This document shows positions 1 through 64,000 of a stretch of 64,000 bases of DNA, in pieces. The position numbers and the translations under genes were made by a program. The stretch spans positions 698,787 through 762,786 of the forward strand of contig JAAOMT010000183.1 of NCBI GenBank assembly GCA_016748015.1. The letters run 5' to 3'. Each line of letters opens with the position of its first letter. Position 1 is the stretch's first letter. This DNA is from Geosiphon pyriformis uo1. Lineage: Eukaryota > Fungi > Glomeromycota. The notes under the pieces were generated by a model. That model was given only the letters and a program-made list of their open reading frames with translations. It had not been told where the DNA came from and did no database searches.

Positions 1-1899
1 AAAAGAGATTGCAGAAAGCTACAATGAGACCAACAAAATAGGAGTAATCAACATTACCCTTCACCACAGCAATCTTATTATTAACTGCCACCACCAGCTT
101 ACTATTCACCAAGACCCCAATACTAAAGTAACTATTATCAGCCTGCCTTACAGCCAACCCAACAGCAATACCAACAACCATCCACACAACATTATCAAGT
201 GTCTGCTCGAAGATAAATTCTGCAAAATCAGTTCACACCACAAAACTGATACCATGTAAACAACAATAGAATCAATTTGAACAACCAATTGGTTCCCCAA
301 AATTCAGCTCAACCAAGACCCAACCACTATTATACTCAACCTAGTTATCTTACAATGCCAGAAAAACAGGATTTTTACTATACTGCACTTTCAGAAAGTA
401 AAGCTGTAGCACAACAACAAAACCCTTCCTATACTCTTACCACAATTCTACCAGCCAGAATTGCTGAAAACGCCAACCTTTCAGATATATTCTCTTTCGA
501 ATTTGAAGCAAATGAATCACCATTCTTGCTTAGCAATACAACGGCTAATGAGCAAAAAGCCATTATTACAATGTACACAGAAGCTAAAGCAGAAGAAAAG
601 CCAATTCGTTTGATCCTAGACAGTGGGTCTGCTGGAAGCATTATCACATATCAATTAATGCAGCAGCTAAAAAAGAATGTTGACCAACCAGCTCAGACAA
701 TCATTGTTACTGCTGATGGCATGAAAAAGACTCCAGTAGGAGAAATTGACAACTTCCCATTCACAATTAACAGAATTACCATTCCAGTCAAAGTTCTGGT
801 CATGGATGCTCCCCAATACTAAGCTCTCATCAGAAATGATTGGCTCCAAAAAGCCAATGCTAATCTGAATTGGGAGACACAAGAGTTGACAATCTCCTAT
901 CAAGGACAACATGTCTGGATATCTGCCATTTGTGGTACATTCAACAAATGTTCCAGCTTTTGAATTCGAACCAAAAGAAGAAAAACCCATCATTGAAACA
1001 TTTATGGCACTTGGATCAACCTCCAATTGGGCTGATGAAACTGAACAACAGTATTTTTCAACAAACAATTCTCTTGAAACAAAAGAACCAGTAACACCCA
1101 GATGGAATGTCACCTATTCAAAACCAAAACCACAAAAACAATGCCCTTATATTCCACTTAAATGCAAAGATTGCCACAAGAAACTCTCATTAATGAGAGC
1201 TTGTATTTTACCCGAGGAAGAATATGGAAACCATACCTGTTACTATTGCAAATTCTACCACTAAGAACAATGGGGACACCTAGTTAAAAGAAGTGAAAAA
1301 TGAGATAGAACACCCTGTTTGATTTGTAGAGAACAATTACTTAATGAATGCGACTGGATTAATGTTGCATTTAGAGGAGGAGTCTGTAATCAAACATGCC
1401 AATATGCCTTTTTAATTTCAAAAAAAGTAACAAAAGGAACCCCTTTTGATGCTGCTTACAACAGTGCCCTCAATAAACTGTATCATTACCCTCATAATGC
1501 CAAAATGATTTTCGATCTAGCAATGGCTTTAATCAACAAAGCCACTTAAGAAAATGTTTGTCAAATAAAAAAATCAGAATATATTGCATACACCTTTGAA
1601 ATCGCTAGATACAACTACAAAAATGAAATAGAAGTATATCACCAAATTGCCAGTTATACTTACCTGACCAAAGAAGCTCAAGCCCAATGGCTAGAGCAAA
1701 TAAACATTAAATTGTGTGAAGAATGCATAATGTCTTGCAATAAACAATAGTGCCCTGAATGCTATGCTCTTAGCATTTCCCTGCCTAGTGAAAACGATGA
1801 AAACAAAATTGAATTTGGAGAACCTGAAGCAACAGAAGAAATTAAAGCAACACCCATCTATCTCATTGAAAATAAATACTTCAACAACAACAGACAAAG

Positions 1900-2300
1900 A
1901 ATAAAACCCAAAAAAGCACATAAAATTGATACTGGATATGATCTAAGATATCTAGACAAGGATATTTTTGTTCTCAAACCCAAATCTCTCACAAAAATCA
2001 ACCTCAAAATTGCCTTCAAAATCCTGCCAGGAGCAATAATTTAAATTGCCTTCCAGTCTTCTCTGGCAAGCAAAGGAATCAATATCAGAGGAGGAATAAT
2101 CAATGCTGGATATACTGGTAACATAACAATAATACTCCAAAATGAAACTGATAAATCTTTCAGAATTGAACATGCTGAAAAAATTGCTCAAGCTATCTAT
2201 TTACCCTTAATCAACATTTCGGACTTACAGTTAGTCAACCAAAGAGAACAATTGGGAAAAAACAAAAAAGGAACACAAGGTTTTGGTTCAACTGGACGAT
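1900..2300 (+). pseudogene. dut: dUTPase domain of copy A
   Basis: DTGYDL, QSSLA, GIINAGYTG, KIAQAI, GTQGFGSTG correspond to dUTPase motifs 1-5; one in-frame stop. Confidence 0.9.
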
Positions 2301-5300
2301 TTACAGTTCCAGTAAACATAGTTCTCAATGAACAGAATGAGTCTCACCAGATTTTATGTCTTCCTCAACCAATCACTATCTCACCTTTTGGAGAACACCC
2401 CGAAATCTATACCTGCCCAAAGCCAACAACCACCCAACAAATTTTTGAGTCCAATAAACAAATCTGCTTGAAACATAATATCTCAATCCCAAATATTTAC
2501 ATCCCAAAAGGAACAAAGAAAGTCTGAGTTACTTTTTACAACCCCAATAATTACCCCATAGTTTTATTAAATAACTTAGAAATTGGAGTTATTCACAGTA
2601 ATATCTTTCAACAAGAATTACCCCAAACAGTCCCTAATTTCTCTGAAATTATTGGACATTCACTTCCAAAAATCAACCCAAACCCCAACTTTGAAAACTA
2701 CCATGTTGTCATGGAAAAACTATCTCGAATTAACATGGGACAACTTGAACCACAACAACAGAGCCAGCTCAAAGAACTAATTGCAGAATTTGCTGATATC
2801 TTTGCCGAAAACAACAATGACTTAGGAAGAACTGATTTGGTTCAACACCAAATCTATACAGGAGATGCCAAACCAAGGTGACAGTAAGCTTATCGAGTTG
2901 CTCCAGAAAGTCACCAATTTATCCGCAAAGAAGTACAACAGATGCTCAACAATGGGCTTATTCAACCATCAATAAGTCCATGGGCCTCACCTGTGGTCTT
3001 AGTTAAAAAGAAGAATGGAAAGATACAATTTTGTGTTGATTATTAACAACTCAACAGTGTCACTATTGGAAATGCCTACCCTCTTCCCTGAATTGATGAC
3101 ATGCTAGATGTTCTTGGGAAGTCCAAATACTCTTCAACATTAGATTTAGAAAGTGGATACTAACAAGTTGCCATGGATCTCAAAGATTACTCCAAAACAG
3201 CATTCACCACTCAAAAAAGAAATTATGAGTTCAATGTAATGCCTTTTGGATTATGCAATGTACCAGCAACATTCCAAAGACTTATGGACATTGTTTACAA
3301 AGGCCTTCTTTGGAAATCAGTAGTTGTTTATTTCGATGATACTGATGTTTATTTACCATTTTTTGAATTATACTTAAAACACCTATGCAAAGTTTTTCAA
3401 TGATTACAGAAAACAGGATTGAAACTGAACATCGAAAAATACTACTTTGGAAAAACGAGTTTGGCCTTTCGTGGTCACATTGTTAGTAAAGATAGAATCA
3501 AACTGGACCCTTGAAAAATCAGTGCTGTCAAAAACTTCAAAACTTCTCAAAACACTACAGAACTAAGAGGATTTATAGGGTTAGCCTCCTACTATCGGAA
3601 GTTTATCAAAGGATTCTCAGAAATCACAAAACCTCTCAACCAGCTTACCACCAAAAATGTTAAATACAAATGGACTGTTGAACACCAAAATGCATTTAAA
3701 ATCCTCAAAGAAAAACTAATGACAGCTCCAATTCTTGCCTACCCAGATTTCAGCAACCAATTCCAGTTAGCAACAGATGTTTTTTATACTGCCTTTGGTG
3801 CCATCCTATCACAGTTAGATGACAATAGAAATGAGCAAGTAATTGCTTATGCTAGCAGAACATTGAAACCAGCCAAAAAGAACTACCCTGCAACAGAATT
3901 AGAAACTGCAGCAGTAATCTGGGCTCTACATTACTTCAATCTTTACCTCAAACCCAAAAAATTCGATATTATCACTGATAATATTGGACTTAAATAGCTT
4001 TAAAACAAAAACACTCAGCTAAACGCAAAACAAACCTGATGAACAGAATTTTTAGCCAACTACCAATACATTGTACACCACAAACCAGGAAAACTTCACA
4101 CCAATGTTAATTGTCTCTCAAGAATGAGGCAAGATTAGAATACAGAACCAACACCCATTTGAATTAACAACAAAACAATAAACCCCAAAAACTACAACAA
4201 TCTTAAACAATATTTGGAGATATTAACAATCCCAACAGATTGGTCTTCAGATAAAAAACATCGGTTACAACAACAAGCCAAACAATACTTTTTACACAAC
4301 AACATAATTTATTATCGAAACTTCAGAAACCCAGACAATCTACTCAGATTAATACAAGTACATAAAAAAGAAATTATTTTATATAACATGCATTCAGACT
4401 CTTCATCAGCACATTTAGGAAAAGACAGCACCACTCAGAGAACACTAGAATATTACTTTTGGCCTCAAATGAGAAAAGACATTTATGAATACATTAAGTC
4501 TTGTGATAATTGTCAAAGAAGAAGAGGAACTTGCCTTACAGAACCTTTAAACCCAATCAAAGTTGGACAGCCTTTTGACCAAGTTGGTATCAATTTAGTC
4601 AGACCACTATCTATTACAAACCAAGGAAACCATTATATTGCAGTAGCTGTAGACTATTTCACCAAATGGTCTGAAGCCAGAGCCATTCAATGAGCAGATG
4701 TGAAATCAGTAGCAAACTTCATCTATGAAGACATTATTTGTAAACATGGATGCCCAATAGAACTTTTATCTGATCAAAAAACACATTTCGTGAACAATTT
4801 AATCCAGGAAATTTGTGGATGATTTAATGTCAAGAGACCATTATCTTTGCCTTACCATCCACAAACAAATGGATTTGTAGAATGTTTCAACAGAACATTG
4901 TGTGAATTATTAGTCAAAGTCTCAACCGATTTTGAGCAAAAATGAGATCTTTTTATTCCATCAGTATTACTAGCATATAGAACACTAAAACAAGATACCA
5001 CAAAACACACCATTTGATTTAACCTATAGAAGGACAGCAACATTACCAATTAGTTTCACAATAGAAACATATCCAGTACAACCAATTAATAAAGACAACT
5101 TTCAGGAAACACTACAATGAAGAGCCTATATTCTGCTTAGCACATTGGAAGGAAAACAACAAATAGCAGCCACCCATATTAAATACTCCCAAGCTCAACA
5201 AAAAGAATAGCATAATAACAAATTGCCTCCAGTTACCAATGAATTTAAAATCAGAAACAAAGTTCTCTTACACAGAACTAAAGCTGAAAAACAATAGAGT

Positions 5301-5682
5301 GGAAAATTTGAAAATAAATGGGATGGATCATTCTTTATCCATGAAGTCCTAGGCAACGGATCATACAAGCTAAGACTTGATAACAAAATCCTAGCAAAAG
5401 TTGTATATGGAGATCATTTGAAATACTATAATTCCAGAAACAATCCCGAACCATTAATCTCACAAATTGGTACACATTTCTCTTTAATCAATCCTGAAGA
5501 TATTCTCTGAAATTTAGAACCAATAGTTGTCATTGAACAACCTTCCAACTTGAACACTTAATTTAAATTTATCATTATAGTTATCTTCTTATAATTTAGA
5601 AACAATCTCACAAAAACAAAACAAAAATAACATAAAAACCCATACACCAAAAATAATTTTCTTTTATTTCAAATCTCTTATA

Positions 5683-6336
5683 ATGACTATTCTTCAAAAC
5701 ATTCAACAATTATCCCAAAAATTAATGTTAGCTTTAAAAACAATACCTGAATTATCTATTACTGTTACTGAAAACCACATTAATTATACCCAAACAGAAG
5801 TAGTTACAAATTTAGTTCCAAATTCATGAAAATATCACCCATATAAGAAGAATACAAGAAGTTATTTTGGAATTCACCTGCCAGAACTTTTAAAGCTTGC
5901 TTTAAGAGAAAACTTAATGCTCACTCCTATTAGTATTCTACCAAATGCTACTATTCAACAAAAACTTCAACTGTGTCTTAACAAAGAAAACTATGACTAT
6001 ACTTCAATATATAGATATTTCTACATTAGAAAAACACTTCACGAACAAAAACGGGAGCTTATAGCAGCAAACCTCACAAAAAAAGCTATTCAGAAACAAC
6101 TCCACAACAAATTCAAGACAACAGCTAGACCTACAAACAGTCGTTATAAACTAAGAGCTGCTCTTAGACTTTATGATCTATTCCACACCTGTGAAAACGT
6201 TCTACAAAACCCAATTTTATAGTTTTTGAAGATTCAATACATTGGAAAGCTCACAGAACTGAAATTTCAACAATTTTCAAATCAAATTTCTTCAATAATT
6301 TTGGATTATTATCTGGAAATTACAGACAGTACTTAG
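5683..6336 (+). pseudogene. ORF3 accessory protein of copy A (two internal stops)
   Basis: ATG at 5683 in frame with ORF 5917-6222; similar to ORF3 of copies C, D and F. Confidence 0.75.
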
Positions 6337-6370
6337 ACTTTGATGGAGCTCAATCTTGAGGAGGAGGTTA

Positions 6371-7341
6371 TGTTACCAAACGAAATTAGAGATATTGTTT
6401 AGCATGAAATTATCTTTATAAATCTTATCATTAATTAGCATATATTATCATTCAAATTATCACTTATTACATTAGCAAAATGTCTGAAATTATCATTTAA
6501 TTAATAATTCAATTTGTACATAACACAAATGTAACCTAAGTATGATGATCAATCATGCAATACCCTGAAATATGTAACATTCAAAAGTTTGCCGAAATTT
6601 GTAGAAATTCACCGAAATAATTGAGAGTTTACTGAAATATCTAATAGTTTACAGAAATAACTTGTAGTTCGCCAAAATGTATCTTTAGTTTAGTGAAATT
6701 GTAGAAAAGAGCAAAGTTCAAGTTTATAGAATAGTGTTATAACAAATTGTATAAAAGAAGAGCTTCTCTCTTCAAAAAAATGTATCTTACTTTAAATTTA
6801 CTTCTGAGAACTGTTCCTATACACACAAAAAAAAATAAATATCAAATAATTCGAAAAACCAAATTTTTTAATTATTGCACTTGAAAAATCCTCAAAACCC
6901 AACTAACATTTTGAAATTGATTAGCTACCAATTTCAGTAAAACTGTTAGTGACTCCAGGCCTGAATAGAAAACGTTCCCCTTGACAGAATTCTATTTCTT
7001 TTACATTTCTTTTATTTTCTTTCTTTTATCTTCTTATTATAATCATTAGGGTAGCCTACAGACAAGATTCCTATAGAAGAGTTGACTTTCACAACAAAGT
7101 AACTATACATTTTAGTAAGCTTCCAGACAAGCAATTTTTGGGAAAGAGTTGACATTTACTACAATGTAACTACACAAAGCAACTGGCATGAAATTGGCCA
7201 TTTCACTTATAAGCCCATTATAGAAGATAATTTGAAAATAAATTCAGATATTGGAGGTTCAAACACTTCCCATAATTGTGAATTAACAGCATTACAATAA
7301 ACATACAAGAGCTAAAAAGAGACCAAAAACCTTCAGTAACA
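6371..7341 (+). repeat. 3' LTR of copy A (971 bp)
   Basis: TGTTAC/GTAACA termini directly after the PPT; homologous to the minus-strand LTR at 38199-39119. Confidence 0.9.
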
Positions 7342-10300
7342 ATATCAGCCAAAAGCCCTAAACACATTAAAATCTCTATCTACAATACAATAGAAGATGT
7401 TATTAAAATACCAAAAAAAACCACTATTGGATACTTAACTACTGAAGTTGACAATTAATCACCAAACCCCATTCCAAATTTTCTACAACTGTGCAGATAT
7501 GTAGACATCACATCACAAATAATATATGGACAAAAGGAATGTTATTTGCTATAGCCAAAACAATTAAAACAAATGAATTTGGGAAACTTAGATCCATTAC
7601 AACAAATACAACTCAAAATATTACTTAACAACTTCACTGACATCTTTGCTAGTAAAAACAAATTTGGCAGAACTAACATAATTCAACATCAGATCAAAAC
7701 TAAAGATACAATACTAATTAAACAAAAAGCATACTAAGTACCATTAGTAAGCCATGAAATCATCTGACAAGAGATTAATTGAATGTTAGAAAATGGGTTA
7801 ATTTAATCATCAATGAGTCCATGGTCATTACCAGTGGTATTAGTTCATAAAAAAAATGAGAAATTCCACTTTTGTGTAGATTACTAAAAACTTAATAGAG
7901 TAACAAAAAAAGATAGCTACTTAACTCCAAAGATCCAAGAACTTTTTGATGCTTTTGGAGGAAAGAAATGGTTTTTAACTTTGGACTTAAACAGTAGTTA
8001 TTGGCAAGTAGTCATAAATCTAGCTGATAAGAAAAAACTGCATTTAAAACTAGAGAAAAAAATTTTGAATTTGAAGTAATGCCATTTGGCTTAATAAATG
8101 CTCTAACCACATTTTAATGGCTCATGAAAATTGTCTATATCAGACTATTATAGAAATTAGTAATTATATATCTGAATGACACTAATGTATTTTTAAAAAC
8201 ATTTAATAATCATCTTTATTATCTACAGCAAGTGTTTGAAAGACTCAGACATGTCAGATTAAAATTAAATGCAATCAAGTGTTTTTTTAGAAAAACTGGA
8301 CTCAAGTTTTTGGAACATATTATAAGTAAAGATGATATCAAAACAGATTCAGACAAAATTGAAATAGTTAAAAACTTTTTAGTATTCACCAACTTAATTA
8401 AACTATGAGCATTCTTGAGATTTGTGGGTTACTACTGCCACTTTATCAAAGACTTTTCCAAATTGGCTCAGCCATTACATTAGCTCCAAATAAAGGACAC
8501 TAAATATGAATAAATGGAAAACCAGTAAGAAGCTTTTGATATATTAAGAAAAAAGCTTAATTAAGCTTCAGTACTAATCTATTCAGATTATAGAAAGCCA
8601 TTCATAATCACAATCAATGTGTTGAATCAAGCATTAGGAGCTGTACTATCTCAGAAAAGACCAGATAAAAGAAAACACCCAGTAGCATATGTTAGTTGCA
8701 GCTTAAGTCTAGCTGAAAAAAACTATGGAATTCCAGCACTAGAATACTTAGCAATCTATTGAACAGTCATGAAATAAAAGAAATACTTAAGCCAAAAATT
8801 TGACATATACACTAATTATAAAGAACTGACTTCAATCCAGAAGCAAAAATTTGGAGATAATTATCATACTAGATAGAAAATAGAATTTTTATCATTTAAT
8901 TATACAGTACATTATAAAAAGAAAAAAAAAATAGAAATGCTGATAGTTTGTCACAGATAAGACAAATCTAAAAACATTCTAATCTAAAAATATAACAAAA
9001 AATAAATACACAAAAATATCAACAATTTCAACATTTTATAAATACTCAACAATTCAAGGAAAAATTATTTTAAAATAAATAAAACCATATTAAACAACAG
9101 TCTAAATATTTTTTTATTTACCAAGATATACTTTATTGAAAAAACAGAAAGAATTCAGATCAACCAACCAGAATAATCACAGAATCAAAAAAAGAAACAA
9201 TATTATTCAACATGTACTCCAATCCAATAGCAGAACATTTTCACAAAGAAGCAACTATGAAAAGAACCAGAAAAAAATACTATTGGCCATTAATGTATTC
9301 AGACATTATTTAATATGTTCAAAATTGTGATACTTGTCAGAGAAGAGGAGGAACAAGACCTAATGAACCATTGAAACCAATTAAAGTAGAACAATTATTT
9401 GATCATATTGGAATTGACTTAGTTAGACCATTAACAAACAACCAGCAAAGGAAACAGATATATCACAGTAGTCATGAATTATCTTACTAAGTGGCCAGAA
9501 GCAAAAGACATTCAAAGAGCAGATGCAAAATCTGTTGTTAAATTCATTCATCAAGATTTGATTTGTTGACATAGATGCCCAAAAGAATTACTATTTGACC
9601 AAAGAACTTACTTTGTAAATAGAACATTAGCAGAATTAAGTTAAAAATTTAGAATAAAAAGACTATTATCATTACTATATTATCTACAAATTAATGGCTT
9701 AGTCAAAAGATTTAACAAAACATTATGTGAAGCAATTGCCAAAATCAGCCAAAAAATCAAGACAAATAAGATTTGTTTATACTATCAGTATTATTTGCTT
9801 ATTAGACAATAAAGCAAGACACTATACAAGCAATACTATTTGAATTAGTATATAATAGAACAGCAACATTACCAGTGAAGATAAAAGTCAGTATGTATCC
9901 AACTGAACCAATAACAGAAGACAATTTCCAAGAAACATTGTTAAAAAGAACATATGACTTAATAAAAACACTATAAAACAAATGGCAAAGAGCAGCTGAT
10001 AATATTCAAAAGTCACAAAAAAAACAAAAAAAAAGACATAATAACCAACTACTGAATAAACCAGTTGAATTTAAGATTGGAGACAAAGTACTTTTATATT
10101 ATACCAAAACAAAAAAACAATGAAATGGAAAATTTAACCCCAAATGGGATGGACCATTTTACATAGAAGAAATTCTAGGAAATAGAGCTTATAAATTAAG
10201 ATGAAACAACAAAATCTTAGCCAAAACAGCACATAATAATTGACTGAAACCATATTATTATATAGTATCATCATCTACCAATAATATTCCACAACTGGGA

Positions 10301-11842
10301 GTACAATGAATACTAATTCAACCAGATAAGATTCCATGAAATCTGAAACCAATCATAATTATTGAACCAAACACATCAAATTAAACAACCAAAAAGAGTA
10401 TATAAAGACATAGTATATATAACAAAGACAACAAAAAAAATAAAAATACCAGATCATATTCATACCTTAGCTCAACAATTGTTTTAAGCCTTAAGTCAAC
10501 AACAATTAAACATGAAAATTGTCATCAACTACCAAACAATCTGTTATCAAAACACCAAACAAAAAAAAAAGTACACCATATTAACGACCACAAAAACAAT
10601 CAAGAAACTCTTCAAATAAAATAGTAAAGAAAGTAAAAAACACTTTTGAGAAAATACTCATCATAGTTCTAACAGAAAAACTTTCAAAAGATAATTGGAA
10701 ACAATAGACAAAACAACTTCCAATATTATACTACTACTATTAATTGGGACAAAAGTTAAACATTCAGAAATTATATCTTAATAAAGCCAAAAGAATATTC
10801 AATCAAGAAATAATACAGAATATTGAGAATATTATCAAAAAGAAAACAAATTTAATACTGCACATTAGAACAATCTATCAATTACACATGATATTTCAAA
10901 ATTACTCAGAAATATTGTTACATCCCAACATGGAGACAATTATTATAAACTGATGGGAAAGAATAAACAACATGTAAATCAAAGATATAAGAAACAAAAT
11001 TAAACAAACAGTATTAGAAAAAAAAGTATTAAACTTAATTCAAAATAAAGATTTTGACAAAGGTTAATATTAAAAAAAGGAGATAATATTATTCATAAAA
11101 AAAATATATAAAGAAAAATAGTAAGAAAACAGATAGACCAATAGAAAAGTAATAGTTAATACATGAGCACATTGTTCAAGAAATTATAACACATTGCTCG
11201 GAAATATAAATGATTTCATAAAACATAAATTATGTATATATAGCAAGAGTATTAAAAGCAGAAAAGACAGAATAATTATTCAGACCTTCTTATTACCCTA
11301 TCTTTATTAGAATTATCAATATCAATAAATAATTATTTATTATCTAAACCATTCTTCTTACTATTAATACTTTATGTTGATAGTATTAAATACTTAACTA
11401 TACTGGAACAATAACTCTTGATCATAACTATTGATGAGATACTAACATAATTGTTTTGGCCAATTTTTTTATTTTTTTTATTATTTTTCTTTACTGTAAT
11501 ATTTTATTGTTATATACTAGTTGATTAAAGATTAAATATTAATTTATTGACATTACAGATAGCTTGGTAAAAAACCCAAATAGAAGGATACAGAATAAGA
11601 ATTGGAATAGCTTACCAGAAGGGCACAACTCCCAAAATAAACTGACCACCAAACTAAAAAAAAAAATTAGGAAACTTATTACAAAAAAAATGCATACCAT
11701 TGAATCTCTGTTCATTATACAAAAGACTCAACCAAAACCTTCAGATTGTAAAAACTTCAGATGTTACTATTAATTACAGCTCTTGAACACCAAGTTATGA
11801 GTTTGTTATTTGATTTGAAACTCCAAATAATCACTTATAACA
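7342..11842 (+). mobile_element. Degenerate Ty3/gypsy copy B (F family): RT-RH-IN-ORF3-3' LTR (LTR about 11087-11842)
   Basis: Internal region colinear with F 45517-49290; many transition-derived stops; purine tract at 11072-11083. Confidence 0.9.
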
Positions 11843-12473
11843 CTAGTTTATTTTGACAGTTGTGCTTTTTTAATAAGCTATTTTTAAATTTTTATTTTTG
11901 TTTCTAGGTTTTTTATCAGGCTATTTTTAATGTCAATTACTTAGCACTTAATCTTTTTAATCAATTTAGTAAACAACAAAAAATAAAAAAATAAAAATAA
12001 GAAAAAAAAAAAAATTAGTATTTAATTAATATTCATAATCAAAAATTATTGGTCTAGTGTGATTAAGTATTGGATTCTATCAACATAAAGTGTTGATAGA
12101 ATAAAATGAATTAATATTTCTTTAATTAAGTAATAATAATATAAATTAGATAATAATGGATAATTTTATTAATATAAAAATGATTTTACTTCAAATTATA
12201 GAAAACTATCTTTTGAAGAAAAAAGTATTGTTATTTTAAACTTTATTGAATTTTTTTGAAATTACTTTTTCTGCTTTTAATACTTTTGTTATATATATAT
12301 ATAATTTATATTATACAAAATTTCTTGAAATCTTTTAATTTCTTTAAAAGAAATCTTAAAATTTTGCAATTCTGCAATTTCTTAAAAAAAATTCTGGAAT
12401 TTTTTTTTTACTATACCTATTTTTGATTGGCTATTTTACTTATTATTATAATTCTTAATTTTTATGAGTAATA
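11843..12473 (-). repeat. Degenerate F-family LTR remnant, truncated by copy B
   Basis: Reverse complement starts TATTACTCATA and has the CCAATCA box, GAATT-repeat block and TATA region of F LTRs. Confidence 0.7.
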
Positions 12474-13940
12474 ATAGTTTGGTATACTGTGTAATTTGAT
12501 CATTTTAATTTCTTATTGTATAAATTAAGTTATTAATTAAATAGCAATTTTTGATAATTTTTAATTAAATAATAAGTGATAATTTGAATGATAATAATAT
12601 ATTTTAATTAATAATAAGAATTATAAAATAATTTTATGCTAATTAATAACTAAAATTCTATTGATAACATAATTTTCTCTTTAAAATTAAGCTTTATTGA
12701 AGTCCAAATACTCTCTGTAATATTAAGATAATAATCTAAAATAATTGAAGTAATTTAGTCTGAAAATTGTTGAAATTTTTATTTTGTGAATTTGCCAATA
12801 TATTAAATCTTTATTGGTTGAAATATTGGATTTTGTAGAACATTTTCACAAATATTAAATAAATTATAGAGTTTAAAAACTGCTCTAAGTTTGTAATAAG
12901 TGTTTGTTGGTTCAACTGCTGTTTTAAATTTATTGTGAATTTGTTTTTGTATTATTTTAAGAATAAAATTGGTTGTTTCAAGTTCTAATTTTCGTTTATA
13001 AAGTGTTTTTTCAATATAAAAATATTTAAAAATAGGAGTATATTCATAGTTTTGTTTATTATTCTATAGTTAAAGCTTTTGTTGAATTGTGGTATTTGGT
13101 AAAATATTAATAGAAGCAAATAAAAAGTTTTTTTAAAGCTTGCTTCAAAAGTTTTGACAATTGAATTCTAGAAAAACTTCTTGTGTTTTTTTTATAAAAA
13201 TAATAATTCTGAAAATTATTTACTATTGGCATCATATTTTTTTTGAGTTTAATTAATTTGATTTCTATTAATTATTATAGATAAATTAAAGAGTGTTTTT
13301 AATACTATCATTAATTTTTAAGACATTTGTTAAATGTTTGTGTATTATTAAAAAAATATTATGATAATAGTAAATTAATTGTTCAAATTTGGTTGTTTTT
13401 TTATTATAATTATTGGTTTTAAATATCAAAAAATATCTTCAGGATTAATTAAAAAAAAATTTATATTAATTTGTAGAATTATTAGTTTAGAATTGTTTTT
13501 AAAATAATAGTGCTTTAATCAATCTTCATATGTAACTTTGGTTAAAATTTTGTTATTAAGTCTTAATTTATATAATTCATTGTTTAAGATTTCATAAATA
13601 TAAAATGATCTATCTTATTTATGTTCAAATTTTCTATTCTATTGTTTTTCAGTCTTAATTTTATGTAAAAAAACTTTGTTTTCAATTTTGAATTTATTGG
13701 TAATTGGCAGCAATTTGTTATGATGTTTTTTTTATTAAACTTAGAAGTGTTTAATATAAATAGCTGCTGTTTGTCTTTTTTTTCCAATATATTAAGCAGA
13801 ATATAGGCTCTTTATTAAAGTGTTTTTTAAAAGTTTTCTTTATTAATTGGCTGTATTAGATATGTTTTTGTTATGAAGTTAATTGGTAATATTACTGTTT
13901 TTTTATTGGTTAGATCAAAAAATATGTATTTTATAATATT
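12474..13940 (-). mobile_element. Highly decayed A-family gypsy remnant (IN C-terminus, ORF3, PPT, start of LTR at 12669)
   Basis: Reverse complement aligns with A at about 5000-6560. Confidence 0.8.
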
Positions 13941-14070
13941 TGTTAATTATTTAATAATAATAATAATAAAAAATCAAATTATTGATTAAATTAATAATGT
14001 ATTAACAATTAATTCTAAAAATAAAATAATTAATATAATAATACATATAATTAATTATAATTATTATTAT

Positions 14071-14575
14071 TATTTTTTACATTTAATAAGTGAAGTCTAA
14101 ATGCTACTTAATAAAATACATCATTATATGATCTAAACTAGGCACAAATTATGCTTTTACTATACATAACTAGCCATTCAGACCAGTCAGAACAACACTA
14201 AGCACTTATAAGAACAGAAACTACATCACTAACATCTGAGAAAAACAAACATGACTTACAAAACCCAAAACTGATGCCAAATGCATCTACAATACCCAAC
14301 AACTTAACTACACCAACTGAGAGCTGCTCAGACAAACCAGAAACAGAGACAAGAATGGAGCCATTACGAAAAATTAGCCCAAATTTATTCATAAAAGCTC
14401 AGTGTTTTGCACAGACCAGCCAGATATCCTCCTGAAAAGTGAGACAAAGCCTACGCACAAAGTCCACAATTCTTTCACATCCAATCTTAAAATTACCAAA
14501 AACTGAAACAGATTCACAACACCAACCACTAAATACAAAGCCCTTATACAGAGCCATATCAACTCCAACCATTAT
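14071..14575 (-). mobile_element. 5'-truncated LINE (ORF2 C-terminus, 3'UTR, A tail)
   Basis: ORF 14198-14392 ends DAFGISFGF...SVLISA* as at 28396-28791; 3'UTR matches 28792-28910. Confidence 0.9.
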
Positions 14576-14656
14576 AATTAAATAATTAAAATAATTAAAA
14601 ATTAAAAGTTTTATTTTTAATAATATTACAATTTTGGTTTTAAATAATATTATTAT

Positions 14657-15286
14657 TGTTACGGTTGAAACACATAGTTTTTATTAATTATCACATGTAT
14701 TAGCCACTGATGTCATATAATTAGCCACTCTATTTTTAGATAGTGATCATTAATCTGGTCATTGACCACTTTAGATAGCTATATAAGCAATGATTCCCTT
14801 AGCTGTAGAAAGATATGATCAAAGTAACAAAATAAACAATATCAATTACTTCCTCTCATAATCGCTTATTCTCCTTTCTTTATCTTCAAGTATCTACTTG
14901 TTGGCATTCACATAACTTATCTTTTCCCCTTCTTGATTTGTATTTGTTAGAATTAGCCTGAGAAGCAATTGGCTTGCTCTTGTAATTTATTGAATAAAGA
15001 AACGATTGAAAAGTACAATGATACCTGTTATTGATTCTAAGAATTGCCAAGTTGAGGCATAGAATAATAGCAGTGGTGTTATTTTGTTGACAATCATGGA
15101 CTATTCCTCTACCTTCAGATTTAAGAAAAGATTAGTGACTGTGATTTTTATGAGACTGATCACACACATTGAATTCCTACTTATTCAATTTGCTCCCTTA
15201 TTGTAATTCCTTCTTTGTTTATTTCTATCACTCTACAATACTGTTCTCCCTTGCTATCCATTAGCTTGTTACTCCAACCCGTAACA
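14657..15286 (+). repeat. 5' LTR of D (630 bp)
   Basis: TGTTAC...GTAACA; direct repeat of 21439-22116. Confidence 0.97.
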
Positions 15287-15292
15287 TAAAAG

Positions 15293-15309
15293 TGGTGCTC
15301 CCTGTGAGG
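15293..15309 (+). promoter_or_regulatory. Primer binding site, complementary to an elongator tRNA-Met-like 3' end
   Basis: TGGTGCTCCCTGTGAGG; its reverse complement is CCTCACAGGGAGCA-CCA. Confidence 0.75.
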
Positions 15310-15338
15310 TTGTCAAAATTCACTTATTCCCTTATTGT

Positions 15339-16892
15339 ATGGGTAATTACTCATATCTGCCACAGTAATTAGAAGAACACTTTGTAGCATACAACAGAAA
15401 CGACCAAAGTTTTATTGAACTTAATCCTCTGCCCTTCTGCTTGATCTGCTTCCCCCTTGAAAAACAATCAAGTAGACAATTCCAAGACTTTTGGAACTGG
15501 TTCCTGAATGAGCATTCAGCTGAAACCTACACAGCTTATACAACCTATTACTTTGACCAAGCTTATTTTGAAAACGACTTTGAAGAAAGAAACAACAGTA
15601 TCAATCAGTTCTTATATTCTGCAACCTTTGAACAACAGCCCCCTGATTTCGAATATCTAAATCATCAAATCCACATTTGGATTGCTGCCCATCAAGCAAC
15701 TGAAACTCCCTTTGAAACAGAAGAAGAAAGCTACCAAACTGCCCCTGTTTTTGATCTTTTATCAAGCGAATCAGGTTCGTCTACACAAACAGTTACTCCT
15801 GAACCAATGGCTAATGACCCCATGCAAGCAAACATTCTGGCCACCCTCCAAGATATACAAACTGCTCTAGGGCGAAGAAACAACACCCCAATACCATTAT
15901 TTAGAGGTAATGCACAAGATCCAATTGAATAGTTGGATGACTTTGAAAGAGCCGCTACAGCCAATTAATATGATGATGAGTACAAGTTTCAAATTGTTGG
16001 TGACTACCTTCAAGGATCCCCTGCTACCTGGTTCTCACAAGAAACAGATACCAATGCCCAGCAAAAAATTGTTAGATGGACACCAGCAAATGTGGGAGAA
16101 ATCAACACTTCTTTCACTACCTGGTTTGAAAACAAGTTCAGAATCCCAATATTAATATTAAAATGGCATATGAAATTGGAAAGAAGAACCCAAGGTCCCA
16201 GTGAAATTGTAACCGAATATGTCAAAACAATCAAAAAGTTAATCAAACGAGTAGACACTGGAAGAAATTGGACAGAAGAGCAGAAAATTCACTCCTTCAC
16301 AAAAGGATTGAGAACTGATCTATCATATGCTCTTTGGCCCCTCCTGGCCCTGAAAGATAATTCCACCATGGATATGGCCATTGAATTAGCACAAAAAATT
16401 GAAGACAACCAAAAGATGCACTTGGGATCCACACTACTAGTTTTTGCTCCTGTTCCTGTTATGGCTCCTGCCCCTCAAATGGCTGCTACTTCTTTTGCCA
16501 CTCACATTCAAGATCCAAATGAACAGTTAATAGACAGACTCACAGCAAATCTTGCTCGGTTATTAGAACCCTTAGCCCAAGCAGTCAGAGAAAATCAGCA
16601 ACCACAAAGACCCAGATTTGAACCAAACTTCAATCAGCCCCAGCAACCACCTTATCAAAGACAACAAAATTGTGGCCCACCTGTATGCTATCACTGTGGA
16701 TTAACTGGACACTTTTCAAGAGATTGCAACAATCCTCCACTGCTTCCACCAGTCCCCAGAAACAATGATGCTCAGAATAACAGGATTAACAACAACAATG
16801 TGCCCAACCAAAGACCTAATCATGCCAACATCAATTTCTTTGGAGAGGATCCCCTAGTTGAAGCCACTGTTTATCAGCCTTTAAACTGGTAG
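15339..16892 (+). pseudogene. gag: gag of D (capsid plus CYHCGLTGHFSRDC zinc knuckle), a few nonsense changes
   Basis: ORFs at 15441 and 16092 share the frame of ATG 15339. Confidence 0.9.
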
Positions 16893-16917
16893 GCACACCT
16901 CCAAAGGGTGAGAGTGC
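16880..16917 (+). promoter_or_regulatory. -1 ribosomal frameshift signal (T TTA AAC plus downstream hairpin)
   Basis: Heptamer is in X XXY YYZ phase, gag stop follows two codons later, and the -1 frame is open into the PR ORF. Confidence 0.75.
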
Positions 16918-19369
16918 AAGCCAACTAAGAGAAAACCCCTTTTACACTTTTAACTTAACTAATGATGACCATGACATGGATGAATTAGCAATTAACCCCT
17001 CTGAATCCAAAAGAAAGAAGAAGAAAGCCAAAGTTGATTTCGTTCTAGACCCCAATAAAGCTTCTACATCAACTACTGACAACAATGAGCCCCCAAAAGC
17101 CAAAGTTTTCAAGAACCCTCCAAAGTTGGAACCCCCAGAAATAATACAAAAATCCGATCCCTATTCTGTTGTCAAAAACCTTATGGAAACCCCAGCACAT
17201 ATAACCTTTGGCCAATTGATGACCCATCCACAATTCAGAAAAGATCTTCGCAAATCCCTGATTCCAAAGAAAAAGACACCCAAAACCAACAAATGTCCTC
17301 GCCAAGCTGGACTTGCTGACAATAGCAATGTCACTCTTCTAATTTGTAAAGCCCAAGTGGCTGGCTACTTCATTGATTTGATCCTAGACAGTGGATCATC
17401 TGTTAGTGTTATTGCCAAACATTTTTTTGAAGCAATTGGCAGAAAAATTAATGAACCATCCACACGACCAATGACCAATGTGCATAGTGATAAGAAAAAA
17501 GGGCTTGGCATAACCAAAGCTATTCCTGTCTATATTAATGGCATCAGCATTAAAACTGATATGGAAGTGTCTGAAGCAAAAGAATACATCATCATTGTTG
17601 GCAATGAATGGCTCAAAAAAGCAAAGGCTTTGCTTGATTATGAACTCTGTGAACTAACCATCAGATGTGGTGAGAAACCCATTGTGGTTAAGTGTCACCA
17701 TTGAACAACTCCCCCAGTACCCAAGCAGAGTCCAGAAGAAAATGAATCAGATGAATCAGATGATGAAGAAAGTGAGGAAGAAGAAGAACAAGAAGAACAA
17801 GAAGAAACTGCTGAACTCACCTATACCATCTTCACTAGCAATGGCAAACCACTGGATAATGTCAAGGCAGATAAAGAAGGAATTATTGTCAATGGCAAGC
17901 TGATCTGCTGGCCTTATTATGACATGCTCAGAAGAACCTTTGACAGAAAGCCAGGCAAGAAAGCCAAATACAGTTATTGGTGGCATAGTCCTTGTGCCCG
18001 GTGCTAGTGCGACAAACCATTGTACTCTCCTAGCGATGAATGCATGTTCTGCCTGATTTATTACAAAGATTGGGAACCAATCAGCTTAATACCCCGAGAG
18101 GAAATAAAAGAAGTCCAAAAGTTCTTTGAAAACAAACCACCTGAAATCCAATTACTGGTTGTAAAACAAAGAGAATCCTCTCCAGAAGAATGAAAAGTAG
18201 ACATTGAAAACCTGCTGGCTAGAAACAACCCAGTTATCTCAAAAGAAGGTGAACCTCCTGGACGTACACATGTGATACAACACACCATCATCACCAGAGA
18301 AACTCGCCCCATTCATTTGAAGCCCTATCAATCTAACAGGCACAATGATGAGTTTATAAAAAAGGAAATAACCCGAATGAAAACCCTTGGATTCATACAG
18401 GAAACCAAGAGTGAATGGGCATTCCCAGTTGTAATAGTATCCAAGAAAGGAGGAACCCTACGCTTTTGTGTTGACTATTGCCAATTAAATGTCATTACTG
18501 AAAGAGACATATACCCACTTCCCAAGATTGATGCAATGCTAGACCAATTCTATGGTGCCACTTTCTTCTCAACCATTGACTTAACTGCTGGATTCTGGCA
18601 AGTAGAGATGGATCCAGAAAGCAAAAAGAAAACTGCCTTCATTACCAAGTATGGTACTTACGAATTTACAGTCATGCCTTTTGGTCTTACAAATGCTCCT
18701 TCCACATTTCAACGCTTAATGGACAAAGTATTTGAATCAGTAAAAAAAAACTTTGTTCTAGTCTACTTGGACGACATAATGGTATACTCAAAAACCTGGG
18801 ATAAACACCTTGAACATTTGCAAAAAGTTTTTGACCTCCTTAGAAATGCTGGTCTCAAGATCAATCCAATTAAATCATTCTTTGGACATCAATCCACTCA
18901 GTTCCTTGGCCATCTTATTACAAAAGATGGAATCTTCCTTGTTCCAGCCAAAATTGAAAAAGTTCAAAACATTAGACAACTAATAAATGTTTATAAACTA
19001 CGCTCTTTTCTTGGTTTGGTCTCTTATTATCGCAAGTTTGTCAAGGATTTCTCCAAAATCGCTGTTCCTCTCAATCAGCTACTTAGGAAAAACATCAATT
19101 ATTACTGGGGCACTCATCAACAAAAAGCATTTGAAATTCTGAAGGAAAAACTGGTTACAGAACCCATCCTCATGCAACCTAATTTGGATCAACCTTTTAT
19201 CCTCCATACTGATGCATCTGGCTATGGACTTGGTGCTGTTCTTTCCCAAAAAGATGAAGATAACAGAGAACACGCTGTAGCATATGCCAGTAGAACTCTC
19301 ACACCAGCAGAAAGGAACTACTCAGTTACTGAGCAGGAATGCTTAGCAGTAGTTTGGGCTACCAGCTAC
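16886..19369 (+). pseudogene. pol: pol of D: PR-RT-RNase H (runs into assembly gap)
   Basis: ILDSGSS, LRFCVDY, MPFGL, YLDD, TDASG, EQECLAVVW all in one frame. Confidence 0.93.
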
Positions 19370-19637
19370 NNNNNNNNNNNNNNNNNNNNNNNNNNNNNNN
19401 NNNNNNNNNNNNNNNNNNNNNNNNNNNNNNNNNNNNNNNNNNNNNNNNNNNNNNNNNNNNNNNNNNNNNNNNNNNNNNNNNNNNNNNNNNNNNNNNNNNN
19501 NNNNNNNNNNNNNNNNNNNNNNNNNNNNNNNNNNNNNNNNNNNNNNNNNNNNNNNNNNNNNNNNNNNNNNNNNNNNNNNNNNNNNNNNNNNNNNNNNNNN
19601 NNNNNNNNNNNNNNNNNNNNNNNNNNNNNNNNNNNNN
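19370..19637. other. Assembly gap (N run)
   Basis: 268 N. Confidence 1.
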
Positions 19638-20756
19638 AGAGAAATTGTGATCTACAATATGCACACTGATCCATTAGCTGGACACTTTGGAAAAACAAAA
19701 ACAATTCAGAAAACTTTAGCTTGCTATTATTGGCCTACCTTGGGAAAAGACATTGCTGAATACATCAAAACCTGTAATACCTGCCAAAGAAGAGGAAAAC
19801 CCAATTACAAGGAAGATATCCATCCAATTTCTGTTGGTCAACCATTTGATAGAATTGGTATAGATGTTGTTGGACCTTTAACAGTAACTCCTGATGGCAA
19901 CAGATACATTATCACAGCTACCGACTATCTTACAAAGTGGATAGAAATAAGAGCCACCCCAGATCAAACAGCAGTCTCAATTGCCAATTTTATTTATGAA
20001 GATATTATCTGTTGCTATGGCTGCCCCAAAGAACTTTTATCTGATAGAGGAAGAGCTTTTTTCAGTACACTGGTTGAAGAACTTTGCAGAAAAATGGGAA
20101 TACATCATAAACTCTCTTCCTCTTATCACCCCCAAACAAATAGTCTAGTGGAATGTTTTAATAGAACACTATGTAAAACCCTAGCCAAAACCAGTGAAGA
20201 AACCAACCTATGGGACAAAGTATTGCTTTCAGCCTTGTTTGCTTACAGAACTGTGAATCATGACATAACAAGTTATGAACCCTTTTATCTACTCTATGGA
20301 CAAATGGCAACTCTACCAATTGAAATGGATATAGAAACAATACCTTTTGAAGAAATAACAATAGGAAATTACAAGAACATTTTGCAAAGAAGACTTGGTA
20401 CCATTCTTGACTCATTAGTAGAAGCACGGATAATTGCCTTTGAAAAGATAAAACAGTTCCAAGAGAAACTCAAAAAGAAAAAGACCTATAAAACACTTTC
20501 CTTAAGTATTGGTGACTTAGTTTTGGAATACCGTTCAGACAGAGACAATGTCTATGGTGATAAATTCTCTAGCCGGTGGAAAGGACTCTTTATAGTCAAC
20601 AAAGTTTTGAACAATAGTTCTTATATCTTACAAGATCAATATGGAACAATATTCAGTGATCGCCCTGTTCATATTATGCAACTCAAAAAATATCACAAAC
20701 GACCTGATTGGTTATCTGTTATGATAATACCAACCCAAATGATCAGCAAAAATTAG
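19638..20756 (+). CDS. Integrase of D (HHCC, DDE core, GPY/F-like C-terminus); N-terminus lies in the gap
   Basis: MHTDPLAGH..CNTC, GIDVVGP, SDRG, YHPQTN..VE. Confidence 0.92.
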   Translation, partial: REIVIYNMHTDPLAGHFGKTKTIQKTLACYYWPTLGKDIAEYIKTCNTCQRRGKPNYKEDIHPISVGQPFDRIGIDVVGPLTVTPDGNRYIITATDYLTKWIEIRATPDQTAVSIANFIYEDIICCYGCPKELLSDRGRAFFSTLVEELCRKMGIHHKLSSSYHPQTNSLVECFNRTLCKTLAKTSEETNLWDKVLLSALFAYRTVNHDITSYEPFYLLYGQMATLPIEMDIETIPFEEITIGNYKNILQRRLGTILDSLVEARIIAFEKIKQFQEKLKKKKTYKTLSLSIGDLVLEYRSDRDNVYGDKFSSRWKGLFIVNKVLNNSSYILQDQYGTIFSDRPVHIMQLKKYHKRPDWLSVMIIPTQMISKN

Positions 20757-21469
20757 ATATAAATAAATACACTATTCCCAAAACAGAGGTATTTTCAATC
20801 GACATAAACAATTATTTCCTGGATCAAAACATTCAAAACATTCAAAACATTTTCTATACTCTCCATAAGTACTGGATCAAGAACTATCCAAATGCTACTC
20901 TGACTATTGGAAAACAAACCACTATAACAGACAACAATGAAACTCACACTGTTATTAGACCAAAGAAAACAACTACCAGAAGAGAAAAAATTGGTGGCAA
21001 AATGGATAAATACCTGCTGGAAAGCATAACAACAGTAATACTTTCACCTTCCAGCACAATTGGAAAAACAATACAAAAAATCTTGCCCATAGACAAAAAC
21101 TTGTCATATAGAAGACAACTAGAACTCTATGGTTGTCTTGGTGAAATCATAGAAGACATGAAGCTCATGAAGAAAACAACTTCAGAGATACAAGTGGAAA
21201 TTTTGGGCATTATACGTTTAGATGTTCCAAGAGTTTTGACTATTGCAAAAAGAGCCAGAACTCTTATACAAAAATTTGGTCTCTTGGATACAAAGCTTAT
21301 TTTGCCTCAAGTACTATATACTCTATCCACAAAAGACTTCAACAAACTAGTTAGTTTTGAGTTAGACAAAACTCTTTACATAGACTATCCTATAAATAGT
21401 TTGATTTTGCTGGAGCTCAACCTCTTTGAAGAGGATGATGTTATGGTTGAAACACATAGTTTTTATTAA
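20708..21469 (+). CDS. ORF3 accessory protein of D; open frame that reads into the 3' LTR; start codon uncertain
   Basis: 253-codon open frame between IN and LTR, similar to ORF3 of A and F. Confidence 0.75.
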   Translation: MVICYDNTNPNDQQKLDINKYTIPKTEVFSIDINNYFLDQNIQNIQNIFYTLHKYWIKNYPNATLTIGKQTTITDNNETHTVIRPKKTTTRREKIGGKMDKYLLESITTVILSPSSTIGKTIQKILPIDKNLSYRRQLELYGCLGEIIEDMKLMKKTTSEIQVEILGIIRLDVPRVLTIAKRARTLIQKFGLLDTKLILPQVLYTLSTKDFNKLVSFELDKTLYIDYPINSLILLELNLFEEDDVMVETHSFY

Positions 21470-22116
21470 TTATCACATGTATTAGCCACTGATGTTATAT
21501 AATTAGCCACCCTATTTTTAGATAGTGATTGTTGACCTGATCAATGACCTGACCATTGACTTGATCATTGACCTGATCATTGACCTGGTCATTGACCATT
21601 TTAGATAGCTATATAAGCAATGATTCTCTTAGCTGTAGAAAGACATGATCAAAGTAATAAAATAAACAATATCAATTACTTCCTCTCATAATCGCTTATT
21701 CCCCTTTCCTTATCTTCAAGTATCTACTTGTTGGCATTCACATACCTTATCTTTTTCTCTTCTTGATTTGTATTTGTTAGAATTAGCCTGAGAAGCAATT
21801 GGCTTGCTCTTGTAATTTATTGAATAAAGAAACGATTGAAAAGTACAATGATACCTGTTATTGATTCTAAGAATCACCAAGTTGAGGCATAGAATAATAG
21901 CAGTGGTGTTATCTTGTTGACAATCACGGATTATTCCTCTATCTTCAGATTTAAGAAAAGATTAGCGACTATGATTTTTATGAGACTGATCATGCACATT
22001 GAATTCCTACTTATTCAATTTGCTCCCTTATTGTAATTCCTTCTTTGTTTATTTCCATCACCCTACAATACTGTTCTCCTTTACTATCCGTTAGCTTGTT
22101 ACTCCAACTCGTAACA
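21439..22116 (+). repeat. 3' LTR of D (678 bp) with an expanded 12-bp array
   Basis: Direct repeat of the 5' LTR plus 48 bp of ATTGACCTGATC-type units at about 21525-21598. Confidence 0.97.
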
Positions 22117-22307
22117 TTATTATTAATTTTAAATTAATTTTTTTAAAATTTAATTAACAAAGTTATTTAAAAAAAACTCTTTCCTTTGTCCAAAATTCCC
22201 AAAAAAGAGTCAAAAGTTTTTTCAATAGAAGTTTTTTTATCATTTAGTATGATAAATCAAAACTGTTCTTCGATTATGAGACTACTATTGGCTCTGTTAT
22301 TGCTGTT

Positions 22308-24106
22308 ATGAAGAAGACTATTATAGTTTCTGGTTTTAAGAATGGTTTCAAGGCGGTTGTGTTGAGAAAAAAGAGGAAGGGAGATGTATTGGCAGAGGGT
22401 ATTGATAATAGAAAGATTGCTGCTGAAGCTCTTGGTGCTCGTTTATGGAGTTCTAAGACAGGTGACACTACTGAGTCTGAAAGTATTGACATGGAGGAGG
22501 AGTGCTTGGTTGAAGAAACCAGTATTGATTATGGTGAGAGTGGTGCTTTTGTGGAAGAAGATCCTAATCAGATGCCAAAGGGTTTATGTGTAAAGACCAA
22601 AAAAGTGTTAAAGAAGCCTCTAGGTATAATTGATTATAGTACTGTCAATACAGATGATGACGTGTTAGATAATTTTTCTCTTCTTCCACCCCTTCTACCT
22701 ATCAAACCGACAGTTCAAGTGTCTGTTCGCAAATCCTTTGCTTTAGATATTGATCTTGTGATCATCACTGGGAAGTTTTTTCAGGAAAAATTGAGTTTTA
22801 TTAGGAAAATTTTTTTAGGTGTAAATGGTTTTGGGGGGCTTCTACTTTCTCAAAATTTGGTGAAATTATTTGTGCAACTTTCACTTCAGAAAAGGCAATA
22901 ATGGCTGCTGGGAAATTGGCAAATGATCATGGTATTGTGGTAAACACCAATCTCAAGCATTCTTTGAACAACTGTATAGATTGGGCAATTGTGATGAAAG
23001 AAATTTCTATGGAAACTTCTGTGGAGGCTGTGCATGCTGCTGTGTCTGAGTTTGGATTGATTAAGTCAATCAAGATGCAACTTATGGGTTTGTGGCAAAA
23101 AGCGATCGTCGAATTAGAAGATCAGAATCAGGCTGATCTTTTGGCATCCAAATAGTCTATTCTTATTGAGAAGAATGCAGTACGTGTGGCCAGGGCCGAT
23201 GTTAACAAACAGACATGGAATTCCAGGAACAAATTCAGAGTGCTGCTATACACTCTTTTTGTAAAAACAAATGCTCATGACTTTTGGAATTTTGTTGGTT
23301 CAGTTGGTGGAAAAACATGTGTTATTGATTGTAATCCTGTTAGCTACACCCATACTTGCTGTGCTACTGTTTGCTTTGGGTCTGAATCTAATCTGGTTAG
23401 TGCGATGGCTACCACTCCAGTTATAAAGGAGATTGGCCTTCACTGGTTCCACCCTACTTTGGCACTGTGCTCAGTCTGCAGTCTTTCTGGTCATACATCT
23501 CTCAATTGTGTTTTGGTTAAGATTGGTTCAATCCTGAGAGGCAGAAAGACACCTCTTTCTACTCAGAATTAGGTCAGATTGGTAACTATCTATGCTCAGA
23601 AATCCGCACCCATTTCTCATCTATTGGTCTTCAGTGGTAAGACTTGGGCATCAGTTGTTGGTGCTCCTCTGGTGTGCAATTCTCATGGTGCTGATTTACT
23701 TCTTGGGTCTGACAATGTTGGTAAACCTCTCCCTTTTGCTGCAGATGATTTGGAAAAATGTTTGGTTTGCATTGAAAGCAGTCTTGTCAGCCTCATGGGA
23801 CAAATTGGTGAGTTGGTTAAGAGATTAGAATTATTCGTGCCAGCAGTTTCTCAGCCTAGCCCTGGATGTCAGCTGCCAGTAACACCCTCATCACAGAATC
23901 AAGGGGAGGATATAGTAATGGGAATGGGTTTGGGTGATGCTACTAGTGACAAGACTGCTGCCATTCTGGGTTCAACTGCCTCACCTGAAGTTGTGAAATT
24001 GGAAAACATGTTGGAAGGTTTTTTTGCTTTGGTTATGATCTTTTCAGCATGCTTGGATGGTTTGGCTTTGGCAGATGGTGCTCTTCCTCTATCTCTTTCT
24101 CAATGA
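22308..24106 (+). pseudogene. LINE ORF1 (RRM-like region plus CSVCSLSGHTSLNC knuckle)
   Basis: ORF fragments at 22308, 22901, 23186, 23579; one frameshift near 22830. Confidence 0.85.
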
Positions 24107-27100
24107 GTGGTCTGGTATGAAAAATTGCTACGTGTAATGTTCATGGGTTGAACAATCCTGTGAAGCAAGATGATGTCATTTATTGGCATAAGGATATGAA
24201 CAATTTGGTTTCTATTTTTACGAAGTCGAAACTTAAAAGGAAAGTTTGCCCATGGTTGGCCGACAAATTTGATGGTGTTCAGGTTTTTACTTCTGGTCTG
24301 GATTCTGGTTTTTTGAGTGCTGGAGTGTTAATCATTGTGAATTTTTCTTTGGCAAAACATGTCTACAAGGTTTCTGAGGTGCCTGGTTGGCTCCTATCTA
24401 TCAAGTTTCTTTTCAAAAATAAACTTTCAGTGTCTATTTTGGAGCTTTATGCTGGTGTTTCATCAGTGATTCAGTTTTCTCAGGCTGGTGAGATCAACTC
24501 TCTCATTGCTAAAGCCATTAATAAGTCTTCTTTTGTTATTCTTGGTGGTGATTTTAATGAGAATGGTTCACACAAATGTGCCAGTTTCAAAAAGTGTTTT
24601 GATTTGGGTTTGATTAACTCTTTGGGGGGGAGCTTTTTTGTGAAGTCATCTACTTAGTGCAATTCTCATGGTGTCACTAAAACAATTAACTACATGTTCG
24701 TTTCTCCTAATTTGGTTGGTGCGGTAGTAGATCATGGTGTGGATGGCATTGAGGACTATTTTGATACTAATCACAAGGCTGTTTATGTTTTTGTGGATCT
24801 GGGTGGTCTGCTCGATGTTCAATTGAACTCACTGCACAAACAAGCTAATAGAAATTGTTGGAAGTATGATATCAAAAATGCCAGTAAGATTAAGTGGTCA
24901 GAATTTAGAAATGCTACGGCTGCTAATGCTGTTATGTTCTTGGATGAGTTTGTTGTAGCTAAGCAGTTTTCTGATCTGAATGCAATATAAGACATTGTTC
25001 ATAAGGTTATAGTTCTTTCAGCTGGTGGAACATTCAAAAAAAAATGGTTTAAGAGTTTCAATTGTGTTTTTAATAAGGTATCTTCCCGGTTTCATAAACT
25101 GGAGCTACTTGTGTCTAAACTGGTAAAGGCTTCTTGGTTGGTTTCTGGTGGAAATTTTGCCTTGTTGTTGAATACTTAGAACAGGCTTAATTCTGTGGGC
25201 ACTTCATCAATGAAATCTCTGTTTCTTTCTGGTGCCGGTTTTAATGTGATCCGTTCTGGGCTGGCTAAGATGAGGAAGTCTTACCACTTTTCTAAGTTAT
25301 TGAAATCTAAGCATGCTAAAGAATCTCATATAAGGCAGGCTATTGAGAGGAGAATAGAGAGTTTTGAGGTGAATAAGGGTTACACCATTAGAAGTGTTTT
25401 GGAGCATCCTTTTTGTAAAGTGGTGTTGGATCATTTGGTAGATGGTGGAGAGTTGGTTTTGAAGCCTGATTTGGTTAAATCTAAGATGGATATAATCATG
25501 GAGGGTTGGACTAGGAAATGTGTAGTGGCTTCTAATATCTCTGGTGATTGGGCAAGGCAGTTTCGGCCTTTGGATCATGTCTTTGATGGTGCCTTCTCTG
25601 ATGTAATGTATTCAATTGGCTTTGATAAGATGTTTGGTATTATTTTAAATTTGCCCAATGAGAAAGCAGTTGGTCTTTCTGGTATCACTAATAAACTTTG
25701 GAAACACTGTGACAAGTCAGTCTTGGATATGCTTTTGGTGCTCTTAAATTTTTGTTTGGGTTGTGAGTCAGTGCCTAGACCTTGGAGGAAAGCCTGGGTC
25801 TTGATAATTCCTAAATCTTACAAGTGGAAGAGGGTTCTTACAAATACCTGCCCTATTGCTTTGATTGAGACAGCTCGTAAGGTCCTTTCCAAAATTCTTT
25901 CAGATCAGATCTCTCTGGCTTGTAACACTTTTGATGTTCTCCGTGGGGACAATTTCTCTGTTCTGAAAAGTATGTTTACTCAATCACCTATCTTCGTTAT
26001 TGGTTCAGTGATTGAATATGCTTTGGAAAAGAACCAAAAGTTGTGGCTGGTTTTACAAGATATGCGCAAAGCTTATAATTCTGTTGGTTGGAAGCATCTC
26101 AAGAGGAGTTTGATCAGAATCAAAATGTGTGACAAATTTATCAGATTTTTTGGTAGCATTCATAATGGTCGCATTAACAGAGTGATGACAGATTTTGGTT
26201 TGACTGATGGATATTATATTCATGATGGATTGGATCAGAAAGAGGTTTTTTTGCCATTTCTCTGGTGCATATTTTATGACTTGCTTTTGTGTGAGGTTAA
26301 GAGACAGGAGAGCATTTGTGGTTACAGGTTGATTTCTCATTTCGTTTCTAAGACTGGTCAGGTAGAATCTCAAGCTGGACTGACGTCATTTCTGGCCGCT
26401 GGTGCTTTTGTTGATGATACTATCTGAGTTGGTAGCAGCCAGGCTGCTACACAACACATCTTCAATGTTGCTAGTGATTTCTTTCATTTAAATGACATTT
26501 CAATAAACAATGACAAGACTGTGGCCATTTTTATTAACTGTTGGGTTGCTGCTCCTTATCTAACTATTAGTGGTACACCAATTTCCATTGCTAAAAAAGG
26601 TAAATCTCATCGTTATCTAGGGATTTTTTTATCTTCTAAAGGTTTTTTGAAGCTTAGCTTGGTTAAGACGCATTTGAATGTTTAGTTTTTCGTCAATCTT
26701 ACTCTGAGAAAAGTTATTTCAGATAAACAGTTTGCTTATTTGGTGTTTTCAGTTCTCTTTTCTATCATTAGCTACAGAACTCAGTTCAGTTTTATTCCTC
26801 TCAGTGTGTGTAATAAATGGAATGCTTTGATTTGCAAGGGCCTGAAGTCCAAATTTGGGCTGCTTTTGGACTTTTCCAATGATGTGCTTCATCATCTTTC
26901 CTTGTACAATTTAAAAACTTTTGAGCAGATTTAGGCTAAAAGCAAATTGGCTTCTGTTATTGCTTTTGCAAATTTGGTTGGTGTTTTGGGTTGCTTGTTT
27001 TCTCATAGATCTTATGATCTCCAGGTTCTCAGCTGGCATCCTCATCACCCTTTGTTGTTTCTTGTTTGTGTTAGAGTCAGTCCTTTAAACAACTTTTTGG

Positions 27101-28791
27101 CAAATGTGGTTTGTATTTTTTCTGGATGTGATTTGTCTCTGGATGGCTCTCTGGCCAGTGCTTTTCATCTTTGGAGTGGTACTTCTATGTCTCTAGTTCT
27201 TGGCAAGGCAATTTTCTTCAAATGTGTCTCTTTCCTCAGGCATTATGGTATAGCTTTTGTAGAACAGCTTTGTGACCAGAATAGCATTGTTTTTGATTGG
27301 AAGACTTTCAAGTATTAGAAAAGACTGGACTCCCGTGGCTTAGTTCCCTTCTGGTTTGATTTTTCTGTACATTTTCTTGGTGGTGTGGCTTCTCCTTCTG
27401 GTCATTTTCTACATGAGGGTGTTTGTGGCTTTTTTGACATCTGTCAGTCTCTTGGTTTTGGTGTTATTTGTAATGATCTGTTGAATGTTAGTGCCACCTG
27501 CCTCTCTGTGTACACAGATGGGTCTCTGAGTAACTTGGGCACTGTTGACATGTTGGCTGGTACTGCAATTTTCTTTAAGGACATTGATTCAGGTCTGGGT
27601 GTGGGGGTTTTTGGTTTGGTTTCTTCTACTTTGGTGGAGTTGCAGGCTATTGCTTTAGCTCTTAAGTGTGTTCTTTCTTTTCATTCAGTTGACTTGTTCT
27701 TGGACAGCCAGGTGGCTTTAGATGCTTGTAGGTCGGAGTCTTTATCGGTTGGCCCTGATTTCAGAAATCATTGTTGGATTGAGCATCATCACATTGCCAA
27801 TGTCATTTGTCACAAAAATTTGGATGTTAATTGAATTAAGGTTAAGAGCCATTCGGGTGTTTTAGGCAATGAGTGGGCTGATGCACTTGCTAAGAATACT
27901 GCCCTTTCTGCCTGACACCTGCCCCACTTGGTCAATGAGAGGTTTTTAAAGACTGGTGTTGATACGGTTTCTGGTAATTTGAAGCATTTTGTTTGTGACA
28001 TATTCAGGTCTATCAATCGTGTGCATTGGGAGATTGGTTCTGGTTCTTGGGTTGTTTCAGGTTGTCTGTGTGCTGATATTGACTAGTTGAGATTTTCTTT
28101 GGTGTGGCACCCAGATTTCCACATGATGACTGGTTTTACTAATATTCGGACAGTTGGCTTTCGTACATATTTTATAAAAGCCCTTTATCATTGTCTTCTT
28201 GTTGCTGTGCAAAAACATCTGTATAATAGGGGTTATTCCAGTGTAGTTTGTTTGTTTTGTGGCGAGATTGAAGTCTTAGACCATGTCTTTTCTTGCTCTT
28301 CTGATGTTGATAGTCATGCCGGTTTGTTGGACACTTATGCAGCTGCCTGGGAAGTGCATTCTGGTCTGTCTCATTCTTCTTTGTGTGTGTTATAGTTGTT
28401 GTCGACTTGTATTTTGGATGTGACTGTCAGTATAGCCCTGTGTAAGAGCTTTGTTTTCGGCAATTGGTATTGCGAGTCTGTTTCTGTTTACAAAGATCTT
28501 AAGGTGGCAGTGATCAATGTTGTGAATTTTATACATGAGTTTTGTTTTGCATTTCATAATAATATCTGGCTGGTCCATGTGAAATACTGGGCCATTATAA
28601 AAAAAAATAAGCTGATTCCATGTGATGATTTTATTCCTGTCACTGTTTCTGGTTTTTTTACGTGGTTTTTAGCTGGGGTGATTAGGTTGTTGGATGTTGC
28701 TAATGCATTTGGCATCAGTTTTGGGTATCATAAACATTTTTTGTTTTATGCAGGTGTTGGTGACATGGCTTCTGTTCATATAAGTGCATAG
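24103..28791 (+). pseudogene. LINE ORF2: APE endonuclease, RT, RNase H, C-terminal zinc finger
   Basis: IATCNVHG, GGDFN, TNHKAV; PIALIE, QDMRKAYNSV, AFVDDT; YTDGS, ELQAI, SHSG..GNEWADALA; CLFC..H..C; all fragments in one frame. Confidence 0.93.
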
Positions 28792-29489
28792 TGTTGTTCT
28801 GACCAGTCAGAGTGTTTGGTCACATGTAGCAAAGGCATGATTTGCATCTAGTTTAGATCATTTGTATGATGTATAGCACTAGGTGGCATTTGGACTTCAC
28901 TCATTAAACTTTAATAATAAAAAAAAAAAGTTATTTTTATTAATTAAATTTATTATTAAGTTTAGCTTTTTAATTTTTTTTATATAATATTGATAAAAAT
29001 TGTGTATAATTTAAATAAAAATATAATAAATTTTTAAGTAAAATATAATTTAAATACTTTATTTAATAATATAATAAATATTAATAATACAAATTTTTTT
29101 GTTAATAAAAAGATTTTTGGCAAAATAATAGTTTTATAAAAGGTTTAAATATTAAATTTAATGTAAATATAACTAAATAGATAAGCAATTTAGTTAAAAA
29201 TAACAATAATTTTATTAATATTATGTATAAAATAAGCAAATTAGATAAGTTTTTTGTTATAGATTTAATATAGTATAGTTTTGACTATTTTAAATAACTA
29301 GTTATATGTAAAAAATACATAATTATACTTATTTTAAAGCATTATTTGCTGTATTGTAATATTTAATACTTGGATCACACTTGTTAATACATAAAAATAA
29401 AAATATGATTAAAAAAACAATTAACTAAAAAATAACAATATAATAGAATATATTAATAATATGCTTAAAAAATAATAAAAAAATTTAAG

Positions 29490-29785
29490 TAGGGAATTGC
29501 TAAATCGACCCATCCGCAACACGTGATATTAATATATATAGAGTTTTAATATTTATTTATTAGTAATTCTAATAAATATTAGTTTAATTAAAATAAAAAA
29601 TTACTTTTTCTTATATAAAATTGAATATAGATTATATATTTAATTTTTTATTATGCCTTAAGTAATTTATAGTGTTTTATAATTAAAAAACACTTCGTTG
29701 TGGACAACCATAATATTCGTTAATACGAAACTATGATGTAAAATGATATCACGTGTTGTGGGTGGGTCGATTTAGCAATTCCCTA
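29490..29785. mobile_element. MITE with 40-bp TIRs (TAGGG termini, hAT-like)
   Basis: TAGGGAATTGCTAAATCGACCCAYCCRCAACACGTGATAT at both ends with 2 mismatches; flanks AATTTAAG and AATATAAT match 6/8. Confidence 0.85.
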
Positions 29786-30011
29786 AATATAATTTTTGTC
29801 ATTTGCCATTTTTTCATGTGTTCAAGTTCTGATGCTTTTTCAAACATTCAAAAAAGACATTTGAAGTAAGGTTTGTTGATATGACTGCTAAAAAAGCAGC
29901 ACAAGGATTTTCTATGTTTATTTAATAGCAAATAATTTTATTTATAAATACAAACAACGCTAACAAATCAGCAGTCATCTCTGACCAATAATAACCCTCA
30001 AGTCGAAAGTT

Positions 30012-30021
30012 CTATATAAAA
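30012..30021 (+). promoter_or_regulatory. Candidate TATA box of the chromodomain gene
   Basis: CTATATAAAA about 90 bp upstream of ATG 30109. Confidence 0.45.
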
Positions 30022-30108
30022 AACTGTGTTCCAAGCTTTTGAGTTTCGAATATTAATTGAAGATTAGGGTACGTCCTGGCTGTCATCTCCCTAGTGAAAA
30101 GATTGACC

Positions 30109-31859
30109 ATGGCTAGCTCAGAAGTTTATGATGTAGAAGAAATTCTAGGAAGAAGATTTAAAAATGGCCGTGAAGAATATCAAATTAAGTGGATAGGTAA
30201 AGCGTAAAATCTACATAAAACTTCTTACCACTCTGTGATAAATGGTTTAGATTTTTTTTAGGTTATGAAGAAACAACTTGGGAGCCCCGATCGAACCTAA
30301 ATTGCCCAGAAAAACTTCGAGCCTTTTTAGATCAGTTAAATCCCCGAGCAAGTGAAACTCGCAAAAAACTCGAAGCAATTGGTGACGGTGAAGTTGAGTC
30401 AGATTCTATTATATCGTCTGAAACTCAAAGCTCTTCGCCATCGGATGATGAAATTGAATATTTATCGAAACCACAACCTTCTGATAATGCTCGAAATGAG
30501 TTTCTACATAAACTTAAGAAAAGAGTGAAACCACTGGATCATAAGAAGCCCTTAGAATCATCACAACACATTTCCCGAAATCCCCTTTCCAGCTCTAGTA
30601 ATTTAAAAAAAATACCCCAAAAATTAGGGGGAAAAATCCAAAAAAAAGTTAAACAACAAAAAAATCCTCGAAAAACTAATTTAAGAAAAGAAAAGGGAAA
30701 AGGCAGTAGTGATGATGTTGAAAAAAGCCCAGATGAAGCAAGAGGATCTATAACCAATCAATACTACAAGGAAAATCCGGATAAAAAGATACAAAATGGA
30801 AATAAATCCAACATTCAATCAACCAAGATGAATAAATTCTACTTAGAACCTGATGCTAAGGTTTATTCCAATGTTAGAAATCCGCTTCAAGTGAATGAAC
30901 CACAGCCAGGCCCTTCAAAACCATCTGAGATTTCACAAAAAAACAGCAAAGCGAATTTACAATTCAATCAATCAAAAAGAGCCCAAAAAACTTCAAATTT
31001 TAACTCGGACAATAAAGATAATGGAGGCGCGTCAGATGAGGATTTTATACCTCATGAGAAATCAATTAAAATACGGGAAGGTGATATGCAGAAAACAAAG
31101 CCGGCTAACCAAGAATGGAATCCCTCGAGCAACGAAGAAACGTTAAAAAAGAAAATTTGGGGGATGCAAGTGGCAAAAAAGACTACCAGAAACGAAACAA
31201 TTTTCCCCATGGAATGGGAGCGCAGTCTTCCCGAGACAACCCTGTATAGAAAATGGGAGGGTAATTTATACAAAGGAAAGAAGCAAAATTTTGTTTCTCG
31301 AGTTGAAATCCATCCTCTAACTGAAAAATCGGATGAAGGACTTTAGTAAGTAGAGGTTAAAATTTTAAAAAACCCTTTCATTGCTTCAAATTTTTGGAAG
31401 TTGAGTCTGATTTTTTATTTGGCTAAAAGTTCTTCTATTCAGCATGAGAGGAGTTTAATAATCGCTTCCATTATACCTGAGAATTATATTATAAGCCTTA
31501 GAAAATCCATATTTATACCTAAAAACTTACATAAAATGAAATACGTTGGACGGGGGGATAAATTCGAAAAAGAAATTTCGAGACTGAAGTGGAATGGAAT
31601 GGTATACATTGCGAAAAGTGTTTATTTATTTTTTTAGATTGTATTAACGAACCTAAATTGCATTTAGATAGCCATGGTTTGGATACCTATTGCAGAACCT
31701 CGGGATCTCTTGATAATATGCCCAATTACTCCGGAAATATGCCAAGATTTTGATATTAAATTTGAGCCAAGCGAATCCTGCATTTTATTCCGCTTACCAC
31801 TTAGTATGGTACCCCCACGACCATTAAAGCAATCACGAGTGGTCCACTGGAATATCTGA
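30109..31859 (+). CDS. Host gene: N-terminal chromodomain, long disordered linker, C-terminal SPOC-like domain; exons 30109-30196, 30262-31345, 31430-31601, 31668-31859 (~511 aa)
   Basis: EVYDVEEILGRRFKNGREEYQIKWIG/YEETTWEPRSNLNC; three short GT-AG introns with compatible phases; joined length 1536 nt with no stops; CpG retained. Confidence 0.85.
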
Positions 31860-32899
31860 CAAAAATTCAGACAGTACAATATCTAGATACATCCAAATAT
31901 TAGAACAAAAAGACATTTAACAATAATCCGGGTCTTTTACTTTACATAAAAATATTCAAACAAACGTAATTTTACTAATTAAGTGTTCAGAGCTAAGAAA
32001 AGGCAAATTCCAAATTTAAATATAATGATTAATAAAAAAGAGCACTCATTTTCCAGTTGACTTTCTCTAATTCAATCTTTTAATATTGTGAAACGATACA
32101 GTCCCTAAGGCGATTATGCTTAGTCTAGTTGCATATACAAAAGAGGGACTTATATAAAGTGGATACGCTGGATGAATTGCTCAAGGAAAGCAAATACATG
32201 CAACAGAGTCAAGAAAATGATCAAAGCTTTGCAAAAAGCTGATGTGGTGTATTGACTGATGTCACGTGTTTATTTTCGTTCTCATGAATTCCATTTAATA
32301 ACAGCCGCCTGAAAGATTCAAATCCCATTAGTTACATTTCAATGGTTTGGGCAATAACTTGGTAGATCAAGAACCCTTTTCTTGTGGCTTAACTTTTTTT
32401 GGCATATAATTACAGATTTTAAATTATATTTATACACTAATGAAATTCGATGAGGCCTATATATATCTTTGAATGAAACTTTGTTTACAGTAACAAGCCC
32501 AAAAACACGAATCTTTAATAAATTGATTAAAAGAATTCAAGATAATTACATTTTTCACACAATTTTATTGAAAATTCTAAATTATTTTAATTATACATAT
32601 ATATTAAGCCCGAAAAAAATTTGCAAGCACAAATTAACAATTTTTGTATTGAAAAATCTTTAAAAACACTTAAAAGTTAATATTTTTTACTTTAGATAAA
32701 ATTTTTCTACTCTCTATTTTAAGTACAATAATTAGTAAACTGTAGATAATTGATATGTACAATATTTTTAAAAAGTAATATATTGTTTACAAATGGTTGA
32801 TATTTTTTCATTTAATTAATAGTTAGTTGAATTTTTTTTAATTTTTTTTGGTGACATAATTTTAAATCTTCATGTCTTTTTTTATTATTTTTAACAGTT

Positions 32900-32960
32900 T
32901 TTAAATCTGGGATGGCTAGTTACATGTAGAAAACGCGTGAGTCACGGCTATTTTAAGATC
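32900..32960 (+). mobile_element. Short LINE 3'UTR remnant (stem-loop motif)
   Basis: GGATGGCTAGTTACATGTAGAAAACGCGTGAGTCAC resembles the 3'UTRs at 28812, 14170, 33940 and 36350. Confidence 0.55.
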
Positions 32961-33889
32961 TTTGAATTTATGTCATAATTAAAGCATATAAAAAAATTAT
33001 TAGTTGATTATTAATTATAATTTTATTTTGCATTATTATTAATTATTTGTTTTAGAAAATTTTTATTAATTGTTTAATTTATGTTAATTATTATTATTAA
33101 TAATAAAGCTTTGGGGTTTTTTGTTTTTAGATTTTATGTTTACAATTAAAACAAAAAAACTAATTATTAATTTTTTAATATAATTAAAAACTAAATAAAA
33201 AACTTTTTTACATTTTTATAATTATAATCAAAACAAAAAAAAATAAATCTTATTTTTTTATAGTTTTAATAATAAAAACAACTATATAGTGTTTTATTAC
33301 AAATATAAAATACTTTCTTTGGCTTTAAATAAAAGTTTTTTTATTTAAAAAAATTTTAAACTATTATATTAAAAGCAACTTTAATATAGTTGTTATTATT
33401 ATAAAAAGCTTTAAAATTTTTAATTACAAACTAATAACTAATTGTTATTTCTTATTATTAATTTTTTTTATTTAAATAATTAAAAAATCCAAAAATTATT
33501 AATTAAAAAATAACAATTTATAAATAATTTAAATAGAAAAAAATTTAGATAATAGAAATTACCAAATTGCAATAATAATAATATTATTATTATTATTAAA
33601 AAGTAAAATTTAATTACTAATTAATATAATAATTAAATATCTTAAATTATATATAAATTACATATTTTTTATATATAATCAATTATTTAGGCCAATTAAA
33701 CCAATATTATATGTTTATATTAATAATAATATAATTATTTAAATTAATAAAAAATAAATAAACTTATATGTTTTATAAACAATACTAAACAAATAAATAA
33801 TATTATTTAAAAAAATTAACAAAAAATTATAAACAAAAATAAATATAATTAAAAAGTTTAATAAGCAAAACCCAATTATTAAATAGAAA

Positions 33890-36096
33890 TTAGGAACAAA
33901 CTAAGTATTTTAAGACTAAATGTGGTTCATGTGCTTTCTACATGTAATTAGCTATTCAAGTTTAGACTATATTATGTTAATACAACAGAAAAAAACTTAC
34001 TCAAAGATAATATTTTTTAAATAATACTAAACAAAATAATACTATTAGAAACCAATTCAACCAGTTATTTAGCCATTTTTAAGAGATTAGTTTTGATATA
34101 AACAGATGCATGAGCCCAAAAAAATATTAAGTTAAAAAATATATCATTATCTACACCAATTAGGTATTCTAAATCATCAGATATATCAATATTTTTTATG
34201 CAACACTTTTTTTTTAAAAAGATTATCTCTCTTTTCAGCTTATCTATAGTTTTACTAAAGGAACTCATATGCACCAAAATCTTATTGATTCTAAAACCAA
34301 GAGCACTACTTAAAACCAAATTTCCATTAATGAACTATTCAAAAGTTGTAACCAGAGAGCCAATAAATTTAACAATAGATTCAACCAAAACAGAAAGCTT
34401 AGTTAAATTAAATTCCAAAGAAAACAATTAGGACAGCATTAAAAAATTACCAACAACAACTAAAAAAAAGGCAAAAGATGACAAAGATAAAAATTCAAAG
34501 GAGCTCAAAGAAACAGAAACTTTAGCATAAAACTTAGGGCCAATAAGACATAGTGTAAACATCTTGGAAAACTTAAAAGAGAGAGATAGAAAAACTTTAC
34601 AGTTCACAGCCAGATAGTTTAATTCTTAATACTTAAAACAATGCTGACAACCAGGGGTTTTCTACTAAATATGGCACTTCCTCAGTGTATTAATTTTGAC
34701 AACAGCAGAATTCAAATCAGCTTGGAAACTGAATGTAATCAGAGCAAATTAGAAATAATGACCAAACTTAAGAAAATAAGAAATAAAACATGTCTGACTA
34801 CCAACTTGAGAAATCATATTATTAATTTCAAAAACTGTGTAGCCAGAAAAAAAATTGACCAATTTGGCCTTAAACTTATTATAAAACAGAATAGTTTTAT
34901 TTTGATTTATTAAGAAAAAGATCCTAATACTATTTTTATTTACCAAAACTAACCAATAATTCATAATAAACATAGCAGAGTTCAACTTATTAAAATAAAC
35001 AATCACATACTGCCAAATACCAGCAGGCTTCAATACAACATAGATAACACTATTAAACACATTAAAAGCTATCTTAATATTAGCAGCAGACATATTTAAA
35101 GGCATATTATACAGCATAACAGCAGCAGAAAAGAAACCAAACTCAGCAACCACCAAAGACTTGGCAATTTTGAGAGTAGCTAAACAAACAAAGCTTGTAA
35201 GTTCAACTAAAAATACAACTTTCAAAAACACTTGAAAAGCAAACTCCATACAGAAAAGCTTTATATTGTCTTTTAACATTGATTTTACATTCAAAAAACC
35301 ATATACAAATTAAAAAACAGTTTTAACATAAGTCAATTTGATCTTAAAAATAGCACTAGGCACTAGAATAGAGGCCATTCACTCAGCAAATCTTTAATAA
35401 CTAGCAATGGTTTTCCAAGCACTATTAGCAGCAGTACCAAAAACCAGAGAAAGAGATAATTCAATTTCTATTTGGTTAGTTCAGTTTTTAAGAACAGATG
35501 ACATCACAGAAGATAATTGATTTGCTTCTAAAACTGGTAATGATCTGCTGAAAAACACTATATTTAGCAATACAGCCAGTAGTTAATCTTGGTCTATCTT
35601 AGATAATATGCCAGATAATACTATAAAATCTCACCTAAGATCTTACTAAAAATTACAAAAAAATTTGGTGTAATAATAGCAGAAATAAGTAACTGTTCCC
35701 ACTTTTCTGAACTTTTGGTCTTTTTAACTATTTTTTAGAAGAGGTAGTACTAGTAGCACTAGGTGTTAAAGCTATAAAAAAGAAGACCAGCTTGTTCACT
35801 GGTCTATTATTAAAAACTTTTGGGCTCTTAATTAAAGTGGAGACAACACTAGAACTAACCCAAGTGTGTTTCTTTGAGAAAACTTTGACTGGTAAAAAAC
35901 CAGCCAAAAATGAGAAAGTTGCTTTAGTAGCTACCAAAGGCAGCTTTTTATGATTACTAAGTAAAGAAAAGGCTTCTAAAACGTTTTATCTGATTGCTTC
36001 TACAACAGAAAAAGCTCTTTTGGTTAAAATTTTATTAGGTATCTTAGAAAAAATATTAGGTACAGCTTTTTTATTTTTTGCTCTGATTGTAGTCAT
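33890..36096 (-). mobile_element. Decayed non-autonomous LINE derivative: ORF1-like frame (36096 to ~33972) followed directly by a LINE-type 3'UTR
   Basis: LYNMPLNMSAANIKIAF..LKPAGIWQYVIVYF resembles the ORF1 RRM at 22990-23120; no ORF2; 3'UTR motif at 33912-33960. Confidence 0.7.
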
Positions 36097-36259
36097 AAAA
36101 AAAATTAAATATAATAAAATTTTTAAAAACCATATTATTATTTTTTTTACATTAATTTTATGTTTAATTTTATATAATTATATATTATTGTAATAGTTAA
36201 TTATTAAACTTTAAACAAATTTAACCAACTTGAAAATTATAATTTTAATATTATTAAAT

Positions 36260-37597
36260 ATTTTTTTTTTATTAATAAGTAAAGTTCAACTGCTATTTAG
36301 TACATAAAACCAAATTAAGTAGCTCAAACTAAATGCAACTCATATACTTTCTATATGTGGCTAGTTATTTAGGCCAGACAAAACAATATTATGTGTCTAT
36401 ATAAATCATTATTTTACTATTTAAGTTAGAAAAAAACAGACATAATCTGTGTTTATCAAAACTAACAACAAATAATTCAACCAATCTTAAAAAATAAACC
36501 ATACTAACAAGCCAGCTATTAAGTTAGCAATCAGATCAAACTTCATATTTTTATTATTTATTAAACTTGTTTTCTTTATATTTGTCTTAAACTTGAATCT
36601 AATAAGCTTAATCTTTAAAATAACAAAATTTTACCAACTGCTTCATAAATACAATTACAATATTTAAAGCGTTTTTTCTGTTATTAAAAGCTATCATAGT
36701 TTCTAAATATCAATCCCTTAACACAAACTTTTTACAAATTATAGCATACAAATTTACATTAACTGAATATTTAGAAAGAGTTTTAAGCATAACAGAAAAG
36801 AAAAAAATACAAACACTCACCAAAAAAATCCAAATGCCAGAAAACTTAATCAAAATTTTTCTATAAATAACAACATTTTTAGAACAGATAAAAACATAAT
36901 CTAGAAATTCTATCTTCTTATACAACAGATACAGTACTTTAAAATATCTCTTATTCTACAGTCTTTTTTTGATTACCATAAACAAGTATCTATGTACAGC
37001 TTTTATTAAATATATATGCAAATTGACAAACTCCTTGTTTATAAACTCAGAAAGTATGTGCAAATTAGAATACCACATTTTTATAGTAGACTGCCAATTT
37101 ATTATCTGAATCAATTTATTTGAAACTATATTTTGGCCAGAATTATTTTTTATTAAGCATAAAATATAGATATATATATATTGTAGATAAAGTAATAAGT
37201 ATTGCCAAAAACAGTTATGTTTTTAACAACAATAAAATATTTATAAATCTTACTTAGCAAAAACAAGAAGGAGTTTTACAGTTTTATCTACTATTCAATT
37301 TATCTTGACATTGCCCAAAATATCTGAATAGCTTTTAATCTTAATTTATTTAACTATAAAATTCTTGTCTTTTATCAAATTAGCAATATGTCTTTTTTTT
37401 ATTTAGTATTAATTGTAAAAATCTGGTTTATTAAGCTCAGTTTTAAATATACATACATTAATAGCAACTTAACTATCCAAATACAGAGTTACTATACAAG
37501 AAAACAAAATGTATTCTAAAAACAAAACAACAGTCTGCAATTTGGTCATTGTAAATAATAAAAGACTATGTACTTTAATACCAATTCTTATATCTAC
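36260..37597 (-). mobile_element. Decayed LINE 3' portion (RNase H, zinc finger, 3'UTR, A tail), cut by an LTR
   Basis: Reverse complement resembles 27590-28920; T-run at 36261-36270. Confidence 0.75.
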
Positions 37598-37982
37598 TGT
37601 TACAAATAAACTTGGTAAGATATTGTGATAATATTTGGTGCTTTAAATTTGGATTAAAAGGAGCTTAAAAATTTTTATTCTAGATATTTAAGATGAGTTA
37701 TTGCTATTAGTCTTTGAAAATTTTTTGCTAGTTTTACCCATAAAGTTTTTTGGTTATAAGACACAAAAAAGTGTTTGATTGTTTGTAATTTATGTATATA
37801 AACTATTTTTTTCAAACTAGTTGAGAGTAGTTGCTAGGGTTTAACAGTGTTTTTTTGCCTTTTTGATAAGCTAATAAGATAATATTATTATCTAATTTTA
37901 GGAGGAGCTTTTCTTTTTTACCAGATTATTACAAAGTCTATTTTTAAACAGTCAATTTTACAATATTACCATTTTACAAGAA

Positions 37983-38013
<31 letters not shown>

Positions 38014-38198
38014 TAAAAAAAAATTAAATTAAATTAAAAAAAAATAAAAAAAATTAGTATTATTAATTGTCATGACCAAGAATAATTGGTTTAAATTATT
38101 ATTGTTCAAGACATTTTATGTTAAAAGCATTTAGCCAGGAATAAAAATAAGAAAATAATTAGTTTAAATTAAACACAAAAGTTATGAATTATGTATAA
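37598..38198 (-). repeat. E-family LTR fragment interrupted by copy C
   Basis: Inverse homologue of about 50820-51386; begins TGTTACAAATAAACTTGG. Confidence 0.8.
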
Positions 38199-39800
38199 TA
38201 TTATTGAAAATTTTTAGTTTCTTTTCTTGAATGTTGTTAATATTTGTTTGTTGTAAATTTACATTTTTTAAAAGTTAATGAATCTCTAATAACTGAATTT
38301 ATCTTTAAATTATCTCCTATAATTTATATTGCTGAACTTATAAATGAAATAGCTAATTCTATACCAGTTATTTTGTATAGTTACATTGTAGTAAATATTA
38401 ACTTTTTTCTAGGAATTGCTTGTCTAAAAGCTCACTAAAATATATAGTTACTTTGCTTTAAAAGTCAACTTTTCTACAAAAATTTTGTTTGTAGACTACT
38501 CTAATGTTTATAATAAAAAAAATAAAAAAAAATAAAAAAAATATAAAAGAAAATAGAATTTTATTAAAAAAATCGTTTTTCTATTTAGGCCTAGAGTTAC
38601 TAACAAATTTATTGAAATTGATAGCTAATCAATTTCAAAATATTAGTTGGATTTTAGAGAATTATCAAGTATAATAATCAAAGATTAAGTTTTCAAGTAT
38701 TTATTTTTATTGATTTGTAGAGATATGTAAAAGAATAATTGCTTCTAACTACAATATCTAAAATAAAAGATGCATTTTCTTAAAGAAAAAAGCTTTTTTT
38801 TATACAACTTGTTATAGTACTAGTTTATGAACTTGAACTTTTTTCTTTGCTATAATTTTAATAAACTAAAAATACATTTTAGCAAACTACAAGTTATTTT
38901 GATTAATTATTAACTATTTTGAAGAATTATTCATTATTTTAGCAAATTTCTACAAATTTTGGTAATAATACAAATGGGATTATTAATTAAATAGTAATTT
39001 TTGATAATTTGATTAAATAATAAGTAATAATTTGAAACAATATTAATATATGCTAATTAATAATAGGAATTATAAGAGTAATTTTATGCTAGTTAATAGC
39101 TAAAATTCTACTGGTAACATAATCTCTTTCTTAAGACTGAGTTCTATTAAAATTCAAGTATTATCTGTTATATTGAGATAGTAATCCAAAATAATTGTGG
39201 TAATTTGGTCTAAAAATTGTTGAAATTTCAGTTCTGTGAGTTTGCCAATATATTAAATCTTTGTTAATTGTAGTATTGGATTTTGTAAAACATTTTCACA
39301 AATGTTGAACAAGTTATAGAGTCTAAGTGTTGTTTTAAGTTTATAATAAATGTTTGTTAGTCCAGCTGTTGTTTTGAATTTATTGTAAATTTGTTTTTGT
39401 ATTGTTTTAGGAGTAAGAGTTGTTGCTTTAAGTTCCAGTTTTCATTTATAAAATGTTTTTTCAATATAAAAATATTTATAAATAAGAGTATATTTATTGT
39501 TTTGTTTATTGAAAAATAGTAGAAGTTTTTGTAAAGTTGTAGTATTTGGTAAAATATCAATAAGAACAATTAAAAAGTTTTCTTTTAAAGCTTGCTTCAA
39601 AAGTTTTGGTAATTGACTTCCAGAATAACTTTTTGTTTTTCTTTTATAAAGGTAATACTTTTGTAAATTAAGTACTATTGGTGTTGTAGTTTTTTTTTGA
39701 ATGTAATTAATTTGACTTTCATTAATTGTTATGAATAAGCCAGAAAGTGTTTTTAATGCTAACATTAATTTTTGGAATATTTGCTGAATATTTTAAGGAA

Positions 39801-39846
39801 TAATTATAATAAACAGTGACTAATTATAATAAACAGTGACTAATTA
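39801..39846. repeat. 20-bp tandem duplication
   Basis: TAATTATAATAAACAGTGAC twice. Confidence 0.9.
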
Positions 39847-39916
39847 GGAATAAAAATTTTGAAACAAATTTGAAAAGAATAAGGAAATTATTTTTGAATA
39901 TAGGAGTTTTATATGT

Positions 39917-40748
39917 TATTACTCATAGAATATAGAAAATATAGTATTATTAGTCAGTAGATATTAGCCAATCAGATGTAGACATAGTAATTGTAGAATT
40001 CCAAAATTCTTCTCAGAGGAATTGTAAGATTCCAGGAATTTCAGGATTCTCCGACAAGGAATCATAGGATTCCAGAATTCCAGAATTCCAAGATTCCTGT
40101 CGCAAGGAATCGAGGAATTGAGGAATCTCAAATATGTATATATAGCAGTAGCATTAAAAGCAGAAAAGACAAAATTAACACCAAGAATTCTTAGCTTAGT
40201 TACCACAATTCTCAAATAAATAATTATTCTTTATCTTAAATCAACTATTCACTATCAACACTTTATGTTGATAGTAATTGATACTTAACTACACTGGAAC
40301 AATAGCTCTTGATCACAGCTATTGATGGAATACTAACTTGCAAAATTGCCTTGGCTTATTTCCTTATATTTCTTTATTTTCTTTATGTTTCTTGATTTTG
40401 TTATTTGTGCACTAACCAATTGATTTAAAGTGCTGATTATTGATGTCAAGGATTATCTGGTAAAAGACCCCTGTGAGTGAGTAGAACATGTACAGAAGAT
40501 ACAGATTACTTACCAGAGGATTGCCAGCCACCAAGCTGAGAAAAAAATTGACAGACTTGTGAATCTGAGAAGCTATGGATAAAAACAACTATTAAATCTC
40601 TGTTCATTATACAAAAAACTCAACCCAAAACCTTCAGATATCAAAACCTTCAGATTACCAATACCAACACCAACAGAAATTAATCACTTTTGAGCACCGA
40701 GTTATGGGTTTAGTATTCACTCAACACCCCAAAAAAACATTTGTAACA
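39917..40748 (+). repeat. 5' LTR of F (832 bp) with CCAAT box, GAATTCC-type array and TATA
   Basis: Direct repeat of 49290-49934 plus about 187 extra bp. Confidence 0.95.
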
Positions 40749-40750
40749 TT

Positions 40751-40767
40751 TGGTACTTCCTGTAAGG
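40751..40767 (+). promoter_or_regulatory. PBS (transition-mutated version of the D PBS)
   Basis: TGGTACTTCCTGTAAGG versus TGGTGCTCCCTGTGAGG. Confidence 0.75.
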
Positions 40768-40810
40768 TATAATCTTACAGAGAACCAACCCCAACAAACA
40801 TCATCCAAAA

Positions 40811-43800
40811 GTGGCAAAATCAGAAAATATAGGAGCAAACCATTTAGGATTTGCAAAATCCTTATTTCAATACTATTGTCAACACTTGGGATTAAACCAC
40901 AATCATATATCCGCCGAATCAGCCTTTAATTTCTACATCAATAAAAAGATTTTCTCTTTGTTAGGAACACCAGTGAATACAGAATCAGCAAGGGAAACTT
41001 TCTACAGAGAATTAATTCAAAACACCAACCTACCAACAAATTATAATTTCACATCCATTATCACTGAGATCAACAAAGAAATTAAACATCACACTCAACA
41101 AAGATATCCAATTACATATGCTAGTAAAGGCAAAGGAAAACTACAAACACCAACAATAATTCCCAGAAAAATACAACTACCTACTTGGAAGAAGACAAGA
41201 GTTAAATCACCAACCAATTCATCTTATCACTATACATCCAGAAGCACCATCAACATTTTATCAACAGGCATATCCACATCAAACATGACATCAGTATTTG
41301 AACAATTCTCATTCCAAAGTAATCAAAGAAAAACAGAATTATTAGGACCATACGGCAAATACTTTGAAGGATTTAAATCGCAATCACCAATGCTCTCAGG
41401 AATTTGATCACTGCTGTCTCAACTGGACTTTGGAACCACTACCTCATGAGAACTATCTGAAAAAGAAGAGGAAGAAGAATCAGAAGATCAAGAATTTACT
41501 TACCAGAACCTGATCACTGAAAACTCGAAAGTTGAAACACTGAATCTTCAAACCCAGCAAAATTTAAATTTAGAAGACCTGGAAATTGAAACTCCAAATA
41601 TTCAAGAACCACTAAATCAAAACAATCAGAACCCCAATCTAATTAATCAACCAGACTTATCTTCCATGATTGTTATTAAACTACTACCAGTTGAACTGAT
41701 TGGCCAGCCACCACAACAACCACACCAGCAGATTCAACAACCACTAGTACTACTTCAACAACCATCACAACCCAACTTAGATCCAATGACATATGCACCA
41801 ATAGTCAAATTTGAGAAATTTACTAGCGAAGAGAATGACACTTAAGCTTGGATTAACAACATCACCAAAGCAATTACCATCAATAAATGGGATGATGCCA
41901 GAGCCATACAAGTCATCCTCTATTTTCTTAAAAACACGACAGACTCTTGGTATTACAGTCTAGCCCAAAAATCTCAAAACTTTAATGCCTTCAAATTGGA
42001 ATTTTTAAGGTATTTTAGTGATAACAACAGCATTAACTGTTTGGCAAGTACTTTCACCACCATCAAACAAGAAGACACAGAAGCAGTTACCACTTACTTG
42101 GGATGCTTCCATAGAAATCTGTGCCAAATTCAGGCAATTCAAGCTGACTACTTTACAGTGCCACAGATCTTGAACCAATTCATCCAAGGATTGCACAGTA
42201 GCATCCTCCAGTAAGTACATCCAATGCATCCAGTTGATCTTCCAATCGCCGTGACTCATGCCAGAGATTTTGAAGCCGCCGAGTTAGAAGCTAACCATGC
42301 CAAGCTGTGAATTTAGTAATAAATGGATTATCTAACCTGGATTCCAAGCTAAAACAATTCAGTGACAACATCAATTAGAAATTAGAGGGCTACTTAGCTG
42401 ACAATCATGCAATTTATTAACCACCCCAATAATGTAATAATTTAGGAAATGCAAATTGTTTCCAGAATCAATCACATCCAGGATCATTCACTAATTAGTC
42501 ATGACAGCCAGAAACATGTGTCTACTACAACTGTAGTAAACAAGAGCATATTAGGACAAACTACCATACTTATAGCAACCCATGATCGGGAAACCCTTAT
42601 CGAAACTCTGATCACCGGTTTCAGACTTTGAATCACCAATCCAATCAAGAGCAATATTAAAACACTTACCTGCCTATAATGCAGCCACTAATTTATCAGC
42701 CAACAATGTATCAACTGCCAATTTATCAGTCACAGCCACCAACAATTTATCAACTGCAGCCACAAGTCATTTATTAGCTGTAGTCTCAAGTAATTTATCA
42801 ATCCCAACAAGTTTAAATGCTGCACCAAAACTCAGTGATGATAATGTCAAGAAACCCGAGATCCAGAATTACCCAAAACTGGAGATCAGCGATGGTTATT
42901 CATCAACTAATCCCCAGTTCATCAGGCCAATAATCAAGATCTTGTTAGTGGGATTCAGGTATTGGTTCCACCCAAAACCCGAATTCCCAGAACTATTTAA
43001 GTCTCCTGGTTACCTCAGAAGATGTCATTTTCAACAACCCAGAACTTGATTAACAATCAACAATACATACCACCAGCAATTATTACCAATGACAAATTTT
43101 TAGCAGCCATCTTTCTGTTTGAACTCGAGGAAGTTACGTCAGTCTCCTTATTTAGTGGAGCAGCTCTGGAAGAAAAACCCATTACTGTCATGTACACTAA
43201 TGCAAAAGTTGATGGCCATTTCATAAAGTTAATTCTTGACAGTGATTCAGCAGGCAGCATTATCACATGACAATTCATGGATCAATTAGGTCACCAAGTT
43301 GATTAAGCTGCCAGTGCTAGAATCATCACTGCCAATGGCACCATGAAAACGCCTATTGGTGAAATTAACGACTTTCCAATTGAAGTTAATGACATTATTA
43401 CTCTCATTAAAGTCTTGGTAATGGAAGCAACCCAATACCAAGCACAGGTGAGCAATGATTGGTTGTCTAAAAACAATGCCATCCTCAACTAGACCACACA
43501 AGAGCTTTAGCTCAGCCAAAATAGCCAGTATACGCGAGTACTAGCAATGTGTGGCCATTTTAAACCTAACAATGTCATGACATCAGTGCCACTTATCAAC
43601 CTCAAGGAAGAAAAACTAAAGCCTACTTGGGAGGCATACCAGGTATCGTGGGCTGATGTCGACCACAATGAACTGCCACCAATACTCACCTGAGATGACA
43701 ATAATAATGGAAAGGAGAAACAAAGAAAAGAACCTATCTGTAAAACCACTATCAACACTTGGACCAATGACAAGACCACCACAAGTTAACACTAATACTA

Positions 43801-46800
43801 TCATGAGATGACAACTCCAAGAGAAAGCAAAGAGAGGAACTTATCTAGGAAACGGATGACCTGACCTGGACCAATAACGATGAAAGGGAACTGATACCAA
43901 GCTGGGAATGGGAAGAAAGCAACAAAGGGAAAAAAAAAGCAAAAGAAGAAGAGCCACTGCCAACAAATCCGTATACCTCCTATCAATACACAACACCACA
44001 ACAATTCACCTATCGCCGACCCAAACTAGTGTGCATCGATTGCGGCAAGAAATTGTCATCAATGGGCACATGCTGTGGCAATAACGAAGAATATCAGACA
44101 GCAACCAAGTTCTATTGCTGTGCATGCCTCGTTGAACACTTTGGAAGACCAAAACAAGTGGGAAAATGGGATAATACACCATGTTTAGCCTGTAGAGAAA
44201 CTCTTCTCAATGAAGGAATGTAGAACAACATTTCTGGGAGAGGAGGAATGTACAACATCTCCTGCCAATACACAATCCTTATCAGTGACTGAGTCGAGAA
44301 AGGGACACCAATAGAAGCTGCCTAGAGAAGAGCTGTATAACAATTGAACAGTTGTTCACACAACAACAATGAATTATGGTGGATGGCAATCGCCAAAATT
44401 GAAGGCGCGTCACCAGAAGAAATCAGGACAATTAAAAACAATCCACCAGAACCCATCGAGCTTGACTGAGATGCAGAGCCAGTCATAAATTTCCTGGAAC
44501 CAGAAGAGTTCCATAAACACTACCAAAACTTGGCACTCACTAGAGAAAAGCAAGAACAATGGCTAGCACAGTTGAATACAAGACTGTATCACCATTGTTT
44601 AATTTCCAGTAACTTTGAATATTGTGATGATTGTGATCTCATTTACAATTCACCACCACGCATAATCTACACAATTCCTGAAGAGGAAGAACCAATTAAC
44701 AGATGCGCATCGGAGTTGGAATCACCATTCAATCCCGATTCAAACTCTGACAACAACAACAACAAGAATAATGGTTACAGCTCCATTCAAAATGGCAATG
44801 ACAATGACAACAATATCAACTCAGATTCAAACTCTGACTCAAACTATAAACAATATATTGCACTTCTTGACCTCACCAAGGAACAAGAGCTGAAATGGTT
44901 CAGCGATAATAATGAAGATATCATGCCAGAACACGTGCATGATACTGATGCCAGATTTAACTTGAGGTATTCAGGAAAAGATGCCATCAAATTGGAACCA
45001 CATTTGTGCACCTGCATTGATCTGAAAAGAGTGCTGGAAATTCCAGCAACAACAATAGTTCAACTAGCATCCCAGAGTAGTTTAGCAAAAAGAGGGATTA
45101 ATATAAGAAAAGGAATAATTAATGCGGGATATATAGGAAATATCATTGTTGTGCTACAAAATGACTCAAAAAAGGCTTATATAATAGAGCCAAATGAAAA
45201 GATAGCACAGGCAATATTTTTACCTTTGGTTAAGATAGCTTAGTTAGTACCAGTGGGAAATAGGGAAGAGTTAGGAATAACAGCAAAAGGAATACAGGGA
45301 TTTGGATCAATGAGTAGAATAGATGTACCAGTTAATATGGCAGAGGAATAAATTGTTGGCCAAAGAAAAATTATCTCAACCAGTCAAGCTATTTCCATTC
45401 CACCATATAGCCAGTACATGCTAGCAATAGAAAGGAAAGAAAAAGAGCAAGAACAAATTTTTGAAGCTGAAGCAAACCTTTGTGAATCAGAAGAAATTGA
45501 ACTGATCAATCTCTACATATCAGCCAAAAGCTATAGCTGCATAAAAATTCCCATCTACAACAATACTGGCAATATTATCAACATACCAGAAGGAACCACC
45601 ATCGGATATTTAACCACAGAAATAGAAGACCAAATTCCAAACCCCATTCCAGACTTTTTACAACTTTGTGGATATGTCAACATCACATCACAAACAATCT
45701 ACGGATGAAACAAATGTTATTTGCTCCAACCAGAACAATTAAAACAAATGAACATGGGAAATTTAGATTCACTACAACATATGCAGCTCAAGATATTACT
45801 CAACAATTTCAATGACATCTTTGTTAGTGAAAACGAATTTGACAGAACTGACATCATCCAACATCAAATCAAGACTGAAGATGCAATGCCAATTAAACAG
45901 CAAGCATACAGGGTACCACCAGCCAGTCATGAAATCATTTGTCAAGAGATCAATTGAATGCTTGACAATGGACTAATCCAGCCATTTATGAGCTCATGGT
46001 TATTACCAGTGGTACTTGTCTGGAAAAAGAATGAAAAAATTTGCTTTTGTGTGGATTATAGAAAACTCAATGGAGTAATTCGTGGAGATAGCTATCCTAC
46101 TCCATGAATCCAAGAATTATTTGATGCTTTTGGTAGAAACAAATGGTTTTCAATATTAGACCTAAACAGTGGTTACTGGCAAGTAGCCATGGATTCAGCT
46201 GACAAAGAAAAGATGGCATTTACCACCAGAGAAGGGAATTTTGAATTTGAAGTAATGCCATTTGGCTTAACCAATGCACCAGCCACTTTCCAACGGCTAA
46301 TGGAAATTGTTTATACTGGCTTATTGTGGAAATCAGTAGTTGTATACTTGGACAACACCAATGTATTCTTAAAAACATTTGATGATCATCTTTATCATCT
46401 TCAATAGGTGTTCAAAAGACTAAAAAGAGCAGAACTAAAGTTAAATGCAACAAAGTGCTTTTTTGGCAAGACAGAACTAAAATTCTTGGAACACATAGTC
46501 AGCAAAGATGGCATCAAAACAGATCCAGAGAAAATAGAGATAGTAAAAAACTTTCCAGTGCTAATCAATATGACAGAACTGAAATCATTCTTGGGATTTA
46601 CTAGCTACTACTGACATTTTATCAAGAACTTTTCTAAGATAGCGCAGCCACTCAACCAAATGCAAACCAAGAATACAAAATATAAATGGACAAAAAGTTA
46701 GCAAAAAGCTTTTGATATTCTGAAAAAAAAGCTTATTCAAGCTTCAGTACTAATCTATCCAAATCACAGTAAACCATTCATCATCACCACCGATGCATCC

Positions 46801-47148
46801 AGCCAAGCATTGGGAGTGGTACTATCTCAGAAAGGACCAGATGGCAAAGAACATCCAGTAGCATATGTCAGCAGAGATTTAACACCAGCCAAAAAGAACT
46901 ATGGAACACCAAAACAAAAACACTTAGCAATATACTGGGCAGTCATGAAATGGAAAGAATACTTGAACCAGAAATTTGAAGTATACACAGATCACAAAGA
47001 ACTAACATCACTTCAAAAACAAGAATTTGGAGATGAAAGACAGTTAAGATGGAAAATGACACTCATGCCATATAATTATACTATACATTATAAAAAGGGA
47101 AAAGACAACAAAAATGCTGACAGTTTGTTGGAAATGAGACAAATTTAA
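40811..47148 (+). pseudogene. gag-PR-Cys-rich-dUTPase-RT-RNaseH polyprotein of F
   Basis: Capsid from ~41785, knuckle ~42520, ILDSDSAGS ~43235, dUTPase 44935-45320, RT YLDN(T) ~46345, RH ending NADSLLEMRQI*. Confidence 0.9.
44935..45320 (+). pseudogene. dut: dUTPase domain of F
   Basis: TDARFNL, QSSLAKRG, GIINAGYIG, KIAQAI, GIQGFGS. Confidence 0.9.
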
Positions 47149-47210
47149 GAATATTTCAACCCAAAAATATAACAAAACCAGAACAATATCAACAAGAAAT
47201 ATAACAAAAG

Positions 47211-48593
47211 ATGAACATACAAAAATATCAACAACTACAACATTATATAAACACTCAACAGTTCAAGGAGAATTTATCTCAAACAGAATGAAAGAGTATC
47301 AAACAACAATCAAAATATTTTATCACTCACCAAAATATATTTTATTGGAAAAATAGAAAAGATTTAGAACAACCAACCAGAGTAATTACAAAGCCAGAAA
47401 AAAAGACAATATTATTCAACATGCACTCAAATTCAACAGCAGGACACTTTCACAAAGAAGCAACCATGAAAAGAACCAGAAAAAGATACTATTGGCCATC
47501 AATGTATTCAGACATCATCCAATATGTTCAAAATTGTGATGCTTGTCAGTGAAGAGGAGGTATGAAACTTAGTAAACTATTAAGACCAATCAAAGTAGAA
47601 CAACCATTCGACCATATTGGAATTGATTTAGTCAGACCATTAACAATCACCAGCAGAGGAAACAGATACATAGTAGTAGCCATAGACTATCTCACTAAAT
47701 GGCCAGAGGCAAAAGCAATTCAAAAAGCAGATGCAGAATCCATTGCCGAATTCGTTTATTAAGATTTAATTTGTTGACACAAATGTCCAAAGGAATTATT
47801 ATCAGACCAAGGAACTCATTTTGTGAACAGAACATTAACAGAATTGAACCAAAGATTTGGAATTAAGAGACCACTATCATCACCATACTATCCACAAACC
47901 AACAAATTAGTCAAAAGATTCAACAGAACATTGTGTGAAGCAATAGCTAAGCTCAGCCAAGAAAACCAGAACGATTGGAATTTGTTGATACCATCAGTAC
48001 TATTTGCTTATCAGACAATGAAGCAAGATACCACACAAGCAACACCATTTGAATTAATATATAGTAGAACAGCAACACTATTAGTGGAAATAGAAGTCAG
48101 CACATACCCAACCAAACCAATAACAAAAGAGAATTTCAAAAACACATTGTTGAAAAGAACATATGACTTAATGGAAACATTAGAAAATAAACAATGAAAA
48201 GCAGCTAATAACATACAAAAATCACAAGAGAAACAAAAAGAAAGACATGATAACCAACTACCAGATAAACCAGTTGAATTCAAGATTGGAGACAAAATAC
48301 TATTACATCGTATAAAAGTGGAAAAACAATGGAGTGGAAAATTTGACCCCAAATAGAACAGACCATTTTACATAGAAGAAATTCTAGGAAATGGAGCTTA
48401 CAAATTAAGATTGAATAACAAAATCTTGACCAAAGCAGCACATGGAAATCAACTGAAACCATACCACCATATAGCATCATTATTTACTAGTAATATTCTA
48501 CAATTAAGAGTACAGAGAATACTAGTCCAACCAGATGAGATTTCACAAAATCTAGAACCAATCATTATTATTGACAACAACACATCTAATTGA
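47211..48593 (+). pseudogene. Integrase ORF of F with its own ATG
   Basis: ATG 47211 in frame with ORFs 47562, 47823 and 48411; MHSNSTAGH..CDAC, GIDLV, SDQG. Confidence 0.85.
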
Positions 48594-48616
48594 TCAACAA
48601 AAGAATATATAAGAAC

Positions 48617-49276
48617 ATGGTTGACGTGACAGAAGAGATCAGAGAAATGGAAATTACAGACAATATTTATTCACTAGCCCAACAAATTTTTCAATTAATC
48701 CAACACCAGGGGATAGAAATTACAATCAATCAACAAACCATCCATTACAAAAATACAGCAAAAATACCACAAAACAAAGCACAAAAAAAACTTGAAAATG
48801 TTGTTGACAAGATCATGACCAAGATAAAATTGGCCATGAAAGAACAACAAATAGTCGGATTATACCAAGAACTTACCAGAGAAACTTGGACTTGGTGGAC
48901 ACAACAATTTCCAAAAAACTATTGTCATTTTCACTTGGGATAACACGTAAATATCCAGAATTTGTACATCAACAAAACAAAATGGTTATTTGACACAACA
49001 ATACTAAGACAACTGGAACAATTTGTGACAAAAAACAATCTAACCACACAAGCTCGAGCCATTTACCAGCTATATATGGGATTTTAAGACTGACCAGAAA
49101 TCTTATTCAACACAGCAATGGATACAGTTATGAGTAATTAATTGGGAAAAATGACCAATACTCAATTTGAAGAACTACAAACTAAAATAACACAAGTAAT
49201 ACTCGAAAAAAAAGTTCAAAAAATAATTCAAGAAAGAAAATTAAAGGAATTAGATTTTGATGGAGCTCAATATTAA
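48617..49276 (+). pseudogene. ORF3 accessory protein of F
   Basis: One frame from ATG 48617 to TAA 49276 with four internal stops of transition type. Confidence 0.75.
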
Positions 49277-49289
49277 AAGGAGGGAATAA

Positions 49290-49934
49290 TGTTACTCATA
49301 GAATATAGGAATCTCAGATATGTATATATAGCAGTAGTGTTAGAAGCAGAAAAGACAGAATTGACACCAAGAATTCTTAGCTTAGTTACCACAATTTTCA
49401 AATAAATAATTATTCACTATATCAAATTCACTTGTCACTATCAACACTTCATGTTGATAGTAATTGATACTTAACTACACTGGAACAATAGCTCTTGATC
49501 ACAGCTATTGATGGGATACTAACTTGCAAAATTGCCTTGGCTTATTTCCTTATATTTTTTTATTTTCTTTATATTTCTTGATTTTGTTATTTGTGCACTA
49601 ACCAATTGATTCAAAGTGCTGATTATTGACATCAAAGATTACCTGGTAAAAGACCCCTGTGAGTGGGTAGAACAAGTACAAAAAATATGGATTACTTGCC
49701 AGAGGATTGCCGGCCACCAAGCTGAGAAAAAAATTGACAGACTTGTGAATCTGGGAAGCTATAGATAAAAACAACTATTGAATCTTTGTCCATTATACAA
49801 AGAACTCAACCCAAAACCTTCAGATATTAAAACCTTCAGATTATTAATACCAACACCAACAGAAATCAATAGCTTTTGAGCACCGAGTTACAGGTTTAGT
49901 ATTCACTCAACACCCCAAAGAAACACCTGTAACA
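49290..49934 (+). repeat. 3' LTR of F (645 bp; U3 array absent)
   Basis: TGTTAC...GTAACA after the PPT. Confidence 0.95.
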
Positions 49935-50397
49935 ATGTTTTTGGGTTTGGGTATTTTTTGTAATTATTTACTATTTTTGTTTTACATTTGTAGATTACTA
50001 AAAAAGTTATAATATTAAGTTAAGTATTTAAGTTTGGGTGTTGTTTTATTACAACTATTGATTTTAAGTTTCGGAAAATATCTTTAAAATTAATTAAAAA
50101 AAATGTGTACCAATTTGTGAAATTAATAATTCAGGTTTGTTTCTAAAATAATAATATTTCAATCAATTTTTATGTACAACTTTTGCTAAGACTTTGTCAT
50201 CAAGTCTTGACTTATATAATCTATTGCTTAAAATTTCATAAATATAGAATGGTTTATCCTATTTATGTTCAATTTTTCTACTCTATTGTTTTTTAGTCTT
50301 AGTTTTGTATAAGAAAACTTTGTTTTCAATTTTAAATTTATTAATGACTAATGACAATTTGTTGTTATGTTATTTTTTTTGTTGATCTTAAGAGTAT

Positions 50398-51386
50398 TAT
50401 TACTTAAATAGAAAAACTAATTCAAAGTTATGAAAAAAACATGACCAAAAACATGATGACATAAAATAACACAGAATAATGTGAAAAAACACAAAATAAT
50501 ATGTAATAACTCAAGATAATATAATACAAAACTTGATAACATATTATAGCATGAAATAACTAGTTAAAATATAGAATAACTAGTAATAACATAAAAAAAC
50601 AAAGTAATAATAGAAATAGCAAAGCAATAACTAGCAAGAACAAAACAATTAAAAAGCAATTCTGTAGAACAAAAAAATATATAAAAATAAGTAGTTATAG
50701 AAGTTAAAAAAATAGCAAAAAAGAATCAATTTCTTTTTACCTGTATTTGTTACATATCTTTTGGTTCTACTTATATTTTATTTTACTAAAATAAAAAAAA
50801 TATTAAACAATTTCAAAATCTATGTTTATATGATTTTCACATTCACGTATTTCAGCTAAATTAGTTTTGTTTTTACTTTTGTTCCTGGCCAGATGTTCTT
50901 AGCATAAATGTTTTAAACTCTTAACAACTTGAATCATAGTAATTGACAATATTAATTTATTTTTATTTTATTTTATTTTATTTTATTTTATTCTCTTTTG
51001 TGGAGTGGCAACATAAAAAAATTGACTGTCTGGAAATAGATTTTATAATAGCTTAGTAAAAGAAAAAAGCTCCTTCTAGGTTTAAATATTAATATTATCT
51101 TAGTAGCTTACTAAAAGAGTAAAAAGACACCATTAAACCCTAATAACTGTACTTGTTAGCTTGAAAAAGATAGTTCACATTTACATACAAAAAGTTGTAA
51201 CACCAGAAAATATTTTTCTATGCCTTATAACCAAAAAATTCTATGAATAAATTCATAACAATTAAAAAAAACCTTCAAAAACTAATAACTAGAAACAGTC
51301 ATATTGTAAAGATTATTTAAAGACATTATTACTTAAACTAAAGCACCAAATATTACCACCATACTCCACCAAGTTTATCTGTAACA
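50398..51386 (+). repeat. Solo LTR (family E) inserted in the integrase of C; degenerate 4-bp TSD GTAT/ATGT
   Basis: TATTAC...GTAACA termini; the flanks rejoin as A-family integrase sequence; contains a (TTTTA)n tract. Confidence 0.85.
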
Positions 51387-54300
51387 ATGTTTAATATGAG
51401 TTGCTGTTATCTGCAGTTTTTTTCTAAAGTATTAAGAAGGATGTAGACTTTTTATTGAAGTGTTTTTTGAAAGTTTTCTTTAGTAATTGGTTGTACTGGA
51501 TATGTTTCTACTGTAAAATTAATTGGTAATATTGCTGTTCTTCTATAGATTAAATTAAAAAGTATGTGTTTTATGGTATTTTGTTTTAGTGTTTATATGC
51601 TAATAATACTGATAGAATAAAAATATTCTATTTCTATTCAAAATTAATTTAGACTTTGGCTAATAATTTACATAATGTTCTGTTAAACTATTTTACTAAT
51701 TCTTTTGTTTGTGAATAATATAGTAAAAATAGAAATTTAATATTAAACTATTTACTAATTTCTTGTATCAAGTTGTTTACAAAGTGTGTTCCTTAATTAA
51801 ATAAGAGTTTAATTGAATATCTATATCTACAGATAATGTCTTTATAGATAAAATTTACTACTGATTTTACATCTGCTTTTTAAATGGCTCTGGCTTCTGG
51901 TTATTTGGTAAGATAGTTTATTACAACTACAATATAATAATTTTCTTGGTTTGTAATAAGTAGTGGTTTGACTAAATTAATACCAACTCTGTCAAAAGAT
52001 TGTTTAACTTTAATTGAATTTAATAGTTTTATAGAACAAATTCCTCTTTTTTTTTGACAACTATCATAAGATTTTACATATTGTCAAATATTTTTTTACA
52101 TGTGATGCCAAAAATAATGTTCAAAAGTTTTTTGAATTGTTCTATAATAGATCTGTGTACATGTTGTATAATATTGTTTTTTTTATTTTCTTGTATTAAT
52201 CTAAATAAGTTAGATAGGTTTCTGTAATTTTAATAGTAAATTTTGTTGTAGTAAATAAAACATTGTCTAAATTTGTGTTGTAATCAGTGTTTTTCAACTG
52301 GAAACCAGTTTTCTGGTATAATGAGAGTCTCTAAGTAGTTTTTAATATTGTTGTAATTTTTGGAGTCTATTGTTTTTTTTGTTAATTGTTGTTAAGTTAG
52401 TAATTTGTTGATGTTGATTTTAATTTTGCCTTATTCTAAAAAGACTATCTATATTTGTATGTAATTTGTCTGATTTGTGATACACAATATATTTGTAGTC
52501 TACTAGAAAATCAAATTATTAAAATTGTTTGGCACTAAATTCAGAGTTTTTTTTGTTAAGCCATTTAAGACTAATATTATCTGTGATAATGTCAAATTGA
52601 AATTCATTTTGGAAATATTGTTAAAAGTGTTTTAAAGCCCAAATAACAGCTGCTGCTTCTAATTTAGTGAATTTATATTTGAGTTCAATTGGTTTAAAAG
52701 TTTTACTAGTATAAACAATTACTTATTCATTGTTATTGTTATTCAATTGTGATAAAATGACACCAAAAACTATGTGTGAAGCATTGGTGGCTAGTTGAAA
52801 TCTTTTGCTAAAATCTGAATATACAAGAATTGGGGCTGTAGTAAGTTTTTTCTTGAGAATGTCAAATATTTATTGTTAAGCTTGTGTCTATTAATATTTC
52901 ATGTCTTTTTTAGTTAACTGGTTAGGTGATTTGGCAATTTTCGAAAATTCTTTGATAAATTTTTGGTAATAGAAGGCTAATCCTACAAATTTTTTTAGTT
53001 CTGTTGTGTTTTAGAGAATTTTGAAATTTTTAACAGCACTAATTGTTTTTGGATTGGGTTGGATTTCATTTTTGCTAACAATATGTTCAAAAAAAATTAA
53101 ACTTGTTTTTTCAAAATAATACTTTTCAATATTTAACTTTAATTCTGCTTTTTGTAATTATTGAAAAACTTTTTGTAGGTGAATTAAATGAGCTTTAAAT
53201 ATTGGAGAATAGACATTAGTATTGTCAAAATAAACAACAACTGATTGCCATAAGAGTTTTTTATATACAATATTCATAAGTTACTGAAATATTGCTGGTG
53301 TATTGCAAAGTCTAAAAAACATTATGTTAAACTTGTAATTTTTTTTTTAAGTAGTAAATACTGTTTTCAGGTAATTTTTGAGATCTATTTTGACTTGTTA
53401 GTATTCACTTTTCAGATTTAAAGTTGAAAAAAACTTGGCTTTTCTCAGAGTATTTAGCATGTTGTTAATTTTTAATAATAAATAAGTATTTCCAATTGTA
53501 ATATTATTCAGCTGTTAATAGTTTACACAAAATTTGATTTTGCCATTTTTCTTTTTAACAAAAATCACTGGTAAAGCCCAAAAGCTTTTTAATAATTAGA
53601 TAAAACTATTATTGAACATTTATTGAACTTTTTCTTTAATGAATTGGTGACTGGCAGATAAAACTCAGTAAACTTGTTAATGTTTTGGTAAAGAATCTTT
53701 TGTATAGATTTGATGTTGAACAATATCAGTTTTTTCCAGATTATTGTTGTTTTTTGTAAATATATCAGTATATTTAGCAATTAACTGTTTCAGTTGTTTT
53801 TGTTGTTGGAGTTTTAAGAGACCCATGTTGATTCAAGAAAGTTTTTTTTCTAAGATATGGTAGTTTTTAGTAGTAATAGTAATGTTTAGATTTGGAAGTA
53901 GAGTATGTCTCACAATTTTGATGAAATTAATGACAATTTAAAAGATTTTATCTTAAAAGATATTGCTATATATGATTTCAATTTCTAATTTGTTTAATAA
54001 AACAATGGAATAGTTGTTGGAATTATAAAATGTAACTCAAAATTTTTTTATTTCTTTTGAAATATAAACATTTGGAATTGAAATTTTATGCTTTAAACAG
54101 ATTTGTTTATTTGACTCAAAGATTTGTTGGGTGGTAATAGGCTTTGGGCAATTGTAGATTTCATGATGTTTTCCAAAAAATAAGATAGTAATTGGTTGGA
54201 AAAGTTGAAGAATTTGGTGAGATTTATTTTGTGTCTTAAGAGCTATGTCTACTAGAACTGTGAATTGTCTAATTAAACCAAAATCTTGGGTCTTTTTTTT

Positions 54301-54832
54301 ACTTTTTTCTAATTGTTCTCTGTTGTTAATTAATTGTAAACTTAAGATGTTAATTAAAAGTAAATAAATAGCTTGTGCAATTTTTTTAACATGCTTTATT
54401 TTGAATGGTTTTTTGGTTTTATTTTGTAGCATGATGATAATGTCTCTAGTGTATTTTGCATCTATAATTTTTTCTCTAACATTGATTTTTTTGTTTGCCA
54501 ATAATGATTGAGAAGCAATTTGAACTATTGCTTTTAGTGGTATTTTAAAAACAATTCTGAGATTAAGTTTTGTTAACAATTTTGGTTAAAAAACCAGAGT
54601 ATTTTTTTCTGGATATTATAAATCATATCCAGCATTCATTTTGTGAGCTTTTTCTGGCTTGATTTTTTGACCATTATTGTCGAAATATTTAAGTTGTATG
54701 GCTAGTTGATTCTTAATGAAATAGATTGAAATTGTTGTAATTTTTTCTTCTGACTTAAGTTCTGTAAACTCAATTTCCTCTTGATTATTTTTATTGAACA
54801 AAGTAATATTAAAAGCATAGCATTTTAAACAC

Positions 54833-57800
54833 TGTTACAGGTGATTATTTGGGGTGTTAATACAAATAACAAACCCATAACTTGGTGTTTAATAGTTAGT
54901 ACAGTTGGTATTATCTAAAGATTTTTATAATCTGAAGATTTTGATTAAGTTTTTTGTATAATGGACAGAAATTCAATGTTAAGATTCTGTTGTAATGTTT
55001 TTAGTTTCTTTTCCAACTTATGAGTTAATATGTATTGTTGTTTATAGCTTCCCAGAATATCTATTTTATTAATTTTTTTCTTAGCTTAATAACTGGTTTT
55101 CTGGTAAGTTATTCCTTAGTTCTAAGTGTCTATTCTTATTTCTGGGTCTTTTACCAGTTTTATTCCTGATGTTAATACTTTAGTACTTTAATTTTTAATC
55201 AATTAATAAATAAAACAAAAAAGAAATAAAAGAAAATAAAGAGATAAACCAAGACAAGAAAGAGTTAGTATCTCATTAATAGCTGTAATCAAGAGCTATT
55301 TGTCTAGTGTAGTTAAGTATTGACAATTATCAACATGAATTGTTGATAGTGAAAAGACAGATTGCAATATTAAATAAGTATTTTATTAATATTTGATGTT
55401 TTCACTTTAAGTCATAGAATATTATCATATAAAAAGATGAATTTGAAATAGAAACTAGAGATTCTAAACTAAGAATTTTTTTTTTTGCTTCTAATATTAC
55501 TACTATATATATAAATTTTATTGTATAAAATTTCTTAAATTTCTTAATTCTTTAGCCAGAAATTCTGTAATTCTTTAAGAGAGATTTTGGAATTCTGAAA
55601 TCCTGCAATTTTTCATACAGAAATTCTGTAATTCTGGAATCCTGCAATTCTTCTAAGAAGAATCCTGGAATTCCACTTTTATTATGTCTATTCTGATTGG
55701 CTAATTTATGTACTAATATATAATTCTTATATTTTATGAATAATATTATTCTCTCTTTTTAATATTAAGCTCTATTGAGATCTTCTATATTTCTTAACTT
55801 TCCATCTTTAATTAACTCTTAAACTTCTTTTTTGAAAATTACTTGGGTTATTTTGATCTGTAATTTTTCAAATTGGACATTGGTAATTTTACCCAATTGG
55901 TTAATGGTAATTGTATTCATTGCTAGATTAAGTAATATTGTTGGTCAATCTTGAAATTCTATATATAGCTAATATATGGCTTGTGTTTGTGTAAACAAAT
56001 TGTTCTTCTCCATAAATTGTTTAAGTTGTTATAGTATTGTTGTATTGAATAATTGTTTTGTTTTATCAGTGTACAAGTTTTGAATATTCAAGTTTTGTCC
56101 TAAGTAATAATAACAAAAGTTTTTTAGAAATTGTTGTATCCACTAATTTCAAGTTTTTTTTATTAATTTTTGGTAAAGTACAGCTGTTTCTGGTATTTCT
56201 ATTGACAATTTTACTTTTGTTATTATTTTGTTTATAGTGTTTTCTAGTTTTCTATGCACTTTGTATTGGGTTTTTTTATTATTATTTTTGTATCAAATAG
56301 TTTGTTGGTTAATTGTGATTTCTATGTTTTGTTGTTGAATTAGTTGGAATAGTTGTTGTGTAAATAAGTAGATATTGTTGATAATTTTTATCTTTTATTG
56401 TTGCTTTTGTTGTGTATACTGTGTTTTTATATATTATTCTGTTTAATTAATTTAACATGTTTGTATTGATAATTATAATTGGTTTTAGATCTTATGAAAT
56501 CTTATCTGGTTGGACTAATATTTATTGTACTCCCAGTTGTGGAATATTACTGGTAAATGATGATGCTGTATTGTTATATGGTTTCAATTAATCTTTATGT
56601 ATTGCTTTAGCTAAGATTTTGTTGTCTTATCTTAATTTATAAGCTCTATTTCTTAGAATTTTTTCTATATAAAATGATCTATTCTATTTGAGATCAAATT
56701 TTCTATTCTATTGTTTTTCCATTTTGGTACAATGTAAGAATACTTTGTCTCCAATTCTAAATTCAACTGGTTTATTTGATAATTGGTTATCATGTCATTT
56801 TTTTTGTTTTTTTTGTAACTTTTGAATATTATTAATTGTTTTTTGTCTTTTGTTTTTTAATTTTTCTATTAAGTTATATGTTTTTCTTAACAATGTTTCT
56901 TGAAAGTTGTCTTCTCTTATTGGTTCAGTTGAATATGTATTGACTTTTATCTTAACTGGTAATATTGCTGTTCTACTATAAACAAGTTCAAATTATGTTG
57001 CTTATGTGGTATCTTGCTTTATTGTTTGATAAGCAAATAGTACTAATAGTATAAACAGATCTTATTTATTCTGGTTTTTTTGACTAATTTTGGTGATTGC
57101 TTTACACAATATTTTGTTGAACCTTTCAACTAAACTGTTTGTTTGTGGATAATATGATAATAATAATGGTCTTTTGATTTCAAATCTTTGGCTTAATTCT
57201 GTTAATGTTCTGTTTACAAAGTAAGTTTCTTGATCTGATAACAATTTTTTTGGACATTCATATCAGCAAATCAAATTTTAATAAACAAATTTGGCTATGA
57301 ATTCTATATTTGTTTTTTGAATTGCTTTTATTTCTGGCCATTTTGTGAGATAGCTCATGACTACTACTATATAATGATTGCCTCTGCTGATTATTGTTAA
57401 TAATTTAACTAAGTCAATTCCAATTCTATTAAATAGTTGTTTCACTTTAATTGGTCTTAATGGTTCACTGGATTTTGTTTCTTCTCTTTTCTAATAAACA
57501 TCACAATTTTGAATGTATTAGATAATGTCTGAATATATTGATGACCAATAATATTTTTTTCTGGTTTTTTCTATAATTGCTTCTTTATAAAAATATCCTA
57601 TTGTTGGATTTGAATGCATTTTGTATAATATTTTTTCATTCTTTAGTTCTGTAATTACTCTGAATGATTGATCTGAATCTTTTCTGTTTTCTAATATAGT
57701 ATATTTTAGTAAATAATAAAATATTTTAATTGTTGTTTTATGTTGTTTTGTTTCTTTTGAGATAATTTTTTTTTGAACTGCTGAGTATTAGTATAGTATT

Positions 57801-60800
57801 GAAATTGTTGATATTTTTGTGTATTCATTTTTTGTTATATTTTTGAGTTGAAATGTTCTTAGATTTGTTTTATTTATAACAAACCATTAGCATTTCCGTT
57901 TTTTTTTCCTTTTTATAATATACTGTATATTTGAATAATAAAAGTTCTATTTTTTATCTGACATAATAGTCATCTCCAAATTCTTGTTTTTGAATTAATG
58001 TTAATTCTTTGTGATCAGTGTATACTTCAAACTTTTGGCTTAAATACTCTTTCCATTTGATAATTGCCTAATAGATAACTAAGTATTTTAGTGCTAGTGT
58101 TCTATAGTTCTTTTCAGCTGGACTCAAATTTCAGCTGGCATAAGCTACTAAATGTTCTTATTTATCTGGTTTTCTCTAAGATAATATGGCTTTTAATGCT
58201 TGACCAAATGCATTAGTAGTGATAATAAATGGCTTGCTGTAATCTAAATAGATTAATACTGGTGCTTGAATGAGCTTTTTTCTTAGTATATCAAAAGCTT
58301 TTTGCTGAGTTTTAGCCCATTCATATTTTACATTCTTGGTTTGGAACTGGTAAAGTAGTTGAGTTAGTTTGAAGAAATTCTTGATAAAATGATAGTAATA
58401 TCTAGCAAATCCCAAGAATGCTTGTAATTTTATTAGATTTGTTGATACTAGAAAGTTTTTTATTATTTTAATTTTATTTGGATTTGTTTTGATGCCATTT
58501 TTGCTTACAATATGTCCTAAAAATTTCAGTTCTGTTTTGCTGAAGAAGTATTTAATGGCATTTAACTTTAGCTTTGCTTATCTCAATCTTTCAAACACTT
58601 GCTGTAGATAATAAAGATAATTATCAAATGTTTTTAAGAACATATTGGTATTATTTAAATATATGACTACTGATTTCCATAGTAGTCTAGTATAAACAAT
58701 TTCCATTAGCCATTAGAATATGGCTGGAGTATTGGTTAAGCCAAATAGTATTACTTTAAATTCAAAGTTTTTCTCTCTAATAGTGAATGTGGTTTTCTTC
58801 TTATCAGCTAAATTCATGGCTACTTGCCAGTAATTACTATCTAAATCCAGTATTGAAAACCATTTCTTTTCTTCAAAAATGTTAAATAATTTCTGAATCT
58901 GTAGAATAAAATAGCTGTCTCCATGAATAACACTATTGAGTTTTTTATAATCCACACAAAAGTGGTCTTTCCATTTTTTTTGTGAGCTAGTATTACTGAT
59001 AATAACTATAAACTCATTGATAGTTGAATTAACCTATTGTTTAATATCTGGTTGATTTTTTTTCAGATGATTTTATGGCTTGCTGGTAGTACTCTGTATG
59101 TCTTTTGTTTAATTGGTATTGTATCTCCAGTTTTGATTTAATGTTGGATAATGTTAGTTCTGCTAAATTTATTTTCACTGGCAAAGATGTCAGTAAAATT
59201 GTTGAGTAGCATCTTGAGTTGCATACATTGAAATGGGTCTAAATTTTCCAAGTTTATTTGTTTTAATTGTTCTGGTTGTAGCAAATAACATTTTTTTGTT
59301 CATATATTGCTTGTGATATGATATTTATATATCTGTACAGTTGTAAAAAATTTGGAATGGTGCTTGGTAGTTGGTTTTTAACTTCAGTACTTAAGTATTT
59401 AATAGCAGTTTCTTTGAGTATTTCAATGATGTTTCCTGTTGTATTATAAATGAGAATTTTGATGTGTTTGTTATTTTTAGCCAGTATATAGAGATTGGTA
59501 ATAGCAATCTTTTTTGATTTACAAATAGTGGCTTTTATTTTGAAAATTTGAGATTGATCTCTTATTTTCTTTTCTATAACTATTAAATACTAATCATATG
59601 ATAGAATAAAAATTGATTGACTGGTAGAAATAATTTCTCCTTTATTAATTGGTTTCTCTTCCATCATATTAACTGATATGTCTATTCTATCTGTGGATCC
59701 GAATTCATTTTTTTCTTTGGCTGTGATCTTTAATTTTTTCCTTTTTTTACTAATACTAACTGAACTATTTTTATTAGAGATAGAAATATTGTCTGTACTA
59801 TCTTTTTATTTGGTTTAATAATATATTCTTTTTCCAAGTCATTTTATAGCATTGTAATAATATTTTCTATATATTCTGCATCAATTATTCCTTCTTTAAT
59901 GTTGATTTCTTTTTGCACTAGACTAGATGTTAAGGCTAATTGAATTATGATTGTTGCTGGAATTTCCAGTGCTAATTTCAAATCTATACAAATGCATAAA
60001 TGTGGTTTCAATTTGATAGCATCTTTTTTTAGATATCTCAAATCAAACTTTGCATCAGTATTATGCACTCATTCTGGCATAATCCCTTTATTTTTATCAC
60101 TAAACTATTTGAGTTTTTGCTTTATTAACAAATTTGAGAACATGATATATTGTTTGGGGTTATAATCAAAGTTTGAATTGTCATTGTTGTTGTTATAGTG
60201 AACAGAGTTAGAACCATTATTGTTGTCATATTAGAGTTTGAATCAAGATTGAATTTTGATTCCAATTCTGCTGCACATTTGCTGATTGGTTTTTCCTTTT
60301 TGGAGATCAAATAAATTATGTATAGTGGTAGATTATAAATAAAGTCACAATCATTACAATATTAGAAATTGCATAAAATTAAACAATAATTACATAAATG
60401 AATGTTGAATTATTTTAAACATTGCTCTTACTCTTGTCTGGTTGGTGCTAAATTTTAGTAATATTTGTAGAATTTTTTTGAACCAGCTTTGATGTCAAAA
60501 AAAGTGTCAGAGTTGAGAATAAAAAAAGTTTCCATTAGTTCTAGTGAATTATTCTTAATTTCTAATATTTTGCTGAGCAAAACATCTTCAACTTTGGCAC
60601 TTGCCATTCTTTAGATCTCGTTTTTATTGTGTAAATAACTGTCTAAGCATGACAAAACACAGTTTTAGATGGCATTAAAAGGCATTTCTCTACTGACTCA
60701 ATCACTTATGAGGACTATGTATTAATATAAAGTGTTACATGTTCTTTTTTAACCAGGAATGTCATTTCACATTTTTTTGTCAAGTAATTGTTCTCCACAA

Positions 60801-63800
60801 GTGAGACATAGTTTATTGTCCAACTTGTCTTGCTGTTTGGAGTAATTATAGCATTTTTTGTGGCATGGCTTATAATAGTAGTGTATACATATCTAATAAT
60901 CTTTGTCAGATGTAATTTATGTTTCTATAGAGAACAGCTTTTTTTTGCAATTCTTGCATTTGAGTGAAATGTATGATGGCTCTTTTTTTGTATCTACTAA
61001 GTATGATTTTTTCTATTCACTAGGTATTTTTTCTGTAATAGTGGTTTCTTTAGGTTTGTTTTTTATTTTTTTTCTCTTTGTTATTCTAGTTTAAGAGTAG
61101 TGGTAGCTTATTATGGTCATTTTTGGACCATAAAATTTGGTAAACTTCTCAGATAGGTTTTTTTTTCTTTGAATTTGATTAGTGATAGTGGTTGAGTAAC
61201 ATTTGTTCTAAAATGGCCACAGATAGCAGGTACCTAAATTTGCTGATTATTTTGACTGAGCTGGAGCTCTTATGTGGTTTAGTTGAGAATAGTGTTGGTC
61301 TTGGACAGCCAGTTATTACCAACTAATGCTTAGTATTATGTGGCTTTCATGATAAAAATCTTTATGAATATGATAATGCTGTTAACTTCAAACAAAAAGT
61401 TATTAATCTTATTAATAAGAGTTTTAGTCACTCTATTAACTGTAATAATTTTGGCACTGGCAGCATAATTAACTTAGTAATTTAATTGGTTTATGAGTTG
61501 TCATATGATGATACTGCCAGCTAATCTACTGTTCAAGATCAGTTTGATGGATTAACTATTAATTTTGGTATCAGTGTATATTGCAGTGATGAGTTTTGAT
61601 TTAAGAATAGCTCTACTGAATAAGTGTGTTTTGTTTGTTTTCTCAAGTTTAAAAAAAAAGATAGCAGTAAGTGATTTATTTTTGGTGATTGTGGCTAATA
61701 GAATATTGTTGACAAATAATTAAGTGTGATTGGATTCTAATGAATTGGGTGTTGTAGTTTCTGAAGATATCAAGAGACTTAAATAATATTGGGTAGTTGG
61801 ATTTTAAACATAGCTAGTTCCCAAATTTTGTTGTTGAAATTCAGATGGCTGGACAATTGAACTGGGGATTGGTTGGTGCATTACTATTGCTGATTGCCAA
61901 TTCTGACAAATCTTAGTTCTCAGTCTTTGACTTCTGTTTTGAGATAGATTCTGGAGTTGATTCTGATTTGGTTGGGACTGATAAATAATTTGTGGCTGGG
62001 GTGATTAATAAATTACTGGTGCTGGTGTTTAATAGATTGGGATTTGATAAATTAACTACATCACTGGAATGTAATAAGGTTAATATTGGTATTGTCCTGA
62101 TAATTGATTACTGGCATAGTTCAGGTTTAAAATTTGTAATTAGAATTTCAATATTGATTTTTCAATTGTGGATTATTTTCTTTAAAATGGCAATCTATTT
62201 TTAGATGGCTTTGTCTACCACAGTAGTAACAATTTCACATTTCTATTTGTCATGGTTGATTTAATAATGATAACAAATGTGCTTGTTGCTGAATGCAATT
62301 GGAATTTCTTGGGTTTTTGTGGTATTATAAAGATTAATATATTGTTTGATTGTTAGTTAAATATTCTTCCAATTTCTGATTGATTGAATCACTAAATTGT
62401 TTTAATTTAGAATCCAATTCAGATGATTTATTTATTACTAGATTAATAGCTTAAGTATGGTTGGCTTTTAGTTTAGCTGATTCAAAGTCTTTGGTATAAG
62501 TAACTGTAGCTTGAAGAGTAGCTAGATGTAATAGGCATATGTGTTGTAAAATGCTACTGCATAATCTGTGAATAAACAGATTTAAGATTTGTGTCACTGT
62601 AAAATAATCAGCATTAATGGCTTGGATTTGATGCAAATTGTAATAAAAGCATCCTAGGTAAGTAGTAACTGCTTTAGTATTCCCTTGTTTGATAATTGTA
62701 AAAGTATTTGCTAAGCAATTAATGCTATTATTATTATTAAAATATCTCAAAAATTTAACTTTGAATGCATTAAAGTCTTGAGGTTTCTGGATCAAGCTTT
62801 AATATTATGAATTGGTAGTATTTTGAAGAAAATATGAAATTGTCTATAATGCTCTGGCATCATCCCATCCATTGGCTGTGATGGCTTTTTTTATATTGTT
62901 AAGCTATACTTGGACATCATTTTTCTTGCCAGTAAATTTCTCAAGTTTTACAATTAAAGCATAGACCATTAATGCTAGTAGTAGTTGTTGTTGTTGTTAT
63001 GATTGTGGTTATTGTTGAAGTTGTTGCTAAAATGGTGGTTGTGGCTGTTGTTGTTGCTGTTTAGTAATTGGTACAACTGGTAATGAATCAATTACAATTA
63101 CTGGAGGTAAGTTTGAGGAACAATAAAAGTAGGGTTTGGATTGTTTTGATTTTGCTAAGTTAGAACAATCAGGTTTTGAATTTCTGCATTTTCTAAGATT
63201 GATTTTTGATAAGTAAATTTCTGATTTTTGTTTTTCTCTTTTTCTAAGTTGGTTATTTCCTAAGGACTAGCAGCTCCAAAATTAAGTTAAGATAGCAATG
63301 ATCAAAATCTTAATGGTATTGGTAATTATAATTTGAATCTTTTAAAGTAATTGCCATAAGTTCTTAATAAATTGGCTTTTTCTTAATTGCTTTAGAACAT
63401 TATTCTTGTTGATAGTGTTTTTACAGTTAATGTGGACATGTCTGCTAATGTTATGTTAATAATACTTCCTGGTATATGATAATATAATAGGTGAATAAAG
63501 GAAACTATTTTTGGCTTCTTTCAAGTAGATGGTTGTATCTTTTTTAGTGTTTTTATTAGTGTTTGTAGTTTTTCTTAATCTACAAAGGTAATAAAAAATT
63601 TTTGTTGTGCATAATTTCTAATTTCTTTATTTATTTCTGAAATTGTTAGTACAAACAAATAGTTTAAAGACAATATGGTGCTTTGGAATAATTTACTATT
63701 GAAGTTGTTGAGAGCAGTTTTTAAATCTTCTTTGGCTCTTAAGTATAATTTGATTTTTTTGTTGTTATGGAAGTGTTTTTTTGGTATATTTTAATTGTTG

Positions 63801-64000
63801 ATATCCTGTTTTAATTGCAATCAGTTTCTCTATTTTATGTGTTGGATATTAATGATAATGTACTGAAGGTTTTCTCTTGATGTTGTAATGTAAGTCTTCT
63901 TTTTAATTCTAGTTGTTTTTGTATATTGTGTACTCCTTCCCAAAGGCTAATCTGAAATCTACCTGCTGTTTGAGGTCTTTTCTAAGGCTATCCTTACAAT
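54833..64000 (-). mobile_element. Decayed F-family gypsy copy G (3' LTR 54833-55745, ORF3, IN, RH, RT, dUTPase ~59690-60070, PR, gag); 5' end outside window
   Basis: Minus-strand ORFs at 57062, 58176, 58713, 59844 (DAKFDL..GIIDAEY) and 62451 match F. Confidence 0.92.

What the first reader, a model, noticed from the sequence alone, without database searches (positions are those of the whole stretch)
20708..21469. Conserved non-Env ORF3 between integrase and PPT in three divergent gypsy families
ORFs of about 215-250 codons sit at the env position in A (5683-6336), D (open frame) and F (48617-49276), with decayed versions in B, C, G and the 12.7-13.3 kb remnant. By eye they share an N-terminal pattern (NIQQLSQKL..LSITV / NIYSLAQQIF..IEITI / NIQNIFYTL..ATLTI). 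They also share a basic helical C-terminus (RAALRLYDLF..IGKLTELKFQQF / RAIYQLYMGF..LGKMTNTQFEEL / AKRARTLIQKF..LYTLSTKDFNKL). No signal peptide or TM helix is visible, so it is not Env. Inference: a soluble nucleic-acid-binding accessory factor, for example a transactivator, targeting factor or anti-silencing protein.
Basis: partly seen in the sequence, partly recalled or inferred. Interest (0 to 1): 0.8.

Follow-up and report, generated by a model that had tools for sequence, protein, structure and literature searches.

The report
Third gene in fungal Gypsy retrotransposons
Several Gypsy jumping-gene families of a fungus carry a small extra gene after their integrase that has been kept by selection and lacks the membrane anchor of an envelope protein; its predicted helical product matched no known protein in our searches and likely works in the nucleus to switch the element on, which is untested.

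Summary
ORF3 is real. All seven window copies that keep the 3' end carry it between integrase and the polypurine tract. All 329 listed relatives from three searches are labelled Geosiphon pyriformis. D's gene is 20804-21469 (start decayed to ATA), not 20708. Families A and F are homologous (HHalign 82%, E 1e-5), and both match an intact metagenome protein at the same place in another element. D joins them only weakly (shuffle p 1e-4 to 8e-3 to that protein; HHalign negative). Between subfamilies, transversions concentrate at third codon positions (p 1e-4 to 5e-3; LTR control flat), so A and F lineages were under purifying selection; D was not testable. It is not Env: no transmembrane stretch, 0-3 cysteines. 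The confident model (pLDDT 83) is a small alpha-beta-beta unit plus a helical core with no significant match (best Z 5.1). Six of nine lineages keep a PY-NLS-like linker motif, and LTRs hold family-specific arrays upstream of a TATA-like box. Best guess: a nuclear activator or anti-silencing factor for its own LTR (0.4); no binding or expression evidence. The scan noted similar ORF3s before on other DNA. Verdict: new protein family, known kind of accessory ORF.

The parts
20804..21469 (+). ORF3 of element D (221 codons here, 218 aa in relatives; start codon decayed to ATA; 9-nt duplication; runs over the PPT into the 3' LTR)
14657..15287 (+). 5' LTR of D (lacks 48 bp of the U3 array)
15293..15309 (+). 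PBS-like site of D (TGG start, similar to F's)
   Evidence: tRNA not identified
15339..16892 (+). gag of D, broken by stops (Retrotrans_gag, zf-CCHC)
16862..19369 (+). protease-RT-RNase H of D in the -1 frame relative to gag, broken by stops; no dUTPase seen; its end is not readable
19638..20756 (+). integrase of D (H2C2, rve), in another frame than RT; its start is not readable
21428..21438 (+). polypurine tract of D, inside ORF3
21439..22116 (+). 3' LTR of D (88.5% to the 5' LTR by blastn)
21532..21597 (+). 12-bp tandem array (5.5 copies, TGATCA palindromes) upstream of a TATA-like box in D's LTR
5683..6402 (+). ORF3 of element A (239 codons, 3 internal stops)
6614..6669 (+). 20-bp array in A's 3' LTR
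10443..11073 (+). ORF3 of element B (frameshift and stops; about 35% to F)
12650..13330 (-). ORF3 of the remnant, A family
39100..39807 (-). ORF3 of element C, A family (62% to A)
48617..49276 (+). ORF3 of element F (4 internal stops)
55759..56421 (-). ORF3 of element G, F family (55% to F)
55559..55673 (-). 39-bp GAATTC-bearing array in G's 3' LTR, between an ATTAGCCAATCAG box and a TATA-like box
39995..40088 (+). 40-bp array in F's 5' LTR (absent from F's 3' LTR)

Best explanation
ORF3 is a selected third gene of these fungal Ty3/Gypsy elements, and its small, predicted helical and soluble product likely enters the nucleus and likely acts on the element's own LTR as an activator or anti-silencing factor. 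Shown: position, conservation, purifying selection in the A and F lineages, no membrane anchor, presence in an element outside the Geosiphon assembly records. Predicted: an alpha-beta-beta unit (residues 7-38), a flexible basic linker, and a helical core (about 80-220). Inferred: expression from its own ATG by an internal promoter, splicing or reinitiation; nuclear import through the linker's PY-NLS-like or basic motif; binding of the helical core to the family-specific arrays upstream of the TATA-like box; protein and array diverging together, which would explain why ORF3 changes faster than RT and integrase. The copies in this window are dead, mostly through C>T/G>A decay.
For: Homology A-F: HHalign 82%, E 1e-5, 184 columns; shuffle p 5e-7, and 2e-11 / 3e-12 to metagenome protein P0373. 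L001 has RT-RH, IN, this ORF and an LTR-like tail in the same order. Selection: transversions at codon positions 1/2/3 are 14/13/35 (A-C), 15/16/39 (A-remnant), 14/14/31 (F-G), 40/26/54 (F-B), p 1e-4 to 5e-3, against 24/21/20 in the LTR control; dN/dS 0.21-0.26 against 0.15-0.31 for RT and IN. No 19-residue hydropathy above 1.33 in 15 of 15 members. Model pLDDT 82.9. R/K/H-x2-5-PY in the linker of 6 of 9 lineages and 55 of 100 A members with the N-terminus; 2-9% per sequence by chance; the linker is the low-confidence segment 41-50. ORF3 identity between families 18-24% against RT 48-57% and IN 43-58%. Family-specific arrays in the LTRs of D, A, F and G. CpG observed/expected about 0.2 in D, F and L001, as expected under methylation; TE methylation and small RNAs are reported for a related fungus (10.1101/2021.03.30.436303, passages).
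Against: D does not match by profile (HHalign probability under 1%) and lacks the PY motif, as does F. The unmutated members P0373 and P0374 are net acidic. Best structural matches to DNA-binding helical domains (CHD1 C-terminal Z 4.3, rmsd 3.2, 82 aligned; Spo0J Z 4.3, rmsd 5.2, 92 aligned) tie with unrelated bundles. The PY rule asks for a disordered stretch of 30 residues or more (PMC2408616, passages); the linker here is about 15. Arrays are missing from F's 3' LTR and B's LTR and shortened in D's 5' LTR, and LTR arrays are commonly bound by host factors (own knowledge). Non-coding controls also give dN/dS under 1 (0.22-0.88), so only the transversion test carries weight; the close pair C-remnant shows no third-position excess (8/12/11).
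Confidence: 0.4

Rival explanations
1. ORF3 is an RNA-side regulator: a Rev/CERV-like export factor for genomic RNA, or a factor that helps ribosomes reach the downstream ORFs of an RNA on which integrase and ORF3 are separate genes.
For: RNase H ends at a stop and integrase begins separately in A, B, F, G, H and L001, so downstream ORFs need special expression. The yeast PY-NLS cargoes named in PMC2408616 are mRNA-binding proteins (passages). CERV is a precedent at the env position (PMC10309623, abstract and passages).
Against: No RNA-binding family above cut-off (one sub-threshold hit, E 0.035, for an F fragment); no Arg-rich motif or C4 finger; a helper of host ribosomes would be expected to diverge less.
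Confidence: 0.25
2. ORF3 is a partner of integrase or Gag: a targeting, nuclear-import or particle-trafficking adaptor, for example for movement through multinucleate hyphae.
For: It lies directly behind a stand-alone integrase (spacers of about 23-316 nt) and has an import-like motif; no chromodomain was found on D's integrase.
Against: It diverges much faster than integrase; no interaction evidence.
Confidence: 0.2
3. ORF3 is a suppressor of host RNA silencing or another host-defence antagonist that works by protein contact.
For: Fast divergence with purifying selection; AM fungi make TE-derived small RNAs (10.1101/2021.03.30.436303, passages).
Against: Wide pI range; no match to a described suppressor in Pfam above cut-off.
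Confidence: 0.1
4. D's ORF3 is an unrelated gene captured separately; only A, F and their kin form one family.
For: HHalign negative in 3 of 3 tool comparisons and 4 of 4 local runs; D has 12-24% identity to the others and a long branch; D lacks dUTPase and is the most distant in RT and IN.
Against: Six of six D copies score above shuffles against P0373 with D's PPT-derived tail and P0373's removed (0-8 of 1000; p 1e-4 to 8e-3), 23 real decoys reach at most 52 against 79-109; colinear over about 190 residues; same position and length.
Confidence: 0.3

Closest known systems
[quoted passage not shown]
   Same: Same position and orientation, kept in most copies of a family, function unknown.
   Different: The plant sense ORFs reviewed are Env-like, some with transmembrane domains; this one has none, is fungal, and runs over the PPT into the LTR.
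CERV of C. elegans Cer1 (PMC10309623; abstract and passages)
   Same: Non-Env ORF at the env position of an LTR element, fast-evolving, no outside homologs, candidate nuclear signal.
   Different: CERV is 517 aa from a spliced 5-exon mRNA sharing gag exons, with a possible C4 finger; ORF3 is 220-240 aa with its own ATG and 0-3 cysteines; homology not tested directly.
VANC anti-silencing proteins of Arabidopsis VANDAL transposons (PMC5735166; abstract)
   Same: Working model only: element-encoded protein diverging together with tandem-repeat targets.
   Different: VANDAL is a plant DNA transposon (recalled); VANC binding and demethylation are shown there, nothing comparable here; no similarity found.
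ORF3 types of bdelloid rotifer LTR elements: Env, GDSL esterase, DEDDy exonuclease (PMC5408684; abstract)
   Same: Third ORF in LTR elements, several with dUTPase.
   Different: The model has two short strands only and no Pfam enzyme hit.
Fungal Gypsy elements with dUTPase or an 'additional ORF of unknown function' (PMC2864245; passages)
   Same: Fungal Ty3/Gypsy with dUTPase and extra ORFs are on record.
   Different: The passages seen concern chromoviruses and do not describe this protein; its supplement was not read.

Membership tests
Ty3/Gypsy LTR retrotransposon (host element) | Two LTRs, PBS and PPT | tested here: met
   D and F LTR pairs 88.5% and 92%; TGG site and PPT
Ty3/Gypsy LTR retrotransposon (host element) | gag, then PR-RT-RH-IN order | tested here: met
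   Pfam hits in this order in D; L001 RT-RH then IN
Env / Env-like ORF3 | Transmembrane anchor | tested here: not met
   Highest 19-residue Kyte-Doolittle mean 0.06-1.33 in 15 of 15 members
Env / Env-like ORF3 | Signal peptide and cysteine-rich ectodomain | tested here: not met
   No hydrophobic N-terminal stretch by hydropathy, 0-3 Cys; no dedicated signal-peptide predictor was run
DEDDy exonuclease or GDSL esterase ORF3 | Alpha/beta enzyme core with a central sheet | tested here: not met
   Model of pLDDT 83 has only strands 25-29 and 34-38; no such Pfam hit
VANC-type anti-silencing system | Family-specific tandem arrays in non-coding DNA of the element | tested here: met
   Different arrays in D, A and F/G LTRs; absent from some LTR copies
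VANC-type anti-silencing system | Sequence-specific binding and loss of methylation in trans | not testable with these tools
   Needs binding and methylation assays
CERV/Rev-type export factor | Made from a spliced mRNA, nuclear, needed for genomic RNA export | not testable with these tools
   No RNA run on record was listed
Helix-turn-helix DNA-binding proteins | Structural match to an HTH domain | tested here: inconclusive
   Spo0J Z 4.3 (rmsd 5.2, 92 aligned), KorB Z 3.4 (4.4, 92), ParB Z 3.3 (3.1, 59), tied with unrelated rows
PY-NLS cargo | R/K/H-x2-5-PY with basic residues upstream | tested here: met
   6 of 9 lineages; not F, not D; P0371 unclear
PY-NLS cargo | Disordered segment of 30 residues or more | tested here: inconclusive
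   Linker about 39-53, pLDDT under 50 at 41-50 only
The A/F ORF3 family defined here (for D) | Significant sequence or profile similarity | tested here: inconclusive
   Pairwise p 1e-4 to 8e-3 and BLASTP E 0.002 to P0373; HHalign negative

The most novel reading that the evidence does not exclude
A lineage of fungal Gypsy elements encodes its own sequence-specific LTR activator or anti-silencing protein with an undescribed fold, co-evolving with family-specific LTR arrays, as part of a complex-retrovirus-like layout with separate integrase and ORF3 genes; this could help explain how LTR elements came to fill about 41% of the Geosiphon genome despite methylation.
Probability: 0.25. Interest if true: 0.8.

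Novelty: new variant of a known kind. Interest (0 to 1): 0.5.

Why it matters
Accessory genes of LTR elements are mostly of unknown function, and our paper searches showed none described for this fungal group. An intact member (P0373) with a confident model and candidate target arrays makes the function testable. If it is a self-activator or anti-silencing factor it would be a fungal retrotransposon counterpart of VANC or of retroviral activators, in a genome reported as 41.2% LTR (PMC11952901, passages). Practical point: several hundred G. pyriformis 'hypothetical proteins' are decayed ORF3 copies or gene-model chimeras with them, not host genes.

Tried and rejected
No whole genome is held for this window, so D could not be tested for selection on DNA. 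Pfam on D and on 22 diverse members: nothing above cut-off. PDB sequence search with profile A6: 0 hits at E 10. Foldseek against PDB and viral models: 0 matches at E 0.001; VIA-align best Z 4.7 of 48,161 chains and 5.1 of 985; absence does not show a new fold, and the N-terminal unit was barely tested. First model (P0138, 15 sequences) was poor, pLDDT 47. Homodimer prediction of P0373: no answer, no evidence either way. ESM Atlas gave no result in any try. Sequencing runs: no RNA holder listed; the one run laid, probably DNA, gave short contigs of related copies and no joints. Viral contigs: 58 pattern matches, 0 relatives of P0374. A recalled resemblance to ORFs of Rhizophagus or Gigaspora elements was not confirmed: the A+F profile returned 114 proteins from 1.84 billion, and of 20 divergent ones looked up 18 were G. 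pyriformis and 2 unnamed metagenome proteins. Rejected: C-terminal tail similarity as homology evidence (it is PPT DNA); weak F-profile hits near 44.5 kb and 60.2-60.6 kb (caused by chimeric P0332 in that profile); raw dN/dS as proof (controls also under 1).

Full report
Setting. The window is a nest of decayed Ty3/Gypsy elements plus a LINE. No genome is held. All listed hits of the three protein searches are labelled Geosiphon pyriformis: 120 listed of 121 for D, 120 of 198 for A, 89 of 89 for F. The window is therefore taken to be from this fungus or a close relative (inference). A survey reports 41.2% of that genome as LTR sequence (PMC11952901, passages).

Observation. The frame 20708-21469 is open; chance for 221 codons is 3e-8. 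Relatives place the start at 20804: 61 of 120 begin MNNY or MSNY and 20 of 120 are 218 aa, while the window reads ATA. A's gene is 239 codons, 5683-6402, with 3 internal stops; F's has 4. Family profiles find B, the remnant, C and G at the same place. Element H and two small fragments do not keep this region. In D and A the frame runs over the polypurine tract into the LTR; the similar C-terminal tails are that DNA read through and were set aside. Decay is mostly C>T/G>A: 325 of 475 amino-acid changes among 21 D proteins are reachable by one such change, against 11% expected.

One family? A against F: HHalign 82%, E 1e-5, 184 columns; shuffle p 5e-7. A profile of 15 A and F proteins against 1.84 billion representatives gave 114 hits. 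Of 20 divergent hits looked up, 18 are further G. pyriformis subfamilies and 2 are unnamed metagenome proteins, P0373 and P0374; the other new hits were mostly 58-100% identical to A or F members and were not looked up. P0373 is 26-30% identical to A and F and links both (p about 1e-11). Its contig L001 reads RT-RNase H, integrase, ORF3, LTR-like DNA, so gene and position occur outside the Geosiphon records; the host is unknown. D is the weak case. HHalign finds nothing and the A6 profile gives D at most 6.1 bits against a shuffle 99th percentile of 5.3. But six of six D copies beat shuffles against P0373 (0-8 of 1000, p 1e-4 to 8e-3), 23 real decoys score at most 52 against 79-109, BLASTP gives E 0.002, and the alignment is colinear. 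Against the other four targets D was weak or null. I put D's membership at about 0.7.

Selection. Between subfamilies dN/dS is 0.21-0.26 for ORF3 and 0.15-0.31 for RT and integrase, but non-coding controls give 0.22-0.88 because of transition bias. The cleaner test is where transversions fall: 14/13/35, 15/16/39, 14/14/31 and 40/26/54 at codon positions 1/2/3 (p 1e-4 to 5e-3), against 24/21/20 in the LTR control; the close pair C-remnant is flat (8/12/11), as expected for post-insertion decay. These pairs share copies, so they are not four independent tests. ORF3 was thus constrained while A and F lineages were active, less than RT. D has one copy here and could not be tested.

Protein. No transmembrane stretch and 0-3 cysteines in 15 of 15 members; pI 5.4-9.6: not Env, and not uniformly basic. 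No Pfam family above cut-off. The P0373 model (22-sequence alignment; pLDDT 82.9, pTM 0.66) has helix 7-21, strands 25-29 and 34-38, a loose linker, and helices from 54 to 220. Invariant residues in a diverse set are G142, N145, A152, F160, L167 and I195, around a turn between helices 126-141 and 146-160. Fold searches give no significant match; the top rows include CHD1's C-terminal domain and Spo0J (both Z 4.3) among unrelated bundles. The linker carries R/K/H-x2-5-PY in 6 of 9 lineages (both metagenome proteins, both A subfamilies, B-like, P0347), in 55 of 100 A members that keep the N-terminus, and in window copy B; F and D lack it, D has a KRER cluster. This fits the PY-NLS motif but the linker is shorter than the 30 disordered residues in the rule (PMC2408616, passages). 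The lineages are related, so this shows retention, not independent origin.

Surroundings. ORF3 has its own ATG about 23-316 nt behind integrase. Integrase itself starts after a stop at the end of RNase H in A, B, F, G, H and L001; in D the junction is not readable but the frames differ. Just behind ORF3, LTRs carry family-specific arrays upstream of a TATA-like box: 12-bp units in D, 39-40-bp units in F and G, 20-bp units in A; they are unstable, missing in F's 3' LTR and B, and 48 bp shorter in D's 5' LTR. ORF3 is 18-24% identical between A, F and D, RT 48-57%, integrase 43-58%.

Mechanism. Shown: a selected, soluble-looking third gene. Inferred: it is nuclear, and most likely acts on its own LTR as activator or anti-silencing factor (0.4), in the manner of VANC, whose targets are tandem repeats that differ between related elements (PMC5735166, abstract). 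Rivals: RNA export or translation helper like CERV (0.25; PMC10309623, abstract and passages), partner of integrase or Gag (0.2), silencing suppressor (0.1). No call shows binding, localisation or expression.

Known or new. [quoted passage not shown] Searches showed no description of this protein or of an ORF3 in these fungi; the library lacks most subscription papers, the Geosiphon genome papers were not read, and no supplements or TE libraries were seen, any of which may annotate the ORF. The scan noted similar non-Env ORF3s and split integrases before on other DNA; sequence look-ups found no look-alike, so I cannot say they are the same family. Verdict: real, new protein family within a known kind, function open; interest 0.5.

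Noticed in passing
window about 4050-4200 (A), 8930-9030 (B), 47100-47250 (F), 57900-57800 (G), 52450-52350 (H); L001 772-800: RNase H ends at a stop and integrase begins as a separate ORF (own ATG in L001 and F; two in-frame stops between them in A, B, G). The scan has noted this layout before.
   Followed up: partly
window 21428-21469, 6340-6402; L001 3090-3148: ORF3 overlaps the polypurine tract and ends inside the 3' LTR; a motif upstream of the PPT (GGAGCTCAA-like) is shared by A, D, F and L001 and read in different frames.
   Followed up: partly
window 16862-16892: gag and pol of D overlap in the -1 frame, a possible ribosomal frameshift site.
   Followed up: no
window 2045-2527, 44470-45243, 54037-54585: dUTPase domains upstream of RT in A, F and H; none seen in D.
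   Followed up: no
window 22248-27834: Decayed LINE-like element (endonuclease-like ORF, RT, RNase H) right after D.
   Followed up: no
window 30219-31346: 375-codon open frame, low complexity, with a sub-threshold chromodomain hit at its start (E 5e-4); possibly a host gene exon.
   Followed up: no
window 14657-15287 vs 21439-22116; 40115-40748 vs 49301-49934: LTR pairs differ almost only by transitions (29 of 30 in D, 42 of 51 in F) in all cytosine contexts, not only CpG: a RIP-like or non-CpG-methylation decay pattern.
   Followed up: partly
window 5650-5682; L001 2430-2455: Pyrimidine-rich tract directly before ORF3's ATG in A and L001; could be a core promoter or a decayed splice acceptor.
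   Followed up: no
proteins P0004, P0104, P0108, P0120, P0332, P0348: Many public G. pyriformis gene models are chimeras of ORF3 with integrase tails or neighbouring repeats.
   Followed up: partly

Follow-up and report, generated by a model that had tools for sequence, protein, structure and literature searches.

Element F (39917-49934, forward strand) is a decayed, dead copy of a Ty3/gypsy-type LTR retrotransposon, one of several in the window, i.e. the whole 64-kb stretch of DNA that we analysed. The target site duplication (TSD) ATGT flanks it at 39913-39916 and again at 49935-49938. Its 5' LTR (39917-40748) begins TATTAC, decayed from TG, has GTAACA at its end and contains a TATA-like site at 40137, and its 3' LTR (49290-49934) carries a 187-nt deletion compared with the 5' copy; over 645 aligned nt the pair is 92.2% identical, with transitions making up 43 of the 50 differences. 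A primer binding site (PBS) starting TGG (40751-40767) is followed by ORF1 (40769-47148), a decayed gag-PR-Cys-dUTPase-RT-RNase H frame whose start we infer, as no ATG survives near the PBS, and which ends with a TAA at 47146-47148. Within it lie a capsid domain (Retrotrans_gag, PF03732, 41846-42211, E 5.8e-10), an aspartic protease (43150-43560) with an LDSDS motif at 43235 and a homologue in copy A that matches PF13650 (E 1.1e-8), a Cys-rich insert common to copies A and G (43900-44650) for which no Pfam family rose above noise, a dUTPase domain (44920-45310; PF00692, E 2.9e-11) and, by domain comparison, a Ty3-type RT and RNase H (45829-47127). After an ATG-free spacer of 62 nt (47149-47210) comes ORF2 (47211-48593), a free-standing integrase with its own ATG at 47211, its stop at 48591-48593, and HHCC, core and GPY/F-like end domains but no chromodomain. 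A TATA box (48606-48613), found also in B and G, lies 41 nt upstream of the ATG of ORF3 (48647-49276), whose product is small, soluble and helical and represents a protein family confined to the split-integrase lineage; judging from the alignment to locus L005, B and G and from the TATA box at 48606, 48647 is a more likely start than 48617. The pre-PPT motif GGAGCTCAA, present in many relatives, and the polypurine tract (PPT) occupy 49262-49289. All these features are on the forward strand. Decay has left 13 stops in the Cys-to-RNase H frame, 6 in the integrase and 4 in ORF3, and the gag-PR part contains frame changes; because by eye none of these frame changes is common to G or A, we infer, rather than see, a single ORF1.

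Five further copies lie in the window. Copy A (1-7341, forward), which belongs to the other LTR family, has the same layout and extends past the window edge, appears to be inserted in copy B (7342-11850, forward), a member of the F family that runs from RT through the 3' LTR by domain and LTR comparison. Copy C (38195-54826, reverse) is of the A family, is interrupted by F and abuts copy G (54827-64000, reverse), which is of the F family and again extends past the window edge. The LTRs fall into two groups, A/C and B/F/G, which cross-match only in short AT-rich stretches (at most 58 nt, C with G or B). Two families with unrelated LTRs nevertheless share the layout, as had been observed originally, with a stop at a homologous codon after RNase H in all five readable copies. 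The stop-to-start spacers, measured by eye, are 39, 30, 49, 62 and 30 nt in A, B, C, F and G, the extra 32 nt of F relative to B and G looking like a local duplication, and the integrase starts with ATG in F and G, whereas A, B and C have ATA at this codon. Copy D (14657-22116, forward) represents a third family, whose LTR matches neither group, whose gag and PR occupy different frames and in which a domain search gave no match to dUTPase. Its supposed likeness to the other families holds for the PBS, which resembles that of F, for the pre-PPT motif and for the 4-bp TSD (TTAT, set within an ATT-repeat context), whereas the kinship of its divergent ORF3 is weak (hhalign 62% with E 7e-5; an HMM score that beats all 500 shuffles); its junction between RNase H (RH) and integrase (IN) is hidden in a run of N (19370-19637) and so is unreadable.

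Split integrase among relatives

We collected 80 relative loci, the best of 572 by similarity to a stand-alone integrase, near-duplicates included. All 51 metagenome loci that show the RNase H end are split and none is fused, with RNase H immediately upstream of the integrase and the PPT and LTR start downstream; the junction is not in view in the remaining 29. The same test scores 11 distant loci as fused, and in a search for long ORFs that include RNase H the 3 fused candidates among 213 all lie outside the clade described below, within which six RT-selected representatives have an ORF that ends 1-13 aa past RNase H. Moreover, across 789 contigs no alternative letter reaches 3% in either the stop or the ATG, whereas the neighbours of the stop vary on both sides. 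Stand-alone integrases number 651 within a 253-805 aa search, and the best 120 of them are mostly 400-450 aa long with a common N-terminus; no PF00385 chromodomain was found in these 120, nor in the ORF3s scanned from the window and from relatives. A search of viral contigs gave just three weak bacterial-type integrase matches. In some relatives a His/Cys tail follows RNase H, with a poor predicted fold (pLDDT 45.6).

The many stops in F could suggest that the breaks are products of decay, G-to-A changes having turned Trp codons into stops in dead copies. However, relatives with a long open ORF1 (1,370-1,621 aa; L023, L037 and L067) are also split, the best stand-alone integrases are of similar length with a shared N-terminus, and the 51 split loci together with the invariant stop refute this reading, to which we assign next to no likelihood.

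The RT profile has its best match in Ty3 RT with 474 bits; the entry ranked second scores 320, and foamy Pol 197. In a tree of RT-RH plus IN, whose outgroups are database matches and mostly not named reference elements, the split elements plus P0327 form a clade (support 97/96) with fused sisters outside it, and the split is therefore derived; trees of RT only are unstable, the clade being weakly supported (80 SH-aLRT) or unresolved. Gypsy polyproteins from animals and metagenomes are among the closest fused relatives, and elements with IN before RT form a separate clade. The group is broad, with named members in mycorrhizal fungi. Against the split model, P0327 has RT-RH, IN and ORF3 in one frame and is nested inside the clade. 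Even so, we consider a three-gene split architecture nearly certain, and the split loci and the tree uphold the original prediction of a distinct lineage with its integrase outside Pol.

The junctions themselves are diverse. Spacers range from -20 to +429 nt with a median of 62 nt, in two cases the gap is longer (827 and 943 nt) and takes in another open frame that follows an internal stop, and 10 of 45 junctions overlap, four of them with ATGA. The phases (18/16/11 of the 45) and the ORF1 stop codons (TAA 22, TGA 10, TAG 9) are mixed, which disfavours a single frameshift or readthrough signal. A fused Pol might still be produced, through a stop-removing intron or recoding, considering that NCBI gene models of Rhizophagus clarus and Cetraspora pellucida in some cases have RH joined to IN, that P0327 is fused, that 11 of 45 junctions are in phase, as are window copies A, B and G, and that one subclade (4 loci) has TGA-CTA between PR and RT. 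But in addition to the mixed phases and stop codons, the joined models have lost both the integrase Met and the conserved end of RNase H, as would happen if a predicted intron were drawn across a stop, the overlapping junctions are too tight for an intron, and A, B and G carry a second in-frame stop, so that we consider this very unlikely.

The rest of the layout varies more than was originally proposed. The Cys-dUTPase insert is family-specific rather than lineage-wide, dUTPase marking only the A/C and B/F/G families, with no dUTPase match among 46 relative ORFs, including 10 that run from PR to RT. Nor is a single ORF1 general, since 7 of 18 loci have PR and RT on separate ORFs, and ORF3 is common but not universal, being missing from 8 loci with at least 900 nt downstream. 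The premise that gypsy elements have no third ORF except env was also too strong, as fungal gypsy elements with additional ORFs of unknown function and with dUTPase between PR and RT have been reported before (PMC2864245).

Expression of integrase and ORF3

In keeping with the original proposal, there are signs of both polycistronic expression, for the integrase, and subgenomic expression, for ORF3, and our best model, which we hold somewhat probable on sequence patterns, is that the integrase is made by termination-reinitiation and ORF3 from its own subgenomic RNA. Ribosomes would finish ORF1 on the full-length RNA and restart at the next ATG to make integrase, and ORF3 would come from a separate short TATA-driven RNA. 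At the integrase ATG, A at -3 occurs in 68% and G at +4 in 82% of 68 loci, vs 32% and 28% of internal ATGs, and ATGs are depleted in the spacers (27 spacers of 10-170 nt contain 4, against an expectation of 21.7). The 17 short-gap loci show no such depletion directly 5' of the integrase ATG (9 vs 8.8; 18 vs 8.8), and the ATG-free zone therefore starts at about the ORF1 stop. Several observations weigh against reinitiation. An ORF1 of 1,500-2,000 codons would normally give poor restart, and viral cases require stop and start close together (PMC5972666); spacers here have a median length of 62 nt. Moreover, three spacers of 192-429 nt hold ATGs at chance level, which scanning does not explain, 15 mid-gap loci are ATG-poor also in the 30 nt that precede the stop (2 vs 7.4), and a hairpin in 24 of the 80 loci sits within the scanning path.

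The integrase might instead be translated from a separate mRNA, made by way of an internal promoter without a TATA box or by splicing to an acceptor near the ATG, giving three RNAs in all; foamy-virus pol and retroviral env are parallels for a separate RNA. The unconstrained length and T-richness of the spacers, the absence of ATGs from the last ~80 nt of long ones and the strong start context are all consistent with this. However, the 17 short-gap or overlapping loci have ATGs in the 30-60 nt upstream at no less than background frequency, which leaves almost no space for a leader; the TATA box shows no excess before the integrase (10 of 61 loci vs 9.0 expected), there is no common donor word, branch-like words near the ATG are merely scattered, and several spacers have no AG at all. 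We regard a separate integrase mRNA as rather unlikely.

For ORF3 the pattern differs from that of the integrase, with a TATA box 10-110 nt upstream in 22 of 31 loci vs 5.1 expected (dinucleotide-shuffle control: mean 4.0, maximum 10) and no ATG in the 708 nt downstream of these boxes. The pattern was first spotted by eye in the same data set; among held-out loci it recurs in 6 of 9, two of the six being near-copies of first-set loci. Points against a promoter are that the box is near-palindromic (17 of 31 on the minus strand), lies partly within integrase codons and is missing upstream of the ORF3 of A.

The hairpin lies 5' of the integrase ATG at a constant position, with the loop 17-49 nt ahead of this codon, and covaries, with two-sided changes in 5 of 6 stem pairs and 98% of cells paired. 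ORF3 is present in every one of the 15 hairpin loci whose downstream region could be classed, and none of the 8 ORF3-less loci has the hairpin. Such a structure could recruit ribosomes for internal entry, or could be bound by ORF3 or the integrase itself as an operator or as a site for packaging. Its covariation, constant site and co-occurrence with ORF3 favour this, but it is absent from 56 of the 80 loci and from the window (best E 0.44), and therefore is not a general mechanism; its link with ORF3 is drawn from related sequences, and 15 loci gave no match in Rfam. We think internal entry or gating improbable. Compared by eye, the hairpin was a poor fit to a hammerhead, IRE or T-box motif.

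ORF3 and known systems

ORF3 proteins are 119-241 aa long, with a highest 19-residue hydropathy of 1.32 (30/30), and are predicted by structure modelling to be all-helical; together these rule out an env-type membrane glycoprotein, the third ORF of Errantivirus and other env-bearing elements. Searches gave no consistent family in Pfam or PHROG, no match among PDB sequences and none by fold (Foldseek E >0.2; best VIA Z 4.8). Neighbours in the ESM Atlas (RegA, PF01818, and a closterovirus coat protein; 0.93, with only 134-139 shared features) were taken as leads and not adopted. An integrase outside Gag-Pol would need to bind RNA or Gag to enter the particle, and ORF3, with its basic helical core, might serve as a nucleic-acid-binding helper of that entry.

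A close parallel to abutting frames in reverse-transcribing elements comes from caulimoviruses (CaMV 35S RNA, with TAV/P6 from the 19S RNA), in which, as PMC5902531 describes, long abutting or overlapping ORFs are read by reinitiation and the last has a TATA promoter in the preceding spacer; this promoter is matched here at the sequence level (22 of 31 loci), and caulimoviruses, unlike the split elements, have no integrase. Searches of Pfam, PDB and BFVD gave no significant match of ORF3 to TAV/P6 and none to any viral fold. ORF3 could be imagined as a small transactivator that binds RNA, has a new fold, is expressed from a promoter of its own and switches on reinitiation; the hairpin would be the site it acts on in some members of the clade, and a caulimovirus-like plan would have evolved independently. 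Such an activator would be the first of its kind outside Caulimoviridae, with the integrase packaged in trans. We think this improbable; spacer length is independent of ORF3 presence (gaps of 2, 27, 82 and 192 nt in ORF3-less loci), which gives the transactivator idea no support. The stop-restart systems of CHV1, victoriviruses, SART1 and LINE-1 similarly begin the second ORF at or after the first stop, with a 63-nt spacer in LINE-1 (PMC5972666), but belong to RNA viruses or non-LTR elements, and spacers here are far from uniform (-20 to +429 nt).

Similar to the non-chromodomain branch of Ty3/gypsy (Metaviridae), the split elements have LTRs ending CA, PBS, PPT and TSD, the order gag-PR-RT-RH-IN and a Ty3-type RT; they differ in that the integrase is a separate gene, followed by a lineage-specific ORF3, and from chromoviruses in lacking the chromodomain after integrase. 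Two reviews place IN within Pol for LTR elements (PMC3248453, PMC5911963). PosPlaTy3-5 has dUTPase between PR and RT like the A/C and B/F/G families (PMC2864245), and, as with the dUTPase-bearing gypsy elements of Phanerochaete and Tuber (Tmt1), is described with Pol intact. Other systems also have integrase away from its usual place. In Gmr1-like gypsy elements IN precedes RT, while Ginger/GIN elements are DNA transposons with an integrase-type transposase, inverted repeats and no RT; here IN comes after RH, in a separate clade from the former, and behind RT-RH inside LTR-type elements, unlike the latter. The novel point would be a Ty3/gypsy-type clade with integrase and ORF3 as separate genes, and in line with the original impression we found no description of this group in the literature, beyond which Repbase and subscription papers may list such families.

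Fusion to Pol gives the integrase of LTR elements and most retroviruses a route into the particle in step with RT, and a large, old clade without it must translate and package integrase another way. The clade provides many natural constructs for tests of reinitiation after very long fungal ORFs, and ORF3 a conserved protein family without known fold. The clade likely accounts for the numerous genes annotated in Rhizophagus as stand-alone ‘DDE-type integrase’, and likely also for the intron-bridged Pol gene models. Considering that some surveys (PMC5751038) use the rve domain as a marker of Ginger transposons, such counts may include some split-integrase elements.

Element F and the other copies in the window

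The window consists of nested, decayed LTR retrotransposons in AT-rich DNA. Its element F (39917-49934) is flanked by an ATGT duplication; its LTRs are 92.2% identical, PBS and PPT are both present, and it encodes in order gag, protease (PR), a Cys-rich insert, dUTPase, RT, RNase H, a TAA stop, a 62-nt spacer, the integrase (IN, from ATG 47211) and the small ORF3, whose end coincides with the PPT. As the original prediction held, two LTR families (A/C and B/F/G) share this layout, the stop after RNase H lying at the identical codon position in A, B, C, F and G; in copy D the RNase H/IN junction falls inside an N gap. A further A/C family fragment (12517-13968, minus strand) carries an integrase end, ORF3 and an LTR start. 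On the plus strand we also observe a decayed retroelement (22248-29100) with weak RVT_1 (25180-26424) and weak RNase H type I (27319-27831) matches, perhaps of the tyrosine-recombinase type, whose end (28431-29099) matches 13917-14558 in reverse, and a 375-aa open frame (30219-31346) with a weak chromodomain match at its start (E 0.0005).

Integrase as a separate gene

Because F is rich in G-to-A stops, decay had to be ruled out as the cause of the split. Among 789 contigs of sequencing run X1 aligned on the junction, none of the 12 differences present at 3% or more (the full list) touches the TAA or the ATG, while bases flanking the stop on either side do vary. A search restricted to 253-805 aa gave 651 integrases; of the best 120, 119 have Met as their first residue, mostly where F has its ATG. 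In a DNA scan for relatives, RNase H and integrase are split in all 51 of the best 80 loci (of 572) in which the end of RNase H can be seen; of the other 29, 16 lie on contigs that end too early and 13 have no detected RNase H end. The same script scores 11 further, more distant loci as fused. Moreover, in RT-selected representatives within the clade (n=6) the protein ends 1-13 aa past RNase H. Taken together these observations argue against a decay artefact and bear out the proposal that an integrase outside Pol is a lineage feature.

In a longer-protein search, fusions of this lineage's type took just two forms: NCBI gene models in which the join cuts out conserved sequence (P0324, P0326 and P0429 each lose the end of RNase H and the Met of integrase), and a single metagenome protein, P0327, with RT-RH, IN and ORF3 in one frame. 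The species with named relatives are Rhizophagus irregularis, R. clarus and Cetraspora pellucida, which suggests an arbuscular mycorrhizal fungus as host. The RT profile scores highest on Ty3 RT. RT-only trees were star-like, with the clade either at support 80 or not resolved. A concatenated RT-RH + IN tree, computed under LG+G4 with no mixture model on 34 of 47 rows after removal of close relatives and without named GyDB clades, supports 15 split elements plus P0327 at 97/96, with P0327 nested with metagenome locus L083 (100/99). The fused proteins P0333, P0338, P0339 and P0348 branch immediately outside this clade, and the IN-before-RT elements are distant from it. Since to our knowledge all other gypsy elements are fused, the most plausible reading is that the split is derived and that P0327 represents a re-fusion or a gene-calling error. 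Lineage-type integrases also occur within bacterial assemblies, both MAGs from soil and an AM-fungal endosymbiont (L084, L085, L086 and L095); contamination from a host or neighbour is the probable source.

In agreement with the prediction that this is not a described group, we found no account of it in the literature, Repbase and subscription journals lying outside the search; nor is it described in the available passages of PMC5751038, PMC6839031, PMC2864245, PMC3248453, PMC8647823, PMC11952901, PMC5911963, PMC5902531, PMC5972666, PMC2774666 and PMC11943222.

Expression of the integrase and ORF3

Across 45 loci the gap between the ORF1 stop and the integrase ATG has a median of 62 nt and extremes of -20 and +429 nt; two longer gaps span a further open frame. 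All three phases occur and the stops are mixed, most commonly TAA, which makes a single frameshift or readthrough signal unlikely. The integrase ATG sits in an initiation context. In spacers of 10-170 nt, 4 ATGs were counted against 21.7 expected, whereas in short-gap loci ATG density is normal directly upstream, within RNase H codons, so that the ATG-free zone begins near the stop. This is what a ribosome that terminates at the ORF1 stop, scans on and restarts at the integrase ATG would need, and it is hard to reconcile with a separate capped mRNA for integrase. Against termination-reinitiation, three long spacers do hold ATGs, and restart after an ORF of such length is normally inefficient (PMC5972666, PMC5902531). 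Polycistronic expression, as originally proposed, has signs in its favour for integrase; here and for ORF3 we infer the mechanism purely from sequence statistics.

Just 5' of the integrase ATG, 24 of the best 80 loci (of 572) carry a conserved bulged hairpin of about 38 nt with compensatory changes and the loop CANNGYGA (L037:4444-4512 and 23 others), which is absent from the window and has no match in Rfam. A further copy was seen by eye in L085, upstream of 236.

Of 43 loci with at least 600 nt of downstream sequence, 31 have ORF3 3' of the integrase (28 of the 31 having been included in building the profile); it is missing from 8 loci with at least 900 nt, so it does not occur in every member as had been supposed. 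Profile comparison joins the window ORF3s to the family at 93%, and D's, predicted to be shared, at 62%. In the 15 closest pairs listed, third codon positions are the most variable and second the least. The protein is predicted to be soluble, its core basic (median +9) and its N-terminus acidic, and its predicted structure is all-helical (pLDDT 96) with no match to any known fold. Of 31 loci, 22 have a TATA box 10-110 nt 5' of ORF3, where 4-5 would be expected; most of these boxes sit between -35 and -63 (in F at -41 from ATG 48647). This near-palindromic motif was spotted post hoc, and held-out loci have it in 6 of 9. Upstream of integrase there is no excess. The predicted subgenomic expression may apply to ORF3.

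This arrangement would resemble that of CaMV, where the last ORF (TAV) is likewise served by a TATA promoter of its own and promotes reinitiation independent of distance; according to the review that describes it, no TAV-like protein is known outside Caulimoviridae (PMC5902531). Considering that ORF3-less members exist and that P0327 fuses ORF3 to integrase, ORF3 may be an integrase or RNA-packaging helper rather than TAV-like. Its place is taken by a NUDIX hydrolase ORF in L028 (1945-2886; E 1.4e-10) and by an HTH ORF in L017 (6546-6941).

A modular clade

Other parts of F's plan proved not to be lineage-wide. The Cys-dUTPase insert is not general, dUTPase being absent from 46 relative ORFs (10 of them spanning PR to RT), nor is a single ORF1, PR and RT being in separate ORFs in 7 of 18 loci. 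Four of these seven, from one subclade, have an in-frame TGA-CTA between PR and RT (L014:2882-2887, L015, L053, L057), which we take to be a likely readthrough site. In L050 the PR and RT ORFs overlap, and a P-loop, thymidylate-kinase-like domain is fused 3' of RNase H (2357-3013; Pfam E 0.0017). A tail of 219-343 aa 3' of RNase H is present in seven loci that look intact; in L023 (4348-5163), L037, L041, L051, L067 and L069 a tail of 200-340 aa has an invariant C-x3-C-D..N-H-H-x-H-x2-C-x2-C, with no Pfam family and a poor predicted model. At least three PBS types occur across families (window 40749-40770 and 15288-15310; L004, L006, L013, L017, L029, L031, L079), which suggests that several primer tRNAs are in use. 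With dUTPase, the PR/RT split and the tail all variable, the clade is modular, and what stays constant in it is the separate integrase; this split-integrase genome plan within Ty3/gypsy is real and broad, and apparently undescribed.
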